NCBI GenBank assembly: GCA_963848815.1
Contig: CAWKFY010000031.1
Location: 637-64,636, forward strand
Origin: an uncultured Chloroflexia bacterium
GTDB taxonomy: Bacteria; Chloroflexota; Dehalococcoidia; GIF9; UBA5629
Direction: 5' to 3'
Length of the DNA: 64,000 nt
This document shows, piece after piece, positions 1 through 64,000 of the stretch. Under the pieces are notes generated by a model. The model was not told where the DNA came from, searched no databases, and worked only from the letters and a program-made list of their open reading frames with translations. The position numbers were made by a program, and so were the translations under genes. Within the stretch, counting starts at the first letter, position 1, and every line of letters begins with the position of its first letter.

Positions 1-753
1 TGCAGCGATCGATGTTATTCCAAGCTCCTGCATAAGCCGCCCGAACTGAGTCAGTTCCCTCTTGCCTTCCAATTGTTCTTCGATCGATTCCTTATCCAGA
101 GGGGATCGTTCGAAAATCCCATGGCGGTCATGGTAGAAGGCCAAGGGTATACCATATTGGGCCACTACCTGCTTTACCAACAAGAAGTAACCCTGGGCAT
201 CTTCCTGGTTCCTGAATAGAGCGCCGGCCACCTTCCCGGTTGCATCATCGATTGCTGCAATCAGGCTCAGCTTTGGGCCTCTGTCCTCAAGCCAGTCGTG
301 AGGGCTGCCGTCGATCTGCAGTAGCATACCTTCTTGAGGATACCGGTCCCTGCGCTTACGATGCTTTGGTGGCCTTCTTCTCCGCGGACTGCGTATTCCA
401 CGCTTTAGAATATCCTTCTCACAGTGGAACGTGATACCTATGATCTTCTCACTTTCCGTCAGCATCTCTGTGAAGTGCTGCTGGTTAAATCCAAAGTACT
501 TCTCTTTCATGAGGGTAACAATCCTGTTGCGCAGGTCATCGCACAGAGTATGAACTGGTTTCCTGCCCCGATTTCCATGTGCCAGGGCTTCCGCAGCCTT
601 CACCCTATACGCCGATCTCAATCTCTTGACATGCCGCTCTGAAAGACCCAGAAGTTCAGCAGCTTCATTTATTCTAAGCTCACCCTTCTCCAACTTATTC
701 AGGATCATTAGTCGTCTTTGTTCCTTTTTGTTCAAAGTCACCTCTTCTCTCAT
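1..753 (-). CDS. IS transposase, N-terminal 251 codons (HTH followed by DDE/rve-type integrase core); ORF open at window edge
   Basis: Minus-strand ATG at 753. Translation MREEVTLNKKEQRRLMILNKLEKGELRINEAAELLGLSERHVKRLRSAYR...LLQIDGSPHDWLEDRGPKLSLIAAIDDATGKV...FYHDRHGIF stays open to position 1, so it is missing from the complete-ORF track. The architecture matches IS481/ISNCY-like transposases (family call from memory, not searched). Confidence 0.75.
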   Translation of the reverse strand, partial: MREEVTLNKKEQRRLMILNKLEKGELRINEAAELLGLSERHVKRLRSAYRVKAAEALAHGNRGRKPVHTLCDDLRNRIVTLMKEKYFGFNQQHFTEMLTESEKIIGITFHCEKDILKRGIRSPRRRRPPKHRKRRDRYPQEGMLLQIDGSPHDWLEDRGPKLSLIAAIDDATGKVAGALFRNQEDAQGYFLLVKQVVAQYGIPLAFYHDRHGIFERSPLDKESIEEQLEGKRELTQFGRLMQELGITSIAA

Positions 754-805
754 AGGGTGACATTTTCACTGAACAATTAAGGGGTGACAAAATCATAGAA
801 CATTA
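1..805 (-). mobile_element. partial insertion sequence (only one end in window; outer boundary approximate)
   Basis: Transposase ORF plus two direct GGGTGACA motifs (755-762 and 782-789) just outside the ATG, plausibly subterminal binding sites. The terminal inverted repeat cannot be defined because the other end lies outside the window. Confidence 0.5.
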
Positions 806-824
806 ACAGACGTTCGCGACGTGA

Positions 825-852
825 TTGACAACATACCACGAATTGTTATAAT
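825..852 (+). promoter_or_regulatory. sigma70-type promoter TTGACA-N16-TATAAT with TG extension
   Basis: TTGACA at 825-830 and TATAAT at 847-852, preceded by TGT. It lies 22 nt upstream of the ATG at 874. Confidence 0.45.
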
Positions 853-873
853 ATTCTTCGGTTTGGCGATAAA

Positions 874-1701
874 ATGCCCTCAAAACAAAAGCCTCCTACA
901 TTAAACTCGGGAATTAGCTTGGGGGAAGCTGCTACCCGATTCCTATCCTCCATTGCTGCAGAACAGACTTCCGCTACTCAGCAGGAAATCTTCAAATTTA
1001 TCCGATGGTACGGCGAAGACCGAAAAATATCCTCCTTGACCGGACAGGAAGTAGCCAATTATACCGAGAACTTCTACGCATCGGGTGCACAATCCGATGA
1101 GCACCTGAAAAAAGTAAAACTGTTCCTGGCCTATGCTCATAAGGTCAAACTAATCGGAACCAATCTTTCGGCTCATATCAAAATTAAGAAGATTGCAACC
1201 AAAGCCACCTCTGCCAGCGCTGCCAAAGCCGATGAGCCGATCATGCTGACCCGCCAGGGACACGAGGAACTTAAAGCCAGGCTGGCGGCACTGAAAGAAC
1301 AGAGGCCCAAGATTGTAGAAGAGCTTCGCAGGGCAGCAGCGGACAAGGATTTCAGAGAAAATGCCCCCCTGGAAGCAGCCAGAGAGAAGCAGGGACACGT
1401 TGAAGGCCAGATACGCCAACTGGAAGATACTCTGAAAAACGCCAAGGTTATCGAATCACCCGCCGATACGGGAATACGGATTACCCTTGGCGATACCGTC
1501 CTTATCTCCGATAAAGCCTCTGGAGAAAAAATTACCTACATGCTGGTAAGCTCCAAAGAAGCCAACATCAAGCTGGGCAAGATCTCTATGGTTTCCCCCA
1601 TGGGACAGGCCCTGTTTAATAAAGAAGTGGGGGATATACTCGATGTAACAGCTCCGTCGGGCATTTTAAGCTTTGAGATCATTGAAATAAAAAGGGATTG
1701 A
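874..1701 (+). CDS. GreA/GreB-family transcription elongation factor with ~120-aa N-terminal extension
   Basis: The C-terminal 150 aa (MLTRQGHEELKARLAALKEQRPKIVEELRRAAADKDFRENAPLEAAREKQGHVEGQIRQLEDTL...ISMVSPMGQALFNKEVGDILDV) has the GreA coiled-coil plus globular-domain pattern. Confidence 0.75.
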   Translation: MPSKQKPPTLNSGISLGEAATRFLSSIAAEQTSATQQEIFKFIRWYGEDRKISSLTGQEVANYTENFYASGAQSDEHLKKVKLFLAYAHKVKLIGTNLSAHIKIKKIATKATSASAAKADEPIMLTRQGHEELKARLAALKEQRPKIVEELRRAAADKDFRENAPLEAAREKQGHVEGQIRQLEDTLKNAKVIESPADTGIRITLGDTVLISDKASGEKITYMLVSSKEANIKLGKISMVSPMGQALFNKEVGDILDVTAPSGILSFEIIEIKRD

Positions 1702-1877
1702 TTAATCAGTCAAATCTTTACTCTATGGCAACTTTAATTATTCAATGTATTAATTTATAATAGTATGGTTTTGGGTTTTGTTCTAATAGACTCCCGGCTC
1801 CATGAGCAAACCCCTCCGCCATCATTGTGATTTGAGATTTATACAGCAAGTAATTAATTTCATATAAAGGAGGTACC

Positions 1878-3062
1878 ATGGATTTTCGATTGACTGACGA
1901 ACAGGTAGCACGCAGAAAAGAAATCTATAAAGTCTGCGAAGAACTGGACAAGAAGAAACCGAAGAGTTGGCTGGGTTTTGAAAGTCCGTTCGACAATGAG
2001 GAAGGATGGGCATTCCATCGTTATTGCGCCAAGGAATTCGCTAAGAGGGGATGGCTTGCCCTCAGCTGGCCCAAGGAATACGGTGGAACCGGGACTATGA
2101 TGGACAAGGTGCTTCTGGCGGAAGCACGCGGTTACTACGATTTGCCCGGCTCCGATATTTTCGGCATTTCTATGCTGGCACCGACTTTGTTGGCGGCCGG
2201 CAGCGAAGAGCTCAAGAAGGAATTCCTGCCTAAAATAGCCAATGCCGAAATCATGTTTTGCGAACTTTGGAGTGAGCCAAATGCAGGCTCCGACCTTGCA
2301 GCCCTCACATCGTCAGCCGTTAAGAAAGGCGATGAGTTCATAGTAAATGGTCAGAAGACCTGGAATACCGGCGCCCATTACGCAGACTGGGCCTTCGGCG
2401 TGTATAAGTCCGATCCAAACGGCAAGAAACATCATAACCTGACTTTCATACTCTGCGATATGAAGAGCAAGGGTATAACGGTAAGAGGTATCCCCTACAT
2501 GAACGGGGCACACGTCTACAACGAGGTTTATCTGGATGACGTCCATATGCCCGCTAAATACGTAGTCGGCCAGGAGAACGAAGGCTGGGCCGTGGTCAAT
2601 GTCCTCGCCGGCTTCGAAAGGTCCAACATCGACATGGTCATGGGCCTGGTACGTGCAGTGGAAGATCTGGTCAAGTTCTGCAACGAGAACAAAAGCGAGG
2701 GCAAACCTTTATCTCACAACCCTATGGTCCGCGCCAAGGTTGCCGATCTTGCACTTTCGGTTGAGGCCGTCCGCACTCTGGCCTACCGTGTTGCCGACCA
2801 GCAGAACAGGAATGAGATGGGTCTGATGGATGCTGCAGCCGTAAAGATATTCGCCAGTGAACTGCTGGAGAAATTCGGGCAGGTATCGTGTGATATTTTG
2901 GGCCCCTACGGACAGGTCAAACAGTCCAAGTTCGCCAAATTGAACGGCGTTCCCGAATATAACTACCAGGCTTGTTTTGTTCCTATAGTATCCATGGGGA
3001 CCAACGAGATTCAGCGCAACATCATTGCCTGGTACGGCCTGGGCCTTCCCAGAATGAAATAA
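1878..3062 (+). CDS. acyl-CoA dehydrogenase family protein
   Basis: 394-aa ORF with an AGGAGG RBS. It shows ACAD-like N, middle and C domain patterns (LWSEPNAGSDLAAL, GQKTWNTGA). Confidence 0.8.
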   Translation: MDFRLTDEQVARRKEIYKVCEELDKKKPKSWLGFESPFDNEEGWAFHRYCAKEFAKRGWLALSWPKEYGGTGTMMDKVLLAEARGYYDLPGSDIFGISMLAPTLLAAGSEELKKEFLPKIANAEIMFCELWSEPNAGSDLAALTSSAVKKGDEFIVNGQKTWNTGAHYADWAFGVYKSDPNGKKHHNLTFILCDMKSKGITVRGIPYMNGAHVYNEVYLDDVHMPAKYVVGQENEGWAVVNVLAGFERSNIDMVMGLVRAVEDLVKFCNENKSEGKPLSHNPMVRAKVADLALSVEAVRTLAYRVADQQNRNEMGLMDAAAVKIFASELLEKFGQVSCDILGPYGQVKQSKFAKLNGVPEYNYQACFVPIVSMGTNEIQRNIIAWYGLGLPRMK

Positions 3063-3091
3063 TTAAAGACATATATCATTAAGGAGGAATA

Positions 3092-4222
3092 ATGGACCTA
3101 CGATTTACTGAACAACAAGAAATACTGAAAAAGTCAGCAAGAGATTTCCTCACTAAAGAATGCCCTAAAGCCAAGGTGAGGGAACTGGAGAAGGACCCTA
3201 AAGGCTATGACCCTGCAATCTGGCAGAAAATGGCAGAACTGGGCTGGCTGGGTTTCAACATTCCAGAAGACTATGAAGGGATGGGCTACTCCTTTGAAGA
3301 CCTAAACATGCATATCGAGGAAGTAGGCAAAAATATACTTCCCGGACCCTATATCAGCACTGTCGTCAATACCTTTGCCATCACCGCTGAAGGCACCGAA
3401 GAACAGAAGAAGGAATTCCTGCCTAAGATATCCAACGGCCAGCTTATACTTACCCTTGCATGGCTCGAGGAGAACGGACAGTATGATCCCTCCGGAATTA
3501 CCCTCAAAGCGGCGCACAAGGGCAATGACTATGTCCTGAACGGTACGAAAATGTTCGTAGACTGCGCACATGTATCCGATTATATGATCGTAGTAGCCAG
3601 GACCAAGGACGGAGCCGGCGAGGATGGAGTCACCCTTCTCCTGGTCGATTCCAAATCAGCAGGCATCAAAACCGAGGTAATTCCTACTATCGCATCAGAC
3701 CATCTATGCCAGGTGGTATTTAAAGACGTGGCAGTGCCGGCCAAGAACGTACTCGGAAAGGTCGACAAGGGCTGGGCCACACTTCAAATGCTCATCCGCA
3801 AAGGCTCTATCCTGAAGTCAGCGGAATCGCTCGGTGGACTGCAGGCAGTGGTCGATATGACCGTTGCTTATTCCAAAGAGCGTGTGCAGTATGACAGGCC
3901 GATCGGAGCCTTCCAGGCACTGCAGCACAAGATGTCCGATATGTGGATAGCCATGGGCACCTGCAAATACCTTCTCTACGAAGCTGCCTGGATGGAAACC
4001 GAGGGCATGCCCAATACCAAAGAAGCATCCATGACTAAAGCCTATATCAATGAGGCTTATAAACTGGTAAGCGCACTGGGCGTAAAGCTTCATGGTGGTA
4101 TCGGCACCAGTTCCGATCACGATGTTCCTCTGTATTATCGCCGGGCCAAGGCAGCCGACACTGTTTACGGCAGCACCGATTATCACAGGGAAATGGTTGC
4201 ACAGCAAATAGGCCTTAAATAG
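3092..4222 (+). CDS. acyl-CoA dehydrogenase family protein
   Basis: 376-aa ORF with an AAGGAGG RBS, adjacent to a paralogous ACAD. C-terminal ACAD helices are visible (QALQHKMSDM, GGIGTSSDHDVPLYYRRAK). Confidence 0.8.
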   Translation: MDLRFTEQQEILKKSARDFLTKECPKAKVRELEKDPKGYDPAIWQKMAELGWLGFNIPEDYEGMGYSFEDLNMHIEEVGKNILPGPYISTVVNTFAITAEGTEEQKKEFLPKISNGQLILTLAWLEENGQYDPSGITLKAAHKGNDYVLNGTKMFVDCAHVSDYMIVVARTKDGAGEDGVTLLLVDSKSAGIKTEVIPTIASDHLCQVVFKDVAVPAKNVLGKVDKGWATLQMLIRKGSILKSAESLGGLQAVVDMTVAYSKERVQYDRPIGAFQALQHKMSDMWIAMGTCKYLLYEAAWMETEGMPNTKEASMTKAYINEAYKLVSALGVKLHGGIGTSSDHDVPLYYRRAKAADTVYGSTDYHREMVAQQIGLK

Positions 4223-4242
4223 ATATTCCTTAGAATCAGCAA

Positions 4243-4280
4243 AAATCCCCTGCCTTGAACAAGGCAGGGGATTTTTAATT
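4243..4280 (+). terminator. rho-independent terminator after the ACAD pair
   Basis: Perfect 14-bp stem AAATCCCCTGCCTT / AAGGCAGGGGATTT with a GAAC loop, followed by a T-rich tract. Confidence 0.8.
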
Positions 4281-4296
4281 TCTCCATTCATTCGAA

Positions 4297-4326
4297 TTGC
4301 TCTCATACTGATAATTGTGTTATACT
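4297..4326 (+). promoter_or_regulatory. candidate promoter for rpsB-tsf (TTGCTC-N18-TATACT, TG-extended)
   Basis: TTGCTC at 4297-4302 and TATACT at 4321-4326, preceded by TGT. Confidence 0.35.
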
Positions 4327-4379
4327 TCCCAGCGGTTTTGAATAAGCAGTTCGCTCTTGTTTCAGGAGGTTAATTAATT

Positions 4380-5129
4380 TTGGCAGATACAATTACCGTC
4401 AAGCAGCTCTTGGAAGCCGGCGCCCATTTCGGCCACCAGACCGGGCATTGGCATCCCAAAATGAAGAATTATATTTTTACCCAGAGAAATGGAATTCATA
4501 TAATCGATCTGGAGCAGACCGTTACCCTGCTGAATAAAGCATGCGCATTCGTAAGTGAGATGGTCGGCAACGGACAATCGATACTGTTCGTAGGCACCAA
4601 GAAACAGGCGCAGGACATAGTTGAAGAAGAGGCCAAACGTTGCGGCATGTTTTATGTCAATCAACGCTGGCTGGGCGGCATGCTTACCAATTTCAATACA
4701 ATACAGGGTAGAATAGATTATCTGGTCAGATTGGAAGATAAGAAATCACGCGGAGACCTCGACTATCTTTCCAAGAAGGACAAACTCAAGGTAGAAAAAG
4801 AGATGGCCAAGCTTAACAAGCTGATGGGCGGATTCAAAGAAATGACCACTCTGCCCGGCGCATTATTTATTATCGACCCCACCAAGGAAAAAATTGCCCT
4901 CAGTGAAGCTCAAAAAGTGGGAGTCAAGATAGTTGCCACAGTGGATACTAACTGCAACCCGGATGGAATTGATTATGTAATACCGGCCAATGACGATGCC
5001 ATAAAAGCCATAAAGGTTATTTGCTCTCACATCGCAAGTGCCGTACTCGAAGGCAAAATGCTGGCGGAAGCCGGAGAAACCAAGGGGCCAGAGGCAGCGG
5101 AACCCGAACCAACCGAACCCGCAGACTAG
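4380..5129 (+). CDS. rpsB: 30S ribosomal protein S2
   Basis: TTG start after an AGGAGG RBS. Sequence MADTITVKQLLEAGAHFGHQTGHWHPKM... is a canonical S2 N-terminus. Confidence 0.95.
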   Translation: MADTITVKQLLEAGAHFGHQTGHWHPKMKNYIFTQRNGIHIIDLEQTVTLLNKACAFVSEMVGNGQSILFVGTKKQAQDIVEEEAKRCGMFYVNQRWLGGMLTNFNTIQGRIDYLVRLEDKKSRGDLDYLSKKDKLKVEKEMAKLNKLMGGFKEMTTLPGALFIIDPTKEKIALSEAQKVGVKIVATVDTNCNPDGIDYVIPANDDAIKAIKVICSHIASAVLEGKMLAEAGETKGPEAAEPEPTEPAD

Positions 5130-5196
5130 TAAATCCGCCCGGCCTGTATGTTTCATCGTCCTGACCGTACTTTTTTAATCCCAAAGGAGGACTAGA

Positions 5197-5694
5197 TTGG
5201 AAATTTCAGCCGACAAAGTTAAAGAACTACGCCAGAAGACTGGCGCTGGTGTGATGGATTGTAAAAAGGCCCTTACCGATGCTGCAGGAAACTTCGAAAA
5301 AGCCTGCGAAATCATTGCCGAGCGAGGGCTGGCCATTGCCAAGAAAAAGTCAGAAAGGACAGCTGAACAGGGTGTAGTAGAATGCTACGTCCATACCGGC
5401 AGCCACCTCGGAGTAATGGTAGAGGTCAACTGCGAGACCGATTTCGTCGCAAGGACACCCGAATTCAAAGAGTTGGCCCATAATATCGCTCTGCAGATAT
5501 CGGCGATGGCGCCGCAGTACGTTGCTGCGAGCGAAGCACCGGCCGACGTTGATGCGGCATCAGTTTGCCTTCTCTTACAACCATTTATTAAAGACCCCGC
5601 AAAAACCATACAGGATGTTATAACCGAGACAATAGCTAAGACTGGTGAGAACATAAAAGTACGCAGGTTCGTACGTTTTGAACTGGGTTATTAG
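5197..5694 (+). CDS. tsf: translation elongation factor Ts (short form, 165 aa)
   Basis: TTG start after AAGGAGG. The UBA-like N-terminus [20 protein letters not shown] and the motif CETDFVA are present. It sits directly after rpsB. Confidence 0.9.
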
Positions 5695-5696
5695 AT

Positions 5697-6443
5697 TTGT
5701 CTACGCGAAAGGCGAAATTTAAAAGGGTCTTATTAAAACTAAGCGGGGAAGCCCTGATGGGCGATAACAGCTTTGGCATAGACCCCCGCGTGCTCGACTC
5801 CATCGCCAAACAAATCAAGTCCGTTCTTGTCCATGATGTCGAAGTTGCCATAGTTGTAGGCGGAGGCAACTTCTGGCGCGGCTCCACTGCTGAAGCTGCA
5901 GGCATGGATCGTGCTACAGCCGATTACGCAGGCATGTTGGCTACCATCATAAATGCTCTGGCACTGCAGGATGCACTCGAAAATAATGGTGTCGTGAGCA
6001 GGACGCAATCGGCCATAACGGTCCAGGCCATCGCCGAACCTCATATCCGTCGCAGAGCAATGCGTCACCTCGAGAAAAAAAGGGTGGTCATCTTTGCGGG
6101 CGGCACCGGCAATCCCTATATGACCACCGACACTGCCGCCGCTCTCCGCGCCATCGAAATAAACGCAGATGTGTTGCTGGTGGCCAAGAACAAGGTGGAT
6201 GGCATTTATGATTCCGATCCCAGAAAGAACAGGAATGCCAAGAAATACGATCAGATCACACACAGAGAAGCCTTAAACCAGCAACTCGAAGTTATGGATA
6301 TTACAGCTTTTTCACTATGCCAGCAAAATAAATTGCGAATTATAGTTTTCGATTTACGAGCTAAAGACAGCATACTAAGGGTCATCATGGGGGAAAATAT
6401 CGGGACTCAGGTAGTCAGTGAGAAGAGTGAGAAGAGGAAATGA
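5697..6443 (+). CDS. pyrH: UMP kinase
   Basis: TTG start. Motifs [13 protein letters not shown] and [10 protein letters not shown] are present, in the conserved tsf-pyrH-frr order. Confidence 0.92.
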
Positions 6444-6997
6444 CTGAGAAAATTTTAAAAAATGCTGATATTAAGATGCGCAAGGCTATAGAAGCTCTGG
6501 TTAAAGAGCTGGCCGGTATCCGTACAGGCCGTGCCTCACCTGCCCTGGTCGAACATATAAAGGTCGATTACCACGGTGTCCTCACCCCGCTTATTCAGTT
6601 AGCTTCCATTGCAGTGCCTGAACCAAAGACCATAGCCATACATCCCTGGGACAGAAGTATTATTAATAATATAGATAAAGCTATCCTTAAATCGGACCTG
6701 GGGCTAAATCCGATCAACGACGGCACGACGATCAGGATCTCAATTCCACCGCTGACTGAGGAGAGACGCAAAGACCTGGTTAAAATAGTCCACAAACGAC
6801 TGGAGGAATCGCGTGTATCTATTCGCAATATGCGCAGGGAGGTAGTTGACGAACTCAAGTCTTCTGAGAAAAACAAAGAGATATCCCAGGATCAGAATAT
6901 CAGGGCCTCCGAACAGTTGCAGAAATTGACGGACAGTCATATAGATTCGATCAATAAAATCGGCAAGGACAAGGAAGCAGAGATACTCGAAGCCTGA
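6440..6997 (+). CDS. frr: ribosome recycling factor
   Basis: 185 aa with ATGA overlap with pyrH. The sequence [23 protein letters not shown] is typical of RRF. Confidence 0.92.
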
Positions 6998-7097
6998 CTA
7001 AGGCCGCCGATCTGTTATTTTAACCCGCCGGCTTGGTGCGGAAGGTTCATTGATATCCGGGCAGGATCATTATAGTTCCAGGTGTATTTGAAAAGCG

Positions 7098-7910
7098 ATG
7101 TTAATTAAACGGCTGATTACCGGTTTTGCAATTGCTTTATTCATAGGCCTAATCATATGGGCGGGAGAACCCTGGTTCACTATCGCCACCTGTCTGATAG
7201 CAGCTCTGGCCGCTTTCGAATTCTACAGAATAGTAAAAAATGAGCATATCCAGCCCTTAACTTATTTGGGTATAGTCTTTTCGGTGCTCTTTGTCGCCAG
7301 TGCCCACAGCCCTTTACCCGCCACCTGCAATTTGCTTTTCGTCCTCTTAACCTTAATTCCCTTGATCTGGTTATTATTCCCGCGTAACAAGGATCATTCG
7401 TTCATTAATTGGGGATGGACGGCTGCGGGTGTGCTCTATACGGGATGGCTCCTATCGTTTTACATATTGATCCGGAATATGGATAACGGCATGGGGTGGG
7501 TCTACCTTGTGCTCTCCTGTACAGCCCTCAGCGATGTATTTGCCTATATTGTAGGCAGTAACTTCGGTAAGCACGCCCTGGCGTCCTCTATCAGCCCCGG
7601 CAAGACCTGGGAAGGCGCTGCCGGCGGCCTGGCCGCGGCCATAGTTACGTCGATTTTTATAAGCCTGCTATTTAAGCTTCCCCTGGACTACTGGCAAATG
7701 GTTCTGGCAGGTATCATCATCGGGATATTCTCGTTAATCGGAGACCTGGTCGAATCCCTCTTAAAAAGAAATATGAAAGCTAAAGATACGGGGCGTTTAC
7801 TCCCCGGGCACGGCGGTATTCTCGATAGGATCGACAGCCACTTGCTTATCGCACCTGTGGCCTACTACCTGATTGTCCTGGTAAATAATCAGGGTTGGCC
7901 GCTGAAATAG
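7098..7910 (+). CDS. cdsA: phosphatidate cytidylyltransferase
   Basis: 270-aa polytopic membrane ORF with the C-terminal CTP-transferase signature GKTWEGAAGG...GDLVESLLKR..KDTG.LLPGHGGILDRIDS. Confidence 0.88.
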   Translation: MLIKRLITGFAIALFIGLIIWAGEPWFTIATCLIAALAAFEFYRIVKNEHIQPLTYLGIVFSVLFVASAHSPLPATCNLLFVLLTLIPLIWLLFPRNKDHSFINWGWTAAGVLYTGWLLSFYILIRNMDNGMGWVYLVLSCTALSDVFAYIVGSNFGKHALASSISPGKTWEGAAGGLAAAIVTSIFISLLFKLPLDYWQMVLAGIIIGIFSLIGDLVESLLKRNMKAKDTGRLLPGHGGILDRIDSHLLIAPVAYYLIVLVNNQGWPLK

Positions 7911-7974
7911 TCCCTCCCTCATAAGGGTTTGGAACCCGAGCAGCCAACCCTGTCTATGTATCTAAACTATTAAA

Positions 7975-9144
7975 TTAGAGTGTGATGTTGCCTTTTTTCA
8001 GGGTCTCGGTGGGCTCGAACCATTTGATGCCGGTCTTCTTGGCGATTCCAGAGCACTTTTCAGCAACCTTGTCCCACCCCATGCCTTTAGCCAGTGCGAA
8101 GGGGCCGAATATTCCTCCGCCGCCGTTGACCATCGCCAGATCGATCTCAGCTGCGCTCTTGGCAACGCCTGATTCCAACAGCTTCGTGCCTTCGTTGACC
8201 TGCAGACAGATTATGTCCATGGGATCGAAATTGGGATCAGCTTTGGTTACATCGATGGTGGGTCGGTTGCCGCCGGGCCACTCATAGATGCCTTTGTTGG
8301 TCTTCTTACCCAGATGGCCCTCTTTGTTCAGTTTCTCAATCCAAGGCATCGGCTTGAAATCAGCTGAAAGCATCTTGGCGAAATATTCCATACTGTGAAG
8401 TGCCACGTCCAGGCCTGCAAAGTCCATGATCTCGTAGGGGCCCATGGGTGCGCCGATCGACTTGACCTTGGCGTCGAGGGCCTCGGGGTTGGCGCCCTTG
8501 TCGAGCAGGTAGGACATATAGAGGCCCGCCGGCGCGCCGAGCCTGTTGTAGATGAATCCCGGGGTGTCCTTTTCCACGCGGATGCCGATCATGCCGCCGC
8601 GGAAGTTCGTCCATTTGGCGACCAGTGCAGCGCAGACATCCATCGTCTCGGCCGAGGTCTTGTCGCCCTTGATAATCTCGACCAGTTTCATCATTACCGC
8701 GGGATTGAAGAAGTGAATGCCGACAACCTTGTCCGGCCTTTTAGTAGCTTCACCTATTTTGGTGATACTCATATTCGAAGTGTTCGAAGCGAGAATGGCA
8801 TGCTTTGGAGCAGCCTCATCCATTTCCTTGAAAATCTTCTGCTTGAGGTCCAGAATTTCCGGAGCAGCCTCGATCGCAAAGTCAGCGTCTTTTACAGCAT
8901 CTTTCAATACTGTAAAACCCTTTATGCCGCCTACGGCCTTGTCCATTGCTTCCTGGGTCATTTTCTGCTTGGATACCTGTTTCATCAAGCTGTCCTTTAG
9001 CTTGCCCAAACCTTTATCGACAAACTCCTGCTTGATATCGTACAGGTTAACCTTGTAACCTGACATGGCGAGCACCTCAGCAATGCCGTGGCCCATGTCG
9101 CCGGCGCCTATCATGGCGATAGTCTTGATGTCCTCAACCTTCAT
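7975..9144 (-). CDS. 3-hydroxyacyl-CoA dehydrogenase (NAD-binding)
   Basis: 389 aa. It has the Rossmann motif IAMIGAGDMGHGIA, the HFFNPA motif and the C-terminal 3HCDH domain. Confidence 0.85.
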   Translation of the reverse strand: MKVEDIKTIAMIGAGDMGHGIAEVLAMSGYKVNLYDIKQEFVDKGLGKLKDSLMKQVSKQKMTQEAMDKAVGGIKGFTVLKDAVKDADFAIEAAPEILDLKQKIFKEMDEAAPKHAILASNTSNMSITKIGEATKRPDKVVGIHFFNPAVMMKLVEIIKGDKTSAETMDVCAALVAKWTNFRGGMIGIRVEKDTPGFIYNRLGAPAGLYMSYLLDKGANPEALDAKVKSIGAPMGPYEIMDFAGLDVALHSMEYFAKMLSADFKPMPWIEKLNKEGHLGKKTNKGIYEWPGGNRPTIDVTKADPNFDPMDIICLQVNEGTKLLESGVAKSAAEIDLAMVNGGGGIFGPFALAKGMGWDKVAEKCSGIAKKTGIKWFEPTETLKKGNITL

Positions 9145-9168
9145 TGCTCAAACTCCTTTAATTTATAT

Positions 9169-9945
9169 TTATTCGCCTGTGAATTTAGCTTCCCTTTTCT
9201 CCATAAATGCCATCATGCCTTCCATAGCATCTTTGGAACTGCCAACGAGCGCGGAGCCCGCCAGTTCGATCTCTATGCCCGCGGCCATATTGGTGTCCGG
9301 GCCCAGTATTATCGCGTTAAGTATCGACTTAAGCGCCAGCGGAGCCCTCTTCGAGAGAGCTGTGGCAATTACTTTAGCATCATTCAGTACTTCGCCCGGC
9401 TTGGAAACTTTGTTGATCAGACCCCAATCATATGCTTCTTTGGCATTCAGCCTTTTACCCAGCAGCGCCACTTCCAATGCACGTGTCCGGCCGATCAGCC
9501 TGGGCAGCCTCTGTGTGCCGCCCCAGCCCGGAATAATACCGAGGTTGATCTCGGGCAGGCCCAGCACTGCCTTCTCTGCGTCAACCATCACACGGAAATG
9601 GCAGGCGAGCGCCAGCTCGAACCCACCTCCCAGTGCGAAGCCATTAATTGCAGCGATCACCGGTTTGGGGAATCTCTCAATTCTGCTGTAAGTGATATGC
9701 CCGAAGCGAGGCATCCATACATTCATAGGATCGGCAAAGCTTTTAACATCAAAACCCGCCGAAAATGCAGTTTCGCCGCTGCCGGTTATAATGAGCGCGC
9801 GTATATCCTTATCTTTTTCGACTTCGGTTAATGCTTTGCTCAGATTGTCGACTGCAGCATAATTGAACGGATGAGCGGGGGGACGGTTCAAAGTGATAAT
9901 ACCAACCATGCCTTCTTTGTCTAATATCAATGTATCGTAAGCCAT
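9169..9945 (-). CDS. enoyl-CoA hydratase/isomerase (crotonase family)
   Basis: 258 aa. Crotonase motifs are present: ITGSGETAFSAGFDV and AAINGFALGGGFELALACH. Confidence 0.88.
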   Translation of the reverse strand: MAYDTLILDKEGMVGIITLNRPPAHPFNYAAVDNLSKALTEVEKDKDIRALIITGSGETAFSAGFDVKSFADPMNVWMPRFGHITYSRIERFPKPVIAAINGFALGGGFELALACHFRVMVDAEKAVLGLPEINLGIIPGWGGTQRLPRLIGRTRALEVALLGKRLNAKEAYDWGLINKVSKPGEVLNDAKVIATALSKRAPLALKSILNAIILGPDTNMAAGIEIELAGSALVGSSKDAMEGMMAFMEKREAKFTGE

Positions 9946-10071
9946 AGATACCTCCTTACGTGTTTAATTTTCGCACAACATTATAACCCAATCGTCAAAT
10001 CTTTGGTACGGCACTATTATACATGAGTGTGAGATATGATGTAACATTATATTGTTTTATCGGGTAAATAT

Positions 10072-11205
10072 ATGGGAGACACAGTTAAAAATCTGGCTAT
10101 TTTAGGTTCCACCGGATCCATCGGACAGCAAACTCTGGACATCGTCCGCAATTTCCGGGAAAGCTTTAAGGTGGTCGGGTTGGCCTGCGGCAGCAACATC
10201 GACAGCTTCCTAAATCAGATAAAGGAATTCTCCCCTGTCTGTGCTTGTATCGATGGTAGTATCAAATTGCCCGTTGGGGTCCAGGCCCTATCGATGGAAG
10301 ATATGGCAAGCCACCCCGATGTTGACATAGTGGTAATTGCCACCACGGGCAAAGCCGGACTCGCTCCGGCTTTGGCCGCTATTAAAGCAAGTAAAATGTT
10401 GGCCATTGCCAATAAGGAAATCCTGGTTATGGCCGGTGAGTTGATCACAGGCATGGCCGCCAAATACGGAGCCCGTATCCTGCCTGTAGACAGCGAGCAC
10501 AGCGCAATATGGCAATGTCTGCAGGGAGAAAGCTCTGACGTATCCCGGTTACTTCTGACCGCTTCCGGCGGCCCCTTCTTCGGCTTTTCACAGTCCAAGT
10601 TATCGAGGGTTACTGCAAAAGAAGCACTGAACCATCCTACCTGGAAAATGGGGGAAAAGGTTACTATCGATTCGGCCACACTTTTCAACAAGGGGTTGGA
10701 AGCCATCGAGGCCCGATGGCTATTCAATATACCTTACGATAAAATTGAGATAATTATTCACCGGCAGAGCATAGTTCATTCCATGATCGAATTTGCCGAC
10801 GGCTCGATCAAAGCCCAGTTGAGCACCCCCGATATGCATCTACCGATCCAATATGCTCTTTTTTATCCCCTTAGGATAAAAAACGATAACATAACACGTA
10901 TCAGTTTCTCCGACATGCAGACATTGACGTTTGAACCCGTAAACTATGATGCTTTCCCCTGTTTGAAACTGGCCCTTGAAGCCGCGAAAAAGGGCGGTTC
11001 CTACCCCGCCGTATTATGTGCGGCCGATGAAATCGCGGTAGACATGTTCTTGAATAACTCCGTCGGGTTCCCGGATATCGCCAACATCATTGAAAAGATT
11101 TTAATAATGCACCAGCCTGTTTCTAATCCCGGTATAGAGGATATACTTATATCCGACGCCTGGGCCCGTGAAACGGCCCGCAAAGTCGCAAGGAAGGAAA
11201 TTTAA
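10072..11205 (+). CDS. dxr: 1-deoxy-D-xylulose 5-phosphate reductoisomerase
   Basis: 377 aa. Motifs ILGSTGSIGQQTLD, LPVDSEHSAIWQCL and NKGLEAIEA are present. Confidence 0.93.
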   Translation: MGDTVKNLAILGSTGSIGQQTLDIVRNFRESFKVVGLACGSNIDSFLNQIKEFSPVCACIDGSIKLPVGVQALSMEDMASHPDVDIVVIATTGKAGLAPALAAIKASKMLAIANKEILVMAGELITGMAAKYGARILPVDSEHSAIWQCLQGESSDVSRLLLTASGGPFFGFSQSKLSRVTAKEALNHPTWKMGEKVTIDSATLFNKGLEAIEARWLFNIPYDKIEIIIHRQSIVHSMIEFADGSIKAQLSTPDMHLPIQYALFYPLRIKNDNITRISFSDMQTLTFEPVNYDAFPCLKLALEAAKKGGSYPAVLCAADEIAVDMFLNNSVGFPDIANIIEKILIMHQPVSNPGIEDILISDAWARETARKVARKEI

Positions 11206-12263
11206 TGCTAGTGACCATATTAGTCTTTCTGGCGTTGCTTATAGTCCTGGTCATTACACATGAACTGGGACATTTCACGGCCGCCAAGATTTGCAAGGTC
11301 AAGGTCGAGGAGTTCGGGATAGGGTTCCCGCCCAGGATATTCGGCATAAAACACGGCGATACTACTTACTCGATCAACGCCATTCCGCTCGGAGGCTTCA
11401 CCAAGCTATTGGGAGAAGAGGACCCAACGATGCCGGGCAGCCTGGCCAGCAAAAGCATTCCGGCCAGGATCTTCGTTCTCAGCGCCGGCTCTATTTTAAA
11501 TATATTACTGCCCATACTTCTTTTTTCCCTAAGCTTTATGATCCCTCACGATATGACGTTGGAAAACGTCGTGATAAAAGATGTCGCGGCCGGTTCTCCT
11601 GCTCAAACCGCCGGTATAGAAACCGGGGACCGCATTCTCGAGATAAACGGTCAAACTGTAAATAACCGTGCAGATGTCAGCTATATGCTGCAACTTAACC
11701 TCGGCACTGCCACCATCGTGCTTATCCAGAAGCAGGATGCGAGCGAAAAGCCCATAACGGTTGTCCCGCGCTGGAACCCTCCCCAGGGGCAGGGCGCAAC
11801 CGGCGTTACGCTTGGTTCTGAGAATTCTACGACGGTGACGAAATCTTCGCCGTTCTGGCAGGCCATCCCCGACGGCTTCACCCATAGCTGGGAGATACTT
11901 GTACTCTTCCGCAATGAAGTTGCAGGGTGGTTTATCAAGGGAACAGCTCCACAACTGGCTGGCCCCATAGCTATAGCGCAGCTCACAGGTGAGGTAGTAA
12001 AAGCCGGTATCAGCCCGCTTCTGGAATTCGCCGCGCTTATCAGCATTAACCTGGGTATTTTCAATCTATTCCCATTCCCCGGCCTGGATGGAGGCCGCCT
12101 CATCTTCGTGCTGCTGGAGTGGGTCAGGCGAGGTAAGCGGATCTCTCCCCAAAAGGAGGGCATGGTGCACCTGATAGGATTCTTTGCACTTATTCTGTTG
12201 ATCCTGGTAATCAGCTATTTCGACGTGACAAGAATTATCCATGGAGCAAGCCTGATACCTTGA
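11205..12263 (+). CDS. rseP: RIP (site-2) zinc metalloprotease, M50 family with PDZ domain
   Basis: 352 aa. The HELGH zinc motif is near the N-terminus, an internal PDZ-like segment reads GSPAQTAGIETGDRILEING, and NLFPFPGLDGG is C-terminal. It sits in the conserved dxr-rseP-ispG context. Confidence 0.85.
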   Translation: MLVTILVFLALLIVLVITHELGHFTAAKICKVKVEEFGIGFPPRIFGIKHGDTTYSINAIPLGGFTKLLGEEDPTMPGSLASKSIPARIFVLSAGSILNILLPILLFSLSFMIPHDMTLENVVIKDVAAGSPAQTAGIETGDRILEINGQTVNNRADVSYMLQLNLGTATIVLIQKQDASEKPITVVPRWNPPQGQGATGVTLGSENSTTVTKSSPFWQAIPDGFTHSWEILVLFRNEVAGWFIKGTAPQLAGPIAIAQLTGEVVKAGISPLLEFAALISINLGIFNLFPFPGLDGGRLIFVLLEWVRRGKRISPQKEGMVHLIGFFALILLILVISYFDVTRIIHGASLIP

Positions 12264-13306
12264 AAAAGCGCCGCATTTCGCGCCCTATCAACATTGGCAA
12301 CGTGCAAGTTGGCGGCAGCGCACCCATCATAGTCCAATCCATGACCAAGACCGATACTCGCGATGTCCGCGCCACCGTAGACCAGATAAAGGAGCTGCAG
12401 GACTGCGGCTGCGAAATAATCAGGGTAGCGGTGCCCGACCAACAGGCGGCCGAAGCCATTTCCTCCATCAAAAAGCGTATATCCATACCTCTTATAGCCG
12501 ACATTCATTTCGATTATCGGCTGGCACTGGCCGCTATTAAAAGCGGGGCCGACGGCCTCAGGTTAAACCCCGGCAACATCCGCAACACCGATCATATAAA
12601 GAAAGTTGTAACTGCCGCCAAGGCCAGGGCTGTGCCGATCCGGATCGGCGTGAATTTCGGCAGCCTTCCTCAGGAAAAAAAGGCGAAGAACTCCACTGCA
12701 AGCTACATGGTTGATCTCGCCATGCAGCAGGTCAAGCTACTGGAAAGCCTGGACTTCAACCTGATCAAAATAGCGCTCAAAGCCTTTGATGTGCCCACCA
12801 CCATTGCCGTCTATCGAAGCATTGCACGTAAAACACCCTATCCCCTGCACCTGGGAATCACCGAAGCCGGACTACCACCGGCCGGGGTCATCAGGAGCTC
12901 GGTGGGCATTGGTATCCTGCTTTACGAGGGACTTGGAGATACAATCAGGGTGTCGCTCAGCTCCCATCCACGCGATGAAGTATATGCGGCTTACGAAATC
13001 CTTAAATCCCTTGACTTGCGTGAGCACGGTCCGGTGCTGGTAAGCTGCCCGTCCTGCGGGCGCAGCGAGACGGATATCCTGGGGCTGGCCCAGACGGTGA
13101 GCGAATATTTGCAGGATATCAAAAAGCCCATCAAAGTTGCTGTGATGGGTTGCATAGTGAACGGCCCCGGTGAGGCGAGGGATGCCGATGTAGGTATCGC
13201 CTGCGGCAAGGGCCGCGGCGCCATATTCAGGAAGGGAAAGGTAATAAAGACCGTGGAAGAACATCAATTCCTCCAGGCAATAATGCAAGAGATATCGAGC
13301 CTTTGA
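12260..13306 (+). CDS. ispG: 4-hydroxy-3-methylbut-2-en-1-yl diphosphate synthase
   Basis: 348 aa. Motifs PIIVQSMTKTDTRD, RINPGNI-like LRLNPGNI and the Cys triad SCPSCGR...MGCIVNGPGE are present. Confidence 0.93.
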   Translation: MKKRRISRPINIGNVQVGGSAPIIVQSMTKTDTRDVRATVDQIKELQDCGCEIIRVAVPDQQAAEAISSIKKRISIPLIADIHFDYRLALAAIKSGADGLRLNPGNIRNTDHIKKVVTAAKARAVPIRIGVNFGSLPQEKKAKNSTASYMVDLAMQQVKLLESLDFNLIKIALKAFDVPTTIAVYRSIARKTPYPLHLGITEAGLPPAGVIRSSVGIGILLYEGLGDTIRVSLSSHPRDEVYAAYEILKSLDLREHGPVLVSCPSCGRSETDILGLAQTVSEYLQDIKKPIKVAVMGCIVNGPGEARDADVGIACGKGRGAIFRKGKVIKTVEEHQFLQAIMQEISSL

Positions 13307-13406
13307 TCAGCCCGCTTGCTTTCACTGTCATCGAGCGGCCCGCCAGCTTTTAAATTCACTGCGAATATTCTAAAATACGCCGATAACTATTCGAAGGGGT
13401 TGCAAC

Positions 13407-15128
13407 ATGCGATTCTCCAAATTGTTGGGCAGGACTCTTAAGGAAGCGCCTTCTGATGCCGATTGCATCAGTCACCAGTACCTGGTGCGTTCTGGCATGA
13501 TCCAGCAGGTGGCAACCGGCGTTTACTCTTTTATGCCCATGGGCTGGAGGGTATTCCGCAAGATAGAAAGTATCATTCGTGAAGAGATGGATAGGGCTGG
13601 CGGTCAGGAGCTGATGATGCCGTCGCTCCAGCCGCTGGAGCTATGGGAAAAATCCGGCAGGCTTCCGTCATTCGATAAAACTATTTTTATCGTTACCGAC
13701 CGCAAAGACCATAAACTTGCCATGGGCCCAACCCACGAAGAGGTGATTACCGACCTGGTACGGCGTGCCGTACAGAGCTATCGCGACTTGCCGCAGTTGC
13801 CATATCAAATTCAGAATAAATTCCGCGACGAGCCCAGGCCCAGGGGCGGTTTGCTACGTGTACGCGAGTTCTTCATGAAGGACCTTTACAGCTTCGATGT
13901 AGATGAAGCCGGCCTGGATGTAAGCTACCAAAAAATGATTCAGGCCTATAAGAACCTTTACTCGCGTTGCGGTCTGCCGGCCGTTATGGTCGAGGCCGAC
14001 AGCGGAGCAATCGGCGGCAAGGATTCACACGAGTTCATGCTCATCACGGAAAGCGGCGAGGATGAGATTATATTCTGCACCAGGTGTGATTACGCCGCCA
14101 ATAGCGAAAAAGCCACCAGCGTTAAAAAGGCCAACAAGCCGGGCGAATTGCTCAAAGTGGAGGAGGTTTCCACACCGGGACTGAAGACCATCGAAGAAGT
14201 CGCCGGTTTTCTTAAAGTAAAGCCCGATCAGACCCTAAAATCTGTGTTTTACGTAGCCGACGGAGAAATGGTCTTCGTAGTCATAAGGGGTGACCTCGAG
14301 GTAAACGAAATCAAGCTTAAGAACGCCCTGAAATGCAACGACCTGCATATGGCTACCGAAGCCGAAACTACTGCGGCTGGGCTGGTAGCCGGATATGCAT
14401 CGGCCATCGACCTCAAAGGCGTCCGAATTATAGCCGATGATTCAATCACTCTGGGCAGCAACTTTGTTGCCGGTGCCAATAAGCCCGACGCCCATTTGAA
14501 AAACGTTAACTATCCGCGCGATTTCAAAGTGGAAATGATTATCGATATAGCCAAAGCGCGGGCGGGAGACCCCTGCCCCAGGTGCCAGGGCGAGCTAAAG
14601 GCAGAGCGCGGAATAGAAGTAGGGCATATCTTCAAGCTGGGCACATTTCTCAGTGAGCGTCTGGGCGCATACTATCTGGACAAGGACGGATCTAACAAGC
14701 CTATAGTCATGGGCTGCTACGGCATCGGGCTGGGCAGGATGCTGGCCGCGGCGGTGGAGCAAAACCATGATGAAAAAGGCATAATCTGGCCCCTCCCCAT
14801 CGCCCCCTACCAGATATACCTGTGCCCTATCAAGGCCGAGGACCCCAAGGTCATGCAGACAGCCGAAAAATTATATGGCGACCTCACCGATGCCCGTATA
14901 GAGGTGCTATTCGACGACCGGCAGGAATCGCCGGGCGTAAAATTTAACGATGCAGACCTGATAGGGATCCCTCTCCGGGTAGTAATCAGCCCACGCACGC
15001 TTCAAAGTAATAGCGTTGAAGTAAAGTGGCGCAAGGATAAGCAGTCTCAGATGATGCCCCTGGAAGGGTTGGCCGGCGGCCTGCAAACCATGCTGCAATC
15101 AAATAATCCGGTAATTAGTTTTGCTTAG
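13407..15128 (+). CDS. proS: prolyl-tRNA synthetase (bacterial type with insertion/editing domain)
   Basis: 573 aa. Class II motifs are present (QIQNKFRDEPRPRGGLLRVREF and GCYGIGLGR). Confidence 0.93.
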   Translation: MRFSKLLGRTLKEAPSDADCISHQYLVRSGMIQQVATGVYSFMPMGWRVFRKIESIIREEMDRAGGQELMMPSLQPLELWEKSGRLPSFDKTIFIVTDRKDHKLAMGPTHEEVITDLVRRAVQSYRDLPQLPYQIQNKFRDEPRPRGGLLRVREFFMKDLYSFDVDEAGLDVSYQKMIQAYKNLYSRCGLPAVMVEADSGAIGGKDSHEFMLITESGEDEIIFCTRCDYAANSEKATSVKKANKPGELLKVEEVSTPGLKTIEEVAGFLKVKPDQTLKSVFYVADGEMVFVVIRGDLEVNEIKLKNALKCNDLHMATEAETTAAGLVAGYASAIDLKGVRIIADDSITLGSNFVAGANKPDAHLKNVNYPRDFKVEMIIDIAKARAGDPCPRCQGELKAERGIEVGHIFKLGTFLSERLGAYYLDKDGSNKPIVMGCYGIGLGRMLAAAVEQNHDEKGIIWPLPIAPYQIYLCPIKAEDPKVMQTAEKLYGDLTDARIEVLFDDRQESPGVKFNDADLIGIPLRVVISPRTLQSNSVEVKWRKDKQSQMMPLEGLAGGLQTMLQSNNPVISFA

Positions 15129-16217
15129 ACAGCGGCCTTTTTCTTATTTTTCTCTTCGTACATCCGCCTGTCCGCCCGGGCTAACAGGTCATCTATAGAA
15201 CAAGGCTTATCACTATCGTATAAAGCCACGCCTATACTCAGAGATAGTTTGTAGCCGCTGATCATCTTCTTATTAAATTTCGTAAGGTTGCGCATCATGC
15301 GTTCCAGTATGATTTCCTGGCTCTGTTCCACGGCATCGATAGCCACCAGCACGAATTCATCCCCGCCCAAGCGCGCTATTATATCCGATTTACGTGAACT
15401 TTCAGTCAGGAATCTGGCGGTAGCAGCTAGGGCATTATCCCCTTCTTCATGCCCCAGGGTATCATTAATCCACTTCATACCGTCAATGTCTATATAAAAC
15501 AGGTACGTCTTACCCTTCAAACGGGGCGCCAGCTTCATCTGCTGCTCTATTAATATAAAGAAGCCCCGCCTGTTTAAGAGCCCGGTGAGTGCGTCGTGGA
15601 TCGCTATATTTTGTAATTCGACGACCTGTTTTGATAAAAGTTCTTCGGCATCCTTCAATCTTGCCAGTGCCGCGTCGAGTTCCCGGCTTTTATGAACTGC
15701 CGTCTCGAACGTGGATAACAGCAGATCCAGCGTCTGGTGATGGTCAAAGCTAATCCTGTGCTTCTGGCCGCCGAAGTAAACCTCAGTGGTCTTGGCCGAA
15801 AGGGGATTCTGGCGTATATCCAGGTTTATCAAAATATGCTTGATACGGGATATTAGAACACCATCATCGTAGGGCTTGGCTATGAAGTGGTCTGCCCCTG
15901 ATTTTAGTCCCTGTATAACATCGATGGGATCAGATAGAGGGGTCAGGGCGATAAAGGGGATGTCCCTAAGGCTGATACGCCTCTTTACATACTGGCAAAG
16001 CTGCCAGCCGTCCATCTCAGACATGATTATATCGCTGACAATGATGGAAGGCTTACGTTTTTTCAGGTACTCTACGGCCTGTCTGCCATTTTCCACCGTA
16101 GCAGCCATGAAGCCGTGGTCTTCCAGCAGGTGTTTGAGCTTTTCGGAGTGTTCATGGCTATCTATAACGATCAGGGATCTCGTCTTTGTTTACGTGATCC
16201 TGATTTTTATCATTCAT
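15125..16217 (-). pseudogene. response regulator receiver + GGDEF diguanylate cyclase; frame break near the 5' end
   Basis: The intact ORF 15125-16108 carries the receiver (SDIIMSEMDGW) and the motif RLGGDEFVLV. An SD-preceded ATG at 16217 (MNDKNQDHVNKDE...) is in another frame. The receiver start (SLIVIDSHEHSEKLKHLLEDHGF) continues upstream of M16108 without an ATG, so a 1-nt frame change lies at about 16,16x-16,18x. Confidence 0.8.
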
Positions 16218-16359
16218 CGTGTTACTCCCGTAATTAGCTTTCCATGGGTCATCTAGAGCCGGTATCGGAAGGCATTTTCCATGAACGTCCTCGCTTTGTC
16301 AAGGTTCACGGACGTGTTTAAAGGCGGATTGGGACTAAAGTACGGGATGACTGGACCTG

Positions 16360-18760
16360 CTAGGAGCGCAGCTTGGCGCCCAATTCTCCGGACAGCTTTT
16401 TCAGGATATGCTTTTGTACCCCGTCTACCTCTTCATCTTTCAGGGTGTGATCGGCCGCCAGATAGGTAAGCCTGAAAGCCCTGGATTTCTTCCCCGCCGG
16501 TATTTGCTCGCCAGCGTACAAATCGAACAGCTTGACCTCAGAGATCAGGCTGAAATTCTTTATAATATTGACTATTTTTTCGTAAGTCACATCGCTGTCT
16601 ACGATTAAAGCTATGTCCCGCGTGATGCCGGGATATTTCGACGCCGCCCGGTAAACAAGTTTTTTCGTTGCCCGCGGCAGCAGTTTATCCAGGTATAGCT
16701 CGAAAATGAATGCCGCCTCGGAGATCTCGAAGTTTCGCCGTACTCTTGGATGGACCTCGCCGATAACCCCCAGCTTGGTTTTATCATCCATGATGTCGGC
16801 CGTGGCGGCCGGGCTTAACGTTCCATCTTCGCCCGGGACGAATTCAGGCTGGATTCCAAACCGGGCCAGCACAGCTTCCACAATCCCCTTTACGAAATAG
16901 AAATCCACGGCCTTGGGCCTTGGCTGCCAGTACATATCGGGCACGACGCTGTCCACCAAGGCGCACAATACCTCATTTTCCCGCGGCAGGTCCTTTTTAC
17001 GCGGCAGGAAAACCTTGCCTATCTCAAACAGCCTGATGTTATTCTCACGGCTGCGCTGGTTGCGCGCCTCCACTGAGAGGACACCCATGCGCAAGCTTGT
17101 GCGTAGATATTCGAGCTCATGGCTCATCGGGTTGGCGATCTTAAGAGGCTCCGGGCCCATCAAATCGGATTGAGAAGACAGCTTCTTTAAAGTTTCGATA
17201 TTGGTGAGAGGATAGGTTATTATCTCCTGAAACCCACAGGCCACCATCGTATCACGCAGCTCCTGTCTGAAGGTTATGACGGGCAGGCTCTCGCCCGACG
17301 GCAGCGACGAACTGAGCATGGAGGTCGGGATATTATCATATCCGGTGACCCTGGCGACTTCCTCTACCAGGTCGGCGGTATTGTTGATATCATTTCTCCA
17401 CCACGGCCGTTCGACGAGGATTGAGCCGGACTCCGTTTTGCAGTCCAGTCCCAGGGCTTCCAGACAGCTCCGGATGCCTTCCAATTTCATATCGATGCCC
17501 AGTAGACGTTTAACATCATGCGGCGTTACCGGAACAGGCGGACGATCCAATTTCCCCGGATAAACGTCTATCATGCCCCTGGCCACAGACCCACCGCCTA
17601 ACTGAGCAATCAACTGAGTGGCCCTCTTCAGAGCCATCGGCGCTAATCCCGGGTTAAGCCCCTTTTCAAACCTGGACGATGCCTCGCTGGGAAGCTTCAA
17701 GGCTAAGGCCCCTCTGTGTATGGTAGCCTGGCTGAAATTGGCCGATTCCAGCAAGATCGAAGAAGTAAAATCCCGGACCTCCGAGCTCAGCCCGCCCATA
17801 ATCCCTGCTACGGCAACCGCACGCTCGGCATCGGTGATCAGCAATATATCGCTGGAATACTTGCGTTCAACTTCGTCCAGCGTATACATCACTTCGCCTT
17901 CGCCCGCACGCCTCACGATAATCTTCTGTCCTTTTATCTCTTTATAGTCGAATGAGTGCAGAGGCTGGCCGAATTCCAGCATCACGTAGTTGGTCACATC
18001 TACAATGTTGTTGATGGGGCGCATACCGCAGGCCGTCAAACGGTCCTGCATCCAGCGGGGAGACGGTCCGATCTTTATGCCGTCGATTACCGTAGCACAG
18101 TACCTGGGACACAGGTCGGGAGCCTTGATCTCCACTGACGCATACGACTCCACCGTCTTGCCTGATTCCGGATAAGAAAGGTCGGGCATGCGGAATTTGC
18201 TTCCCGTGATTGCGGCAACCTCGCGTGCTACGCCCATGATGGAGAGGCAGTCGGCGCGGTTAGGAGTAATATCGATATCGAAAACAGCATCTCCCAGATA
18301 ATCTGAAAGCGGCCTCCCCGGCTCATATTCGGGCGGTAATACCAGGATGCCTTCATGGTTCTCGGATATACCGAGCTCTTTCTCGGAGCAAATCATGCCC
18401 TCGGAGACCACGCCCCGGATCTTGGCAGGCTTCAACTCTTCCATGTTACCGGTATGGCCGTCGATCAGCCGGGCGCCCAGCAGGGCAAAGGCAATTTTAT
18501 CGCCGACCACCAGGTTGGGCGCTCCGCAGACCACGGTCTTTTCCCCGCTTCCAAGATCTACCGTGGCCAGCCTGAGACGGTCGGCATTGGGGTGTGGGTT
18601 TATCGCCAGTATCTTGCCGACGATGACGTTGTCCCAGCTTCCTCCTATCACCTGGATATCGGAAACCTCAAGGCCGGCCAGCGTCAGCTTATCGGCCAAC
18701 TCCCTATTAGGGATATCTGACATCAACATAATCTTTAAGCCAGCTAAGAGGTACTTTCAT
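16360..18760 (-). pseudogene. pheT: phenylalanyl-tRNA synthetase beta subunit; frame break in the first ~15 codons
   Basis: The 789-aa ORF 16360-18729 is canonical PheT. However, the expected N-terminus [14 protein letters not shown] starts at ATG 18760 in a different frame and hits a stop after 17 codons. Confidence 0.9.
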
Positions 18761-18772
18761 CGATTGCCTTAA

Positions 18773-19810
18773 TCAAAATTGCTTTAAGAAACGCAGGTCG
18801 TTAGCATAGAACAACCTGATATCGTCAATGCCGTATCTAAGTATGGGGATGCGCTCCACACCCATACCGAAGGCAAACCCGGAATACTCGTCGGGATCGA
18901 TGCCGCATCCGCGCAACACATCGGGATGGATCATACCGGCTCCCAGTATCTCTATCCAGCCGGTATTTCCGCACAGCCGGCACCCTTTGCCGCCGCACAT
19001 GAAGCAGTCGACAGCTATTTCGACTCCGGGCTCCACAAAGGGGAAATAATCACATCGAAAACGGCACTTCCTATCCTGTCCGAAAAGACGCCGGGCAAAT
19101 TCGAAGAGAGTGCCTTTCAAATCGGCCATAGTAATATTCCTATCTACGGCGAACCCCTCCACCTGCGAAAACATCCACTCATGCGTGGCATCGGTGGCCT
19201 CATACCTGTATACCCTGCCGGGAGCAATCACACGCACGGGAGGTTTGATCTTTTCCATGGTGCGTATCTGGACGGGCGAAGTATGGGTGCGCATGAGCAT
19301 CGGCCTGGCGCCGGTCTCAGTCTGGTAGTCGACCCACAGTGTAGCAAAGCCGTCCCGGGCAGGATGCTCGGCCGGCATATTCAACGCTTCGAAATTGTAA
19401 TATTCCCACTCGACCTCAGGGCCCTCAACTATCTGAAAGCCCATGCTCACAAAGATATCGCAGATCTCTTTGATGGTCCTGGTAGTAGGATGGAGCCGTC
19501 CCAGTTGATAAGGCTCGCCCGGAAGGCTGACATCGATTTTAGCGCGTTCGAGGATTTGATGTGATGAATTCTGAATCTGCTCTTTGCGTTCCGTACACAG
19601 GCTCTCAAGGCTGGTTCTAACCTGGTTGGCCCTTGCTCCGAGAGCCCGCCTCTCATCGATCGGCACGTCTCCCAAAGACCGGAGTATATTTATCAGTTTG
19701 CTTTTGCGGCCAAGGTAGCGGACGCGCCACAGCTCCAACTCTTCGAGGCTGGCTATTTTTTGAAGTTCTGAGTTAGCTTGCGAGGCGAGTTCTTCAACTT
19801 GGTCCAACAT
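18773..19810 (-). CDS. pheS: phenylalanyl-tRNA synthetase alpha subunit
   Basis: 345 aa. Motifs HPARDGFATLW, FRCDYFPFVEPG and GFAFGMGVERI are present. Confidence 0.94.
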   Translation of the reverse strand: MLDQVEELASQANSELQKIASLEELELWRVRYLGRKSKLINILRSLGDVPIDERRALGARANQVRTSLESLCTERKEQIQNSSHQILERAKIDVSLPGEPYQLGRLHPTTRTIKEICDIFVSMGFQIVEGPEVEWEYYNFEALNMPAEHPARDGFATLWVDYQTETGARPMLMRTHTSPVQIRTMEKIKPPVRVIAPGRVYRYEATDATHEWMFSQVEGFAVDRNITMADLKGTLFEFARRLFGQDRKCRFRCDYFPFVEPGVEIAVDCFMCGGKGCRLCGNTGWIEILGAGMIHPDVLRGCGIDPDEYSGFAFGMGVERIPILRYGIDDIRLFYANDLRFLKQF

Positions 19811-19828
19811 CGCAGGTTTTAAAGGATT

Positions 19829-20188
19829 CTAGCTCTTTAGCTTTTCAGCCACAGTCTTAACCAGCACGGAAAACTTGGCGGGGTCATTGACGGCGACATC
19901 GGCGAGCAGCTTGCGGTTAATATCTATATTTGCCTTGGAGAGGCCGTTAATAAACTGGCTATAGGTCAAGCCGTCGGCACGCGTGGCGGCGCTGATCCTG
20001 GCAATCCATAACCTGCGCATATCTCCTTTGCGCTCCCTGCGGTGCTCATAGGCATAATCGAGAGCATGCAGCATGGACTCATGCGCATTCTTAATGAGTG
20101 TATGCCGGCTTCCTCTGTGTCCTTTAGTTAGTTCAAGTATTTTCTTATGACGTCTGCGGCTAACAAATCCGCCTTTAACTCTGGGCAA
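19829..20188 (-). CDS. rplT: 50S ribosomal protein L20
   Basis: [23 protein letters not shown]... is canonical L20. Confidence 0.95.
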
Positions 20189-20206
20189 TTAAGTCCTCCT
20201 GAATAC

Positions 20207-20404
20207 CTATTGGTAAGGTAATACTCTTTTAATACGTTTCACGTCGGCCTTATGCAGGGGAATTGTCTCATCGAAGAGGCCCTTGGTCCTCGACGATTTA
20301 TTGCGCCTGAAATGGCTCTTGCCCTGCTTGACCCGCATAATCTTGCCGGTCCCCGTGAAATGGAAGCGCTTTTTCGCTCCCTTATGTGTCTTCAATTTAG
20401 GCAT
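20207..20404 (-). CDS. rpmI: 50S ribosomal protein L35
   Basis: [24 protein letters not shown]... is canonical L35. Confidence 0.95.
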
Positions 20405-20998
20405 TTATACTGTTTCCTTGACCTTTATTTCTTTTACTTCTTTATTCTCTTTTACTTCGCCGGGAGTCTCTTTAGCCTGCACCTGTTTGGCGGAAATCGG
20501 CGAAAGTATCAAGCTCATTATTCTTCCTTCGTGGATCGGCTGCCCGTCCAGTTGGGCCTTGCCTTTCAGGCTGGCGGCTACCTTTTGCAGGAGTTTGACC
20601 CCCAGCTCGGGATGCACCATCTGCCTTCCGCGAAATACTACTAGTACCTTTACTTTGTCTCCGTCTTCCAAAAATTTCCTGGCTCGAGTAACTTTTATGT
20701 CAAGGTCATGGTCTTTAACCTGCGGCCTTATTCTTATCTCTTTCAGCAGGCCGGACTTCTGACCACTGCGTACCTTTTTTTCCTTTTTTATCTGTTCGTA
20801 CCGGTATTTTCCGTAGTCCAAAATCCTGCACACGGGCGGCGTTGCTGTCGCTGCAACTTCAACCAGGTCCAGTCCCCTTTCATTCGCCATCTGAAGCGCT
20901 TTCTCGATAGGGACCACCCCCACCTGTTCTCCCGCATCGCCTATCAATCTGACTTCTTTCGCCCGAATGCGATTATTGATATTCAGTTCTTTAAATAT
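20405..20998 (-). CDS. infC: translation initiation factor IF-3, probably initiating at a non-AUG (AUA) codon
   Basis: The track ORF starts at an internal M (MIGDAGEQVGV). The conserved upstream residues IFKELNINNRIRAKEVRL are in frame back to ATA at 20996-20998. That codon is 9-10 nt downstream of GGAGG and follows an in-frame TGA. Confidence 0.85.
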   Translation of the reverse strand: MFKELNINNRIRAKEVRLIGDAGEQVGVVPIEKALQMANERGLDLVEVAATATPPVCRILDYGKYRYEQIKKEKKVRSGQKSGLLKEIRIRPQVKDHDLDIKVTRARKFLEDGDKVKVLVVFRGRQMVHPELGVKLLQKVAASLKGKAQLDGQPIHEGRIMSLILSPISAKQVQAKETPGEVKENKEVKEIKVKETV

Positions 20999-21070
20999 GT
21001 TCTTTCAATCCTCCTTTTAAGTATCATTAAAACCGACGAACTAGAATATATCACATTTTATAGCTGTAAA

Positions 21071-22805
21071 TCAAAGTTTATTGAGCTCCCGTGATTCTAC
21101 CAGTGACTTCAAATGGCTCATAAACTCATCGTAGGTCTGCGAGCCCAGGTCTTCGCCGGTGCGTGAACGCACCGACATGGTGTGATTTTCTATCTCCTTA
21201 TCACCCATCACCAGCATGTAGGGTATTTTATTGAGCTGGGCTTCCCTGATCTTCAGATTCATACGTTCCGAGCGGTCGTCCAGCTGAACACGGACATCTT
21301 TAGCCCGCATGTCCTCAAAAATTTTACGTGCGTAATCGTTGTGCCTATCTGCTATCGGGATCAGGACCGCCTGCACGGGCGCCAGCCACAGCGGAAAGGC
21401 CCCGGCATAGTGTTCGGTGAGGCAGGCGAAGAACCTCTCCATGCTGCCCAGCACCGTGCGGTGAATCATTACTACCTGGTGTTCCTGGCCATCTTCGGCA
21501 ACGTAGTTTACGTCAAAACGGTCGGGCAGGTTAAAGTCTACCTGGATAGTCGGCCCCTGCCACAGCCTGCCGAGAGCATCCTTTAGCTTCACATCGATCT
21601 TGGGACCGTAAAAAACCCCTTCGCCGGGATCTACCTCATACTCGATATGAAGGTTTTCCAGTACATTGCGCAGTGCATCGGTAGCCATCTCCCATCTTTC
21701 AAGCTCGCCTGCATACTTTTCGGGACGGGTCGACAGCATCATTTCATATTTATCGAAACCGAAAGTCTTCATCATGAAACGGGCCAGCTCCACCACATCG
21801 GTTACCTCAGCTTCGATCTGGTCGGGCCGGCAGAAGATATGCGCATCATCCTGTGTGAAGCCCCTGACCCTGGCCAGGCCGTGCAATACACCCGACCTTT
21901 CATAGCGGTAAACCGTTCCGAGTTCGGCGTAGCGCAGCGGCAACTGGCGATAGCTGCGCAACTGTGTTTTATACATAAGTATGTGGAAGGGGCAATTCAT
22001 GGGCTTTACCACGTACTCTATCTCATCTATCTCCATCGGCGAGTACATATTCTCACGGTAAAAATCCCAGTGCCCGCTGGTTTCCCACAGATGCACTTTG
22101 GCTATATGGGGAGAATAAACGATATCATAGCCGCGGCGCCTGTGTTCGGCCTTCCAGAAATCTTCGATGAGCTGACGCACCGTTGCTCCTTTGGGGTGCC
22201 AGTAGACCAGACCCGGCCCCGCTTCTTCATGCAGGCTGAAGAGGTCCAGTTCCTTTCCCAGTTTCCTGTGGTCGCGTTTGGCCGCCTCGGCGATCCGCAC
22301 CAGATATTCATCCAACTCTTTCTGGCTTTCGAAGGCAACACCATAGATCCTTTGAAGCATGGGACGTTTCTCATCGCCGCGCCAGTAAGCGCCTGCCACG
22401 CTGGTAAGCTTGAATGCTTTGATATCCTTGGCGGATTTGACATGAGGGCCGCGGCAGAGGTCGGTGAACGTGCCCTGAGTATATAGACGAGACCTTGTCC
22501 GTGCCCAGGTCATTGATCAATTCGATCTTATAAGGTTGCCCGGCAAAAAGCTTCAGGGCCTCCCGGCTGCTGACTTCTCTTCTCTCAAACTTGACGCCTT
22601 CCGCTACTATTTCCTTCATCTTGGCTTCTATGGCCGGCAGGTCATCCATGGTCAGCGTCCTGGGCAGGTCGAAATCGTAATAAAACCCGTCCTCGATAGC
22701 CGGACCGATGCCGAATTTCACGCCAGGGAAGAGAGCTTCCACTGCTTCGGCCATCACGTGGCTGGCAGAATGCCTCATAGTTTCCAATTTATTTTCTTCT
22801 GGCAT
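21071..22805 (-). pseudogene. thrS: threonyl-tRNA synthetase (no N-terminal TGS domain); single frame break near 22,487
   Basis: The N-part reads MPEENKLETMRHSASHVMAEAV...LINDLGTDKVS (frame of ORF 22371-22844). It joins ...LYTQGTFTDLCRGPHV of ORF 21071-22513 only after removing one extra T at about 22,487. Confidence 0.9.
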
Positions 22806-22825
22806 TTTACATTCCTTTCTTGTCC

Positions 22826-22856
22826 AAATAAAAACCCCGCGCATTGTACTGCGGGA
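22826..22856 (-). promoter_or_regulatory. hairpin + U-tract in the thrS leader (possible attenuator/terminator)
   Basis: The minus-strand RNA CCCGCAGUACAAUGCGCGGGGUUUUUAUUU lies about 25 nt upstream of the thrS ATG and downstream of the candidate promoter. Confidence 0.3.
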
Positions 22857-22909
22857 GTTCTACTGAAGTAAATACACGAACGGACATTTAGAGTCGCAAA
22901 CCCGGAGTG

Positions 22910-22938
22910 ATTATATCAGCCATCATACGTCTGCGCAA
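22910..22938 (-). promoter_or_regulatory. candidate thrS promoter TTGCGC-N17-TATAAT
   Basis: On the minus strand, -35 is at 22938-22933 and -10 TATAAT is at 22915-22910. Confidence 0.4.
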
Positions 22939-22967
22939 ATACGGCAGGAGTGACCGGGCCGCCTTTT

Positions 22968-24008
22968 TCAGCTTAATAACGCATCCATATTCACATGCTG
23001 GCTGACCATCTTGGCCATAAGATCTATTTCGGCCGTATTTTTGCTGGTTATGAGCGGAGTCAAGGCTTCTATCTGTTTTGCCGCCTCATAGACCCCGAAG
23101 GGTACGAGCAGGACCGGTATCTTCTTTTCGTCGGCTTTGGCCAGTATATTCTGGGGTGGCAGGATATTGTTGGTAACGACGACTGCCACCGTACTGCCTT
23201 CTTCGAAGGAGGCAAGAAGCATATCGGACCGGTCACCGCTGGTTATCAGCAGATTGTTTTCCCTGCGAAACCGCTCATCGGCGTAAGCGGAGTCCACCGA
23301 CGCCGCGCCTACGAAGATGTTGCTTACACGCCGCTCGAGCCAGTTTTCACCCGCCACCACCCTGGCCAGCAAATACTGTGCCAGGTATTCCATGGAGAAG
23401 AATGTCAGCTGCTCGCTGTAGGGAATTAAACCCAGTATATCGACCCCTTCGTCGCGGATAATAGGCACATAGGTGTTATTAAAGTCCTCTACGTTACGCA
23501 CCTTGTTCAGGATAACGCCGCCGAAATGCAGGTCGGCTATATCCAGATATTTCTTAATGAAAATCACGTTATCCACTATGTAGTTCTCATCGCCGCTAAC
23601 TACGATAACCAGTTTACCTCCCAGGTATTTTGCCAGCGACAGTGCGTTAAGATGGAAAGAAACACCGTACTCGATGCTTTTGCCACCTTCGACAAAAACG
23701 ATATCCTTCCCCTGGCCCGCCTCGGCAGCCATGGCTGTGACACGTTTTTTAGCCCCCTCCTCATCGTATTTAAACCGCAGCTTCAAATGCTCGAAGCCCA
23801 TAGTCATATCCTCCGGATCCCTGCCCAGAGAAAATATATTGGTCATTAAAGCTGCATCGTAGTCCCATATCCTTTTCTTACGGTATACCAGCCGGTCGCC
23901 CAGCGGTTTTATATAGTCAAATGATTTGCCGGCAGACCTGGCCAGGCCGATTATCAAACTGGTCTTGCCTGCACTATAATCCATCGATGCCACAATCAAG
24001 CTTTTCAT
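22968..24008 (-). CDS. P-loop/DRTGG-domain protein resembling the N-terminal regulatory half of phosphotransacetylase
   Basis: 346 aa. The N-terminal nucleotide-binding-like segment is SMDYSAGKTSLIIGLA. There is no PTA catalytic domain. A 4-nt overlap with the upstream acetyl-CoA synthetase gene suggests translational coupling. Confidence 0.6.
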   Translation of the reverse strand: MKSLIVASMDYSAGKTSLIIGLARSAGKSFDYIKPLGDRLVYRKKRIWDYDAALMTNIFSLGRDPEDMTMGFEHLKLRFKYDEEGAKKRVTAMAAEAGQGKDIVFVEGGKSIEYGVSFHLNALSLAKYLGGKLVIVVSGDENYIVDNVIFIKKYLDIADLHFGGVILNKVRNVEDFNNTYVPIIRDEGVDILGLIPYSEQLTFFSMEYLAQYLLARVVAGENWLERRVSNIFVGAASVDSAYADERFRRENNLLITSGDRSDMLLASFEEGSTVAVVVTNNILPPQNILAKADEKKIPVLLVPFGVYEAAKQIEALTPLITSKNTAEIDLMAKMVSQHVNMDALLS

Positions 24009-26122
24009 TGGCCTGCCTCCTGTTTGGAAAGTAATATCCGCACATCCACCGCTTTAACGCCTTCGCCGTGGTCGTAAGCTACCAGCGGATTGATCTCGAT
24101 ATCCGAGATATCTTCGAATTTCGTGATCAGAGTGCCAACCCTCAGTATGACATCCGCCACAGCATCGATATCTTTGCGCTTCTCCCCCCTTACACCCAAT
24201 AAGAGTGGATAAGTCTTAATCTCGCTGATCATTTTAAGAGTCTGGCTGGCGCTTATCGGGAAGGCGCGGAACACTATGTCCTTCATTACTTCGACGTAGA
24301 TGCCGCCCAGACCAAACATCACAATGGGGCCGAAAGACACATCGCGGCGTGCGCCGACGATTGTCTCCACTCCCGGCTTCACTTGTTCGGCAATCTCTAT
24401 CCCATCGATCCGTGCATCCGGCATATAGCGGCGACAGCTCTGGAGAATAGCCTCATAAGCGTCGCTCACCTCATCCCCGTTAAGTATATCCAGTGCTACG
24501 CCGCCCGCATCGCTCTTGTGAATGATATCTCTTGACACCACCTTCATTACTACGGGGTAGCCGATCTTGCCGGCCAGCGTAATGGCTTCATCTATACTAT
24601 GGGAAATCGCGCTCTGAGGCCCGCGAACGCCGATAGCCGCAAGCACCGCCTGCCCCTCGTGGGCCAGCAGAAAGCGCCGGCCCTCCTTTCTTACGACGTC
24701 GATCACTGCTTTGATCGCCTTCTCGTCCACGGCAATGTCTTGAGGAGCATCTATCGGCTCTATCTTGTGGCGGAAATTGCTGTAGACTGCGCCAAGACAT
24801 GACACAGCCTCGAGTACGTCGCCGAAGATAGGTATGCCCAGGTCGTTAAGTTTCTTCACGTTATTTTCTATCTGAATCCCGCCGACAAAGGACATTATCA
24901 GGGGTTTTTTATATTTGCCTGCCGTGAATTCCTGCATCATCTGGTTGGCGAACTGGTCGCTGTCAAAGATTCCCGATTCACATCCCAGGCAAAGAATTGA
25001 ATGAACATTGTTATTGGCCACGGCCGCATCCAGAGATTTCGTGTAGTCCGATGCTGTGGCCTGACCCGTGATGTCGATGGGATTTTTGGAAGAGCCGAAC
25101 TCCGGCACTATTCCGCTAAAGGTTGTTTTCATGTCAGAAAGGTTATCGTATAAATTAACGCCGTATTTTTCGCAGGCGTCGGCGGCCATAACACCCATGC
25201 CTCCTCCATTGGTAATGATCACCGTATTCTCACCGGCGGGCTGCGGTATGTTGGCTACGAACTTGCACCACTCCAGGGCTTCCTCAACGCTCTCGGCCCT
25301 GATCAAGCCGCTCTGCCGGGCAATATCGTCAAAAACCCTATCCTCTCCGGCCAGAGAGCCGGTGTGCGAGGCGGCCGCCAGGGCGCCCCTTTTCGACCTG
25401 CCCGATTTCAATACGATTACGGGTTTTACCCGGGTTACATGTTGGAGCGTTTTAACGAGTTGCTCGCCGTTGGTGACCCCCTCCATATACATCATGATCA
25501 CCTTGGTAGGCCCGCTTGACACGAGATATCCCAAGAGATCGGTTTCGGTTATATCGGCTTTATTGCCGATGGACACTATGGCCGAAAACCCAATCTGCTC
25601 CACCAGCGCCTTTCCCACAATTGCGCCGGCCAGAGCGCCGCTTTGTGAGATAAGGGCCACGGTGCCATTCATCATACCTCCCCTTCCAAAAGTCCCGTTG
25701 AGCTTGGCCGTAGCAGAAAAGATACCGACAATATTGGGGCCAAGTATGCGCATGCCATGCTCGGTGGCATAGCGGACTATCTTTCTCTCCTCGGCCGTAT
25801 TGCCTATTTCCGAAAAACCCGAGGTTATTATGGCTGCGAACCCGACATTGTTGTCGGCGCAATCTTTAATGGCGTCAAATACTTTATCGGCCGGGATAAC
25901 AACTATCGCCAGGTCCACTCCGCCTTTTACTTCGCTTAAGCTTTTAATAGCCGGCAACCCCATCACCTGGCCACCCTTGGGATTGACCGGATATACGCTC
26001 CCCTCGAAACCGCCGGAGACCACATTGTTGAGCACAATATGTCCCAGTTTGAAGGGGTTTTCCGTGGCGCCTATAACAGCTACCGAACGTGGCTCAAATA
26101 GGTATTTTATATCCCGCATCAC
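24005..26122 (-). CDS. ADP-forming acetyl-CoA synthetase (fused alpha/beta, CoA-binding + ATP-grasp)
   Basis: 705 aa. The N-terminus shows CoA-binding and succinyl-CoA-synthetase-like folds (LFEPRSVAVIGATENP and SHTGSLAG with the phosphohistidine motif). The C-terminus is ATP-grasp (YPVVMKVVS..IIHKSDAGGV). Confidence 0.85.
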   Translation of the reverse strand: MMRDIKYLFEPRSVAVIGATENPFKLGHIVLNNVVSGGFEGSVYPVNPKGGQVMGLPAIKSLSEVKGGVDLAIVVIPADKVFDAIKDCADNNVGFAAIITSGFSEIGNTAEERKIVRYATEHGMRILGPNIVGIFSATAKLNGTFGRGGMMNGTVALISQSGALAGAIVGKALVEQIGFSAIVSIGNKADITETDLLGYLVSSGPTKVIMMYMEGVTNGEQLVKTLQHVTRVKPVIVLKSGRSKRGALAAASHTGSLAGEDRVFDDIARQSGLIRAESVEEALEWCKFVANIPQPAGENTVIITNGGGMGVMAADACEKYGVNLYDNLSDMKTTFSGIVPEFGSSKNPIDITGQATASDYTKSLDAAVANNNVHSILCLGCESGIFDSDQFANQMMQEFTAGKYKKPLIMSFVGGIQIENNVKKLNDLGIPIFGDVLEAVSCLGAVYSNFRHKIEPIDAPQDIAVDEKAIKAVIDVVRKEGRRFLLAHEGQAVLAAIGVRGPQSAISHSIDEAITLAGKIGYPVVMKVVSRDIIHKSDAGGVALDILNGDEVSDAYEAILQSCRRYMPDARIDGIEIAEQVKPGVETIVGARRDVSFGPIVMFGLGGIYVEVMKDIVFRAFPISASQTLKMISEIKTYPLLLGVRGEKRKDIDAVADVILRVGTLITKFEDISDIEINPLVAYDHGEGVKAVDVRILLSKQEAGQ

Positions 26123-26186
26123 GCTCCTTGCAGAACCCGTGACTCGTTTTATGCTCTAAATGATTTTATACCTTTTAACACCAATT

Positions 26187-26225
26187 AAAAAACCCCGGCC
26201 GGAATATTCCGGGCCGGGGTTCAAA
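26187..26225 (-). terminator. rho-independent terminator after the SDR gene
   Basis: GC-rich stem CCCCGGCCGG / CCGGGCCGGGG (26193-26219) is flanked by A and T tracts on both sides. Confidence 0.75.
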
Positions 26226-26249
26226 AAACTATTTAAAGCGTGCCTTAAC

Positions 26250-27056
26250 TTAAATAGGATGACCAGGGCTCAGCAGCAATCCGCCGTCGACAATGATCTC
26301 AGCCCCGGTAGTATAGGAGGATGCATCCGAAGCCAGATATATAGCTGCGCCCGCAATTTCATCGGGATCGCCGATACGGCCCATAGGCAAGCATTTTTCA
26401 AGCTCCGCCCTCTGTTTTTTCTGCTCTTCGGGAGACAGATGGAACCAGTGAGAATTCATCATCTTGGTATCGAAGGGGCCGGGTGCGATGGTATTGACGC
26501 GGATATTGCAGGAAGAAAGCTCAGATGCAAAAGCGTTGGTGATCATACGTACGCCAGCCTTGGAGATCGAGTAAACGCTGACTCCGAACTCCGGCTTGAA
26601 CCCATCGACTGAGGCGATATTGATGATGCTGCCGCCCCCCTGGTTCTTCATGATTTTGGCTACGGCCTGGCTCGTGAAATAAAGTCCTCTCATATTTAGG
26701 TTCATGATGGTATCCCAAAGCCGCTCATCCGAGTCCAGCACGCTGAGGGTATTAGGACTGGCGCCGGCATTATTCACCAGGATATCGATTCTGCCGCCCA
26801 GTTTTTCCATAGCAGTATCGACCATTTTCGAAATTTGATCCATTTTGCCGAGATGCGACTGAATGGGAAAAGCCACGCCGCCGAAGGACTTGATTTCCGC
26901 GGCAGTCGCTTCCAGGTCTTCGACCTTGCGGCTGGTAATCGCAACTTTGGCCCCGGCTTTAGCGAACCCCACAGCGATTCCCTTGCCGATGCCGCGGCCG
27001 CCTCCGGTTACAATGGCGGTCTTACCTTTCAGCGAAAATTTAGATAAGTCGAACAT
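26250..27056 (-). CDS. short-chain dehydrogenase/reductase (FabG-like)
   Basis: 268 aa. It has the motif TGGGRGIGKGIA, an NNAG motif and the catalytic YSISKAG. Confidence 0.85.
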   Translation of the reverse strand: MFDLSKFSLKGKTAIVTGGGRGIGKGIAVGFAKAGAKVAITSRKVEDLEATAAEIKSFGGVAFPIQSHLGKMDQISKMVDTAMEKLGGRIDILVNNAGASPNTLSVLDSDERLWDTIMNLNMRGLYFTSQAVAKIMKNQGGGSIINIASVDGFKPEFGVSVYSISKAGVRMITNAFASELSSCNIRVNTIAPGPFDTKMMNSHWFHLSPEEQKKQRAELEKCLPMGRIGDPDEIAGAAIYLASDASSYTTGAEIIVDGGLLLSPGHPI

Positions 27057-27396
27057 ATTGAACCTCCTAATTATTTAGCGCATTAAATATGATGAGACGC
27101 AAAATCAACGAAGTGCCTAAAGCAAGATAATAAGCCAATCCAGGGCTATTTTCAATATAGGGAATATTTTACGTTTTTCTCATTGAAGGAATCAAGGTGT
27201 TATAATCATTTCCGGATACAGTGGGAGAAAGGCAAGCAGACCAAACCCGGATCCCAATAGTTACTTTGTTCAACTGCATGTTATATCTGTTTCCCTTAAA
27301 ACCCGCACCGGCCAACAGTTTACGCCGGCCTGCAACATTAATTGGGGAAACTGCGTTTAAGGTTAATAAGAGCAAGAAGCTTGTGAGGAGGCTGTT

Positions 27397-29058
27397 ATGA
27401 CAGAATATCCATGGTTTAAAAGCTACGATCCCGATGTGCCGCATTCACTGAAACCGTATCCTGACATGACTGTCATCGATCTCCTGGCCGATTTGGTAAA
27501 GCAAAGGCCGGATGAAGCGCTTTCAATTTTTCAGGGCAGGGAGGTTTCGTATCGGGAAGTTGAAGACCACAGCAATGCGCTTGCCCGGGCGCTGATCGCT
27601 GGGGGAGTTAAAAAAGGAGACCGTGTGATCTGCCTTTTTCTCAATTGTCCCCAGAGCCATATAGCTTTTTTCGCAATCTGGAAAGCTGGGGGTATTGTCG
27701 TTCCGCTTAATCCCCTTTACACACCATTTGAGCTGGAACGCTCTATTAAAACCGTGGGCGCTAAGGTAGCTATCGTCCATTCGTTGTGGTACGCAACGAT
27801 CAAGGGCTTACAGAAAAACGCCGGCCTGCAGACCATTATCGCCACGGATATCGATACCTATGGAGTTAAACCGGCAAAGAGGGAGGGTGACTCGGTCAAG
27901 GTCGAGGATGGTGATACATGGTGGAGCAGCCTGCTTGAAAAATACCAGGGTGCAACCCGGCCGGCCGTGGAGGTCAAAAAGGAAGATACATCACTGATCC
28001 TTTTCAGCGGCGGGACTACAGGCGTCCCCAAGGGTGCGATGACCACCCATCACGCCATCATTATTACGGGCAACCAGCACGTCGCATGGTACAAATCGGC
28101 TTTTCCACCCGGCGAAAAAGTGCTGGGCGTGCTGCCGCTTTTCCACGCCTTCGGAGTTTATGTGGCCTTCGGATTTTGCCTGTTGTACCACTGCCCGCAG
28201 GTGCTTATCTTGAACCCGCGTGACATGAAGAACGTGGTAGAGACAATCAGGGACTATAAAATTGTCAGCCTGTCAGCTACCCCCGCCATGTACATAGGCA
28301 TATTGAATTATCCCGACCGCAAACCTGATGATATCCGCTCACTTAAGCTCGTCTCCTCCGGGGCAGCGCCACTGCTGACCGAGACCAAGCTGGAGCTTGA
28401 AAAGCTCATCGATGGTGTTGTCATCGAGGGATTTGGCATGACGGAGACCGCCATAGCCGGAGCGAGTACACCTGTTAAGGGAATATGGAAGCAAGGCTCC
28501 ACGGGCTGTCCTCTGCCGGATGTTATTATGCGCATAGTCGATGTTGAGACCGGCGAGAAAGAGCTCAAGGCCGGGCAAGCAGGAGAGCTGCTTATACAGG
28601 CTCCCAACCTGATGACCGGCTACTGGGACCGGCGGGAGGAATCGGCTGCAGTCCTACGCGATGGATGGCTCTATACTGGCGACGTCGGATATCTCGATGA
28701 CGACGGCTATCTCTTCCTGACCTCGCGCAAGAAGGACCTCATCAAGGTGGGGGGGTTCCAGGTGTGGCCCCGCGAGGTGGAGGAGGTTATAGCCATGCAT
28801 CCCGCAGTTGCAGAGGTGACGGTTGCAGGAGTGCCCGATCCCGTACACGGCGAGGTTGTTAAGGCCTGGGTTGTTTTAAAGGAAGGCCATGAGATAACAG
28901 CCGAGGAGTTGCACAAATTTACCCGGGAGAAACTAACCGGTTATAAGGTACCCAGGTTTATTGAATTCCGCAAGAACCTGCCCAAGACGCTGGTTGGCAA
29001 GGTATTACGCAGGGTACTCCAGGACGAAGAACAGACCAAAACCGCTGGACCCAAGTGA
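27397..29058 (+). CDS. AMP-dependent acyl-CoA synthetase/ligase (long-chain fatty acid type)
   Basis: 553 aa. AMP-binding motifs are present: LFSGGTTGVPKGA, GFGMTET, YTGDVGYLDDDGYLF and KVGGFQVWPREVEE. Confidence 0.88.
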   Translation: MTEYPWFKSYDPDVPHSLKPYPDMTVIDLLADLVKQRPDEALSIFQGREVSYREVEDHSNALARALIAGGVKKGDRVICLFLNCPQSHIAFFAIWKAGGIVVPLNPLYTPFELERSIKTVGAKVAIVHSLWYATIKGLQKNAGLQTIIATDIDTYGVKPAKREGDSVKVEDGDTWWSSLLEKYQGATRPAVEVKKEDTSLILFSGGTTGVPKGAMTTHHAIIITGNQHVAWYKSAFPPGEKVLGVLPLFHAFGVYVAFGFCLLYHCPQVLILNPRDMKNVVETIRDYKIVSLSATPAMYIGILNYPDRKPDDIRSLKLVSSGAAPLLTETKLELEKLIDGVVIEGFGMTETAIAGASTPVKGIWKQGSTGCPLPDVIMRIVDVETGEKELKAGQAGELLIQAPNLMTGYWDRREESAAVLRDGWLYTGDVGYLDDDGYLFLTSRKKDLIKVGGFQVWPREVEEVIAMHPAVAEVTVAGVPDPVHGEVVKAWVVLKEGHEITAEELHKFTREKLTGYKVPRFIEFRKNLPKTLVGKVLRRVLQDEEQTKTAGPK

Positions 29059-29105
29059 CTATGCTGTGATTAGATAACAAACAGCCTCCGAATTTATAAA
29101 TACGA

Positions 29106-29140
29106 ATGCCCGTCCTCAAGGGGACGGGCATTTCCTTCTT
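29106..29140 (+). terminator. rho-independent terminator after the acyl-CoA ligase
   Basis: Stem ATGCCCGTCC / GGGACGGGCAT is followed by TTCCTTCTTT. Confidence 0.7.
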
Positions 29141-29368
29141 TAATCAAATTGTCCCGCCATTCACATTTCCTATCCATCACTGATACCCACTTTATTGAGC
29201 TAAATATAGAGTCTAATAGCAGGCATAAGAAGCATACAATGGTGCGATTAGTAGGGGCCCGCTTTGTCGATGTCGGACAAATGTAGTTGAAGTATTAATA
29301 TGAAAGAAATAGAATAGCCTTAGTTGCGTTTCAAATAGGAAACCGAGGGGCTCTTACCGATGTGAGAG

Positions 29369-31519
29369 GTGAGTAGAAGAGTGCAGTGGGGGATTTCACT
29401 AATAGGAAATCTATATAAGGCCCTTATTATCTGTGTTACTTTTTCCCTTATTTTATCTTTTTCCGCAGGGAGCGTTATTGCTTCAGCGGCTGATTCAAAA
29501 ACAGTAAGAGTGGGAGTATATGAGAATGAACCGAAGATCTTCACCGATGATACGGGTAAAGTTGAAGGTTTCTGGCCTGACCTTATCGAATATATGGCAT
29601 CAAAGGAAGGTTGGAAAATAGAATATAAACAAGGCACATGGTCCGAATGTCTGCAAAGGTTGGCAGATGATGAGATAGACGTAATGCCGGATATGGCCTA
29701 TACGCAAGTACGAACTGGAACTTACGATTTTTCACAGGAGCCGGTCTACACAAGCTGGTCGAGGGTATATACACGAGCAGGAGCAGACATACAATCCATC
29801 CTTGATCTCGAGGGGAAAAAAATTGCGGTACTGAAGGACAGCGTAAATGCGGAAGGCCCCGAGGGAATAAAAGAACTTGCCAAATCTTATAATATCAATT
29901 GTATTTTTATTGAAGCGGATAGCTACACCAGGGTTTTTGAGCTGTTGGCAAGCGGTGAGGCCGATGCAGGGGTTGTAACCAAGGACTTCGGTTATCAAAA
30001 TGAAACCAACTATAACATCTCAAAGAGTGACATCATTTTCCAGCCTATTCTTCTTTATTTCGCATTCCCTAAAAACTCCGGTTTGACACCGTACCTTATC
30101 GAAAGAATCGATACCGATATAAGAACTTTGAAACAAGATAGCCATTCAATCTATTACAAATCACTTGATAAATGGCTTTCAATAAAACCTGCTGAGACTC
30201 CAATAGTTCCCGTTTGGTTGATATGGTCACTGGCGGGCATCGGAGGGCTGGCGGTATTGCTGGCAACAGGAAGCCTAATCCTGAGATCACAGGTTAGGTC
30301 CAGGACGCTGGCGCTCACTGCAGAAATCAACTCGCACAATCGTGCAGAAGCGGCTCTGCTAACTAGCGAAGAGAGGTACCGCAATATTTTCAATAACGCA
30401 GTGGTGGGCATCTTTCAGAGCACACCACAGGGGAGGTTTATCCTCGTTAATCCTGCTTTTGCCCATATGTCTGGCTATGAGTCGCCCACGCAAATGATAG
30501 AGGAAATCAAGGATATCGCGCAGCAATTCTATGCCCGTCCTGAAGAACGCGTCAGATTCAAGGACCTGCTAAACGATCCGGGTATATTGAGCAATTATGA
30601 AATGCAGATCAAGCGACGCGACGGCGACACCGTATGGATTTCCATAAACGCCAGGTCTATCAGAGACAGGAAAGGCGAGATAACACATTATGATGGCAAT
30701 GTTATGGATATCACTGAGCGTAAAAGGGCTGAAGATGAACTGTCCAAATATCGTGACAAGCTGGAAGACCTGGTCAAAGACCGCACCGCCGAATTGGCAA
30801 TAGCCAAAGAGCATGCCGAGTCGGCTGACCGGCTCAAGTCGGCATTTCTGGCTACCATGTCTCATGAGTTGCGAACGCCCCTCAATTCCATCATCGGTTT
30901 CACAGGAGTCCTGCAGCAGGAGTTGGTCGGCCCTCTTAATGAAGAACAGAAAAAGCAGATGGGAATAATACGCAGCAGCTCTTCACATCTGCTCAACCTG
31001 ATAAACGACGTTTTGGATATCTCGAAAATCGAAGCCGGCCAATTAACGGTCGCTCAGGAGCCCTGTGATCTGCGGGCAGCGATCGAAAAAGTTACCGGGA
31101 ACATGCGGCCGCTCGCAGGGAAAAAAGGCCTTGTCCTGGAAGTTGTGATCGCCCCGGAGGTCGGGATGATCACGAGTGATCAAAGGCGGGTGGAGCAGGT
31201 TATATATAACCTCATAAGCAATGCTATCAAGTTCACCGAGAAGGGCAGTGTCCGCGTTGAGTGTTCCCTGCAAGGAGATGAGGCTGTAACCCGTATCATA
31301 GATACAGGAATCGGGATCAAGGATAAAGATATGGGCCAGCTATTCAAACCCTTCCACCAGATCGATAGCGGCATGGTCAGGCAATATGAAGGTACCGGGC
31401 TGGGACTTTCGATATGCAGTAAAATCCTGGATCTGCTGGGCGGCAGGATCTGGGTTGAAAGCGAATGGGGAAAGGGCAGCATCTTCAGTTTCGCTCTCCC
31501 CTTGGAAAGGAGAAAATGA
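29369..31519 (+). CDS. sensor histidine kinase: periplasmic solute-binding (SBP type 3-like) domain, TM, PAS, HisKA, HATPase_c
   Basis: 716 aa with a GTG start and a signal/TM segment. The H-box is MSHELRTPLNSI. N, G1 and G2 boxes are present (NLISNAIKFT, DTGIGI, GTGLGLSI). Confidence 0.88.
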   Translation: MSRRVQWGISLIGNLYKALIICVTFSLILSFSAGSVIASAADSKTVRVGVYENEPKIFTDDTGKVEGFWPDLIEYMASKEGWKIEYKQGTWSECLQRLADDEIDVMPDMAYTQVRTGTYDFSQEPVYTSWSRVYTRAGADIQSILDLEGKKIAVLKDSVNAEGPEGIKELAKSYNINCIFIEADSYTRVFELLASGEADAGVVTKDFGYQNETNYNISKSDIIFQPILLYFAFPKNSGLTPYLIERIDTDIRTLKQDSHSIYYKSLDKWLSIKPAETPIVPVWLIWSLAGIGGLAVLLATGSLILRSQVRSRTLALTAEINSHNRAEAALLTSEERYRNIFNNAVVGIFQSTPQGRFILVNPAFAHMSGYESPTQMIEEIKDIAQQFYARPEERVRFKDLLNDPGILSNYEMQIKRRDGDTVWISINARSIRDRKGEITHYDGNVMDITERKRAEDELSKYRDKLEDLVKDRTAELAIAKEHAESADRLKSAFLATMSHELRTPLNSIIGFTGVLQQELVGPLNEEQKKQMGIIRSSSSHLLNLINDVLDISKIEAGQLTVAQEPCDLRAAIEKVTGNMRPLAGKKGLVLEVVIAPEVGMITSDQRRVEQVIYNLISNAIKFTEKGSVRVECSLQGDEAVTRIIDTGIGIKDKDMGQLFKPFHQIDSGMVRQYEGTGLGLSICSKILDLLGGRIWVESEWGKGSIFSFALPLERRK

Positions 31520-31905
31520 GTACCGGCAAAATACTATATATTGAGGACAACGAGCAAAATTATTACCTGGTAAAAGTCTTACTGGACACACGCGGTTACG
31601 AGGTGGTCTGGGCACGGGACGGCCAGGAGGGCATCGACAGGGCTGCTCAATCCCATCCGGACCTTATCCTGCTGGATATCCAACTGCCGGTCATGGATGG
31701 CTATGAGGTTGCAAGGAAGCTTCGCAGCAACCCGGGATTATTTAAGATACCGATTGTAGCGGTGACTTCCTATGCGATGACAGGTGATCGCGAGAAAGCT
31801 ATGAGTGCGGGTTGCAATGGCTATATAGAAAAACCGATCGATCCGGACACCTTCCTGGCCCAAATCGAGAAGTTTTTTCCCGGCGCCGATTTGCAAGGAA
31901 CATGA
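31516..31905 (+). CDS. single-domain CheY-like response regulator
   Basis: The ATG at 31516 overlaps the kinase stop (ATGA). The sequence is MSTGKILYIEDNEQNYYLVK...LLDIQLPVMDGYEV...KP. The longer track ORF (31465) lies inside the kinase gene. Confidence 0.85.
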   Translation: MSTGKILYIEDNEQNYYLVKVLLDTRGYEVVWARDGQEGIDRAAQSHPDLILLDIQLPVMDGYEVARKLRSNPGLFKIPIVAVTSYAMTGDREKAMSAGCNGYIEKPIDPDTFLAQIEKFFPGADLQGT

Positions 31906-31906
31906 A

Positions 31907-33406
31907 ATGAGCAAAATTTTAATAGCAGACGACAATGTCCAGAACCTTTATTTGCTGGAGACAGTCATGAAGGGCTGTGGCTATGAAGTGCTTTCAGCAC
32001 GAAACGGAGCCGAGGCCCTGGCATTGGCGCTTAATAGTCCGCCTGACATTATAGTCACGGATATACTTATGCCGGAGATGGATGGTTTTGAACTGTGCCG
32101 ACGTTGCAAAGGGCATGAACTGCTGAACCAAATACCGCTTGTCTTTTACACTGCTACTTACACTGATCTCAAGGATGAGCAATTCGCCCTTAGTCTGGGA
32201 GCCGACCGCTTCGTTATCAAGCCGCAACAACCCGAGGTATTGGTACAGATTGTACAGGAAGTCCTGGCTAATCCTCTTAAGGAAAGGCAGGCGCCTCAGA
32301 AACAATCCCCGGCTGATGAAAAGGAGATCCTGCAGCGGTATAACGAGGCGCTATTCCGCAAGCTGGAAAGGAAAGTGCTGCAACTCGAAGATGTTATAGC
32401 CAAACAGAAAAAGGCGGAAAATGAGCTGCGCGAGAGCGAGCAGAAATACCGTACTCTAATTACTCAGAGTCCGGATGGCATATTCATCGTCAATTTGAAA
32501 GGAAGTTTCCTGGCAGTCAACAGGATCATGTGTGAAACGCTGAAATACAGCGAAGAGGAATTTCTTAACATGCGTATCTGGGATATCGTGCTCGACCAAT
32601 ATATAGACCAGCATAATAAGAGGATCGCCGACATTATGGCAGGAAAAGCATCCAATGAGCCTGCAGAATATATGGTGAGGGGAAAAGATGGGAACCTGCA
32701 TTACGTTGAAATTCTCTCAGCCCCGTATTATGAAGGAAAAGAACTGATTGGTTTTCAGGGAATTGCCCGTAACATTACCGAGCGTAAGCGATATGAGGAA
32801 GACCTGATAAAAAGTCATCAGAAGACCAAGAAAACATTAGACGATGCCATTAATACGATGGCCAAAATTGTGGAAATGAGAGACCCTTATACGGCAGGCC
32901 ATCAGCATAGAGTGGCCGAACTGGCTACAGCCATAGCCAGGGAGATGGGATGCGGAGATGATCGGGTTGAGCAGCTACGCATGGCCGCGGTAATTCATGA
33001 TATTGGCAAAATTTATGTGCCTTCCGATATCCTCAGTAAACCGGGGAAAATTACCGAGAGCGAGTACAGGCTGTTAAAAACCCATGCTCAAGGTAGTTAT
33101 GATATTGTGAAAGGTATGGATTTCCCCTGCGCAGTCGCGAAATCTATCTTGCAGCATCATGAACGGTTGGACGGCTCGGGCTATCCCAACGGCCTCAAAG
33201 GTGAGGAAATAGGCCTTGAAGCGAAGATTCTTTCTGTATCCGATGTAGTTGAAGCCATGAGTTCTCACCGTCCTTACCGGCCGGCCCTGGGTATAGAAAA
33301 AGCGCTGGATGAAATATCAAATAATAAGGGCAAGCTATATGATCCGGATATCGTGGATGCCTGCATCAAGCTTTTCACCGAAAAAGGTTTTAAATTCAAA
33401 GAATAA
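31907..33406 (+). CDS. response regulator with PAS and HD-GYP (c-di-GMP phosphodiesterase) domains
   Basis: 499 aa. The receiver motif is VTDILMPEMDGFEL, a PAS segment follows, and the HD-GYP signatures HDIGK and HHERLDGSGYPNGL are present. Confidence 0.88.
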   Translation: MSKILIADDNVQNLYLLETVMKGCGYEVLSARNGAEALALALNSPPDIIVTDILMPEMDGFELCRRCKGHELLNQIPLVFYTATYTDLKDEQFALSLGADRFVIKPQQPEVLVQIVQEVLANPLKERQAPQKQSPADEKEILQRYNEALFRKLERKVLQLEDVIAKQKKAENELRESEQKYRTLITQSPDGIFIVNLKGSFLAVNRIMCETLKYSEEEFLNMRIWDIVLDQYIDQHNKRIADIMAGKASNEPAEYMVRGKDGNLHYVEILSAPYYEGKELIGFQGIARNITERKRYEEDLIKSHQKTKKTLDDAINTMAKIVEMRDPYTAGHQHRVAELATAIAREMGCGDDRVEQLRMAAVIHDIGKIYVPSDILSKPGKITESEYRLLKTHAQGSYDIVKGMDFPCAVAKSILQHHERLDGSGYPNGLKGEEIGLEAKILSVSDVVEAMSSHRPYRPALGIEKALDEISNNKGKLYDPDIVDACIKLFTEKGFKFKE

Positions 33407-33430
33407 GGCTCGAATAATTAAGCGGTTCAG

Positions 33431-33780
33431 ATGAAAATTAAGATCAAACGGGTCTATGAACAACCGGAAGCGCAGGACGGTACACGTATCCTGGTAGATA
33501 GACTGTGGCCGAGAGGTCTAAGCAAAGAGAAGGCAGAGATAGATTTCTGGATGAAAGACGCGGCTCCCGGCAACGATCTCAGAAAATGGTACAGCCACGA
33601 TCCCGCAAAATGGGAGGAGTTCAAAAGAGGTATTTTGCTGAGCTGGACAGCCATGCCGAAGAGGTGAAAAAACTTGCATCACTGGTTAAAAAAGGCCGCG
33701 TAACCTTTCTCTACAGTTCCAAGGAAGATAAGCTCAACAATGCGCACACGCTCAGCTTTACCGAAAAGCGCGCTAAATAA
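33431..33780 (+). pseudogene. DUF488-family protein, frame break near 33,625-33,631
   Basis: [65 protein letters not shown] (frame of 33431) continues as [40 protein letters not shown] in the frame of ORF 33505-33780. Confidence 0.75.
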
Positions 33781-33917
33781 GCTCCTGGAAAAGTGCACCT
33801 GAACGAAAGATGAGAGTCGAAGAAAAACGACCGCACCATTAGAATCGTTAATGCTCCGCTATTTTCATCGACTATGGAGGTAACCCTTGACGGTTCAGGC
33901 CCTCCAATCCAATTCTG

Positions 33918-34325
33918 ATGTCTCCGGGCCAGGAACATAAAGTAGGCTCTTTGAGTTGGTCCTGCTACCCGGTGATACATTCGATCAGATGCCCGGCGGT
34001 CGGCTTCAAGCTCAAGGCGGAAGGCAAGACAATGGTCTACAACTCCGATGTAGTGGATATTTTAGACCGGGATAAAATAATGGCAGATGCAGACTATTAC
34101 ATAGGCGATGCCTCCGCCATACGGGCAAACCTTGTCAGGAGGAGAGGCGACCAGCTATTCGGACATACCAGGATTACCACGCAGATAAACTGGTGCAAGA
34201 GCTATGGGATCAAAAATATCATCTTCACCCACTTGGGCAAGGAGACCCTGGAGAAAGAAGAACAGTTCAAACTGGACCATCCGGAAGTAATACTGGCATA
34301 CGATGGAATGGAGATTGAAATCTGA
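33918..34325 (+). pseudogene. C-terminal remnant of an MBL-fold metallo-hydrolase-like gene
   Basis: The 135-aa ORF lacks the N-terminal HxHxDH half. Only short out-of-frame scraps (e.g. AIFIDYGGNP) lie upstream at 33,84x-33,91x. Confidence 0.45.
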
Positions 34326-34359
34326 TTGTCCCAACGGGCTAAGCCGAGAAACCGGCTGA

Positions 34360-34542
34360 CTAGCTTTTAGCGCAGTCCAGCAGCGAGCGAGCCCATACAC
34401 GTTCCACCCAAAGTGAGCAGCCCCCTTGTGCCTCGCTTAGCCGGCCGTGGTTTTCACGGATTTTCTTTAAGAATTCGGACTGCAGGGCATCCTTGAGAGA
34501 CATATCCCTGAGGTTAGCATCATCCTTATTAAAAAATTGGCT
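34360..34542 (-). pseudogene. orphan C-terminal gene fragment (no start codon)
   Basis: A minus-strand open frame reads ISQFFNKDDANLRDMSLKDALQSEFLKKIRENHGRLSEAQGGCSLWVERVWARSLLDCAKS, with its stop at 34360-34362 and an in-frame stop immediately upstream. It has no start or RBS. It vaguely resembles C-termini of Fe-S/radical-SAM-type oxidoreductases (low confidence). Confidence 0.3.
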
Positions 34543-34635
34543 AATTTAATCCATCACAAAAGAGAAGGGCTCCGGATTAAATCCGGACCCCCCTCTTTAC
34601 TCTTAGCAGCCGGGGAAATGAGGACGGAGTCCCGT

Positions 34636-36090
34636 TTAGCCGCAAAGATTGTGGACCAGCCGAATATACCAGTTGACCATCTCGTTCATGTTGGCCAAGG
34701 AGATTTTCTCATTTATGCCGTGCAGCAAATTAACGTCATCGCCGTAAAGCCTTTGGGGAAGTGTCCGGAAGACGTTGGGTGACATGTCGGCATATTTGGC
34801 AGAGTCGGTTCCTCCGACCATGATAAACGGAGCAGTGATGACATCCGGCATGATCTCGAGGTAGGTCTTGCTTATCATGCGATAACTCCATGTGTCGGCA
34901 CTGGATATGGGCAACGGTTCACGGGAGAACTCGGTTATGGGACGGACGGTGACACGTTGGTCGTTGATGATCGCGGTCACCCGGTCGATTACATACTTGA
35001 TCGAATCGCCCGGTAAGATGCGGAAGTTTATCACGGCGGTAGCCTTGGAGGGCATTACATTGTCGGCAGGGCTGCCCTGAAACATATCGGGCGCGGTGGT
35101 AGTCCTGATAGATGCGGCGGTAACGGGCTGTAAGGCCAGTTGTTGCCGGATCAGCGGTCCGAAAAGCCATCTGTTGGCAAAGAGAATTTTATAGGGGAGG
35201 GACATCTTAGGCCCGACATATTCGAAGAGGCCCGCCGAAGGGCCCATCAGGTGGGTCGGGAAAGGGTTCTCCTCGAGCTCGTTAACCGCTGCGGCGATTA
35301 TGCCGACATTGGTCTGTTTGGGCGGCACGGAGGAATGTCCACCCTGCGACTGAGCGATAAGCTCTATAGAAAGGTAGCCTTTCTCGGCGGTCCCGATGAG
35401 TGCCACGGGCTGGCTTACTCCAGGCAGAGCGCCTTTGGATACTATGGTTCCCTCATCCTGAATGGCTTCAAACTGGATACCCTGGTCCCGTAGGTACTGC
35501 GCTATCTTGCCCGCCCCCTGCATCCCGGTGCATTCTTCGTCGCACCCGGAAGCGATATAGAGCGTGCGGGTCGGCTGGAAGCCGTCCTTCAGAAGGTATT
35601 CAGCAGCTTCAAGCATACCGATCAGCGAGCCCTTGTCGTCTATGGCGCCGCGGCCCCAGATATAGCCGTCGGCTATATCTCCTGAGAAAGGGTCATGCGT
35701 CCAGCCTTCAACCGGGGCGGGTACCACGTCCTGGTGAGCCATAATAAGAATGGGTTTCTTCGAGCTGTCGCTTCCATGCCAGACATACAGCAGGCCGTAG
35801 TCGTTGATTACATGCTTCTCGAGTTTCGAATTGACCAGGGGATACGTCTTCTCAAAATAATCTTTGAGTCCCTGGAATTCAGTATAGTCTATTTTTGTAA
35901 GATCCAGGTCCCAGATAGTCTTGAACTTCAGCGCTCCGGAGAGATGTTGAGCGATTATATTGGGATCTGTGGGATAGCTGACCTGTTTCTCGGCTGTTGC
36001 CTTCCTGGAGCTGAATGCCAGGGTCCTGACGGCAATTATGACCGCAAGTACTACGATGACGGCCAGCACACAGATAAGCGCTATAGCCAT
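34636..36090 (-). CDS. M20-family metallopeptidase with N-terminal membrane anchor
   Basis: 484 aa. It has an N-terminal TM helix, the motif MAHQDVVPA, and a GRGAIDDKG aspartate/zinc-ligand region. Confidence 0.85.
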   Translation of the reverse strand: MAIALICVLAVIVVLAVIIAVRTLAFSSRKATAEKQVSYPTDPNIIAQHLSGALKFKTIWDLDLTKIDYTEFQGLKDYFEKTYPLVNSKLEKHVINDYGLLYVWHGSDSSKKPILIMAHQDVVPAPVEGWTHDPFSGDIADGYIWGRGAIDDKGSLIGMLEAAEYLLKDGFQPTRTLYIASGCDEECTGMQGAGKIAQYLRDQGIQFEAIQDEGTIVSKGALPGVSQPVALIGTAEKGYLSIELIAQSQGGHSSVPPKQTNVGIIAAAVNELEENPFPTHLMGPSAGLFEYVGPKMSLPYKILFANRWLFGPLIRQQLALQPVTAASIRTTTAPDMFQGSPADNVMPSKATAVINFRILPGDSIKYVIDRVTAIINDQRVTVRPITEFSREPLPISSADTWSYRMISKTYLEIMPDVITAPFIMVGGTDSAKYADMSPNVFRTLPQRLYGDDVNLLHGINEKISLANMNEMVNWYIRLVHNLCG

Positions 36091-36167
36091 ATAGGCCCTC
36101 CTTATAGGATTTAATGCTCGTCTATTTTAGCACAATATAAATAATTGGCTGATTACCCAATCAGCTA

Positions 36168-36317
36168 TCATTTTTGCACTTGTACGGCCAGTTCCTTCTG
36201 GTAGGCCTTCCAGCCCGGGCACCAGGTGGTATGCCATTTCCAGATTTTGCTCATGATTGACTGCGGATTTTTCTCCGCCTTTAGTCGCATGGGGCAGTCA
36301 GCGCAATGCGAAGCCAT
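36168..36317 (-). CDS. small (49 aa) Cys-containing protein, unannotated in the ORF track
   Basis: GAGGAGGA lies 4 nt upstream of the ATG at 36317. Translation: MASHCADCPMRLKAEKNPQSIMSKIWKWHTTWCPGWKAYQKELAVQVQK, with the stop at 36168-36170. A GCTGATT/AATCAGC hairpin follows at 36147-36166. Confidence 0.5.
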   Translation of the reverse strand: MASHCADCPMRLKAEKNPQSIMSKIWKWHTTWCPGWKAYQKELAVQVQK

Positions 36318-36372
36318 TTTGTCCTCCTCAATTCATATATTCTGAATATCACATAATCCGTAAATCCGGCGA

Positions 36373-37329
36373 TCAGCAACTTGCCGTCAGCAGGTAAACC
36401 ACAGGTATCGTCAGGACGCTCAAAAAGTACATGGCTATCGTCAGGGCCGAGGCCAGCTTGCCGTTGCATCCGTAGCGCGAGGCGATAACGGCGGCCACGG
36501 CTCCCGCCGGCATGGCAGCCTCGATAACCAGCACCTGCTCATCGAGCTTGCACAGTCCACAAATATGAGCCCCTGCCAGTGCTATGAGAGGCTCCGCAAC
36601 CAGGTTGATGCAGAACAAAGCTGCAATAGGCGGCAACAGGTGCTTGACAGGTATCTTCTGCAGCAGCAACCCCACGGCAATGGCGGTAAACAGCTCAAGG
36701 GAATTACCCATTATGTCAAAGAGTTTATAGAGGGTCTGTAAAGCATAATTATCCGTCGGAAGCTTGAGAAATGAAACGGCAATGCCCAGTACAAGCGCTA
36801 TGAAAATGGGGGAGCGGAAGAATGCCAGGACGGACATGATCTCGCTCCTGCGGTCCGGATGCTCCTTGCCGAAATACATGGCAAATGGGATTGACAGGAC
36901 GAACAGCGGGATGCCGGCGCCCAGCTCGCTTACGATCATGGCGTCCTGCATGGCCTGCGTATTGTTGAAGAAGATCTGCATGATCAGCGCATATCCCAGG
37001 GTCGAGGAGCTGCCCCAGCCTGCTACCAGGACGAATGCGCCCAGGGACTTCCTGTCCATTTTCAAGAGCCTGCCTGCAATATAACCCAGGGAACAGGCTA
37101 TCAATATAGTGCACAGCATCAGGAGGGCAAGTACAAGCTTGTCGGGATCGAATGTCCTTCTCGAGAGGCTGGCAAATATCAGGGCGGGTAGTGCAACGTC
37201 TGTCACGAGCTGCGAGAAAAGCGCCTCATGGTCGGTTGAGAGAATAGACCATTTCCTCAACAGCAGCGTGAGGGATACCAGCGCCACCAGTATGAAAAGT
37301 GACCCGAGCAGTGGATAGAAATAGCTCAT
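36373..37329 (-). CDS. AEC (auxin efflux carrier) family permease
   Basis: 318-aa polytopic membrane protein with the two-repeat AEC-like layout. Confidence 0.7.
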   Translation of the reverse strand: MSYFYPLLGSLFILVALVSLTLLLRKWSILSTDHEALFSQLVTDVALPALIFASLSRRTFDPDKLVLALLMLCTILIACSLGYIAGRLLKMDRKSLGAFVLVAGWGSSSTLGYALIMQIFFNNTQAMQDAMIVSELGAGIPLFVLSIPFAMYFGKEHPDRRSEIMSVLAFFRSPIFIALVLGIAVSFLKLPTDNYALQTLYKLFDIMGNSLELFTAIAVGLLLQKIPVKHLLPPIAALFCINLVAEPLIALAGAHICGLCKLDEQVLVIEAAMPAGAVAAVIASRYGCNGKLASALTIAMYFLSVLTIPVVYLLTASC

Positions 37330-37379
37330 TGGTGTAAGAATATACCATGTCCCTATGCAAAAATGCAGTGCAGGTAAAT

Positions 37380-37411
37380 AAAAAAGTCCGTCTTTTCAAG
37401 ACGGGCTTTTT
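37380..37411 (-). terminator. bidirectional hairpin terminator downstream of tRNA-like copy A
   Basis: AAAAAAGTCCGTCTT-TTC-AAGACGGGCTTTTT. The same hairpin recurs in repeat units B, C and D. Confidence 0.7.
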
Positions 37412-37420
37412 AATACTCTT

Positions 37421-37499
37421 TGGTAGCGAGGGCAGGATTTGAACCTGGACCTTCGGGTTTCGGGTTATGAACCCGACGAGTTGCCTGCTCCACCCCGCG
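37421..37499 (-). pseudogene. degenerate full-length copy of initiator tRNA-Met (copy A)
   Basis: The reverse complement is cgcggggtggagcaggcaactcgtcgggttcataacccgaaacccgaaggtccaggttcaaatcctgccctcgctacca. Compared with the intact gene at 42237-42311 it has a 7-nt ACCCGAA duplication after the anticodon stem, a 2-nt shorter D-arm and a 1-nt deletion in the T-stem. Confidence 0.75.
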
Positions 37500-37693
37500 G
37501 CATACTTAGTAGTTATTGACGAATTGGAGCCTTGTGATCACGGCTCCGATTTTAATGTCATAGCAGTCCACACTTTAATTAGGCATTCGCTGAGGCACAT
37601 ATTGCATCAAAAATTGATGCGTAGCCATATCTATTTATACTTATGAACTGTTGTGGTGCTATACTATTCCGAATTTGACTATGCGAATATAAA

Positions 37694-38371
37694 ATGTTGA
37701 TTTTTGAAAGACCGGGCCCGATCAATACGGATAGGGTAATCGACATAGTAGAGCGCATTTCCAACACATGCGCGCATATTGTAGTAGCTTCTATTACGGG
37801 TGACAGCGCTCTTAAGATCGCCAGGAGGATCAAGGATAAAGTAGTATGTGTTACCTGCCCGCAGGGAATGAGCTGGGAAGTCGACGGGATGAACAGCGGT
37901 CCCTTTGCCGAAATCCCCGAATTAAAGACCATCCGGGACCGGTGGGTTGACCAGGGATCGAGAAAAATACCTATGGACGTCACAGAGGATAACCGGACTG
38001 AGCTTGACCGGCTGAACGTTAAGGTTGTCCGCGGGACGATCCCCTTTTTCGGCCCCAGTTTCTCGGAGCGGATACACTTAAGAAAGATTACTTCGCTGGA
38101 CGTCATTGCCAAAACGCTCGAATTAATCTCGACTGGAACGCTGGTCTGCATGGAATGCGTATTAATGAGTACCGATAGTGGCGTTATCCCCGAAGGTGAG
38201 AAGGTCATAGCACTGGCGGGGACCGAAAGAGGGCTTGATACAGCCTGGATTGTAAGGAGCAGCGCATCGGCCAACCTTTTTCATCCGACCAAAGGGTTTA
38301 GATTCATTGAATTACTCGCTAAACCGGAAATATCTTTGCAGCCGGGCATAAACATAGAATACCTCAGCTGA
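37694..38371 (+). CDS. pyruvate kinase C-terminal (alpha/beta) domain-like protein (cargo of module 1)
   Basis: 225 aa. Segments MLIFERPGPINTDRVIDIVERI...HIVVASITGDSALKIA...VCMECVLMSTDSGVIPEGEKVIALAGTERGLDTAWIV match the stand-alone PK_C-like family pattern as I recall it. Confidence 0.45.
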   Translation: MLIFERPGPINTDRVIDIVERISNTCAHIVVASITGDSALKIARRIKDKVVCVTCPQGMSWEVDGMNSGPFAEIPELKTIRDRWVDQGSRKIPMDVTEDNRTELDRLNVKVVRGTIPFFGPSFSERIHLRKITSLDVIAKTLELISTGTLVCMECVLMSTDSGVIPEGEKVIALAGTERGLDTAWIVRSSASANLFHPTKGFRFIELLAKPEISLQPGINIEYLS

Positions 38372-38488
38372 TTAATTTGACGCCCATATTCAATAACCGG
38401 AACCTTTTGATATGGCCGATGTATCTATATACATTTTGGTCTTTGTCGCAGCGATTGTCATTTCCATGTTCCAAGGTATACCGTCGGC

Positions 38489-38588
38489 TTATTATTACCC
38501 AAATAAAAAAGCCCGTTTTTTCAAGACGGGCTTTTTTATACGAGTTGGTAGCGAGGGCAGGATTTGAACCTGCAACCTTCGGGTTACG
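38489..38588 (-). repeat. repeat unit B: terminator hairpin + 41-43 nt of the tRNA-fMet 3' end
   Basis: ATTATTACCCAAATAAAAAAGCCCGTTTTTTCAAGACGGGCTTTTTT...TGGTAGCGAGGGCAGGATTTGAACCTGCAACCTTCGGGTTA. It aligns with the 3' part of the tRNA at 42237-42311. Confidence 0.8.
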
Positions 38589-38715
38589 TTGACAGTCCTG
38601 CTATACTGGAACAACCATCATTTGGAAAGGGACAACACCAGCATCGGTAGATGAAGCGATGGTGTAAATCTGGGTTTAAGTAGAGACCGTTCGATAAGGA
38701 GGATATATTACGAAT

Positions 38716-39432
38716 ATGGAGAACTACCCGGCAAAATTATCCGTTGACTACAGTGAGAAACTTGGCAGGTTGTCTACCTTCTTCAGAGGGATTATTGCCA
38801 TCCCCATTTCAGTAATAAGCGGCCCATTAAACTGGGGAATAGCTGCCCTGAATAACTATAGTATGTCAGCCCCGCTATTTATCTTGTTAGCATTGGTCTT
38901 TTTTCTGATCTTACCGCTAATACCTACGGGTCACGCGGGAGGCCTTCCCGCATGGTATCCATTCCTGTACCTGGCTTATGTGCCTCTTTACCTGATACTT
39001 TCGCCACTGGTGATGATGATCCTTTTCAGAAAGAAATACCCCAGGTGGTGGTTCGACTGGGGCATTGGCGTCACCCAATTCCTTTACCGTGTCTGGGCAT
39101 TCATGTTCCTTCTCACTGATAAATATCCTTCAACCGATGATGAGCAGCTTGTGCATATCTCAATAGACTATCCCGACGCTCCAAAAGACCTGATGCGCGG
39201 CCTACCTCTCATTAAATGGATTTTGGCTATCCCCCACTATATTGTCCTTTTCGTCCTCGCAGTAGCCGTATGGGTAGTCACTGTCATCGCATGGTTTGCC
39301 ATACTGTTTACAGGCAATTACCCCCGGAGCTTGTTTGATTTCGTCGTTGGATTTCTGCGTTGGAACCTTCGAGTTTGGACATACGTTATCCTGCTTGCTA
39401 CGGACAAGTACCCGCCATTTAGCCTGAAGTAG
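38716..39432 (+). CDS. DUF4389-like integral membrane protein (cargo of module 2)
   Basis: 238 aa with an AAGGAGG RBS. It carries the pattern LAIPHYIVLF...VIAWFAILFTGNYPRSLFDFVVGFLRWNLRVWTYVILLATDKYPPF. Confidence 0.6.
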   Translation: MENYPAKLSVDYSEKLGRLSTFFRGIIAIPISVISGPLNWGIAALNNYSMSAPLFILLALVFFLILPLIPTGHAGGLPAWYPFLYLAYVPLYLILSPLVMMILFRKKYPRWWFDWGIGVTQFLYRVWAFMFLLTDKYPSTDDEQLVHISIDYPDAPKDLMRGLPLIKWILAIPHYIVLFVLAVAVWVVTVIAWFAILFTGNYPRSLFDFVVGFLRWNLRVWTYVILLATDKYPPFSLK

Positions 39433-39455
39433 AGTCTTATCCATCGATTGTAAAA

Positions 39456-39540
39456 CCATTATTACCCAAATAAAAAAGCCCGTCTTAATAAGACGGGCTT
39501 TTTAATACTCTTGGTAGCGGGGCAGGATTTGAACCTGCGA
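39456..39540 (-). repeat. repeat unit C: terminator hairpin + 29 nt of the tRNA-fMet 3' end
   Basis: CCATTATTACCCAAATAAAAAAGCCCGTCTTAATAAGACGGGCTTTTT...TGGTAGCGGGGCAGGATTTGAACCTGCGA. Confidence 0.8.
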
Positions 39541-39569
39541 ATCGATCGGCTCTTGGTATTCCCGTTCCC

Positions 39570-40401
39570 TTACCTCCAGACGATCCTGGGGGCTTTGCGG
39601 ACAGGTATTCTATGGTATTTGAACTTATTATACCCCAGCAGCATAGCTCCATAAGCCTGATGGCCTTCGGGCAGCGCCAGGGCCGCCTGAACCGGAGGGA
39701 AGGTGTTGGCCATCATGTAAACATATCCCGCCCAGCAGGTGGCCAGGCCCAGGCTGTTAGCCGCCAGGTCCAGAAAACTCAAGGCGTTGGCGCTATCAAT
39801 GCCGGCGAGAAGCGAGACTGAGAAATCTTTACTGGCATGGGTAACAATCAATACCGGGGCGCCGCGCAAAAATGCATTGTGGTTCATTTCGTTGTCTTTC
39901 CAGCCTTGCTTGAAAATTGGATTTCTCGGCCATTCCCGGAAGGTTCTCAATTACCCACTTTAGCCAGTCGGTGCCGAGCTCTTCAATGCGGTCCAGCTCT
40001 TTTTTATCGTCGATTACCAGCCATTCCATCTCTTGACGGTTAGACCCTGTCGGCGCGTAGCGGGCGTCCTCTATCAGGCGGGTAATTATTTCGCGTGGTA
40101 CCGGCTTGTTCTTGAAGACCCTGGCCGAACGGCGGCCCTTTAATAGCTGCTCGACCTGTTCCGGAGTTATCTTAAGGCCCTTATTTATCAGCGGAGACTC
40201 TTTTAGCGGCGAGTCCCGATGGCTCAGGCTTCCGCTGGGACACACCACAACGCAATGCCCGCATCCGTTGCACTCAGCTTCAGCCTCTGCTGCTATTTGC
40301 GGGAAACCCCCGTCCGGCAGGGAAATTACCCGGCGGGGACATTCAGCAGCGCAGATGCCGCATTTATTACACGTTTCCTGATTGATTTCAATAATAGACA
40401 T
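39570..40401 (-). pseudogene. 2x[4Fe-4S] ferredoxin-domain / nitroreductase-family fusion, frame break near 39,94x (cargo of module 3)
   Basis: The N-part (ORF 39829-40401) has CNKCGICAAECP and CNGCGHCVVVCP plus a nitroreductase start (RRSARVFKNKPVPREI...APTGSNRQ). The C-part (ORF 39570-39950) continues the nitroreductase fold in another frame. Confidence 0.7.
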
Positions 40402-40424
40402 TTCGTAGAGTTAGAACCTTGAAC

Positions 40425-40535
40425 ACTAAAGTACTCTCACCACGCTGTGTTGCCCTTTTATCGTTCAAAATTATAGCCTAGAGACTTAAGGAGATTCACA
40501 ACCTGGTTGCCGCTAACTTGCGGAAGCTTTGGCAT
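40425..40535 (-). pseudogene. hicA: truncated HicA-like toxin relic
   Basis: The ATG at 40535 overlaps the end of the upstream antitoxin-like gene. Translation MPKLPQVSGNQVVNLLKSLGYNFER, then a stop, then KGQHSVVRV in a shifted frame. This gives about 35 of about 60 expected codons before the next gene. Confidence 0.5.
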
Positions 40536-40725
40536 CTACCATTTTGACCTCGTTCAAAGTTAGTATAATAATAGGTTCGTCAGTATCGCCAAAATGGCAG
40601 GAAACGGCTTCTTTAATATTCTCATACATATCATCAAGTGTTTTGCCATTGGTGAAGATATCCTCGCCAATGCCTCTAGCACACCAATATTCACCATCAA
40701 AATATGTTTCGATCTTTACCAGCAT
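40513..40725 (-). CDS. HicB-like/DUF1902-like antitoxin-fold protein
   Basis: 70 aa. MLVKIETYFDGEYWCARGIGEDIFTNGKTLDDMYENIKEAV matches the HicB N-domain pattern. It is immediately followed by the hicA-like relic. Confidence 0.5.
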   Translation of the reverse strand: MLVKIETYFDGEYWCARGIGEDIFTNGKTLDDMYENIKEAVSCHFGDTDEPIIILTLNEVKMVDAKASAS

Positions 40726-40765
40726 TATTGCCTCCGCTTAACCGGATTATACATCATTTATCTGA

Positions 40766-40836
40766 TGCAAATAAAAAAGCCCGTCTTAAATAAGATGGGC
40801 TTTTTGATACACTTGGCAGCGGGGGCAGGATTTGAA
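40766..40836 (-). repeat. repeat unit D: terminator hairpin + ~23 nt of the tRNA-fMet 3' end
   Basis: GCAAATAAAAAAGCCCGTCTTAAATAAGATGGGCTTTTT...TGGCAGCGGGGGCAGGATTTGAA. Confidence 0.75.
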
Positions 40837-40925
40837 TATAGGACCCGATTGCATTTTTGGTTAAATGTAGCTTCAGAACAGCGTCTCAGAATATATTTTG
40901 AGAAATACTGATCATTTTATCGGCG

Positions 40926-40959
40926 ATTATATACTTGACGCATTTGTCAAGTATATAAT
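40926..40959. repeat. perfect 14-bp inverted repeat with 6-nt spacer
   Basis: ATTATATACTTGAC-GCATTT-GTCAAGTATATAAT, checked base by base. Each arm contains a TTGAC core. Confidence 0.8.
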
Positions 40960-41116
40960 CCCCAATTTATTGATGTTCTGTGGATTTTTAATCCTGTTTG
41001 AGAGCCATGCTATTAAGATACTGGGTAAAGGCCAAGGCATCCAAAAGAACATTGTTGACGGTGCTAATTACTTAGGCTTATGCTATGCGCATCTCAATTG
41101 AGGCAATAGTGTTATA

Positions 41117-41959
41117 ATGCCCGAATTGAAAAATATACCCTTCCGTGGTATCTATGGGTGGTGGTTACACCGTAGCCGGTCTTGCAAGTGCACCCTAATC
41201 TTAGCAGTATTAGCAATTCTGTTCAGCTTGTTTTCATGGTGGTGGAGCAGCACACAAGAGTATTCTTCTTTCACTCTTCTATTCATAACTACGTCTGTAG
41301 TTATTGCAGTGTCAGCTATTATTAGCTCATTAGTATGGGGATGGCAATGGATTAAGGACAATTCCTCAAACTTAAACATCATAGCAACGTTCATAGTGGG
41401 TATGGCATTAGCTAGTTTTGCTTGGCTGACCTATGACCTCTCAAATAGAATGGTACAATATCAAGTCGTGCCTCTTATCCAACCCTATTCGAGAACCCAG
41501 CCTGCGGAATGGAAAATTCCTATTGGAGGCGCCACCTATCAGGGCGTGCTTTGGGATGTTGGTATATTGAACAGTGGGCCCAATTCGACTTTGCTAGACA
41601 GTTTCCGCGTCTATATTTATACACCGCCGAAAATACCATGGGAGCAGATCAATGATCTCTGTGTCTTGCTAGATAAGAACAATAACAATCTGGAAATACC
41701 TAAAATTATTCCAGGTAACACGGATATTGACGTAAGAGTCTTTTTATGTGATGAAAATGTAACTAAATACTTGGATGGTACTACTGGAGTACAAGACAAA
41801 ACTGAATTGTATTTATCCTTTTGGCAAGAAGGACAGTTGGGAAGTAATGACATATCCCGCTTTCAATATATATATAGCGATTTATTCGTACTTCCACCCA
41901 ATACCTTCACCGCCGATGTCGCCCCCAGCTTCTCTGGGAAAATGCCAGTATCCCAATAG
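41117..41959 (+). CDS. hypothetical membrane protein (3 predicted TM helices + ~170-aa C-terminal domain), cargo of module 4
   Basis: 280-aa ORF in AT-rich DNA. I recognise no family. The start codon is uncertain because there is no clear RBS. Confidence 0.45.
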   Translation: MPELKNIPFRGIYGWWLHRSRSCKCTLILAVLAILFSLFSWWWSSTQEYSSFTLLFITTSVVIAVSAIISSLVWGWQWIKDNSSNLNIIATFIVGMALASFAWLTYDLSNRMVQYQVVPLIQPYSRTQPAEWKIPIGGATYQGVLWDVGILNSGPNSTLLDSFRVYIYTPPKIPWEQINDLCVLLDKNNNNLEIPKIIPGNTDIDVRVFLCDENVTKYLDGTTGVQDKTELYLSFWQEGQLGSNDISRFQYIYSDLFVLPPNTFTADVAPSFSGKMPVSQ

Positions 41960-41960
41960 G

Positions 41961-42165
41961 TTACATTTTGTTACCCTTCTGTTACTTTTAAACGCAGCAT
42001 CACGCCCCCAAGATAGTCAATGAGCGATTACGCCATGCCAGCAAACAGATAACGCTTGATACTTATAGCCGTGCTGCCCCTGGGCTGCAGGAAGCTACGG
42101 CAACAGGTTTCGACAAGATAGTGTTGTCCACTCGTAGAAATACTTCCGCTAAAAATCATTATTAG
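41961..42165 (+). pseudogene. 3' relic of a tyrosine recombinase (phage-type integrase) gene
   Basis: Two frames read LHFVTLLLLLNAAS.. and ..HAPKIVNERLRHASKQITLDTYSRAAPGLQEATATGFDKIVL. Together these are the R-H-x-x-A-T-L-L and LGH...TLDTY(catalytic Tyr)S C-terminal box. Only about 65 codons remain and they are frameshifted. The relic ends 72 nt from the tRNA 3' end. Confidence 0.7.
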
Positions 42166-42236
42166 CAATTTATAAGCAAAAATGATAAAGGCCTCCGACT
42201 CTTTAACAGAATCGAAGGCCTTTTAGCTACAGAATT

Positions 42237-42311
42237 TGGTAGCGGGGGCAGGATTTGAACCTGCGACCTTCGGGTTATGAGCCCGACGAGCTGCCACTGC
42301 TCCACCCCGCG
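42237..42311 (-). tRNA. tRNA-Met, initiator type (anticodon CAT), CCA encoded
   Basis: The reverse complement is cgcggggtggagcagtggcagctcgtcgggctcataacccgaaggtcgcaggttcaaatcctgcccccgctacca. It shows a 1:72 mismatch and three G-C pairs closing the anticodon stem, both hallmarks of bacterial tRNA-fMet. Confidence 0.88.
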
Positions 42312-42361
42312 GCATACTTTAGTAGTTAGTGACTCCTGGAGTCTTGTGCTCATACTGTTGT

Positions 42362-45309
<2,948 letters not shown>

Positions 45310-45405
45310 TACAGCAGCATGAACACAAGACCTTGCGGTCCATACGTCCTGCTGCACCGGCAACTAGAACACTAGACACCATTCATCATTACTAACACTA
45401 TTCTC

Positions 45406-45418
45406 TTTTTAAAGAGCA
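45406..45418 (-). promoter_or_regulatory. rRNA antitermination boxA-like element in the 23S leader
   Basis: The minus strand reads TGCTCTTTAAAAA, against the boxA consensus TGCTCTTTAACAA. It is preceded by a GGCTTGGTG/CACCAGGCC hairpin. Confidence 0.55.
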
Positions 45419-45506
45419 AAACGGCCTGGTGTACTCACCAAGCCGTCAGAGTATACACCAAGAAAATGCTTAAATCAACTATCGTTAATTTTTAGCATGC
45501 TTTATA

Positions 45507-45534
45507 AGTATATGGATGGCTTAATTTTTGTCAA
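45507..45534 (-). promoter_or_regulatory. near-consensus sigma70 promoter for the 23S rRNA (TTGACA-N17-TATACT)
   Basis: On the minus strand, -35 TTGACA is at 45534-45529 and -10 TATACT is at 45512-45507. This is about 190 nt upstream of the mature 23S 5' end. Confidence 0.6.
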
Positions 45535-45609
45535 CTACCAATTTTAGTATAAATGCGTAACGATTCCAATAGGTTATTCCCATCCGGACGAAGCCAATTA
45601 TTCAGGATA

Positions 45610-45640
45610 TTGACATTTATCGGTACGCTGAGCATATAAT
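45610..45640 (+). promoter_or_regulatory. candidate divergent promoter TTGACA-N19-TATAAT
   Basis: TTGACA at 45610-45615 and TATAAT at 45635-45640. The spacer is long (19 nt). The GTG start is at 45682. Confidence 0.35.
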
Positions 45641-45681
45641 ATTTTGGTTTCTTTGGAATATTTTAAGGGCGGTGCAGCCAG

Positions 45682-46416
45682 GTGACCAGGATCAACAGGC
45701 CGGAGTTTAAATTGACATCCAGACAAAGGGCTTTTCTTACAGGCCTTACCGACCTGTACCGCAATATGCAGAAGCCGGTCCACTACAGCGCCATCGCCCA
45801 ACGGCTGGGCCTTTGCTCCTCGACCGCCTACGATATGCTGAAAGTTCTGGAACAGAAGGGCATGGTGGCCTCGCAATATGATACGCCCAAAAAGGCCGCG
45901 GGTCCGGGAAGGGCCAATATCCTGTTCGTTCCCACTGCCCGCACGGTGGCGCAGTTCAGCCTGGACAGTGAGCAAACTGACGAACTGGGTGAATGGGAAA
46001 AAACCAGGACCGATATCATGGCCAGCCTCTCACAATATAAATCATCCGACCGCTATAAAATATCCCGCCGCCTGTTGAGGCAGTCCAACAAGGTCCCTTC
46101 ACCCCTGGCCAGCGCTGCCCGTATATTGGCCGCGCTGCTGATAAGCTTAAAGAATAACAGGCGCAGCCCTGAAGAAAAGGGCTGGTTCAACATGCTGTTA
46201 AAAGCTCCGGTTACCAGCCCGGGCATGAGCTCGGTGGCCGGGCTTATACTGGGGCTCTCGCTGGCGGATAGAAAGGCGGGAAAGCTCCTAACAGGCTACC
46301 AGGAATATATCCAGCGCTATATCACCGCCATACAGAATATGAGCAACGATAACCTGCTGCTGCTTCAGCAGTTCACCCTCGATGCATGGGCCAGGCTGCA
46401 GGGTGGGCCCGCCTAA
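45682..46416 (+). CDS. winged-helix DNA-binding protein (putative transcriptional regulator)
   Basis: 244 aa with a GTG start. The N-terminal wHTH-like segment is HYSAIAQRLGLCSSTAYDMLKVLEQKGMV. Confidence 0.45.
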   Translation: MTRINRPEFKLTSRQRAFLTGLTDLYRNMQKPVHYSAIAQRLGLCSSTAYDMLKVLEQKGMVASQYDTPKKAAGPGRANILFVPTARTVAQFSLDSEQTDELGEWEKTRTDIMASLSQYKSSDRYKISRRLLRQSNKVPSPLASAARILAALLISLKNNRRSPEEKGWFNMLLKAPVTSPGMSSVAGLILGLSLADRKAGKLLTGYQEYIQRYITAIQNMSNDNLLLLQQFTLDAWARLQGGPA

Positions 46417-46445
46417 TGATATAACGAATACTTGGGAGGTATGCC

Positions 46446-47288
46446 ATGATCAAAATCGTTACGGACAGCAGTTGCGACCTTTCGGAGGAAATTGTAAAAG
46501 ACCTGGGGATAACTGTGGTCCCGCTGTCCGTGCGTTTCGGCGAGGAGATCTTCAAGGAGCGGGTGACCATCACCGATGAGCAGTTCTACCACAGGCTGGT
46601 GGAGGGATCCATCCATCCCGCCACCATCCAGCCTAACGCCACGGACTTCATCGCCGCCTATGAAAAGGTCGGCCAGGGCGCCGACGGCATTGTCTCCACT
46701 CATATCACGCTGGTATTGAGCGGCACCATCAACTCGGCCAGGCAGGCCAAGGACCTGGCCAAAATCAGTTGCCCCCTGGAGATAGTGGACTCCAAACTGG
46801 TGAGCATCGCGCTCGGCGCAGTGGTGATAGCCGCCGCCGAGGCAGCCAAACAAGGTAAGCCGATGGCAGAAGTCCTTCAGGTGGCAAATGAGGCCATTGC
46901 AAATACACGCGCACTGGCCCTGCTGGATACGCTCAAGTACCTGCAGGCCGGTGGACGCATCGGCAAGGCCACAGCCTTCATTGGCACACTGCTGAGCATC
47001 AAGCCCATCATATCCATTAAAGACGGCGGCATCATACCTTTCGCCAGGGCACGCAGCTTCGCCAAGGGACTGGAACAGCTTGTGGCCTTCGTGGGCGACG
47101 GCCAGGGCATCGATGATATCCTGATCGCCTATACCACCGTCGAGGGCGAAGCCAGGGATCTGGCCGAACGCATATCAAAGATATATACCCGCAAGCCTGT
47201 CAAGGTGATGAGGCTGGGTACCACGCTGGGGGTCCATGTGGGGCCGGGGGCCATCGTCCTGGTTGTGCGCGATAAAGCCAAACAGTAA
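46446..47288 (+). CDS. DegV family fatty-acid-binding protein
   Basis: 280 aa. The pattern MIKIVTDSSCDLSEEIVKDLGITVVPL...TSQP-like...LSGTINSA is typical of DegV. Confidence 0.85.
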   Translation: MIKIVTDSSCDLSEEIVKDLGITVVPLSVRFGEEIFKERVTITDEQFYHRLVEGSIHPATIQPNATDFIAAYEKVGQGADGIVSTHITLVLSGTINSARQAKDLAKISCPLEIVDSKLVSIALGAVVIAAAEAAKQGKPMAEVLQVANEAIANTRALALLDTLKYLQAGGRIGKATAFIGTLLSIKPIISIKDGGIIPFARARSFAKGLEQLVAFVGDGQGIDDILIAYTTVEGEARDLAERISKIYTRKPVKVMRLGTTLGVHVGPGAIVLVVRDKAKQ

Positions 47289-47298
47289 ACGACTGAAA

Positions 47299-48105
47299 TC
47301 AGATATTCGAGCCAAGCTCAATAATGCGATATCCTCCCGCCCCCAGGTTAAAGACCTGCGTTTTTCCGACCCGGGCAAATCCTGCGCTTTCGTGTATATG
47401 CCCGCAGAAAAGGTAGTCCGGATGCCGCTGCTCGATGTATTCAAGAATAGCCTTGCTGCCGGCATGCCGGCCGATCCAGTTGGGCGGTATCGATGCCGAA
47501 TCGACCCTATCCAGAACGCCGTATGGTGGGATATGGGTAAGCAATATATCGACGGGCCCGAAGCGTTCGAGCACGCGCTGCACAAGCTGGGTATCTTTGG
47601 CAGCGATTTTCCTTATCTTTTCTATGCCTGAAAGTTCGAATTCTTTGGCCCAGCTCAGGTCGGTGAAATATTTGATTCCCCCTATCCTCAAACCATTTGT
47701 TACAGCAACACGGTTATCTATCAGGCGAACTCCTTTGACCGTCAGCAGGGCACTGTATAAAAAAGGCAATTCGACATTGAACGTGCGAGCGAACTTCCTG
47801 GTATCGTGGCCGGAGAGGTCTGCGTTGCCGCGAACGATCAGGACCGGGCAGTATCCAGCCAGATAACGGACTATCTCCAGGGCAGTCTCATAGGTGCGTA
47901 AGAAGGCCTGTCTGAAACCTTCGGCATGGGCTTTTGTTTCCCCGGGCGTAGGCTGAGATATAGCCAGGTAATCAAGGGCCTGCCTGCGTAAGATGTCAGT
48001 CCGGCCGAGGTCGCCGGTCAGCAGCGCCAGGTCAACATCATTAAGAGGGATACTGCGGATTCCCTTAAGGTTACCATGCGGGTCGCCAATGGCAGCTATC
48101 CTCAT
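47299..48105 (-). CDS. metallophosphoesterase (calcineurin-like)
   Basis: 268 aa. Motifs IGDPHG, GDLG, GNAD and GHIH are present. Confidence 0.75.
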   Translation of the reverse strand: MRIAAIGDPHGNLKGIRSIPLNDVDLALLTGDLGRTDILRRQALDYLAISQPTPGETKAHAEGFRQAFLRTYETALEIVRYLAGYCPVLIVRGNADLSGHDTRKFARTFNVELPFLYSALLTVKGVRLIDNRVAVTNGLRIGGIKYFTDLSWAKEFELSGIEKIRKIAAKDTQLVQRVLERFGPVDILLTHIPPYGVLDRVDSASIPPNWIGRHAGSKAILEYIEQRHPDYLFCGHIHESAGFARVGKTQVFNLGAGGYRIIELGSNI

Positions 48106-48126
48106 AAAAAACGGCGGATCGGTGGT

Positions 48127-48447
48127 TTATACAAAGGGCCGGCCCTGCGCATCTTTGGTAATAGTGCAGATATCGACTATGACCCATATATACACAATAA
48201 TCGGGACTACAACTGTCCAGCAAAGTAGTACTGCAAGCAGTAATTGGGCTACCGCTTTTCCGGTATATCCGGCATAAAAATTATGTATGCCGAAAAGACC
48301 CAGAAAAACGCCTAATAATATATAACCTATCTTGCTTTTTGCTTCCGGCGTGCTGATAACCGCAGCTGTATTACTTGTTGCTACACCGCAGTGCACACAA
48401 ATGACGGCATCGTCAGGTATTTGATTCCCACATTGCTTGCAGAACAT
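48127..48447 (-). CDS. zinc-ribbon + TM2 domain membrane protein
   Basis: 106 aa. It has CKQCGN...CVHCG followed by two TM helices with GIHNFYAG (TM2 pattern). Confidence 0.7.
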   Translation of the reverse strand: MFCKQCGNQIPDDAVICVHCGVATSNTAAVISTPEAKSKIGYILLGVFLGLFGIHNFYAGYTGKAVAQLLLAVLLCWTVVVPIIVYIWVIVDICTITKDAQGRPFV

Positions 48448-48566
48448 CCGTTACCTCCCCCTCAATAATTTCCACATTATACCGATTGTTTTTTTTAAAC
48501 GGCCACCGCTGCCGCAGCTTTATATTATATTAAACTTTGAAATATTTCACATCTACGGACTCAGGT

Positions 48567-48668
48567 CTATTCCCACTCTATAGTTGAAGGAGGCTTGCTG
48601 AGAATGGCGAAGGTCTGCCACATCTCACGATACAGTTTGGCCTTTTTAATCTCGTTCATCACGATCCA
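48567..48668 (-). repeat. displaced, internally deleted copy of the guaA 3' end (left boundary repeat of the islet)
   Basis: 48567-48600 matches 50561-50594 (34 nt, 3 mismatches, including the stop and last 11 codons of guaA). 48601-48668 matches 50787-50854 (68 nt, 1 mismatch). The 192 nt at 50595-50786 are absent from the left copy. Confidence 0.85.
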
Positions 48669-49001
48669 ATGGAACAATATAGTATATTCCAATTATTTTC
48701 TAATAGTACGAAATATACAATAAATTATATTTTGCTTTTTACTCAGGTAAAAATATAGCGAAATTCGAGGATTTAATAAAATTTCCTATTGATTTCACCT
48801 GGGTATTATGTTATTCTTCTATGCAGGTCGATTATGTATTTATATTTTTCGTATGATACAATCATCTGATAAAACAAATTGACCTAATACGAGTGGGGGA
48901 GGTTTATATAGAGAGGTTATATTGGGTTTTATTCAATGGCTTTCAGTTACCAGATTTCAAAGATTTATCCTTTTGGAATAATAGGGTTGGAGGAGGTAAA
49001 T

Positions 49002-49277
49002 ATGGCAAGTAAAAATATAGAACCACAGAAAATTAACCTTGATGAGTTACTAAAAAAGGACCGAAAGTTTCTGCTCGCAATGATCGATAATCCCAAAGAT
49101 GCGTTTAATAAGCAACGTATACGCATAGACAATAAATCTATCAGCAGTATGAATGCTGCCGCTGACCGGCTGAGAATGCAGGCAATTGCAGCATTTTCAG
49201 ATATTGCAAAAGACGGTTTAAATAATTGCTATAATTGTAAGGGCTTCGCTAGCGGTGATGCCACAAGCCCCATGTGA
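49002..49277 (+). CDS. 91-aa candidate RiPP precursor peptide
   Basis: GGAGGAGG lies 6 nt upstream of the ATG at 49002. Translation: MASKNIEPQKINLDELLKKDRKFLLAMIDNPKDAFNKQRIRIDNKSISSMNAAADRLRMQAIAAFSDIAKDGLNNCYNCKGFASGDATSPM. It has a long helical leader-like N-part and a short Cys-x-x-Cys C-terminal tail, and sits directly upstream of a radical SAM/SPASM gene. The 48936 start in the ORF track has no RBS. Confidence 0.6.
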   Translation: MASKNIEPQKINLDELLKKDRKFLLAMIDNPKDAFNKQRIRIDNKSISSMNAAADRLRMQAIAAFSDIAKDGLNNCYNCKGFASGDATSPM

Positions 49278-49407
49278 TGAGACTTTAGTTGACACGCAGG
49301 ACGGCGATTAACTTTATTGTCTTGTTATTACGTATAGCTATTTACAGTGCCAAAAATACTGCTTATATTAGCCGTATTTGTATTTTGCTTGTCAGGCTTT
49401 ATTGACG

Positions 49408-50527
49408 ATGTCCAAACCAGTGATTGCCCCATATTTGCTATCAAATGCAATAGTCTTCCCAATCGGTTTTCACTGGGACATTACACAGACTTGCAATTTC
49501 CAATGTAACTTCTGCCTGAATAGTTCGGGTAAATGCTCTCCTAATGAGCTGTCCTTTTCACAGAAAATAGAGCTTGTCGATCGCTTATTTGACCTTGGCG
49601 TGATGTATATTCGTATTCTCGGCGGGGAACCGTTTTCAATACCGAATACCATAGCTATCATGGAATATGCTGTATCACGAGGCATGCAATTATCATTCAG
49701 TACCAACGGCAGCCTACTGACCGATGGAATTGTCTCGGCTCTGGCCAGGATAAGAAAAGGTATTAGCTACATCCAGATAAGTCTCTATGGTTCAACACCA
49801 TCCGCCATGGCACGAATTACTAACTCTGAAAGCTCCTTCCCGAAGGTAACAATATGGGATGCAGTTATTAAGGCGGTACAGATTACCGTTTACTGTACTG
49901 GTAGTGATATGCCGTGAGAATATGGATGATGTCGTGCCCCTCTATGAGTACGCTAAAGCCATGGGTGCAGAAAATTTTAAATTAGTTTTGAAAGTTGATA
50001 CTGGAAGGGGTCAAAACACTGCGTCTTTTAGCTCAATTCAAACTGCACAGGATTGGAGTAATGTTATTTTGGTATTGCAGCGAATTGCATACCTTAATCA
50101 AAAATCCAGCCTAAAAGTGCAATATAATGCACGGCCTTTATTGGGAAAGTATATTAATGAAAGATTTGGTATTGGCTATTTTTGCAATTTTTGTGAAGCG
50201 GGAGTTAGCTATCTATACTGCAATCCAATCGGAGGCCTCAGCCCTTGCCCGTTTCTCAAAGATTCCGATACCGATTATTTATTCGATAGTGCCGGCCAAT
50301 TCGTTTTTAATGTAACCCGAAACAGCCTGCAGGATGTGTGGGATTCTAATGAATTCAATCGATTCCGCAAACTGTTTACATTGAATGATAATAAGGAATT
50401 ATTCAATATGAATTGTCCGAATTTACACAGCGGGGCGTGCCGTCCATGTGTGCTGTCGGGATGTCCATGTCTTCACCATATTCGTTGCTTTCAGGCAGCC
50501 ATTTCAGATTCAAGAATTACCAATTAG
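49408..50527 (+). pseudogene. radical SAM enzyme with C-terminal SPASM-like Cys cluster (peptide-modifying maturase candidate); one frame break near 49,882
   Basis: The CNFQCNFC (CxxxCxxC) motif is at 49492-49515 and ILGGEPF follows. After the frame switch the sequence reads LPFTVLVVICRENMDD...CNFCEAGVSYLYCNPIGGLSPCPF...CPNLHSGACRPCVLSGCPC (50183-50470). This combines ORFs 49378-49917 and 49859-50527. Confidence 0.75.
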
Positions 50528-50560
50528 TAAAACAAAGATCATTAAGACAGAATAGGTCAT

Positions 50561-52164
50561 CTATTCCCACTCAATGGTTGAAGGAGGTTTGCTGGTTATA
50601 TCGTAGACCACTCGGTTTACGCCGGGCACTTCGTTGACGATCCTGTTGGATATAGCGGATAAAAGAGGATACGGCAGCCTCGCCCAGTCGGCCGTCATGG
50701 CATCCTGACTGGTCACCGCTCGCACCGCTACCAGGTATCCGTATGTCCTGAAGTCGCCCATAACGCCCACGCTGTGCACATCGGTAAGAATGGCGAAGGT
50801 CTGCCACATCTCGCGATACAGTTTGGCCTTTTTAATCTCGTTCATCACGATCCAGTCAGCGCCCCGCAATATCTCCAGCTTTTCCCTGGTGACCTCGCCT
50901 ATGATACGGATAGCCAGGCCGGGACCCGGGAAGGGCTGACGCCAGACCATATCTTCCGGCAAGCCGAGCTCCAGCCCAACCTTGCGCACTTCGTCCTTGA
51001 AAAGGTATCGCAGCGGTTCGATCAACGTCAGCGCCATTTTGGCCGGCAGGCCGCCCACGTTGTGATGCGTCTTGATCTTGGCAGCCGCTTTGGTCTCGGG
51101 GGTAGCGCTTTCGATAACATCCGGGTACAACGTGCCCTGTGTCAGAAAATCTATCTTGCCCAGCTTGGTTGCCTGCCTCTCAAAGACCCTGATGAATTCC
51201 TGGCCGATTTGCTTTCTCTTCTGCTCCGGATCGATTACGCCTTTGAGCTTTTTCAGGAAGTTGTCGGTGGCATCCACATAAATCACGTTCATGCGCAGGT
51301 TTTTACGGAAGGTATTGAGTGCTCTTTCAGGCTCCTCGCGCCTGAGCAAACCATTATTAACAAAAATACATGTGAGCTGGTCGCCTATGGCAGCGTGCAC
51401 AAGTTTGGCTGCAACGGCAGAATCGACCCCGCCGGATAGAGCGCAAATTACCTTGCCACCATGTACCTGCGACCTTATAGCGCCGATGCTTTCATTAATA
51501 AAATTGCCGGGCGTCCATGTGCCCTTGCAGCCGCAGACCCGGTAAAGGAAGTTTTTAATGATATTGATGCCTTCCGGCGTGTGCGCTACCTCAGGATGAA
51601 ACTGCAGGCCGAAGGTCTTGCGGCCGTCGCTGATCACTGCATTGGGTGAATTTTCCGTGTAGGCGGACGATTTGAATCCCGGGGGCATATCTATCACCTG
51701 GTCGCCGTGGCTCATCCACACCGAGAGTGATTCGGGCAGGCCTCTGAACAGAGGCGATCTTTCATCGCTCACGTGCAAGACAGCCTGCCCGTATTCACGT
51801 TTGGCGCCCGGCGCAACGGTGCCGCCAAGCTGATGGGTGATCAGCTGCATGCCGTAGCAGATGCCGAGAACCGGAAGGTGGCTTTCATAGATGCCAACCG
51901 GCGTCAGCGGAGCTTTCTTCTCATATACGCTGGCAGGGCCGCCCGAGAGGATAAAGCCGCGGGGGTGGATGGCCATGATCTGTTTAGAGGGGCGTCATGC
52001 GGGAAAAGCTCGCAATATACATTGCATTCCCTGACGCGGCGTGCTATCAGGTGGCTGTACTGGGAGCCGAAATCGATGATGGCGATGGCTTCTTTTACGC
52101 CGTGCGGACACTTCGCCCGGTTTGGGGGCAGCCTGTACTCCCTGAAGCTCTTTGGCGATTTCAA
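50561..52164 (-). pseudogene. guaA: GMP synthase (glutamine-hydrolysing); frame break between the GATase start and the rest; 5' end uncertain
   Basis: ORF 50561-51976 (471 aa) runs from ...[10 protein letters not shown] through the ATP-PPase motif SGGVDS to ...PPSTIEWE. The GATase N-terminus [31 protein letters not shown] is in another frame (ORF 51904-52164). Confidence 0.9.
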
Positions 52165-52339
52165 GATAGGCCGAAACTTCGGCGTCGTCGGTGGTGGCTA
52201 CGCGGTGGCTGCCTGTTTCTTCTTTACCCTTCTTCATTGGAAAAGTATATCACAGGGCAAGCAGAGCATTCCAATGTGAGCCATATTTAAACTATGGCGC
52301 GATTTAGAGTACAATTTCTCTGTAAAATCCGCCCGTAAA

Positions 52340-52984
52340 ATGGAAAATAAAGCAATTTTGAAAACACTCTCGCCTACTCTTATGACCGGGTAAACCGGGC
52401 CGTGGCCGTCCTCCGGGAAGGCGGTATCGTGGCCTATCCCACGGATACCGTTTACGGGCTGGGCGCCGATATATATAACGATGAGGCGGTGAGAAGGATA
52501 TTACAGCATCAAGGACCGTCCCCTGAACCAGCCTTTGCCGGTGTTGATAGCGGATGCCGGATCAGGCCGGAATGCTTGACTGGCAGTCAACCCAAATTGG
52601 CGCAAATACTGATGAAAAGGTTCTGGCCGGGCGGCCTGACAATCATCTTGGACAAAAGTCCCGAGTTCAACAGCCTGGTGCTGGCCGGAGGCCATAAAAT
52701 AGGCATCCGCATGCCGGCTCACAAGGTGGCCAGGGCCATGATCGAGAAGCTGGGACGGCCGATTGTAGGAACGAGCGCCAACCTGCATGACAGGCAGCGG
52801 CTTTAACCGCCGCCGAAGTGCGAAAACAGCTCGGTGGCCGGGTGGATATCATCTGAACGGCGGCACATGCCCGCGGCGGCAGGGAATCGACCGTCATCGA
52901 CATGACAGTGGATCCGCCGTCATCGTAAGGCAGGGAATAGTACCCGAAGAGGGAAATCCTGGCCCTAATAAAAACAGGGGGTAG
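52340..52984 (+). pseudogene. tsaC: L-threonylcarbamoyladenylate synthase (TsaC/YrdC/Sua5 family), multiple frame breaks
   Basis: Fragments in different frames: MENKAILKTLSP / NRAVAVLREGGIVAYPTDTVYGLGADIYNDEAVRRI / IKDRPLNQPLPVLIADAG / LAQILMKRFWPGGLTIILDK...IGIRMPAHKVARAMIEKLGRPIVGTSANLH / LTAAEVRKQLGGRVDIILNGGTCPGGRESTVIDMT. Confidence 0.8.
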
Positions 52985-52989
52985 TTAAT

Positions 52990-53443
52990 ATGCTAATCGC
53001 CATGGGAAGCGATCATCGCGGGACTCGACCTTAAAGATAAAATCTCTGAGTTATCTCAAGGCCAATGGTCATACCGTGATAGACTTCGGCATGTTACGGC
53101 AGCGAATCGGTGGATTACCCGGATTTCGCCTCACGCGGTGGCACAATCGATCATGACCGGCAAGGCCGAACTACGGCATCCTGATTTGCGCTACGGGCAT
53201 AGGCATGTGCATAGCCGCCAACAAATTCAAAGGTATCAGGGCGGCGCTATGCTGCAACCCGGAGCTGGCTGTGCGCGCCCGCCGGCATAATGATGCCAAT
53301 GTGCTCTGCCTGGGCGCTGATTTTGTAGCGTGCCGCAGATGCGCTGGAAATCGTCAAGGAATTTCCTGGCAACGGGCTTCGAAGGCGGCAGGCACCAGCG
53401 ACGGCTGGATAAAATATCGGAAATTGAGTCGCAGTTTGCTTGA
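52990..53443 (+). pseudogene. rpiB: ribose-5-phosphate isomerase B, multiple frame breaks
   Basis: Fragments: MLIAMGSDHRG / DLKDKISE / GHTVIDFG / VDYPDF / [48 protein letters not shown] / [17 protein letters not shown]. Confidence 0.8.
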
Positions 53444-53547
53444 CAATAAATAATTACCTGTGATAGTTTACTACAACCCTATTCCTCAAATCTGGCAATC
53501 CCTATCAAACTCAGCAGGAATATGGACAGGAAGGAGGTATTCTTCAC

Positions 53548-55232
53548 ATGAGAAGCGACAGCATCAAACAGGGTATCGAAAGGGCTCCGCACCGGGCGCT
53601 GCTAAGGGCCGTCGGCGTACGCAGCAGCGATTTCGACAAGCCGTTCATCGGCATCGTCAACAGCTTCAACGAGATCGTTCCCGGGCATATCCACCTGCGC
53701 TCGATCGCCGATGCGGTCAAGGCCGGCGTGCTCAGCGCCGGCGGCGTTCCCTTCGAGTTCAACACCATCGGCGTCTGCGACGGCATCGCCATGAACCATC
53801 CCGGCATGAAATACAGCCTGCCCAGCCGCGAGCTGATCGCCGACTCGGTGGAAATCATGGCCGAAGCGCACCACTTCGATGCGCTGGTCTTCATCCCCAA
53901 CTGCGACAAGATCATCCCCGGCATGCTGATGGCTGCCGTGCAGGCTTGAACGTGCCGTCCATCTTCATCAGCGGCGGCCCCATGCTGGCCGGCAGACTGC
54001 ATGAAAGACGGCAAGCCGCAGGCCGTCGACCTGATTTCGGTTTTCACGGCCGTGGGCAGCGTAGCGCAAGGCAAGATGACCGAGGCCGAGCTTGAAGCAG
54101 ATCGAGATCGCGGCCTGCCCGGGCTGCGGAAGCTGCTCCGGCATGTACACGGCCAATACCATGAACTGCCTGACCGAGGCGGTGGGCATGGCGCTGCCGG
54201 GCAACGGCACCATCCCGGCCGTCGATTCCCGGAGGCTGCACCTGGCCAGGGAAGCCGGCAAGCAGATCATGGGCTTCTTAGAGAAAAATCTCTGTCCCAG
54301 GGATATCATCACCAAAGAATCCATCGACAACGCCTTCGCGGTGGATATGGCGCTGGGCGGCAGCACCAACTCGGTGCTGCATTTCATGGCCATCGCCCAC
54401 GAGGCGGGCATCAAATTCCCGCTGTCCCTTGATAAATGAGATAAGCGACAAGGTGCCGCATCTGTGCAAGATCAGCCCGGCCAGCGATGTCCATATCGAA
54501 GACCTCGACCGGGCGGGCGGCATACCGGCCGTGATGCACGAGATCAGCCAAGCTGCTGAACGGCAACGCCAAAACTGTCACGCTCAAGCCGCTATCCGAC
54601 ACCTATAAGCAATGCCAGGGTACGGAACCACGAGGTCATCCGGCCATTTTCCAAACCTTTCTCGAAGACGGGCGGCCTGGCCATCCTGTTCGGCAACCTG
54701 GCGCCGGGCGGGGCGGTGGTCAAGAGCGGCGCCGTAGCGCCGGAGATGATGGTGCACACAGGGCCCGGCCCGGGTCTTTGAAAACGAAGAGGACGCTACC
54801 AAAGGCATCATGGCCGACAAGATCAAGAAAGGCGACGTGGTGGTCATCCGCTATGAAGGCCCGAGGGGCGGCCCGGGCATGCGGGAGATGCTGACGCCCA
54901 CTTCGCTGCTAAGCGGCATGGGACTGGACAGCTAGGTAGCATTGATAACCGACGGGCGTTTTTCGGGCGGCACCAGGGGCGCGGCCATCGGGCACGTGGT
55001 CCCGGAAGCTGCCGACCGCGGCCCCATAGCCGCAGTACAGAATGGTGATATAATCAGTATAGATATACCTGCCAGGAAGCTGGAAATCAAGGTCAGCGAG
55101 GCTGAGATTAAAAGACGGCTGAAGAAGCCTGCCTCCATTCAAGACGCAGCATCAAGGGCGGTTACCTGAAGAGATATATTGAAAAGGTCGGCCCTGCCAG
55201 CGAGGGCGCAGTATTCAAAGATTCAGGAGTAA
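53548..55232 (+). pseudogene. ilvD: dihydroxy-acid dehydratase; at least 8 frame changes plus an in-frame TAG at 54933-54935
   Basis: The ordered IlvD segments are readable only by hopping frames: [19 protein letters not shown]...[13 protein letters not shown] / [16 protein letters not shown] / KDGKPQAVDLISVFTAVG..AELE / [24 protein letters not shown]... / [16 protein letters not shown]... / [11 protein letters not shown] / [31 protein letters not shown] / [10 protein letters not shown]...[19 protein letters not shown]...[22 protein letters not shown]... / [19 protein letters not shown]. Confidence 0.88.
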
Positions 55233-55241
55233 CTGGCACAG

Positions 55242-56937
55242 ATGATGAAAACCGGCGCAGAAATACTATGTGAATGTTTGATTAAAGAGGGAGTCGAGGT
55301 TATCTTCGGCTTCCCCGGCGGTGTGCTGCTGCCCTTGTACGATACGCTGCCCAAATACCCGCAACTGCGGCACATCCTGGTCAGGCACGAGCAGGGCGCA
55401 GCGCACGCCGCCGATGCCTATGCCAGGGTGACCGGCAAGATCGGCGTTTGCCTGGCTACCTCCGGCCCCGGCGCAACCAACCTGGTTACCGGCATTGCCA
55501 ATGCCTACCTGGATTCCGTGCCCGTACTGGCCATAACCGGCCAGGTCAACACGTTCTTCATCGGTAAGGACGCCTTCCAGGAAATCGATATCACCGGCAT
55601 TACCGTCCCGATCACCAAGTACAACCAGCTGGTACTGGATACTGGCGACATCGCCAGTGCTGTGAGGGAAGCAATCCACGTGGCCCAGACCGGCAGGCCC
55701 GGTCCCGTGCTGCTGGATATACCGAAGGACGTATTCCAGAACAAGACGGAGTTCGTTTTCCCCGAAAAGATCGACCTGCCCGGCTATAAGCCGAAGCTGT
55801 TCGGCCATCCTTCGCAGATCAAAAAGGCGGCAGACCTTATCAACAGCGCAGAGCGGCCGGTCATTATCGCCGGGCGCGGCGTCAATATATCACGGGCATT
55901 CCCCGAGCTAAAAGAGCTGGCCGAGAATTCACAGATACCGGTGGTGACCACTTTTCTCGGCATCGGCTGTTTTCCCGAGTCCCACGTGCTCAGCTACGGA
56001 TGGCTGGGCATGCACGGCATGGGTTACGCCAATAAAGCGGTGCACAGCTCCGACCTGCTTATCGCCATCGGGATGAGATTCGATGACAGGGCGACCGGAG
56101 GCACAAGCACTTTCGCACCCGCAGGCACAGATCATCCATATCGATATCGACGCGGCGGAGATAGGCAAGAACCTGCCGGCCGATGTACCGATCGTCGGGG
56201 ATGTAAAGAACATATTGCAGGTGCTCAATAAGCAGATAACCAAACGCGAGCATATGATCTGGCTATCCCAGCTGGACGAATGGCGGTCATTGCATCCCGC
56301 CACTGAAATAAGGGAACATGAGAATGTGCTGCCGCAATATATCATCCGGCAAATACATGAAGCCACCAAGGGCGATACGATCATATGTACCGACGTCGGC
56401 CAGCATCAGATGTGGGCCGGGCAGTATTTCTTCTATGACAAGCCCAATAGCTTCGTGTCGTCCGGCGGCCTCGGCACGATGGGTTTTGGTCTGCCCGCAT
56501 CCATCGGCGCCAAGATCGGTGCACCGGACGAAACAGTCTGGTGCCTTTGCGGCGACGGCGGTTTCCAGATGACCGTTCAGGAGCTGGCCACCATAGCCCA
56601 GGAAAACCTGGATATCAAGATAGCCGTATTTAATAACGGCTGGCTGGGAATGGTGCGCCAGTGGCAGGAGCTGATCTACAGCAAGCGTTACTTCGGTACG
56701 CAGCTCTACAACCCCGATTTCGTCAAGATCGCCGAAGCATACGGCATTGAGGCGGTCAGGGTAAGTAAGAAGATCGACGTGAGGCCCGCGATACATAAGG
56801 CCATGTCGCATAACGGGCCTTTCCTGATCGAGTTCGTGGTCGAGCCGGAAGAAAACGTTTATCCGTTCGTCCCTCCCGGTAAGATAATTGTGGAGTTCCT
56901 GGAGATGCCCAGCCCGACAGCGAGCCGGAAGAAATAA
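55242..56937 (+). pseudogene. ilvB: acetolactate synthase large subunit; frame break near 56,11x-56,13x
   Basis: ORF 55242-56231 (MMKTGAEILCECLIKEGVEVIFGFPGG...GMRFDDRATG..STFAP) continues as AQIIHIDIDAAEIGKN...GGLGTMGFGLPA...FNNGWLGMVRQWQ in ORF 56083-56937. Confidence 0.9.
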
Positions 56938-56968
56938 GCAACTCTAGATCATTAATGGAGACATTCAG

Positions 56969-57538
56969 TTGAACAGAAAACACATACTGGTAGCGCTTGT
57001 GCAGGACCGTCCAGGCGTGCTCAATCGCATTGCCAGCACCCTCAGAAGGCGCAATTTCAATATCGACAGCATTGCCGTGGGCAGCATCGAGGTCCCGCAT
57101 CTTTCGCGCATGACCATAGTGGTCGAAGGAGATGACGCCAAGGTCGAGCAGGTAAGAAAGCAGCTCGATAAGATAGTCGAGGTCATCAGGATAACGGATA
57201 TCACCAACGATAACCCGGTGGCCCGCGAGATGGCCATGATCAAAGTAAAGGCCTCGCCTTCAACCCGCAGCGAGATCATCCAGATCGTCGATATCTTCAG
57301 CGGCAACATCGTCGATGTATCCCCTGATTCGCTGATAATCGTGGTAACCGGCAATCAGGAAAAAGTGGAGACGTTGATCGAGTTACTGCGCGGCTTCGGC
57401 ATAAGGGAGCTATCGAGGACCGGCACCATAGCTCTGCCCCGCGGAGGGGCAGGACCGCTTACGATCGAAGAAGACAAGCCTCTGCGCCATGCCGTCGAGC
57501 ATGTTCCTCCGGAGGAAGAAAACCTTCCCAACTGGTAG
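56969..57538 (+). CDS. ilvN: acetolactate synthase small (regulatory) subunit
   Basis: 189 aa with a TTG start. The ACT domain reads ILVALVQDRPGVLNRIASTLRRRNFNIDSIAVG. This is the only uninterrupted ORF in the ilv-leu block. Confidence 0.88.
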   Translation: MNRKHILVALVQDRPGVLNRIASTLRRRNFNIDSIAVGSIEVPHLSRMTIVVEGDDAKVEQVRKQLDKIVEVIRITDITNDNPVAREMAMIKVKASPSTRSEIIQIVDIFSGNIVDVSPDSLIIVVTGNQEKVETLIELLRGFGIRELSRTGTIALPRGGAGPLTIEEDKPLRHAVEHVPPEEENLPNW

Positions 57539-57590
57539 CTTATTCTGACTCTTCTGAAATCACTATAATTAATTGCATTTTTATTTTTAG

Positions 57591-58591
<1,001 letters not shown>

Positions 58592-58632
58592 CCGGCACAG
58601 TGGCTTCCTGAATAAATCAAAGCAGGTGGATA

Positions 58633-60174
58633 ATGAAAGGTGAACGTGTCCTTATTTTTGATACGACTCTCAGCGATGGGGAGCAGGCGGCCGGCACCAG
58701 CCTGAACTCCAAGGAAAAGCTCGAGATAGCCAGGCAGCTTGAGAGCCTTGGCGTAGATATCATCGAAGCCGGATTCCCCATCACTTCGCAGGGCGATTTC
58801 GACGCCGTGCGCCTCATATCCAAGGAGGTCCGCAACTCCACGATCTGCGCCCTCAGCCACGCCAATGACGAGGCGATCGACAGGGCCTGGGAATCCATTA
58901 AAAAGGCTAAAAGGGGCCGGATCCATATCTTCCTGTCCACATCAGAGGAACATCTGAAATACCAGTTAAAAAGAGCCACGCCGAGGTTGTGAAGATGGCT
59001 GTGGCATCGGTCGAGCACGCCCGTAAACTCTGTGAAGACGTGGAGTTCACGCCCATGGATACCACCAGGACGGAGGTCAAATTCCTCTACCAGGTGATCG
59101 AACGTGTCATAGAGGCCGGCGCCACCACGGTCAACATAGCCGACACGGTAGGCTATGCCATCCCGTACCGAGTTCGGCAAGCTGATAGAAGGCATCTTCA
59201 AGAACGTGCCCAATACTTCGAAGGCGGTAATCAGCGTCCACTGCCATAACGACCTGGGCATGGCGGTGGCCAACAGCCTGGAAGCCGTGCGCAGGGGCGC
59301 CCGGCAGGTCGAATGCACCGTCAACGGCATCGGCGAGCGGGCCGGCAATGCCGCGCTTGAAGAGATGGTCATGGCCCTCAAGACCCGGGAGCGACCAGTA
59401 CCATATAACAACCGACATCAACACCACACAGCTATATAAGACCAGCAGGATGGTCAGCGAGCTGACCGGCTTCGTCGTGCCCCAGAACAAGGCCATCGTG
59501 GGCGCCAACGCCTTCCGCCACCAGTCCGGCATCCACCAGGACGGCATCATCAAAAAAGTCGAACACCTATGAGATTATGGACCCCAAGAACGTGGGCGTG
59601 CCGGCCAGCGCACTGGTGCTGGGCAAGCTGAGCGGCAGGCACGCCTTTAAAGAAAGGCTGCTGGAACTCGGCTATTCGCTGGACGAGGAGGCGCTCAACC
59701 ATGCATTCAAGGCCTTCAAAGAGCTGGCAGATAAGAAGAAAGAAGTCACCGACCGTGATATCCAGTCCCTGATCGGCGAAGAGATGCGCACGGCCTCGGA
59801 AGTTTATCACCTGGACCATGTGGGCGTGTCCTGCGGCAACCACAGCATACCTACGGCCACGGTCAGGCTGATCGGGCCGAACAGGGAAGTACTGGCGGAT
59901 GCCGCCCTGGGCACCGGCCCGGTGGACGCCGTTTACAAGGCTATCAACCGCCTGGTGCGCGTGCCCAACAAGCTGACCGAGTTCAGCGTCAACTCGATCA
60001 CGGCAGGGCATAGACGCCATGGGTGAGGTGCTGATACGCATCGAGAGCGACGGCGCAAGCTATACCGGCCGCGGCGCAGATACCGACATCATCGTCGCCA
60101 GCGCCAAGGCATATATGAACGCGCTTAACAGGCTGCTGTCCAACAAGCGGTCGCAGGAAGCAGGTCGACAATGA
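58633..60174 (+). pseudogene. leuA: 2-isopropylmalate synthase; at least 5 frame breaks
   Basis: [16 protein letters not shown]...[17 protein letters not shown] / [18 protein letters not shown]...[11 protein letters not shown] / [41 protein letters not shown]...ALKTR / [20 protein letters not shown]...[14 protein letters not shown] / [11 protein letters not shown]...FSVNSITAG / [16 protein letters not shown]...NRLL. The first break is an A6-to-A5 run at about 58,970. Confidence 0.9.
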
Positions 60175-60575
60175 ACCCTGAAATTGAAGCCGCGCTGCGT
60201 TTGCTGCTGGCCGCCGCACTGGGAGCGGTCATCGGCTTCCGAGCGTGAGTTCGCCACAAGCCGGCCGGACTGCGCACGCACATACTGATCTGCATGGGAT
60301 CGGCTCTGTTCACCGTGGTATCGGTAATGGGGTTCTCAGGTACGGTCGACCCTTCCAGAGTGGCGGCAGGTGTGGTGACCGGCATCGGTTTCATCGGCGC
60401 CGGCGTGATATTTCGCGGGGCCAGGGGAGATAAGGTAGTCGGCATTACCACGGCGGCCAGCATCTGGGTCACGGCCGCCATCGGCATTGCCGCCGGGGTC
60501 GGAATTTATATCATCGCCGTAGCAGTGACCGTGATTACCGTGCTGGTGCTCTTCATACCCAGGGTCAAAGGTTAA
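60171..60575 (+). pseudogene. MgtC/SapB-family membrane protein; frame break near 60,245
   Basis: [23 protein letters not shown](RA-stop) is followed by RHKPAGLRTHILICMGSALFTVVS...GIGFIGAGVIFR...AASIWVTAAIG in the frame of ORF 60294-60575. The ATG overlaps the leuA stop (ATGA). Confidence 0.7.
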
Positions 60576-60600
60576 TAATAACTTACAGGAGCAATATACT

Positions 60601-61857
60601 TTGACACTAGCAGAGAAAATACTGGCGGCACATTCGGGCAGGAGCAGCGTAAGCCCGGGAGAATTTATCAGCGTTAAAGCCGATCTCGTGCTGTCCAACG
60701 ATATCACAGCGCCCATTGCCATAAAGGAGTTCGAACGTCTGGGAGTGGAAAAGGTATTCGACCCCAAGAAGATCGTGATGGTGCCCGACCATTTCTGCCC
60801 CAACAAGGACATACAGTCCGCCGAGCAGGCCAAAATGATGCGTGAATTCGCCCGCAAACACAAACTGGTCTATTTCGAAGTGGGCCAGATGGGCATCGAG
60901 CATGTCATCCTGCCGGAAAAGGGACTGGTGCTGCCGGGTGATACGTGTAGTCGGGGCAGATTCGCATACCTGCACTTACGGAGCGCTGGGCGCCTTCGCC
61001 ACCGGCATGGGCTCCACCGATATCGCAGTCGCCATGGCTACCGGCGAGATCTGGATGAAGGTGCCGCCGACTATCAAGATTCGTCTTTAACGGCAAGCTG
61101 GGCAAATGGGTGGGCGGCAAGGACCTGATCCTCTACATCATCGGCGATATCGGCGTGGACGGCGCGCTTTACTCCGCCATGGAGTTCCCCGGCGAGGCCA
61201 TCGACGCGCTGCCCATGGACGGGCGCTTCACCATGTCCAACATGGCCATCGAAGCCGGGGGCAAAGCCGGCATCTTCCACGTCGATGAGACAACACGCGG
61301 GAATATCTGAAAGGCAGGGCAAACGGCCGTATACCGAATACAGCTCGGACCCGGACGCCGTATATGCACGGTGATCGAATATGATGCCTCCAAGATCGAG
61401 CCGCAGGTGGCATTCCCGCACATACCCTCCAATACCAGGCCGATCAGCCAGGTGGGCAACATCGCCATCGACCAGGTGGTCATCGGCAGTTGCACCAACG
61501 GCAGGATGGAAGACCTGCGGCTGGCCGCCAGAGTGCTCAAGGGCAGAAAGGTGGACCAGCACATCAGGTGCATCATCATACCCGGCTCGCAGCAGGTCTA
61601 TCTGGACGCCATGAAAGAGGGACTGATCGAGACTTTTATCAAGGCCGGGGCGGTCGTCAGCACGCCTACCTGCGGCCCCTGCCTGGGCGGGTACATGGGC
61701 ATACTGGCAGCAGGCGAGAAATGTGTTTCCACCACCAACCGCAATTTCGTCGGCCGGATGGGACACGTCAAATCGGAAGTCTATCTTGCCAACCCTGCCG
61801 TGGCTGCGGCCAGCGCCATACTCGGGCAGGATCGCAAGTCCGGAGGAGATAGCGTAA
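60601..61857 (+). pseudogene. leuC: 3-isopropylmalate dehydratase large subunit; at least 5 frame breaks
   Basis: MTLAEKILAAHSG...LPGDT / [45 protein letters not shown] / [33 protein letters not shown]...AGIFHVDE / EYLKGRA / [13 protein letters not shown] / [17 protein letters not shown]...GSCTNGR...[10 protein letters not shown]...NRNFVGRMG...AAASAILG / RIASPEEIA, with its stop overlapping the leuD ATG. Confidence 0.9.
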
Positions 61858-62361
61858 TGACACTGAAAGGTAAAGTTTTTAAATACGGCGACAATGTGGA
61901 TACGGACGCCATCATACCGGCGCGATACCTGAACCTGTTCGAGCCGGCCGACCTGGCGGCACACTGCATGGAAGATATCGATGCCGATTTCGTCAACAAG
62001 GTAAAGCCGGGCGATATCATCGTGGCCGACATCCAATTTCGGCTGCGGCTCTTCCCGTGAGCATGCGCCGGTGGCCATCAAGGCATCGGGCATCTCCTGC
62101 GTCATAGCCAAAAGCTTCGCACGCATATTCTTCCGCAACGCCATCAACATCGGCCTGCCGCTGCTCGAATGCGAGGAGGCAGTGGACAACATCAAGGCGG
62201 GCGACATGGTGGAGGTCGACCTGGCCACCGGCAAAATAACCAACCTGTCCACCGGCAAGACATTCACCTCCAAAGCCTTACCCCGATTTCATGATGCAGA
62301 TAGTCGATGCCGGCGGGCTGGTGGAATACACCAGAAAAGAAACTGGCGGGAGCGAAGTAGC

Positions 62362-62365
<4 letters not shown>
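61857..62365 (+). pseudogene. leuD: 3-isopropylmalate dehydratase small subunit; at least 2 frame breaks
   Basis: [26 protein letters not shown]...GDIIVA / [45 protein letters not shown]...FTSKALP / [25 protein letters not shown]. Confidence 0.9.
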
Positions 62366-63476
<1,111 letters not shown>

Positions 63477-63482
63477 ATCAGT

Positions 63483-64000
63483 ATGAAACACGTTAGATTT
63501 ATATGATACCACGCTGCGGGACGGCGCGCAGCAGGAGGGCATCTCCTTCACCGTATCGGACAAGCTGAAGATTACCCAGAAGCTGGACGAGCTGGGGATA
63601 AATTACATCGAGGGCGGCTGGCCCGGCTCCAACCCCAAGGACACCGAGTTCTTCGAAAAGGCCACGGAACCTGAAGCTGAAACAGGCCGTGCTGGTGGCC
63701 TTCGGCAGCACGCGGCGTGTCGACGTCAGGGTCGAATGAGGATGACGGCTTGAAGGCGCTGGTAGAATCAGGCGCCAAAGCCGTCAATATCGTGGGCAAA
63801 ACCTGGGACCGGCAGGTGACACAGGTGCTGGAAACCAGCCTGGAGAACAATCTGGCCATGATCGATGAATCCATCGCCTTATCTTAAATCAAAGGGGTTA
63901 ACCGTATTTTTCGACGCCGAGCATTTCTTCGACGGCTTCAAGTCCAACCCGGACTATGCCATTGAAGCGCTCAAGGCCGCCGACAAGGGAGGCGCCGACT
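63483..64000 (+). pseudogene. cimA: (R)-citramalate synthase (LeuA-related), partial at window end, several frame breaks
   Basis: MKHVR / [57 protein letters not shown] / [18 protein letters not shown] / [44 protein letters not shown] / LKSKGLTVFFDAEHFFDGFKSNPDYAIEALKAA. Confidence 0.8.

What the first reader, a model, noticed from the sequence alone, without database searches (positions are those of the whole stretch)
37380..42311. Tandem array of five tRNA-fMet-derived repeats delimiting four single-cargo modules
Downstream of the intact initiator tRNA (E, 42237-42311), the tRNA 3' end recurs four more times in direct orientation:
- D at 40814-40836 (~23 nt)
- C at 39512-39540 (29 nt)
- B at 38546-38588 (~42 nt)
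- A at 37421-37499 (full length, decayed)

Copies A-D each carry the same A-tract/hairpin/T-tract terminator (AAAAAAGCCCGTCTT...AAGACGGGCTTTTT) on the distal side. Modules are 0.9-1.4 kb and each holds unrelated cargo: a PK_C-like protein; a DUF4389 membrane protein; a hicB-like gene with a hicA relic and a ferredoxin-nitroreductase; and an orphan 280-aa membrane protein with an integrase relic.

The retained tRNA segment shortens stepwise from the oldest (chromosome-proximal) copy to the youngest. The pattern fits serial site-specific integrations at one tRNA followed by severe reductive decay. It resembles the tandem ssrA-targeted islands described in Dehalococcoides, but here the target is an initiator tRNA co-located with 23S rRNA.
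Basis: partly seen in the sequence, partly recalled or inferred. Interest (0 to 1): 0.7.

Follow-up and report, generated by a model that had tools for sequence, protein, structure and literature searches.

The report
Decayed island array at initiator tRNA
Downstream of the initiator tRNA gene of an uncultured Dehalococcoidia bacterium lie four small gene modules, each ending in a leftover copy of the tRNA's 3' end plus a terminator hairpin: the scar pattern of repeated integration of mobile elements at one tRNA, a well-known process seen here in a very compact form.

Summary
An intact tRNA-fMet (42237-42311, minus strand) lies 50 nt after a 23S rRNA gene. Its 3' end recurs four times in direct orientation:
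- D: 23 nt
- C: 29 nt
- B: about 42 nt
- A: a full-length decayed copy that also includes 42 nt of the 23S-tRNA spacer

Copies A-D are each followed by the same trailer, bidirectional terminator hairpin (T) and TATTT tail. T occurs nowhere else in the 64 kb window.

Serial site-specific integration at the tRNA, followed by decay, is the best explanation.
- The module next to the tRNA keeps only the last ~55 codons of a tyrosine integrase.
- The closest homologue of that relic (TARA contig L086) is also a truncated relic. It sits in the same convergent layout against a tRNA-fMet, with a homologous junction.
- Intact relatives are 392-aa arm-binding integrases beside tRNA genes on proviral contigs.
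- A relative with 94.6% 23S identity (L067) carries different modules bounded by tRNA-fMet fragments at the same locus.
- hicA is truncated after about 20 codons.

Not supported:
- The "stepwise shortening" of fragments is not a rule; L067 shows the opposite order.
- Decay is not shown for modules 1 and 2, which have no relics.

This is a new member of a known kind (tandem accretion, CIME-like remnants, ssrA islands, tycheposon arrays). Interest is modest.

The parts
42362..45308 (-). 23S rRNA gene. The tRNA-fMet follows it after a 50-nt spacer. No 16S or 5S gene is present in the window.
   Evidence: Rfam LSU_rRNA_bacteria, 2756 bits
42237..42311 (-). Copy E: the intact initiator tRNA-fMet (CAT). 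It has three G-C pairs in the anticodon stem and a C1xU72 mismatch. It is the attL of the array.
   Evidence: ARAGORN; Rfam 66 bits; sequence read
42187..42223 (.). Terminator hairpin of E (16 bp), lying between the tRNA 3' end and the integrase stop codon. It is unrelated in sequence to T.
   Evidence: -26.4 kcal/mol, z -6.8
41998..42165 (+). Tyrosine-integrase relic: only the last ~55 codons remain (…RLRHASKQITLDTYS…, including the catalytic Tyr motif). It is convergent with the tRNA.
   Evidence: Translation; homologues P0140-P0144; the L086 relic has the same layout; the intact 392-aa relative is in L087
41117..41959 (+). Module 4 cargo: a 280-aa membrane-type protein from a rare family. 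The region is low in GC (39-42%).
   Evidence: No Pfam hit; about 20 distant representatives; GC profile. The Logan contig L084 gives 301 aa through one homopolymer difference at 41936.
40814..40836 (-). Copy D: 23-nt tRNA 3' fragment (T-loop to CCA, with A73G). It is the attR of module 4.
40774..40806 (.). T_D: bidirectional terminator hairpin of the T family
40513..40725 (-). Module 3: hicB antitoxin gene (70 aa)
   Evidence: A member of the same >=90% cluster is named HicB and is followed by an intact HicA_toxin gene in L083
40451..40535 (-). hicA relic: about 20 codons (…VSGNQVVNLLKSLGYNFER*). Nucleotide homology to the intact hicBA of L083 stops at 40451.
39570..40401 (-). Module 3: ferredoxin (2x4Fe-4S) fused to nitroreductase, read as two overlapping ORFs. 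The frameshift lies between 39829 and 39950 and may be real or an assembly indel.
   Evidence: Pfam Fer4 + Nitroreductase on both pieces
39512..39540 (-). Copy C: 29-nt tRNA 3' fragment (T-stem to CCA, with a 1-nt deletion in the C-run)
39472..39506 (.). T_C terminator hairpin. It is followed by ATTATTACCCAAATA, which it shares with B.
38716..39432 (+). Module 2 cargo: DUF4389 membrane protein. The gene ends 40 nt before T_C.
   Evidence: Pfam PF14333, 63.9 bits
38546..38587 (-). Copy B: tRNA 3' fragment of about 42 nt (anticodon loop to CCA). It shares the acceptor variant T68 with A.
38505..38539 (.). T_B terminator hairpin
37694..38371 (+). Module 1 cargo: a 225-aa protein with a weak PK_C-like match
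   Evidence: Pfam PF02887, 27.5 bits, below the 28-bit cut-off. Reproduced in Logan contig L085.
37421..37540 (-). Copy A: a decayed full-length tRNA-fMet (37421-37499) plus a copy of 42 nt of the 23S-tRNA spacer (37500-37540). The homology stops 10 nt short of the 23S end.
   Evidence: ARAGORN; Rfam 36.5 bits; local alignment
37380..37413 (.). T_A terminator hairpin at the distal end of the array, about 50 nt upstream of the start of the Mem_trans gene
36373..37329 (-). Chromosomal flank: an AEC-family (Mem_trans) transporter. Its neighbourhood is not conserved in relatives.
   Evidence: Pfam; contexts of homologues

Best explanation
The region is a tandem array of remnants of integrative elements. 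These inserted one after another, by tyrosine-integrase site-specific recombination, into the 3' part of the single tRNA-fMet gene that follows the 23S rRNA.

How each insertion builds the array (inferred from the anatomy):
- Each incoming element carried an attP whose identity block rebuilt the tRNA 3' end.
- For most elements the block also covered the trailer AGWGTAT, the terminator hairpin T and the TATTT tail.
- The displaced older 3' end plus its terminator was left behind as a direct repeat (attR).
- Earlier modules were pushed distally.

Afterwards the recombination genes were deleted. Module 4 keeps only 14% of its integrase, and module 3 has a truncated hicA. Modules 1 and 2 are reduced to, or arrived as, one gene with its promoter and terminator. 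They are CIME-like: att sites retained, no integrase.

The T hairpins are bidirectional intrinsic terminators. Read-through from the rRNA-tRNA transcript, and transcription of the convergent cargo genes of modules 1 and 2, would stop at them.

What is shown and what is inferred:
- Shown: the repeats, the relics, the homologous integrase/tRNA-fMet junction elsewhere, and a different module set at the same locus in a relative.
- Inferred: the order of events, the crossover positions (anticodon loop for B, T-arm for C and D), and the terminator function.
For: - Direct repeats of the tRNA 3' end, with left boundaries at the anticodon loop (B) and the T-arm (C, D), far beyond chance.
- An integrase C-terminal relic lies immediately distal to the intact tRNA and convergent with it.
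- The relic's best homologue (P0140, 67% identity) is itself a ~100-aa relic 60 nt from a convergent tRNA-fMet in TARA contig L086. The two share the junction motif TTTTAGCTNCARAATT|TGGTAGCGGGGG.
- Intact relatives on IMG/VR proviral contigs of 14-23 kb are full integrases. The L087 integrase is 392 aa with Arm-DNA-bind_4, SAM_3 and Phage_integrase domains, and a convergent tRNA-Val lies 70 nt downstream.
- Relative L067 (23S 94.6% identical) has, at the same 23S-tRNA-fMet locus, different modules: an RHH/RelE pair and a 533-aa ORF. They are bounded by 35-nt and 17-nt tRNA-fMet fragments with homologous trailer/hairpin flanks.
- hicA is truncated relative to the intact hicBA in L083.
- GC content is heterogeneous: module 4 is 39-42%, against 50-55% in the flanks.
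- T hairpins are stable on both strands.
- The process is documented elsewhere: ssrA islands and CIME-type islands without integration modules (PMC3146451); decay to CIME followed by accretion (PMC5704250); successive integrations pushing older elements into tRNA-flanked islands (bioRxiv 10.1101/2020.12.28.424599).
Against: - No genome close enough to show an empty site, or presence/absence of these same modules, was found. Anchoring on both flanking proteins failed, and the genome-collection scan returned only unrelated gammaproteobacterial tRNA-fMet loci.
- No intact integrase was found in the parts of the window that were scanned.
- Modules 1 and 2 show no relics, so decay from a larger element is assumed for them, not shown.
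- Copy A contains the whole tRNA plus this lineage's own spacer, and it shares the T68 variant with B. A classical short attP does not predict this. It fits capture of the att region from a sister chromosome, or a Campbell-type homologous insertion.
- Excision or circular forms were not tested.
Confidence: 0.7

Rival explanations
1. The modules are small by design. They would be a family of integrase-less, single-cargo mini-cassettes, each carrying a tRNA 3' end plus trailer plus bidirectional terminator as a portable att site. An integrase supplied in trans (CIME-like or satellite-like) would insert and shuffle them. Decay of large elements would apply only to module 4.
For: - Modules 1 and 2 of the window, and the RHH/RelE module of L067 (677 nt), are extremely compact. 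They hold one gene or operon with 30-150 nt intergenic spaces, and the att fragment starts 10-40 nt from a stop codon, leaving no room for relics.
- The modules share an att-proximal backbone of about 60-100 nt but have unrelated cargo.
- The only module with an integrase relic (module 4) is the one that brought a different trailer and terminator.
- CIME-type islands without integration modules have been proposed for Dehalococcoides (PMC3146451).
Against: - Only four such modules from two genomes are known.
- Cargo orientation is mixed, and fragment lengths differ (17-79 nt). No single uniform recombination site exists.
- Module 3 contains a truncated hicA, so deletion does operate here.
- Intact relatives of the integrase have an arm-binding domain. 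That usually requires a complex attP of a few hundred nt, which these modules hardly have room for.
- No identical cassette was seen in two different contexts. The hicBA homologue in L083 is not bounded by tRNA fragments.
Confidence: 0.15
2. Local duplication or homologous recombination, with no site-specific integration. In this reading the spacer-tRNA-T unit was duplicated in situ, or inserted Campbell-style from sister-strain DNA through about 100-165 nt of homology. The array was then reshuffled by homologous exchange between the repeated tRNA/T units.
For: - Copy A carries the complete tRNA plus 42 nt of this lineage's own spacer. That spacer differs from the L067 spacer.
- A and B share the T68 acceptor variant that is absent from D, E and L067.
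- Every module is flanked on both sides by homologous units of 60-100 nt, which could serve as portable homology.
Against: - The left boundaries of B, C and D fall at the anticodon loop and the T-arm.
- Cargo in the four modules is unrelated, so this is not a duplication series.
- An integrase relic of a tRNA-associated clade sits at attL.
- Homology of 23-42 nt (C, D) is too short for efficient RecA-mediated exchange.
Confidence: 0.1
3. Assembly artefact. In this reading repeats shared between strains, or between tRNA loci in a metagenome, were chained into a false array.
For: - The source is a MAG contig.
- The window shows many split ORFs at 49-58 kb and one homopolymer discrepancy with another assembly.
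- Logan contigs break at the repeats.
Against: - The repeat units are short (60-165 nt) and diverged (71-86% identity between units), so they are not collapsible.
- L084 spans hicB, T_D, D, module 4 and the start of tRNA E at 99.94% identity.
- L067, an unrelated assembly, shows the same kind of array.
Confidence: 0.04

Closest known systems
Tandem accretion of integrative elements and CIMEs (cis-mobilizable elements) at the 3' end of tRNA or other target genes (Pavlovic 2004 and Bellanger 2011, as reviewed in PMC5704250)
   Same: - Site-specific integration at the 3' end of a target gene.
- Decay of the element to an att-flanked remnant without integrase.
- Further integration beside it, producing tandem arrays bounded by direct repeats of the target's end.
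   Different: - The described cases are multi-kb ICE/IME derivatives in Firmicutes, with demonstrated excision.
- Here the modules are 0.9-1.4 kb, the host is an uncultured Dehalococcoidia, and mobility is untested.
- Here each repeat also includes a co-duplicated terminator.
Dehalococcoides ssrA genomic islands (McMurdie et al. 2011, PMC3146451)
   Same: - Same class of host (Dehalococcoidia).
- Multiple tandem islands downstream of a single-copy structured-RNA gene, delimited by direct repeats of its 3' end.
- Some islands lack integration modules and were suggested to be CIMEs.
- Conserved sequence extends beyond the repeat itself.
   Different: - The target there is tmRNA, not tRNA-fMet.
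- The recombinase there is the serine integrase DsiB within a six-gene integration module. Here it is a lambda-type tyrosine integrase relic.
- The repeat there is a uniform 20 bp. Here it ranges from 23 to 79 nt.
- The cargo there is rdhA operons in islands of many kb.
Tycheposon arrays in Prochlorococcus genomic islands (Hackl et al., bioRxiv 10.1101/2020.12.28.424599)
   Same: - tRNA-proximal integrase.
- Elements flanked by partial tRNAs.
- Successive integrations push older elements into the island.
- Fragmented integrases and extra partial tRNAs remain as remnants.
- The host genome is streamlined.
   Different: - Tycheposons are defined elements with replication and integration modules and multi-gene cargo.
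- Membership of that family was not tested here, and no replication genes are present in this array.
tRNA genes as integration sites, with sublocations at the anticodon loop and the T-loop (Williams 2002; recalled from memory and cited within PMC3146451). Initiator-tRNA gene metV is listed as an E. coli island hotspot (PMC7545054).
   Same: - Fragment boundaries at the anticodon loop (B) and the T-arm (C, D).
- An initiator tRNA gene used as a target is already known.
   Different: The tRNA-fMet here is the gene immediately downstream of an unlinked 23S rRNA, so the array sits at the end of an rRNA transcription unit.

Membership tests
tRNA-targeted integrative-element array (accretion / CIME) | Direct repeats identical or near-identical to the 3' end of the target gene bound each unit | tested here: met
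   Five copies in direct orientation, with at most 1 mismatch or indel over the 3' 23 nt; 0 expected by chance
tRNA-targeted integrative-element array (accretion / CIME) | A site-specific recombinase gene (or its remnant) next to an att site | tested here: met
   A tyrosine-integrase C-terminal relic lies at 41998-42165, 70 nt from the tRNA. A homologous relic/tRNA-fMet junction is in L086. The intact 392-aa relative is beside a tRNA in L087. Only a remnant is present in the window.
tRNA-targeted integrative-element array (accretion / CIME) | Content at the site varies between related genomes (insertion polymorphism) | tested here: inconclusive
   L067 (23S 94.6% identical) has different modules at the same locus. 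No genome close enough to show an empty site, or gain or loss of the same modules, was retrievable.
tRNA-targeted integrative-element array (accretion / CIME) | CIME: integration and transfer genes lost but attL/attR still functional (excision in cis or trans) | not testable with these tools
   Modules 1-3 lack any recombinase and keep flanking att copies. Whether the att sites function needs read-level or experimental data.
Dehalococcoides ssrA genomic islands | Integration in ssrA (tmRNA) with a 20-bp ssrA direct repeat | tested here: not met
   The target is tRNA-fMet, and no tmRNA is present in the window
Dehalococcoides ssrA genomic islands | DsiB serine recombinase integration module at attL | tested here: not met
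   The relic carries the tyrosine-recombinase motif HxxxxxxxxLDTYS, and its homologues hit PF00589
Integron | IntI integrase with attI and Pc next to the array | tested here: not met
   The only recombinase trace is a lambda-type integrase relic. Pfam scans of ORFs at 33.9-63.4 kb found no integrase. The window left of 33 kb was not scanned.
Integron | Cassettes in uniform orientation, each ending in an attC site (imperfect palindrome with extrahelical bases) | tested here: not met
   Cargo orientation is mixed (+, +, -, +). T is a near-perfect A-tract/U-tract terminator hairpin without bulges. The repeated unit is tRNA-derived.
Tycheposons | Specific integrase and replication module families shared across elements | not tested
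   No tycheposon sequences were compared. The resemblance is in architecture only.

The most novel reading that the evidence does not exclude
The conserved 'tRNA 3' end + AGWGTAT trailer + bidirectional terminator' unit would be the portable attachment site of a family of integrase-less, single-gene mini-cassettes circulating in this Dehalococcoidia clade. Integrases supplied in trans would capture them at the initiator tRNA. The end of the 23S-tRNA-fMet transcription unit would then act as an integron-like cassette platform, with built-in transcriptional insulation, in a streamlined genome.
Probability: 0.12. Interest if true: 0.65.

Novelty: new member of a known kind. Interest (0 to 1): 0.3.

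Why it matters
The locus shows how streamlined, uncultured Dehalococcoidia pick up and retain single accessory genes: toxin-antitoxin pairs, membrane proteins and a nitroreductase. The site used is an integration hotspot at the end of an rRNA-tRNA transcription unit.

Each remnant keeps a terminator that would insulate the essential transcript.

The practical value is for annotation and for island-finding tools. Such tools would miss 1-kb integrase-less modules bounded by 17-42-nt tRNA fragments.

If the mini-cassette reading were right, it would be a second, tRNA-based route to cassette arrays. The present evidence does not require that reading.

Tried and rejected
1. The genome-contig scan with the T/tRNA junction pattern returned 41 loci. 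All were single gammaproteobacterial tRNA-fMet genes that happen to be followed by a GGGCTTTTT terminator.
2. The T hairpin alone hits about 20 unrelated metagenome and viral contigs. The stem sequence is therefore a recurrent terminator type, not a lineage marker in itself. Only L067 was relevant.
3. Anchoring on the flanking Mem_trans transporter and on the regulator upstream of the 23S found homologues at 50-80% identity. None was next to a 23S or tRNA-fMet, so no empty-site comparison was possible.
4. The more distant integrase-relic homologues (P0141-P0143) lie near tRNA-Ser, not tRNA-fMet. None of the 80 viral loci carries a tRNA-fMet signature.
5. The hicBA homologue in L083 lies about 2 kb from a tRNA-Pro, but no tRNA-Pro fragments flank it.
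6. All three single-base changes in the T stems give G·U pairs on the plus strand. Three of three has a 12.5% chance of arising at random, so this was rejected as evidence of strand-specific selection.
7. An integron-like reading was rejected on mixed cargo orientation, heterogeneous sites and the integrase type.

Full report
**What is there**

The window comes from a Dehalococcoidia MAG. Its own contig is 76,868 nt, and homologues of the flanking transporter are named Dehalococcoidia.

A 23S rRNA gene lies at 42362-45308 on the minus strand, with no 16S or 5S gene within the 64 kb. It is followed after 50 nt by an intact initiator tRNA-fMet, copy E (42237-42311; ARAGORN; Rfam 66 bits).

Going downstream of the tRNA, towards lower coordinates, its 3' end recurs four times in direct orientation:
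- D: 40814-40836, 23 nt.
- C: 39512-39540, 29 nt, with a 1-nt deletion.
- B: 38546-38587, about 42 nt.
- A: 37421-37499, a full-length but damaged tRNA that still scores 36.5 bits in Rfam.

Chance expectation is zero in shuffles.

Copy A also contains 42 nt of the 23S-tRNA spacer. The homology to E stops 10 nt short of the 23S end. Copy A further carries a 7-nt duplication (ACCCGAA), a 2-nt deletion in the D-loop and a lost G in the T-stem.

**The shared terminator unit**

Copies A-D are each followed by the same unit:
- a trailer, AGWGTAT;
- a hairpin, AAAGYCCGTYTT-loop-AAGAYGGGCTTTTT (T);
- a TATTT tail.

B and C share a further 15-17 nt beyond that. T occurs only at these four places in the window. 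It folds stably on both strands, with an A-tract on one side and a U-tract on the other, so it has the form of a bidirectional intrinsic terminator. Copy E has an unrelated 16-bp hairpin.

**The modules**

| Module | Between copies | Content | Evidence |
|---|---|---|---|
| 1 | B and A | A 225-aa protein with a sub-threshold PK_C match | |
| 2 | C and B | A DUF4389 membrane protein | |
| 3 | D and C | hicB, a hicA relic and a ferredoxin-nitroreductase read as two overlapping ORFs | |
| 4 | E and D | A 280-aa protein of a rare family and an integrase relic | |

Details on module 3:
- A member of the hicB protein's >=90% cluster is named HicB and sits next to an intact HicA in a Chloroflexi MAG.
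- The hicA relic stops after about 20 codons. This is exactly where nucleotide homology to that intact hicBA ends.

Details on module 4:
- The 280-aa protein has about 20 distant representatives among 1.84 billion.
- Only the last ~55 codons of a tyrosine integrase remain, convergent with the tRNA.
- The module is 39-42% GC, against 50-55% in the flanks.

Two contigs from an independent Logan assembly (run ERR11596056) reproduce 40576-42247 and 37508-38485 at 99.9% or better, and they end at the repeats. The one difference in the first contig is a homopolymer length at 41936.

**Evidence from elsewhere**

The T pattern found one relevant metagenome contig, L067, whose 23S is 94.6% identical. 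Its layout is:
- 23S, spacer, tRNA-fMet;
- a T hairpin;
- a 677-nt RHH/RelE module;
- a 35-nt tRNA-fMet fragment;
- a 533-aa ORF;
- a 17-nt fragment with a diverged T.

Anchoring all copies at the CCA end shows two things:
- Every displaced copy in both genomes has the AGWGTAT trailer, a hairpin and the TTTTTATTTGG tail.
- The three intact tRNAs (window E, L067, L086) have an AATTY trailer.

The same locus in a relative therefore holds a different set of tRNA-bounded modules. In L067 the fragment lengths run 17 nt (distal) then 35 nt (proximal), the opposite of the window's order.

The integrase relic has only five homologues in the 5.8-billion-protein collection, and all are short ORFs of 53-85 aa.
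- The best one lies on a TARA contig, L086. There a ~100-aa integrase C-terminus, with no integrase sequence upstream of it, is followed after 60 nt by a convergent tRNA-fMet. The junction is homologous to the window's.
- More distant relics lie near tRNA-Ser genes.
- A search of IMG/VR with the relic alignment found 113 relatives. The closest (77-82% identity to the first, L086 sequence of that alignment) are at the ends of 14-23-kb proviral contigs.
- In L087 the gene is a complete 392-aa integrase with arm-binding, SAM-like and catalytic domains. A convergent tRNA-Val lies 70 nt downstream.

The window's relic is therefore what remains of an element that was probably many kb long.

**Interpretation**

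The anatomy is that of successive site-specific integrations into one tRNA gene.
- Each element's attP rebuilds the tRNA 3' end. In this clade it usually also carries the trailer and terminator.
- The displaced 3' end remains behind as an attR.
- The left boundaries of B (anticodon loop) and of C and D (T-arm) are the classical crossover sublocations. This point rests on recall of Williams 2002, which is cited within PMC3146451.
- Loss of the recombination genes then yields CIME-like remnants.

This three-step path of integration, decay and accretion is described for ICE/IME systems (PMC5704250). It was suggested for Dehalococcoides ssrA islands that lack integration modules (PMC3146451). It is also seen as partial tRNAs and fragmented integrases in Prochlorococcus islands (bioRxiv 10.1101/2020.12.28.424599). 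Initiator-tRNA genes are already known as island hotspots; metV is listed for E. coli (PMC7545054).

The retained terminators make functional sense. Read-through from the rRNA-tRNA transcript would stop at them, and the convergent cargo genes of modules 1 and 2 end 40-130 nt from them. This function is inferred, not measured.

**What remains open**

1. Decay is demonstrated for modules 3 and 4 only. Modules 1 and 2, and the TA module of L067, have no space for relics and may have arrived as small integrase-less units.
2. Copy A carries the whole tRNA plus this lineage's own spacer, and it shares the T68 variant with B. The first module's att region was therefore probably captured from a sister chromosome, or it inserted through extended homology.
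3. Position in the array need not equal age, because any copy that retains the core could be a target.
4. The nitroreductase frameshift may be an assembly error. ORFs at 49-58 kb are widely split.
5. No near-identical genome was available to show an empty site or module polymorphism.

**Verdict**

This is a compact new example of a known process. It is not a member of the ssrA-island family: the target differs and the recombinase is a tyrosine integrase rather than a serine one. It is not an integron either: cargo orientation is mixed, the sites are heterogeneous, and no IntI was found in the ORFs scanned.

Interest is 0.3. The most novel reading not excluded is a tRNA-anchored mini-cassette system with a portable att-plus-terminator unit, at roughly 12% probability.

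Noticed in passing
window 49378-58406: Many housekeeping genes appear split or truncated: radical SAM (49378-49917) and SPASM (49859-50527) as separate overlapping ORFs, an ilvD fragment (54092-54439), ilvB at 329 aa, ilvC at 268 aa and Sua5 at 134 aa. Either this stretch of the MAG has indel errors, or it is unusually rich in pseudogenes. This weakens any 'frameshift = decay' argument in the array.
   Followed up: partly
window 41936 vs L084: There is a single homopolymer difference (GGG vs GG) between the window and an independent Logan contig. It changes the module 4 protein from 280 to 301 aa. Which version is correct is unknown.
   Followed up: partly
window 42362-45308; L067 1-620: The 23S rRNA is unlinked: no 16S or 5S gene occurs in the 64 kb. 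It is directly followed by tRNA-fMet in both the window and relative L067, so the initiator tRNA appears to be the last gene of the 23S transcription unit in this clade.
   Followed up: partly
window 48250-49500: A low-GC patch (34-39%, against about 50% elsewhere) contains a 113-aa ORF with no Pfam hit (48936-49277), just upstream of the radical SAM/SPASM pair. It may be a peptide-modification locus or another insertion.
   Followed up: no
window 40911-40974: A 29-nt inverted repeat with a perfect 12-nt core (TATATACTTGAC / GTCAAGTATATA) lies in the 280-nt non-coding stretch upstream of the module 4 gene. It looks like an operator.
   Followed up: no
L077-L082, L086: Truncated integrase C-termini (53-100 aa) near tRNA genes (tRNA-Ser, tRNA-fMet) recur in several unrelated metagenome contigs. 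The last part of the integrase gene seems to survive preferentially. One possible reason is that deletions reaching the adjacent essential tRNA are lethal.
   Followed up: partly
window 37421-37443 and 38546-38568: Copies A and B share the acceptor-stem variant T68 (CCCTCGC). D, E and all three L067 copies have C68. This hints at common ancestry of, or gene conversion between, the two distal copies.
   Followed up: no
L067 1333-1405: The 35-nt fragment in L067 is followed by the usual trailer and TTTTTATTTGG tail, but with a different hairpin (TCGCCGG, 36-nt loop, CCGGCGA). The terminator unit can therefore be remodelled while its flanks stay conserved.
   Followed up: no
window 47055-47152: ARAGORN calls a 98-nt 'tRNA-Asp (atc)' inside the DegV coding sequence. 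Rfam does not support it, so it is almost certainly a false positive.
   Followed up: partly
L083 6367-7544: The Chloroflexi MAG contig that holds the intact hicBA homologue has three HicB-like genes in a row (6367-6594, 6838-7074, 7106-7318) before a single hicA.
   Followed up: no

Follow-up and report, generated by a model that had tools for sequence, protein, structure and literature searches.

What placed a small, AT-rich gene pair between an intact GMP synthase gene and a displaced copy of that gene's own 3' end? The question is raised by a 64-kb stretch of contig CAWKFY010000031.1 (assembly GCA_963848815.1) from an uncultured Dehalococcoidia bacterium, which we refer to as the window and whose coordinates are used throughout. 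An initial annotation had proposed that an element carrying its own copy of the guaA 3' end had integrated there as a single 1.9-kb islet, displacing the original end. SaPIs integrate at guaA, and to our knowledge no guaA-targeting integrase islands have been described in Dehalococcoidia. We analyzed the locus with a repeat finder and with BLASTN of the window against itself, and annotated all open reading frames in positions 48106-50560 with Pfam, NCBIfam, PADLOC and PHROGs.

A partial second guaA terminus lies downstream of an intact guaA

The guaA gene occupies positions 50561-52237 on the reverse strand (approximately 558 codons, with Pfam GATase, NAD_synthase and GMP_synt_C matches), and its product is 93-94% identical in amino acid sequence to Dehalococcoidia guaA proteins. 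The gene is intact from about codon 88 to its stop; two apparent single-nucleotide frameshifts in its 5' part (near 51985 and 52105) fall within the right end of the contig, an error-prone part in which quality changes abruptly near 51,950 and many frameshifts affect the guaA 5' part, tsaC and ilvD. A partial second tail is found 1.9 kb farther downstream as a direct repeat (48567-48668, reverse strand), in which a 68-nt block is joined to the terminal 34 nt of guaA and a 41-aa open reading frame matches the TIGR00884 guaA_Cterm model.

The repeat search and BLASTN located the sources of both parts. Positions 48601-48668 match an internal guaA block at 50787-50854 (reverse strand, 23 residues encoded) at 67 of 68 positions (E = 5e-29), with the last 41 nt of that block (50814-50854) recurring at 48628-48668 without a mismatch, and positions 48566-48600 match the guaA terminus at 50560-50594 (reverse strand; ten codons, the stop and one further nucleotide) at 32 of 35 positions (E = 2.6e-7). 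Both matches are in direct orientation, and the only other dispersed repeats across the 64 kb belong to a tRNA-fMet array. The 102-nt repeat with four mismatches and a 192-nt internal deletion described initially is therefore exact. The left copy has lost guaA positions 50595-50786 (an in-frame loss of 64 codons), and microhomology at the deletion junction does not exceed 1 nt; the original duplication thus spanned at least 294 nt, of which 68 and 34 nt are left.

Both copies encode the same peptides, of 23 and then 10 residues. All four mismatches between them are synonymous third-position changes (P = 0.001-0.003 under random changes), a pattern expected if the copies diverged at least partly as functional guaA alleles, and at the K and I mismatches it is the functional guaA copy that carries the derived codon. 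The terminus repeat includes GAGTGGGAATAGA, which does not differ between copies. The two tails are 96% identical to each other, against a family-member mean of 86-88% for the same blocks, and both carry the lineage-specific codons CCT CCT TCA, which excludes a distant donor for either copy. Preferential retention of the most conserved parts of guaA was considered as a cause of the 96% identity and rejected, conservation of these blocks being just 0.86-0.88 against 0.83. Origin of the last 294 nt of guaA in a distant donor was likewise rejected, since the similarity ranking to relatives is unbroken at position -294; with no phylogenetic discontinuity at that point, the copies are not assignable as element-borne and resident.

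The foreign segment is larger than the interval between the repeats

The interval between the repeats (48669-50560) has a GC content of 0.384, the lowest among all 1.9-kb intervals of the window (median 0.509, 5th percentile 0.451). It had been described as AT-rich relative to both flanks, which is correct as far as its own composition is concerned, but the left flank is also low in GC and does not resemble native sequence. This flank comprises a spacer (48448-48566, reverse strand, GC 0.39), in which a TATAAT box and a GGGGGAGG ribosome-binding site can be read, and the gene that these signals precede (48127-48447, reverse strand, GC 0.44), which encodes a 106-aa zinc-ribbon and TM2-domain membrane protein (Pfam TM2, Zn_Ribbon_1) of a type found in phages; both are missing in relatives. 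The TM2 protein matches phrog_10292 (E = 3e-20) and has homologues 38-45% identical on viral contigs, with no match to its gene across the related loci searched, and exact look-ups of this protein and of the precursor peptide described below returned no record. Because this low-GC, phage-type gene lies past the guaA remnant, the remnant is inside foreign DNA and not at its edge. The single 1.9-kb islet of the initial annotation consequently gives way to a two-part insert of 2,455 nt (48106-50560), which separates guaA from its native downstream neighbor, a metallophosphoesterase gene (47299-48105, reverse strand) assigned through Pfam and comparison with relatives.

The sequence ACCACCGATCCGCC (48113-48126), between the TM2 and metallophosphoesterase genes, was examined as a third, vestigial guaA tail and discarded, its 10-11 matches in 14 positions being estimated as no better than chance, and no recognizable att copy belonging to the TM2 block was found at its metallophosphoesterase side. 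The sequences following the stops resemble the native spacer of two relatives, L174 and L175, over 10-13 nt, too short to carry weight.

In 14 relative contigs the site is unoccupied, with guaA followed by 12-21 nt and the metallophosphoesterase gene, and in two further ones guaA leads directly into the 23S promoter. None of these 16 contigs has a second guaA tail, and such a tail was likewise missing away from the stop in all 91 related loci whose downstream DNA was long enough; the sole other guaA-tail repeat in the genome set is a 14-nt tandem copy in L017. Together with the foreign composition of the segment, these comparisons establish that it was inserted at the guaA 3' end.

A related cassette is present in another organism (L084/L085), at 79% nucleotide identity to that of the window. 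It abuts the guaA stop through a 31-nt spacer homologous to the 32-nt spacer of the window (50528-50559, between the maturase stop and the repeat at the guaA stop, or 33 nt to the stop codon), and the right junction is hence common to both. The ends of the L084 contig fit a 59-nt perfect direct repeat of the guaA tail, ending exactly at GAGTGGGA, and the segment between these repeats measures approximately 2.1 kb. Besides its own guaA-tail copy, L084 has an IS1595 relic internal to the unit, matched by Pfam below cutoff (E = 5e-5). The cassette homologues of L086-L103 have no flanking direct repeats.

The cassette carries a conserved precursor-maturase pair under purifying selection

As reported initially, the only genes in 48669-50560 are those of a peptide and a radical SAM (rSAM) enzyme. 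They follow an AT-rich leader/promoter region (48669-49001, GC 0.285) that is partly kept in L084 at 70-80%. The first gene (49002-49277, forward strand) encodes a precursor peptide of 91 aa, whose leader (KKDRKFLLAMIDNPKDAF) is conserved and whose core, NNCYNCKGF, lies at the C terminus, and the second (49408-50527, forward strand) an rSAM/SPASM maturase (Pfam Radical_SAM and SPASM, with a CNFQCNFC cluster motif) of 372 aa once an extra A at 49851 is removed. This A is missing from a short-read contig of run X1, and the frameshift is probably a 1-nt assembly indel and not decay; the protein is 80% identical in amino acid sequence to an intact homologue (P0001).

Precursor homologues, one to three in each case, adjoin the rSAM gene in L084-L104, and this precursor-maturase pairing, conserved across genomes, identifies the pair as a radical SAM/SPASM RiPP cluster. 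The leaders of the precursor homologues match the NHLP-clan model NF038399 weakly (14-19 bits against a cutoff of 40). All matches of the maturase to NCBIfam fell under cutoff (the best being TIGR03962, with 117 bits against a cutoff of 265), and no curated RiPP family, including mycofactocin, sactipeptide StsB, NHLP/Os1348 and SCIFF, exceeded its curated cutoff. Identification of the enzyme as pVip, suggested by PADLOC, was rejected as reflecting generic radical-SAM core matches. Species-representative genomes and viral contigs contained no close relatives of the enzyme, and an alignment-based scan of metagenome contigs returned homologues of at most 47% identity, none of them beside guaA. 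The cargo is under purifying selection (omega of 0.15 and 0.21), and a second lineage carries an equally minimal set of the same genes; the term stranded remnant, offered earlier as one possibility, is a poor fit.

No recombinase gene accompanies the insert

Searches of all open reading frames in 48106-50560 with Pfam, NCBIfam, PADLOC and PHROGs, supplemented with tblastn, revealed no integrase, excisionase or replication gene, in agreement with the initial annotation. No recombinase gene or relic was found in the L084 inter-repeat segment or near guaA within the window, and in about 40 Chloroflexota relatives the first two open reading frames after guaA are housekeeping genes of the purD, purE and purB type, with no integrase among them. 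The islet is also devoid of terminal inverted repeats and of a transposase, as would delimit a transposon or insertion sequence.

A different picture emerges 6 kb from the islet, where a scar array of tRNA-fMet 3' ends delimits small AT-rich modules. The sole tblastn match of the window to an intact integrase from the relative L187 falls here (42007-42156), in a 57-aa relic of the C-terminal part of a tyrosine integrase that gave no Pfam match; the intact homologue occupies the same site in L187. The array and the relic together indicate that integrase-driven accretion and decay occur in this lineage.

The locus resembles integrase-less units bounded by attachment sites

The guaA 3' end is documented as an island insertion site in several phyla (PMC5704250, PMC9376610), as the initial annotation had noted: tyrosine-recombinase elements in three phyla target it, and ATE-1, the Brucella IncP island and GIsul2 are listed among the islands that do so (PMC5704250). 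The insert shares with these islands its target, the last codons of guaA, and the direct repeats of the terminus, but all of them carry int next to att, which neither the window, L084 nor the Chloroflexota relatives do at guaA. The insertion-scar kind as such is already known, and what is notable here is solely the absence of an accompanying recombinase gene.

The stretch can be read as a recombination scar at the guaA 3' end, in which a small foreign module was placed behind the gene while guaA was kept intact. We estimate at about 50% the probability that the islet is an integrase-less unit flanked by putative att sites at the guaA terminus, comparable to the CIMEs or to the CR2-sul2 unit of GIsul2. 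Under this scenario, the module would have arrived in circular form, with a guaA-like 3' end in its attachment region, and a tyrosine recombinase, supplied by a neighboring or since-lost element, would have acted at or upstream of the conserved terminus, leaving one guaA tail as the resident end and the other as the element-borne end. Since the unit itself has no recombinase gene, it would count, like a CIME or CR2-sul2, as an integrase-less element flanked by att sites. The TM2 gene past the remnant may then derive from an earlier insertion at this position.

Three known systems bear on this reading. The Int protein of GIsul2 mobilizes CR2-sul2, a unit with no integrase gene, at the core sequence GAGTGGGA of guaA (PMC9376610). 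Like the window islet, CR2-sul2 is a small cargo unit bounded by att copies at the guaA 3' end, and the core, which spans E-W-E codons, is identical in both window copies and terminates the perfect repeat of L084. The systems differ in that the integrase of CR2-sul2 is encoded by an adjoining island and its mobilization has been demonstrated experimentally in gamma- and beta-proteobacteria, whereas the window unit has yielded no integrase, is only putatively mobile and belongs to a Chloroflexota host; its cargo is a RiPP pair instead of a resistance gene, and its repeat encompasses at least 294 nt of guaA instead of a short core with element-specific arms.

CIMEs are defined as elements that keep attL and attR while lacking integration and transfer genes (PMC5704250), and the window unit likewise retains putative attL and attR with no such genes. 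As in the tandem accretion arrays of streptococci (PMC5704250), a second low-GC block, here that of the TM2 gene, follows the internal att copy, and a decayed array exists at tRNA-fMet in the same window. The window unit, for which derivation from an ICE or IME by deletion would be conjectural, differs in showing no conjugation or mobilization relic and in that its TM2 block has no distal att copy.

In E. coli K-12, prophage e14 brings a new 3' end for icd, so that the target gene stays intact, and the displaced end persists as the icdC fragment (PMC13626634; Hill et al. 1989, PMC210168). The window shares the main features of such a replacement, with guaA intact to its stop, the displaced end kept as a far-side fragment and ends that differ synonymously, as icd ends mostly do. 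To this extent the initial proposal that an element brought its own gene end and displaced the original is partly supported; the action of a site-specific recombinase would be conjectural, and neither copy comes from a distant donor. In contrast to the 2-kb window unit with no recombinase, the 15-kb e14 prophage encodes its own integrase and excises upon SOS induction, and the end displaced in the window has suffered the internal 192-nt deletion.

Several observations weigh against an att-flanked unit. No recombinase was found in the islet, in the L084 segment or near guaA in the window, nor any integrase behind guaA in the Chloroflexota relatives, and guaA-tail repeats elsewhere in the set are limited to that of L017. 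The duplication of at least 294 nt is far above the usual length of an att core, and each remnant resembles the guaA of its own host, which fits homologous recombination or gene conversion equally well. To these can be added the TM2 block with no recognizable att copy and the L086-L103 homologues with no flanking repeats. The junctions themselves are known from the assembly; the single sequencing run retrieved for the islet, X1, covers it at trace depth with two 151-nt pieces inside the TM2 and rSAM genes, and a 10-kb control stretch retrieved no run.

Alternative routes of insertion

An unlikely but substantial alternative is insertion driven by homology, in which a non-replicating circle, made up of the cassette and a few hundred nucleotides of guaA 3' end and possibly generated by repeat recombination in a donor cell, entered through a single RecA-dependent, Campbell-type crossover in guaA with no site-specific recombinase. 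The crossover would have duplicated the whole shared segment, and the repeats would have been kept alike by gene conversion or by repeated loss and re-entry within the lineage. A duplication of at least 294 nt, perhaps with a few nucleotides of spacer, has the size expected of homologous and not of site-specific recombination; both copies are lineage-specific, in the window through the shared CCT CCT TCA codons and in L084 through a perfect 59-nt repeat despite a guaA tail only about 80% identical to that of the window; neither lineage has yielded an integrase, and guaA shows no phylogenetic discontinuity at -294. This route, however, leaves unexplained the first event that placed the cassette beside guaA, relies on circles for which no transfer route is known, and does not anticipate that the L084 identity stops exactly at the GAGTGGGA core of known guaA-specific integrases (PMC9376610) or that the neighboring tRNA-fMet array attests to recombinase-type accretion in this genome.

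It is similarly doubtful, though conceivable, that the 2-kb cassette is itself a mobile unit with a guaA-derived arm, docking at the last guaA codons via a recombinase acting in trans or via RecA, and that the guaA terminus is a cross-phylum dock that collects small sets of genes. If so, the same minimal content in two lineages diverged by about 20%, each with near-perfect tails of its own host, would reflect recent, repeated docking, and two large islands need not have decayed to the same stump.

A one-off illegitimate insertion of an immobile unit appears improbable. Break repair or template switching would have captured foreign DNA in the spacer between guaA and the metallophosphoesterase gene and duplicated the guaA tail, with vertical inheritance in the window and L084 lineages, conversion keeping the tails alike and the remaining lineages losing the cassette via the repeats. 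The homologous right junction, with its spacer and stop, is what a single ancestral event predicts, as is the similar divergence of cassettes (79% nucleotide identity) and host guaA tails (79.5%); the lack of any recombinase near guaA and the rarity of the phenomenon in Chloroflexota are also in line with it. Synonymous divergence of the cassette relative to guaA was set aside as a means of separating vertical from horizontal history, since the AT-rich cassette saturates at lower pS and the L084 host guaA is known over 90 nt only. Yet a neutral remnant as old as the split between the two lineages (dS of at least 0.7) should be heavily decayed, and the tails observed are 96% identical in the window and, in L084, perfectly matched over 59 nt, which would require frequent conversion even for a 34-nt block. 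Four synonymous and no non-synonymous differences are unlikely in an unconstrained copy, and several independent losses would be needed among the 16 cassette-free relative contigs.

Finally, it is very improbable that an error-prone contig, of long-read or hybrid origin, was misassembled so as to create the second guaA tail or one junction: the quality change near 51,950, the 1-nt indel in the rSAM gene and the position of the X1 pieces, off the junctions, are compatible with it, but both junctions lie within the well-assembled part of the contig, the four differences and the 192-nt in-frame gap between copies are unlike a collapse or chimera, and the same cassette-guaA junction and far-side guaA-tail copy are present in another organism (L084/L085), assembled independently from short reads of two samples (SRR18214722 and SRR18214549).

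Implications for the guaA neighborhood

These results add the Dehalococcoidia to the groups in which foreign DNA lands at the guaA 3' end and, with the tRNA-fMet scar array close by, point to the guaA-23S-tRNA-fMet neighborhood as the plasticity zone of this lineage. The recurrence of a minimal, recombinase-less unit in two lineages, each with tails of its own host, constitutes a testable case of the persistence or movement of att-flanked units. Given the direct repeats, the cassette is predicted to be prone to clean loss, which could proceed through RecA; the 192-nt deletion in the remnant would lower this risk. The insertion also illustrates a route by which a peptide-natural-product gene pair reached a streamlined, uncultured lineage, and its cargo, a 91-aa NNCYNC-tailed precursor with an uncharacterized rSAM/SPASM enzyme, represents a defined two-gene target for heterologous expression.

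Partial duplication of the guaA terminus

Repeat searches and in-window BLASTN located two direct matches to the 3' end of the GMP synthase gene, guaA. Positions 48601-48668 match guaA 50787-50854 (67/68, E 5e-29) and positions 48566-48600 match guaA 50560-50594 (32/35, E 2.6e-7), in agreement with the repeat coordinates and counts of the initial annotation and establishing, through the self-comparison it had proposed, that both matches are significant. The two blocks are contiguous in the displaced copy and 192 nt apart in guaA; the missing segment (50595-50786, 64 codons) was removed with the frame kept and with at most 1 nt of microhomology at the junction. Together with a tRNA-fMet array, this pair accounts for all dispersed repeats in the 64-kb window.

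Both copies encode the same peptide (23 + 10 residues across the junction), and all four mismatches between them are synonymous third-position changes. In this frame a random single change has only an 18-23% chance of being synonymous, so the probability of four out of four is ~0.001-0.003; such synonymous-only differences indicate that the divergence arose, in part at least, while both tails belonged to working guaA genes. The guaA tails are in this respect like icd and icdC at the e14 prophage (PMC13626634). Both copies carry the codons CCT CCT TCA, present in no relative; the remnant has the family consensus at its K and I codons (AAG, ATA), where the functional guaA has derived forms (AAA, ATT). 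The similarity ranking to relatives shows no break along the last 294 nt of guaA.

Extent and cargo of the foreign segment

The AT-richness reported for the islet was confirmed, the GC content of 48669-50560 (0.384) being the lowest among all 1.9-kb windows (median 0.509). The insertion is, however, larger than the 1.9 kb initially proposed. The guaA stop (50561) and the metallophosphoesterase ATG (48105) lie 2,455 nt apart, separated by a RiPP pair, the guaA remnant, a 119-nt spacer that includes a ribosome-binding site and promoter, and the gene for a zinc-ribbon/TM2 membrane protein (48127-48447). The TM2 gene has low GC (0.44), hits families of phage proteins (phrog_10292, E 3e-20) and viral-contig homologues (38-45% identity), and has no homologue in any related locus; the remnant therefore sits between two foreign blocks rather than bordering the foreign DNA as first described.

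The RiPP pair comprises a 91-aa precursor (49002-49277) and a radical SAM/SPASM enzyme (rSAM, 49408-50527). The pair turns up again in many metagenomes, where each locus has one to three precursors. The conserved leaders (xDKxFLLxMIDDPxxAF) give a weak, sub-cutoff match to the NHLP-clan model NF038399, and no curated family was reached by the enzyme in the family-model search. An extra A at 49851 splits the rSAM gene in the window. Since a 151-nt short-read contig (run X1) lacks this A, and its removal restores a 372-aa ORF aligning end to end with an intact homologue (80%), the frameshift probably reflects strain variation or an indel introduced in assembly rather than decay. The 50 kb left of ~51,950 read cleanly, whereas errors are frequent beyond that point: the first 90 codons of guaA need two 1-nt fixes (AAA for AAAA at ~51985, an extra T at ~52105), and frameshifts split tsaC (52402-) and ilvD (53548-) into several ORFs. 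The frameshift rate jumps abruptly over ~51950-64000, as if this part had been left unpolished or assembled in another way. A gap of 33 nt separates the end of the rSAM gene from the convergent guaA stop; no terminator-like site was found there (50528-50560), and cassette transcription may run antisense into guaA.

Unoccupied sites in related genomes

The GuaA protein is 93-94% identical to that of uncultured Dehalococcoidia; at the nucleotide level the nearest relatives are only ~83-87% identical. Comparison with related genomes, as initially suggested, revealed empty sites. In four related loci (L001, L174, L175, L176) and ten further contigs, five with protein P0094 and five with P0083, the metallophosphoesterase gene begins 12-21 nt past guaA, with tsaC divergent upstream, while in the loci with the closest guaA (L187, L188) the 23S rRNA promoter is reached within 24-183 nt. 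BLAST of the last 400 nt of guaA against flanks and an exact terminal 12-mer search found no second guaA tail in any of these contigs, nor in other related loci with enough downstream DNA (91 testable), bearing out an insertion at the guaA 3' end. The sole exception is a Dehalococcoidia chromosome (L017, OY761986.2, 9396-9430) where 14 nt at the stop are repeated in tandem, reading GAGTGGGAATAATC twice, which may reflect either slippage during replication or the footprint of a recombination event.

The same cassette in a second lineage

The cassette, 79% identical in nucleotides, is also present on Logan contigs from two samples (L084/L085). There a homologous 31-nt spacer comes after the rSAM stop, and then the last 34 nt of guaA, with which the contig ends. 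At its other end, L084 opens with 57 nt of guaA-like sequence (19 residues) in the same orientation, fused to an IS1595-family transposase relic (58-377) that covers only DDE domain positions 2-64 (Pfam E 5e-5, below cutoff). Laid on guaA, the contig ends overlap by one base, as a k=31 graph would yield for a unique segment flanked by two perfect 59-nt repeat copies; on that reading, the repeat would stop exactly at GAGTGGGA. The L084 tail is ~80% identical to that of the window and at most 86% to that of any relative, so that in both organisms the remnant resembles the guaA of its own host.

Between the two lineages omega is 0.15 for the enzyme and 0.21 for the peptide, so the cargo is under selective maintenance. 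More distant cassette copies lie in unrelated contexts, and no flanking direct repeats were found around them. In two of the compared contigs (L086:7774-9348, L087:392-1966) a 524-aa RVT_1 reverse transcriptase gene directly precedes the precursor gene in a setting of housekeeping genes on either side, the cassette homologue there being 57% identical.

Origin of the structure

An intact target gene, a partial displaced 3' end in direct orientation, intervening foreign cargo and empty sites in relatives match the classical product of recombination between a chromosome and a circular element bearing a copy of the gene's 3' end, which would leave guaA intact and displace the partial tail. Tyrosine-recombinase elements are documented to target the guaA terminus in Actinobacteria and alpha- and gamma-proteobacteria (PMC5704250), as the initial annotation had indicated for other bacteria, and the GIsul2 integrase moves integrase-less, att-bounded units at the guaA core GAGTGGGA (PMC9376610). 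The islet resembles the CR2-sul2 unit of GIsul2, which lacks an integrase and has att copies at the guaA terminus. We favor, with a probability of roughly one half, an integrase-less, att-flanked unit of the CIME (cis-mobilizable element) or CR2-sul2 kind, which would have docked in front of an older TM2 remnant. The scar interpretation is supported in part, as to recombination-type structure, empty sites and foreign cargo, but not as to the extent of the insertion. As initially noted, no integrase is present: neither recombinase nor relic was found in the islet, in the L084 inter-repeat segment or near guaA. The intact integrase-bearing islands sought behind guaA were likewise absent from ~40 Chloroflexota relatives, which carry purD, purE and purB-type genes there. 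That both lineages have the same minimal, recombinase-less content argues mildly that a small unit, rather than a large island, persists or moves.

The duplication was at first at least 294 nt, more than is usual for an att site, and both tails are host-like. A RecA-dependent single crossover driven by homology, which we consider distinctly less probable, would leave the same structure, as would one-off illegitimate capture followed by gene conversion, which we regard as somewhat more doubtful still. An assembly artefact is highly improbable. A purely vertical history without homogenization was rejected, as the cassettes have diverged to dS ~0.7-0.9 whereas identity between the unconstrained remnants and their paralogues is 96% in the window and 100% over 59 nt in L084; either conversion keeps the tails alike or docking was recent in each lineage. 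The phylum, the RiPP cargo and the recurrence of a recombinase-less unit in two lineages make the case of moderate interest.

The tRNA-fMet neighborhood

At 37376-42352, the tRNA-fMet 3' end occurs in five direct copies, each beside a hairpin; these bound small modules rich in AT, lying between a degenerate tRNA-Met (37421-37499) and an intact tRNA-fMet (42237-42311). A forward-strand relic of ~50 codons from a tyrosine integrase C-terminus (42007-42156, ...ERLRHASKQITLDTYS...), missed by Pfam alone, is 52% identical (E 8e-11) to an intact 394-aa integrase at the same site in L187, beside 23S/tRNA-fMet. The array and relic show that the window lineage gathers and erodes integrative elements. 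Beyond 23S/tRNA-fMet, L187:13267-17468 encodes the integrase, an HTH_17 excisionase-like gene, a 449-aa protein and a He_PIG-domain protein; it looks like a live island, which would make the site active in the window's family. The 98-nt 'tRNA-Asp (atc)' called by ARAGORN at 47055-47152 (minus strand) lies within DegV coding sequence, has no Rfam call and is very likely a false positive. DegV and winged-helix regulator genes (45682-47288) separate the metallophosphoesterase gene from the 23S promoter; in L174 this promoter directly follows the metallophosphoesterase stop, and the 1.7-kb block, of native-like GC, is therefore also lineage-specific.

Follow-up and report, generated by a model that had tools for sequence, protein, structure and literature searches.

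The 91-codon peptide gene and the radical SAM/SPASM enzyme gene described here very probably form a two-gene RiPP-type precursor-maturase cassette of a family that is rare, widely scattered and apparently undescribed. The pair lies in a stretch of 64,000 nucleotides, termed the window, and had been read from the sequence as a minimal two-gene candidate RiPP cassette in a preliminary description. That reading was supported by the present analysis, and strongly so by genome comparison. Two generic traits of a RiPP pair were found: a small ORF that consistently adjoins the enzyme gene, and a two-part precursor whose leader is conserved and whose core is variable and built on a Cys motif. The features of the cassette are as follows.

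48989-48996, + strand: Shine-Dalgarno site GGAGGAGG, 5 nt ahead of the ATG
49002-49277, + strand: precursor peptide gene, 91 aa, on the basis of homologues, alignment, dN/dS and an AF2 model
49002-49211, + strand: leader, approximately aa 1-70
aa 71-91 of the window peptide: core
49221-49238, + strand: X-X-Cys triplets N-N-C and Y-N-C, aa 74-79
49278-49407, + strand: intergenic spacer, 130 nt
49408 (ATG) to 50527 (stop), + strand: radical SAM/SPASM maturase gene, 372 codons after removal of one extra base
49492-49515, + strand: CX3CX2C motif, CNFQCNFC, aa 29-36
50192-50470, + strand: seven auxiliary-cluster Cys residues

The 91-aa ORF was recovered as first described, with its strong Shine-Dalgarno site, the motif DRKFLLAMIDNPKDAFNKQRIRI at aa 20-42 and the tail DGLNNCYNCKGFASGDATSPM at aa 71-91. 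The Shine-Dalgarno site is conserved, its counterpart being GGAGGAAG in L001, a locus with a 79%-identical copy. Helices were predicted by AF2 for residues 13-72 of the peptide and disorder for the core (pLDDT 63), and Foldseek matched this model to no structure significantly. Scanning the window peptide by itself against the Pfam and NCBIfam HMMs likewise produced nothing meaningful. The core of the window peptide, NNCYNC, is the shortest version in the family with two triplets, and is followed by a 12-residue tail that ends in TSPM. Both Cys residues are preceded by Asn rather than Gly and the Gly-Cys unit is absent from this peptide. With two Cys residues only, the window peptide may be an atypical or degenerate member of the family.

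The enzyme passed the Pfam cut-offs for both Radical_SAM (PF04055; 66.1 bits against 29.5) and SPASM (PF13186; 25.3 bits against 21.5), which bears out the radical SAM assignment of the ~372-codon gene with CNFQCNFC near its N-terminus. The residues C29-X3-C33-X2-C36 of this motif were invariant in 24 aligned sequences, as were the seven auxiliary Cys residues, which are arranged as CX12GX4C (C262 and C280) followed by C336-X7-C344-X2-C347-X4-C352-X-C354. The C-terminal cluster thus is SPASM-like as proposed, although its spacing is non-canonical, with the last part of the pattern deviating from CX2CX5CX3C...C. An AF2 model of the 81%-identical homologue P0003 (pLDDT 86.7) showed no N-terminal domain: residues 1-14 were disordered and the first strand occupied residues 20-24. 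The model therefore agrees with the original observation that an RRE-sized N-terminal extension is lacking, and the Pfam scan gave no match to the RRE model PF05402. Among PDB entries, the peptide maturases SkfB and SuiB ranked first by sequence and fold, ahead of PqqE, CteB and anSME, with TM values of ~0.6 in the fold comparisons.

The recurrence of the gene pair was assessed in the neighborhoods of enzyme homologues. In each of the 29 loci examined, the enzyme gene was immediately preceded on its own strand by a homologous small ORF, 26 of these ORFs being recognized by BLAST clustering and three divergent ones by eye. The enzyme homologues in these loci (28-81% identity) derive from at least nine phyla and one archaeon, with hosts that include Dehalococcoidia, Armatimonadetes, Anaerolineales, Pirellulales/Planctomycetota, Bacteroidetes, Prosthecochloris, Nitrospirae, Bradyrhizobium and Bathyarchaeota MAGs. 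Thus, the neighborhood comparison suggested earlier showed that related enzymes are consistently preceded by a small ORF of the same family. The peptide family itself was uncovered via the neighbors of the enzymes combined with a profile search; an initial word-indexed protein search had detected a single relative of the peptide. Both genes are under purifying selection: the comparison with L001 gave a dN/dS of 0.21 for the peptide gene and of 0.15 for the enzyme gene. These values, together with the recurrence in 29 loci, indicate that the pair is conserved beyond chance. All-against-all clustering of 629 ORFs from the 29 loci yielded the precursor and enzyme families only, besides antisense artefacts, and revealed no conserved third gene for an RRE, protease or transporter. 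A histidine-kinase-like ATPase was present in five of the loci, three of which were Nitrospirae MAGs.

The precursors end in tandem X-X-Cys triplets, for example (QGC)5, (MGC)4 and QACDACNGCRACKAC. Among 50 distinct precursors, which have two to six Cys residues per core, the spacing between consecutive Cys residues was exactly three in 128 of 146 cases. Cys constitutes 9.8% of the last 40 residues compared to 0.65% of the leaders. Of 195 triplets, 144 (74%) begin with N, Q, D or E at the first position, X1. The residue before Cys, X2, is Gly in 87 triplets and Ala in a further 46, or 133 of the 195 together; only Cys is invariant. The tail sequence on which the preliminary description was based is as it stated, but the feature that defines the core is this periodic triplet repeat rather than the CxxC tail that had been emphasized.

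In the leader, residues D20 and P31 are nearly invariant in the family alignment, and in family-wide scans 17 of 36 precursors matched the NHLP-clan model NF038399 (best E 1.2e-8), three matched TIGR03793 and 11 matched the Pfam Frankia_peptide model (PF14407), with matches also to TIGR04509. None of these matches attained the curated cut-offs; the best among ten members scanned individually scored 25.4 bits with NF038399 (cut-off 40) and 19.8 bits with TIGR03793 (cut-off 50.9). The link with the clan is visible in the family-wide scans only, and the NHLP models gave no match to the window peptide alone at E≤1. Thus, the NHLP-like character attributed to the leader stands for the family but not for the window peptide by itself, and at the family level the leader clearly is a distant, sub-threshold homologue of the clan. 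Precursors of the clan (TIGR03793, TIGR04509, NF038399 and Frankia_peptide) likewise possess a long structured leader with a motif of the D-x-x-F-L-x-x-L-x-x-x-P-x-x-A type. However, the enzymes that act on known NHLP precursors are lanthionine synthetases, cyclodehydratases, halogenases or proteusin radical SAM epimerases instead of an RRE-less SPASM enzyme, and none of these precursors has a core of X-X-C repeats.

The same properties bear on whether the small protein is a substrate of the enzyme at all. As a Cys-rich metal- or Fe-S-binding partner, it would serve as an electron donor or cluster carrier: a C-x-x-C-x-x-C run looks like the opening of a ferredoxin cluster motif and C-x-x-C-x-x-C-x-x-C occurs in many family members, the leader is long and structured and is better conserved than short RiPP leaders usually are, and a leader protease is not conserved. 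Nevertheless, the number of Cys residues varies from two to six, with just two in the window peptide, which is a poor fit to a fixed cluster site, and the Cys run falls within a segment predicted to be disordered. Moreover, the leader matches models of NHLP-clan RiPP precursors, and the variable repeat number, duplicated leaders and the second precursor gene in L031 are typical traits of RiPP precursors. A partner protein therefore is very improbable, and the peptide is considered below as the substrate of the enzyme.

The position of the cassette relative to known families was examined with curated models. Neither partner reached the cut-off of any family-specific NCBIfam or Pfam model, and among the NCBIfam equivalogs the closest to the enzyme was MftC with 111 bits against 265. 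The nearest named families of 27 family enzymes at E≤1e-25 were MftC (24 enzymes), AhbD and the sactisynthase StsB (13 enzymes). The sacti- and ranthisynthase models all were missed, including StsB (72.7 bits against 625), SkfB (55.7 against 300) and AlbA (54.1 against 850). The pair accordingly remains without a known RiPP class, as was suggested at the outset, and the enzyme groups neither with anSME nor with another named family. The two bioinformatic checks that could have refuted the preliminary description, on the grouping of the enzyme and on the small ORF beside related enzymes, both spoke for it. anSME is a distant PDB match only (E 5e-7; 12-13% identity), and a small ORF always adjoins the present enzymes. 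MftC, likewise a SPASM enzyme, has a small peptide as its substrate, but other features of the mycofactocin system are missing here, namely the RRE protein MftB, the C-terminal Val-Tyr and the remaining mft genes. The Cys residues of SCIFF peptides have mixed spacings of three and four, unlike the spacing of three in this family. No SCIFF peptide model was listed in the peptide scans, and the SCIFF maturase was not among the 25 best matches of the enzyme nor among the families at E≤1e-25. Searches of the literature with core strings and by concept found no paper that describes the X-X-Cys family, which is weak evidence of absence as the literature covered was mostly without subscription papers.

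If the peptide is the substrate, the leader would dock directly on the enzyme and the core Cys residues would be brought one by one to the active site, each probably bound through its thiolate to an auxiliary cluster. The 5′-deoxyadenosyl radical would then take hydrogen from a neighboring residue and a sulfur-to-carbon thioether would form, giving a string of small rings with one ring per triplet. By analogy with characterized systems, whether this chemistry is thioether formation specifically is close to an even question; among the chemistries considered, thioether rings are the most probable and SbtM-like thiooxazoles the foremost alternative. StsB most closely resembles MftC overall, yet it makes Cys-to-Gly sactionines in which the Cys thiols of StsA form thioethers to Gly α-carbons (PMC10288494). 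In the StsB/StsA and BlaB/BlaA sactipeptide systems, MftC is the nearest full-length relative of StsB as it is of the present enzyme, and the core of StsA is rich in Cys and Gly like the cores described here. However, StsB acts together with the RRE protein StsC and the StsA core is a CxCxC...GxGxG hairpin, whereas the present enzyme has no RRE and its substrate has an X-X-C repeat. The ranthipeptide systems PapB/PapA (CX3D/E) and NxxcB/NxxcA (NxxC) also share features of design: a single SPASM enzyme installs one small thioether ring in each short repeat, which pairs one Cys with an Asn/Asp/Glu-type residue as in this family. Their repeat period is four to five rather than three, they have an RRE and transporter that the present loci lack, and HMM comparison shows no specific relationship between the enzymes. 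The triceptides (PMC11002830) offer a formal analogy for an X1-X2-C ring in that three-residue repeats are each ringed from i to i+2 by a SPASM enzyme, but the cross-link joins an aromatic carbon to C-β without sulfur, and the precursors and enzymes are unrelated to those described here.

The preference for N, Q, D or E at X1 favors the thioether reading. Typical thioether acceptors are listed as Asn, Thr and Asp (PMC8939145), and those of PapB are given as Asp or Glu. Other observations count against thioether formation. Gly or Ala precedes Cys in 133 of 195 triplets, which suits a thiooxazole of the SbtM type equally well; in addition, no sacti- or ranthipeptide model was reached and an RRE is absent. 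Most characterized thioether synthases possess an RRE.

The cassette could instead be genuine but its chemistry different, with each X2-Cys unit oxidized locally in the manner of SbtM or anSME to a 5-thiooxazole or another Cys derivative. The product then would carry soft-metal ligands at regular intervals along the peptide and act as a metallophore or metal buffer and not as a cross-linked antibiotic. SbtM is a radical SAM/SPASM enzyme that converts the Gly-Cys/Sec unit of a GGUG motif to a thio(seleno)oxazole, which lowers the mass by 4 Da, in a reaction local to the Cys (TIGR04082; PMC9204691; PMC11002830). The Gly-Cys unit is common across the present family and the residues before Cys are dominated by Gly and Ala. 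Furthermore, the sole invariance of Cys is expected for a Cys-local reaction and the missing protease and exporter suit intracellular metal handling. Nevertheless, this combination of chemistry and function is unlikely. SbtM is a protein of 516 aa with an N-terminal extension and its precursor carries selenocysteine in the GGUG motif; the match of its model to the present enzyme is weak (46.1 bits against 350) and confined to the radical SAM core, the enzyme is closer to MftC, StsB and SkfB, and the window peptide has Asn before both Cys residues. With neither a dedicated protease nor an exporter conserved, the product of the enzyme may remain on its leader or be active within the cell. A secreted antimicrobial RiPP would ordinarily be accompanied by a protease, exporter and immunity gene, none of which is present here.

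In the assembly the enzyme gene carries a frame break, which is an observation against the cassette reading. The single break noted previously was verified, but it was placed at ~49,882 and the true site is ~35 nt upstream: one extra base is present at ~49847-49849 (ggtaacaat in the window, ggttcaat in L001). Deletion of base 49848 restores a 372-aa protein that is collinear with the intact 373-aa homologue P0003. The surroundings of the cassette comprise the following features.

48566-48668, - strand: remnant of the guaA 3′ end, left direct repeat
48669-50559, strand not given: low-GC islet with the two-gene cassette only
48779-48840, + strand: conserved upstream non-coding block, 79% identical to L001 461-522, surroundings unalignable
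48789-48794 and 48812-48817, + strand: candidate promoter in this block, TTGATT, 17 nt, TGtTATTCT (-10 hexamer at the latter coordinates)
48854-48862, + strand: TG-extended -10 candidate TGATACAAT of the preliminary description
50560-50854, - strand: intact guaA 3′ end, with right-hand repeat copies at 50560-50594 and 50787-50854

The islet has a GC content of 38% against 52-56% in the flanks. The ORF listing contains no other credible ORF within it, which agrees with the initial account of two genes without a protease, transporter or immunity gene. The ORF at 50561-51976 is guaA (GMP_synt_C, 4e-45; GATase, 2e-34). The remnant on the other side of the islet consists of the last 35 nt of guaA including the stop codon (48566-48600 matches 50560-50594 at 91%) plus 68 nt from 192 nt further upstream in the intact gene (48601-48668 matches 50787-50854 at 99%). 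In this genome the cassette was acquired horizontally into the 3′ end of guaA, an insertion that the preliminary description overlooked.

These data also could denote a cassette that is dead in this genome, with a real frameshift and an islet left over from the decay of an element that had integrated at guaA. The broken enzyme ORF, the absence of an integrase from the islet, the deleted guaA remnant that flanks it and the shortest core in the family all are in keeping with decay. However, housekeeping genes on the contig are frame-broken as well: the N-terminus of guaA is split and an ilvD-like gene is distributed over at least three frames, and assembly indels therefore are common in this contig. 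The extra base lengthens an A run, it is the only break in 1.1 kb of enzyme gene with no stop codon or further lesion, and the dN/dS of 0.15 against L001 is that of a constrained enzyme. A sequencing indel thus is the most likely source of the frame break and a dead remnant is decidedly improbable.

The non-coding parts of the islet were compared with L001. The sequence TGATACAAT, put forward as a promoter element, is present where it was reported but is not conserved, as it falls in a window-specific segment of ~135 nt without alignment to L001. We infer from the sequence that the candidate within the conserved upstream block is the better one, its promoter function being putative; it scores 8/12, which is under the threshold of the promoter scan. 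Sites detected by promoter and terminator scans of the region were no commoner than in shuffled sequence. The gap of ~130 nt between the genes measured 130 nt and aligned to L001 inside a 79%-identical blastn match that covers the whole cassette. Its folding was no better than in shuffled controls (z of -1.5 and -1.05). A conserved attenuator in this spacer was considered and dropped: the z values were unremarkable and the predicted shapes differed between the window and L001.

New peptide chemistry comes in large part from maturases of the radical SAM/SPASM type. The broader proposal, for which the prospects are somewhat short of even, is that the X-X-Cys peptides would constitute a new RiPP class in which a protein-like leader of the NHLP type is recognized by a SPASM enzyme without an RRE, and each triplet receives from this enzyme a modification that is new in this arrangement. 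If correct, the modification would be a chain of three-residue thioether rings, a sulfur analogue of the triceptides, or a radical-made poly-thiooxazole strand that binds metal. The discovery of radical SAM RiPPs has leaned on a nearby RRE or ABC transporter (PMC10288494). The present family would have escaped both large surveys of these systems because those filter on RRE or ABC-transporter neighbors; as it has neither, it illustrates what such filters miss. The window further documents a small islet that entered the 3′ end of guaA by horizontal transfer. With two genes, a simple repeat core whose natural copy number is two to six, and hosts that are anaerobic bacteria and an archaeon, the family provides a clean experimental system, and the repeat architecture is attractive for engineered multi-ring or multi-ligand peptides. 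Once worked out, the reaction would reveal how an RRE-less enzyme recognizes a long NHLP-type leader and which Cys chemistry it performs, be it thioether rings, thiooxazoles or another modification.

The sequence matches the preliminary description of a 91-aa ORF with a Shine-Dalgarno site and a downstream radical SAM gene.

Features of the cassette in the window
48989-48996, plus strand: Shine-Dalgarno site GGAGGAGG, 5 nt before the ATG of the 91-aa ORF
49002-49277, plus strand: precursor peptide ORF, 91 aa
Plus strand: 130-nt spacer between the peptide ORF and the enzyme gene
49408 (ATG) to 50527 (stop), plus strand: radical SAM gene

As assembled, the enzyme gene occupies two frames (ORFs 49378-49917 and 49859-50527). 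Alignment with L001, a related Logan contig, places one extra base near 49847-49849 (ggtaacaat vs ggttcaat in L001); the single frame break described earlier is present, ~35 nt upstream of its estimated position. Deletion of base 49848 yields a 372-aa enzyme that is collinear with P0003, an intact 373-aa homologue, at 81% identity. On the same contig the guaA N-terminus is split off as a separate ORF (window 51900-52170 region), and an ilvD-like gene (window 53548-55169 region) is spread across at least three frames. These broken housekeeping genes indicate that indels are frequent in the assembly, and because they share the contig a sequencing indel is the simplest reading of the break in the enzyme gene.

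Taken alone, the window peptide has hardly any recognisable relatives. The first search for them returned the peptide itself and one 65%-identical protein, encoded on L001 and on a second Logan contig, L002, where it again precedes the radical SAM gene. The dN/dS values against L001 (peptide 0.21, enzyme 0.15) show that both genes are coding and under purifying selection. Homologues of the enzyme number ~30, at 28-81% identity. Their loci were taken from assemblies, GTDB genomes and JGI metagenomes and the upstream ORFs extracted: in every locus an ORF of 75-177 aa immediately precedes the enzyme gene on its strand. When 629 ORFs from 29 loci were clustered all against all by BLAST, just two shared families emerged, the enzyme (29/29) and the small ORF (26/29), with a divergent but recognisable small ORF at the other three loci. 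Thus, the question raised in the preliminary description, whether homologues of the enzyme are consistently preceded by a small ORF, is answered positively in 29/29 loci. This clustering revealed no conserved RRE, protease, transporter or immunity gene across the 29 loci. The host MAGs include members of Dehalococcoidia, Armatimonadetes, Anaerolineales, Pirellulales/Planctomycetota, Bacteroidetes, Prosthecochloris, Nitrospirae, Bradyrhizobium and a Bathyarchaeota archaeon. Individual loci carry further genes. A reverse-transcriptase gene (Pfam RVT_1, possibly of group II intron type) lies on the opposite strand directly upstream of the cassette in a Dehalococcoidia MAG (L003 3774-5348). In locus L007 (6507-8375) a Peptidase_S9 (prolyl oligopeptidase family) gene, absent as a conserved neighbour elsewhere, lies 420 nt downstream of the enzyme gene and could act as a local leader protease.

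Alignment of the small proteins across the family revealed the leader motif (D/N)-x-x-F/L-L-L-x-(M/L)-(I/L)-(D/E)-x-P-x-(K)-(A/T), followed by a second leader helix that ends in R-A-x-x-x-F. Helices at residues 13-72 and a disordered C-terminus are predicted for the precursor by AF2. At all loci the small proteins terminate in tandem X-X-Cys triplets.

Core sequences, by locus (L numbers denote related loci)
(MGC)4: L007, L016
(QGC)2-5: many loci
MGC(QGC)4: L015, L024
QACDACNGCRACKAC: several loci
NMCEGCNAC, NACNNC, DVCNGCNMC, NNCDGCNNC: single loci
NNCYNC + KGFASGDATSPM: this window

Among 50 distinct precursors, cores contain 2-6 Cys, consecutive Cys are spaced by exactly 3 in 128/146 cases, X1 is Q, N, D or E in 144/195 triplets and X2 is G or A in 133/195, and Cys is 15 times as frequent in the last 40 residues as in the leaders. 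When 1.84 billion cluster representatives were searched exhaustively with HMMER and a close-clade profile, only 27 matches emerged, all but two of which possess the same X-X-Cys cores. The window core NNCYNC was found again in the protein P0066 (…ACNNCYNCCVII), and the window peptide is the minimal form of the family. Two tandem leader domains precede a single X-X-Cys core at L009 1379-1843, L011 4526-4930 and L045 346-879, and the double-leader proteins P0049, P0050, P0053, P0062, P0064 and P0072 have one such core each. At L031, two precursor genes (1369-1680 and 1812-2072) with different cores (NGCNACNGCRACKAC and NACNGC) lie upstream of one enzyme gene. Taken together, the conserved pair, the leader/core architecture and the Cys repeats support the two-gene precursor-maturase interpretation proposed in the preliminary description, and the finding of the pair is real.

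Other features of the small proteins were recorded. Eight (P0049, P0050, P0051, P0053, P0058, P0060, P0061 and P0063) have hydrophobic-x-Arg(-Arg) tails after their cores (…TIRR, …VIR, …PIER, …IINR, …PIYR, …MIRR, …MIKR, …GMVR). An extra conserved leader Cys in the motif D-I/V-x-C-D-Q characterizes the QGC/MGC clade (L007, L008, L015-L024, L030, L035-L040) and is missing from the clade of the window. P0071, a 675-aa protein matching the peptide profile at E 2e-4, contains five leader-motif-like repeats (LLxxLIQxPxxTYxQI) and is probably unrelated.

The leader had been likened to NHLP-type leaders. Scanned alone against Pfam and NCBIfam, the window peptide gave no match, and kinship emerged at family level: 17/36 members match NF038399 ('Os1348 family NHLP clan protein'; best E 1.2e-8), 11/36 Pfam Frankia_peptide, and 3/36 each TIGR03793 (NHLP leader) and TIGR04509. 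Among ten members scanned individually, every match falls under its curated cut-off; the leader is therefore a distant relative of the NHLP clan outside any described family. That the small protein is an Fe-S or metal-binding partner of the enzyme instead of its substrate is unlikely, because the leader is of RiPP type and the number of Cys varies.

The enzyme passes the Pfam cut-offs for both Radical_SAM (66.1 bits) and SPASM (25.3 bits), in agreement with the domains assigned to it previously. The CNFQCNFC motif occupies residues 29-36, and C29/C33/C36 plus seven further Cys are invariant across 24 enzyme sequences. The first auxiliary group is C262 and C280 in CX12GX4C and the last is C336-X7-C344-X2-C347-X4-C352-X-C354; the C-terminal domain is a SPASM domain whose last Cys group is off the textbook spacing. 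As the first strand in the AF2 model of P0003 (pLDDT 86.7) begins at residue 20, the N-terminus is predicted to have no room for an RRE, which agrees with the earlier remark that no RRE-sized extension is present. No NCBIfam model reached its cut-off for any of 27 enzyme members, the nearest being MftC (best 4e-40), AhbD, StsB and NirJ2. Among solved structures, the closest are SkfB (1e-22) and PqqE by sequence, and SkfB, SuiB, BlsE, PqqE, CteB, DesII and anSME by fold (TM ~0.6, AF2 model). These relationships, with no model at cut-off, make the enzyme a separate clade among peptide-modifying SPASM enzymes.

The enzyme would modify the core at or through its Cys residues. SbtM-like oxidation, which would convert each X2-Cys unit to a thiooxazole, is the main rival although improbable: SbtM acts on Gly-Cys/Sec with removal of 4 Da (PMC9204691), and in the present family the residue before Cys is as a rule small (G/A). 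Thioether formation at the core Cys is the leading chemistry, with close to an even chance of being correct. With seven auxiliary Cys conserved instead of eight, a site on one cluster would be available to a substrate thiolate, as in CteB. The thioether formers StsB and SkfB are among the nearest characterized relatives of the enzyme by HMM and structure, and StsB, an 'MftC-like' enzyme making Cys-to-Gly sactionines, provides a precedent (PMC10288494). Moreover, X1 is mostly Asn, Gln, Asp or Glu. Among known ranthipeptides, Asn and Asp serve as thioether acceptors (PMC8939145), as do Asp and Glu in the case of PapB according to the PapB papers.

The cassette is the sole content of a low-GC islet at the 3' end of guaA.

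Features of the islet and its borders
48669-50559: islet with cassette, 1.9 kb, 38% GC vs 52-56% in the flanks
51976-50561, minus strand: guaA, with the islet beginning immediately after its stop codon
48566-48668: guaA 3'-end remnant on the other side of the islet, left repeat, 103 nt
Within 50560-50854: right-hand repeat copies in the guaA 3' end, direct repeats with the remnant

The remnant consists of copies of 50560-50594 (91%) and 50787-50854 (99%), with the 192 nt between them deleted in frame. The direct repeats suggest that a mobile element inserted site-specifically into the guaA end. The contigs L001 and L002, which derive from other samples, both break off precisely at this guaA junction (L001 1-315 and 2122-2156; L002 right end), which could reflect flanking repeats or a circular 2.2-kb form. 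L001 opens with the adjoining guaA bases; a fragment of an IS1595-type DDE transposase (23.7 bits, marginally below the Pfam cut-off) comes next. No integrase was found in the islet, which looks like a mobile element inserted at the guaA 3' end that later decayed. At most other loci cassette GC is within a few points of the flanks or somewhat lower, and at none does it drop on both sides as steeply as in the window. Upstream of the peptide ORF, 62 nt (48779-48840) are also conserved in L001 and hold TTGATT-N17-TGtTATTCT, a better promoter candidate than the previously proposed TGATACAAT. Elsewhere in the window, a 23S rRNA gene (42237-45308, minus strand) is followed by tRNA-Met (CAT) at a distance of ~50 nt or less; as neither a 5S nor a 16S rRNA gene was detected in the 64 kb, the rRNA genes seem not to be linked.

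Curated NCBIfam models (release of June 2026) and specific Pfam families cover neither partner, and a literature search on core strings and related concepts, outside which most subscription journals fell, found no description. The two large published compendia of rSAM-RiPPs were filtered for association with an RRE or for neighbouring ABC transporters (PMC10288494). The X-X-Cys family has neither. The main additions to the preliminary description are the family-wide X-X-Cys repeat signature, the NHLP-clan leader and the strict two-gene architecture. The cassette is of the rSAM/SPASM-modified peptide type, and there is a real chance that its chemistry or ring architecture is new.
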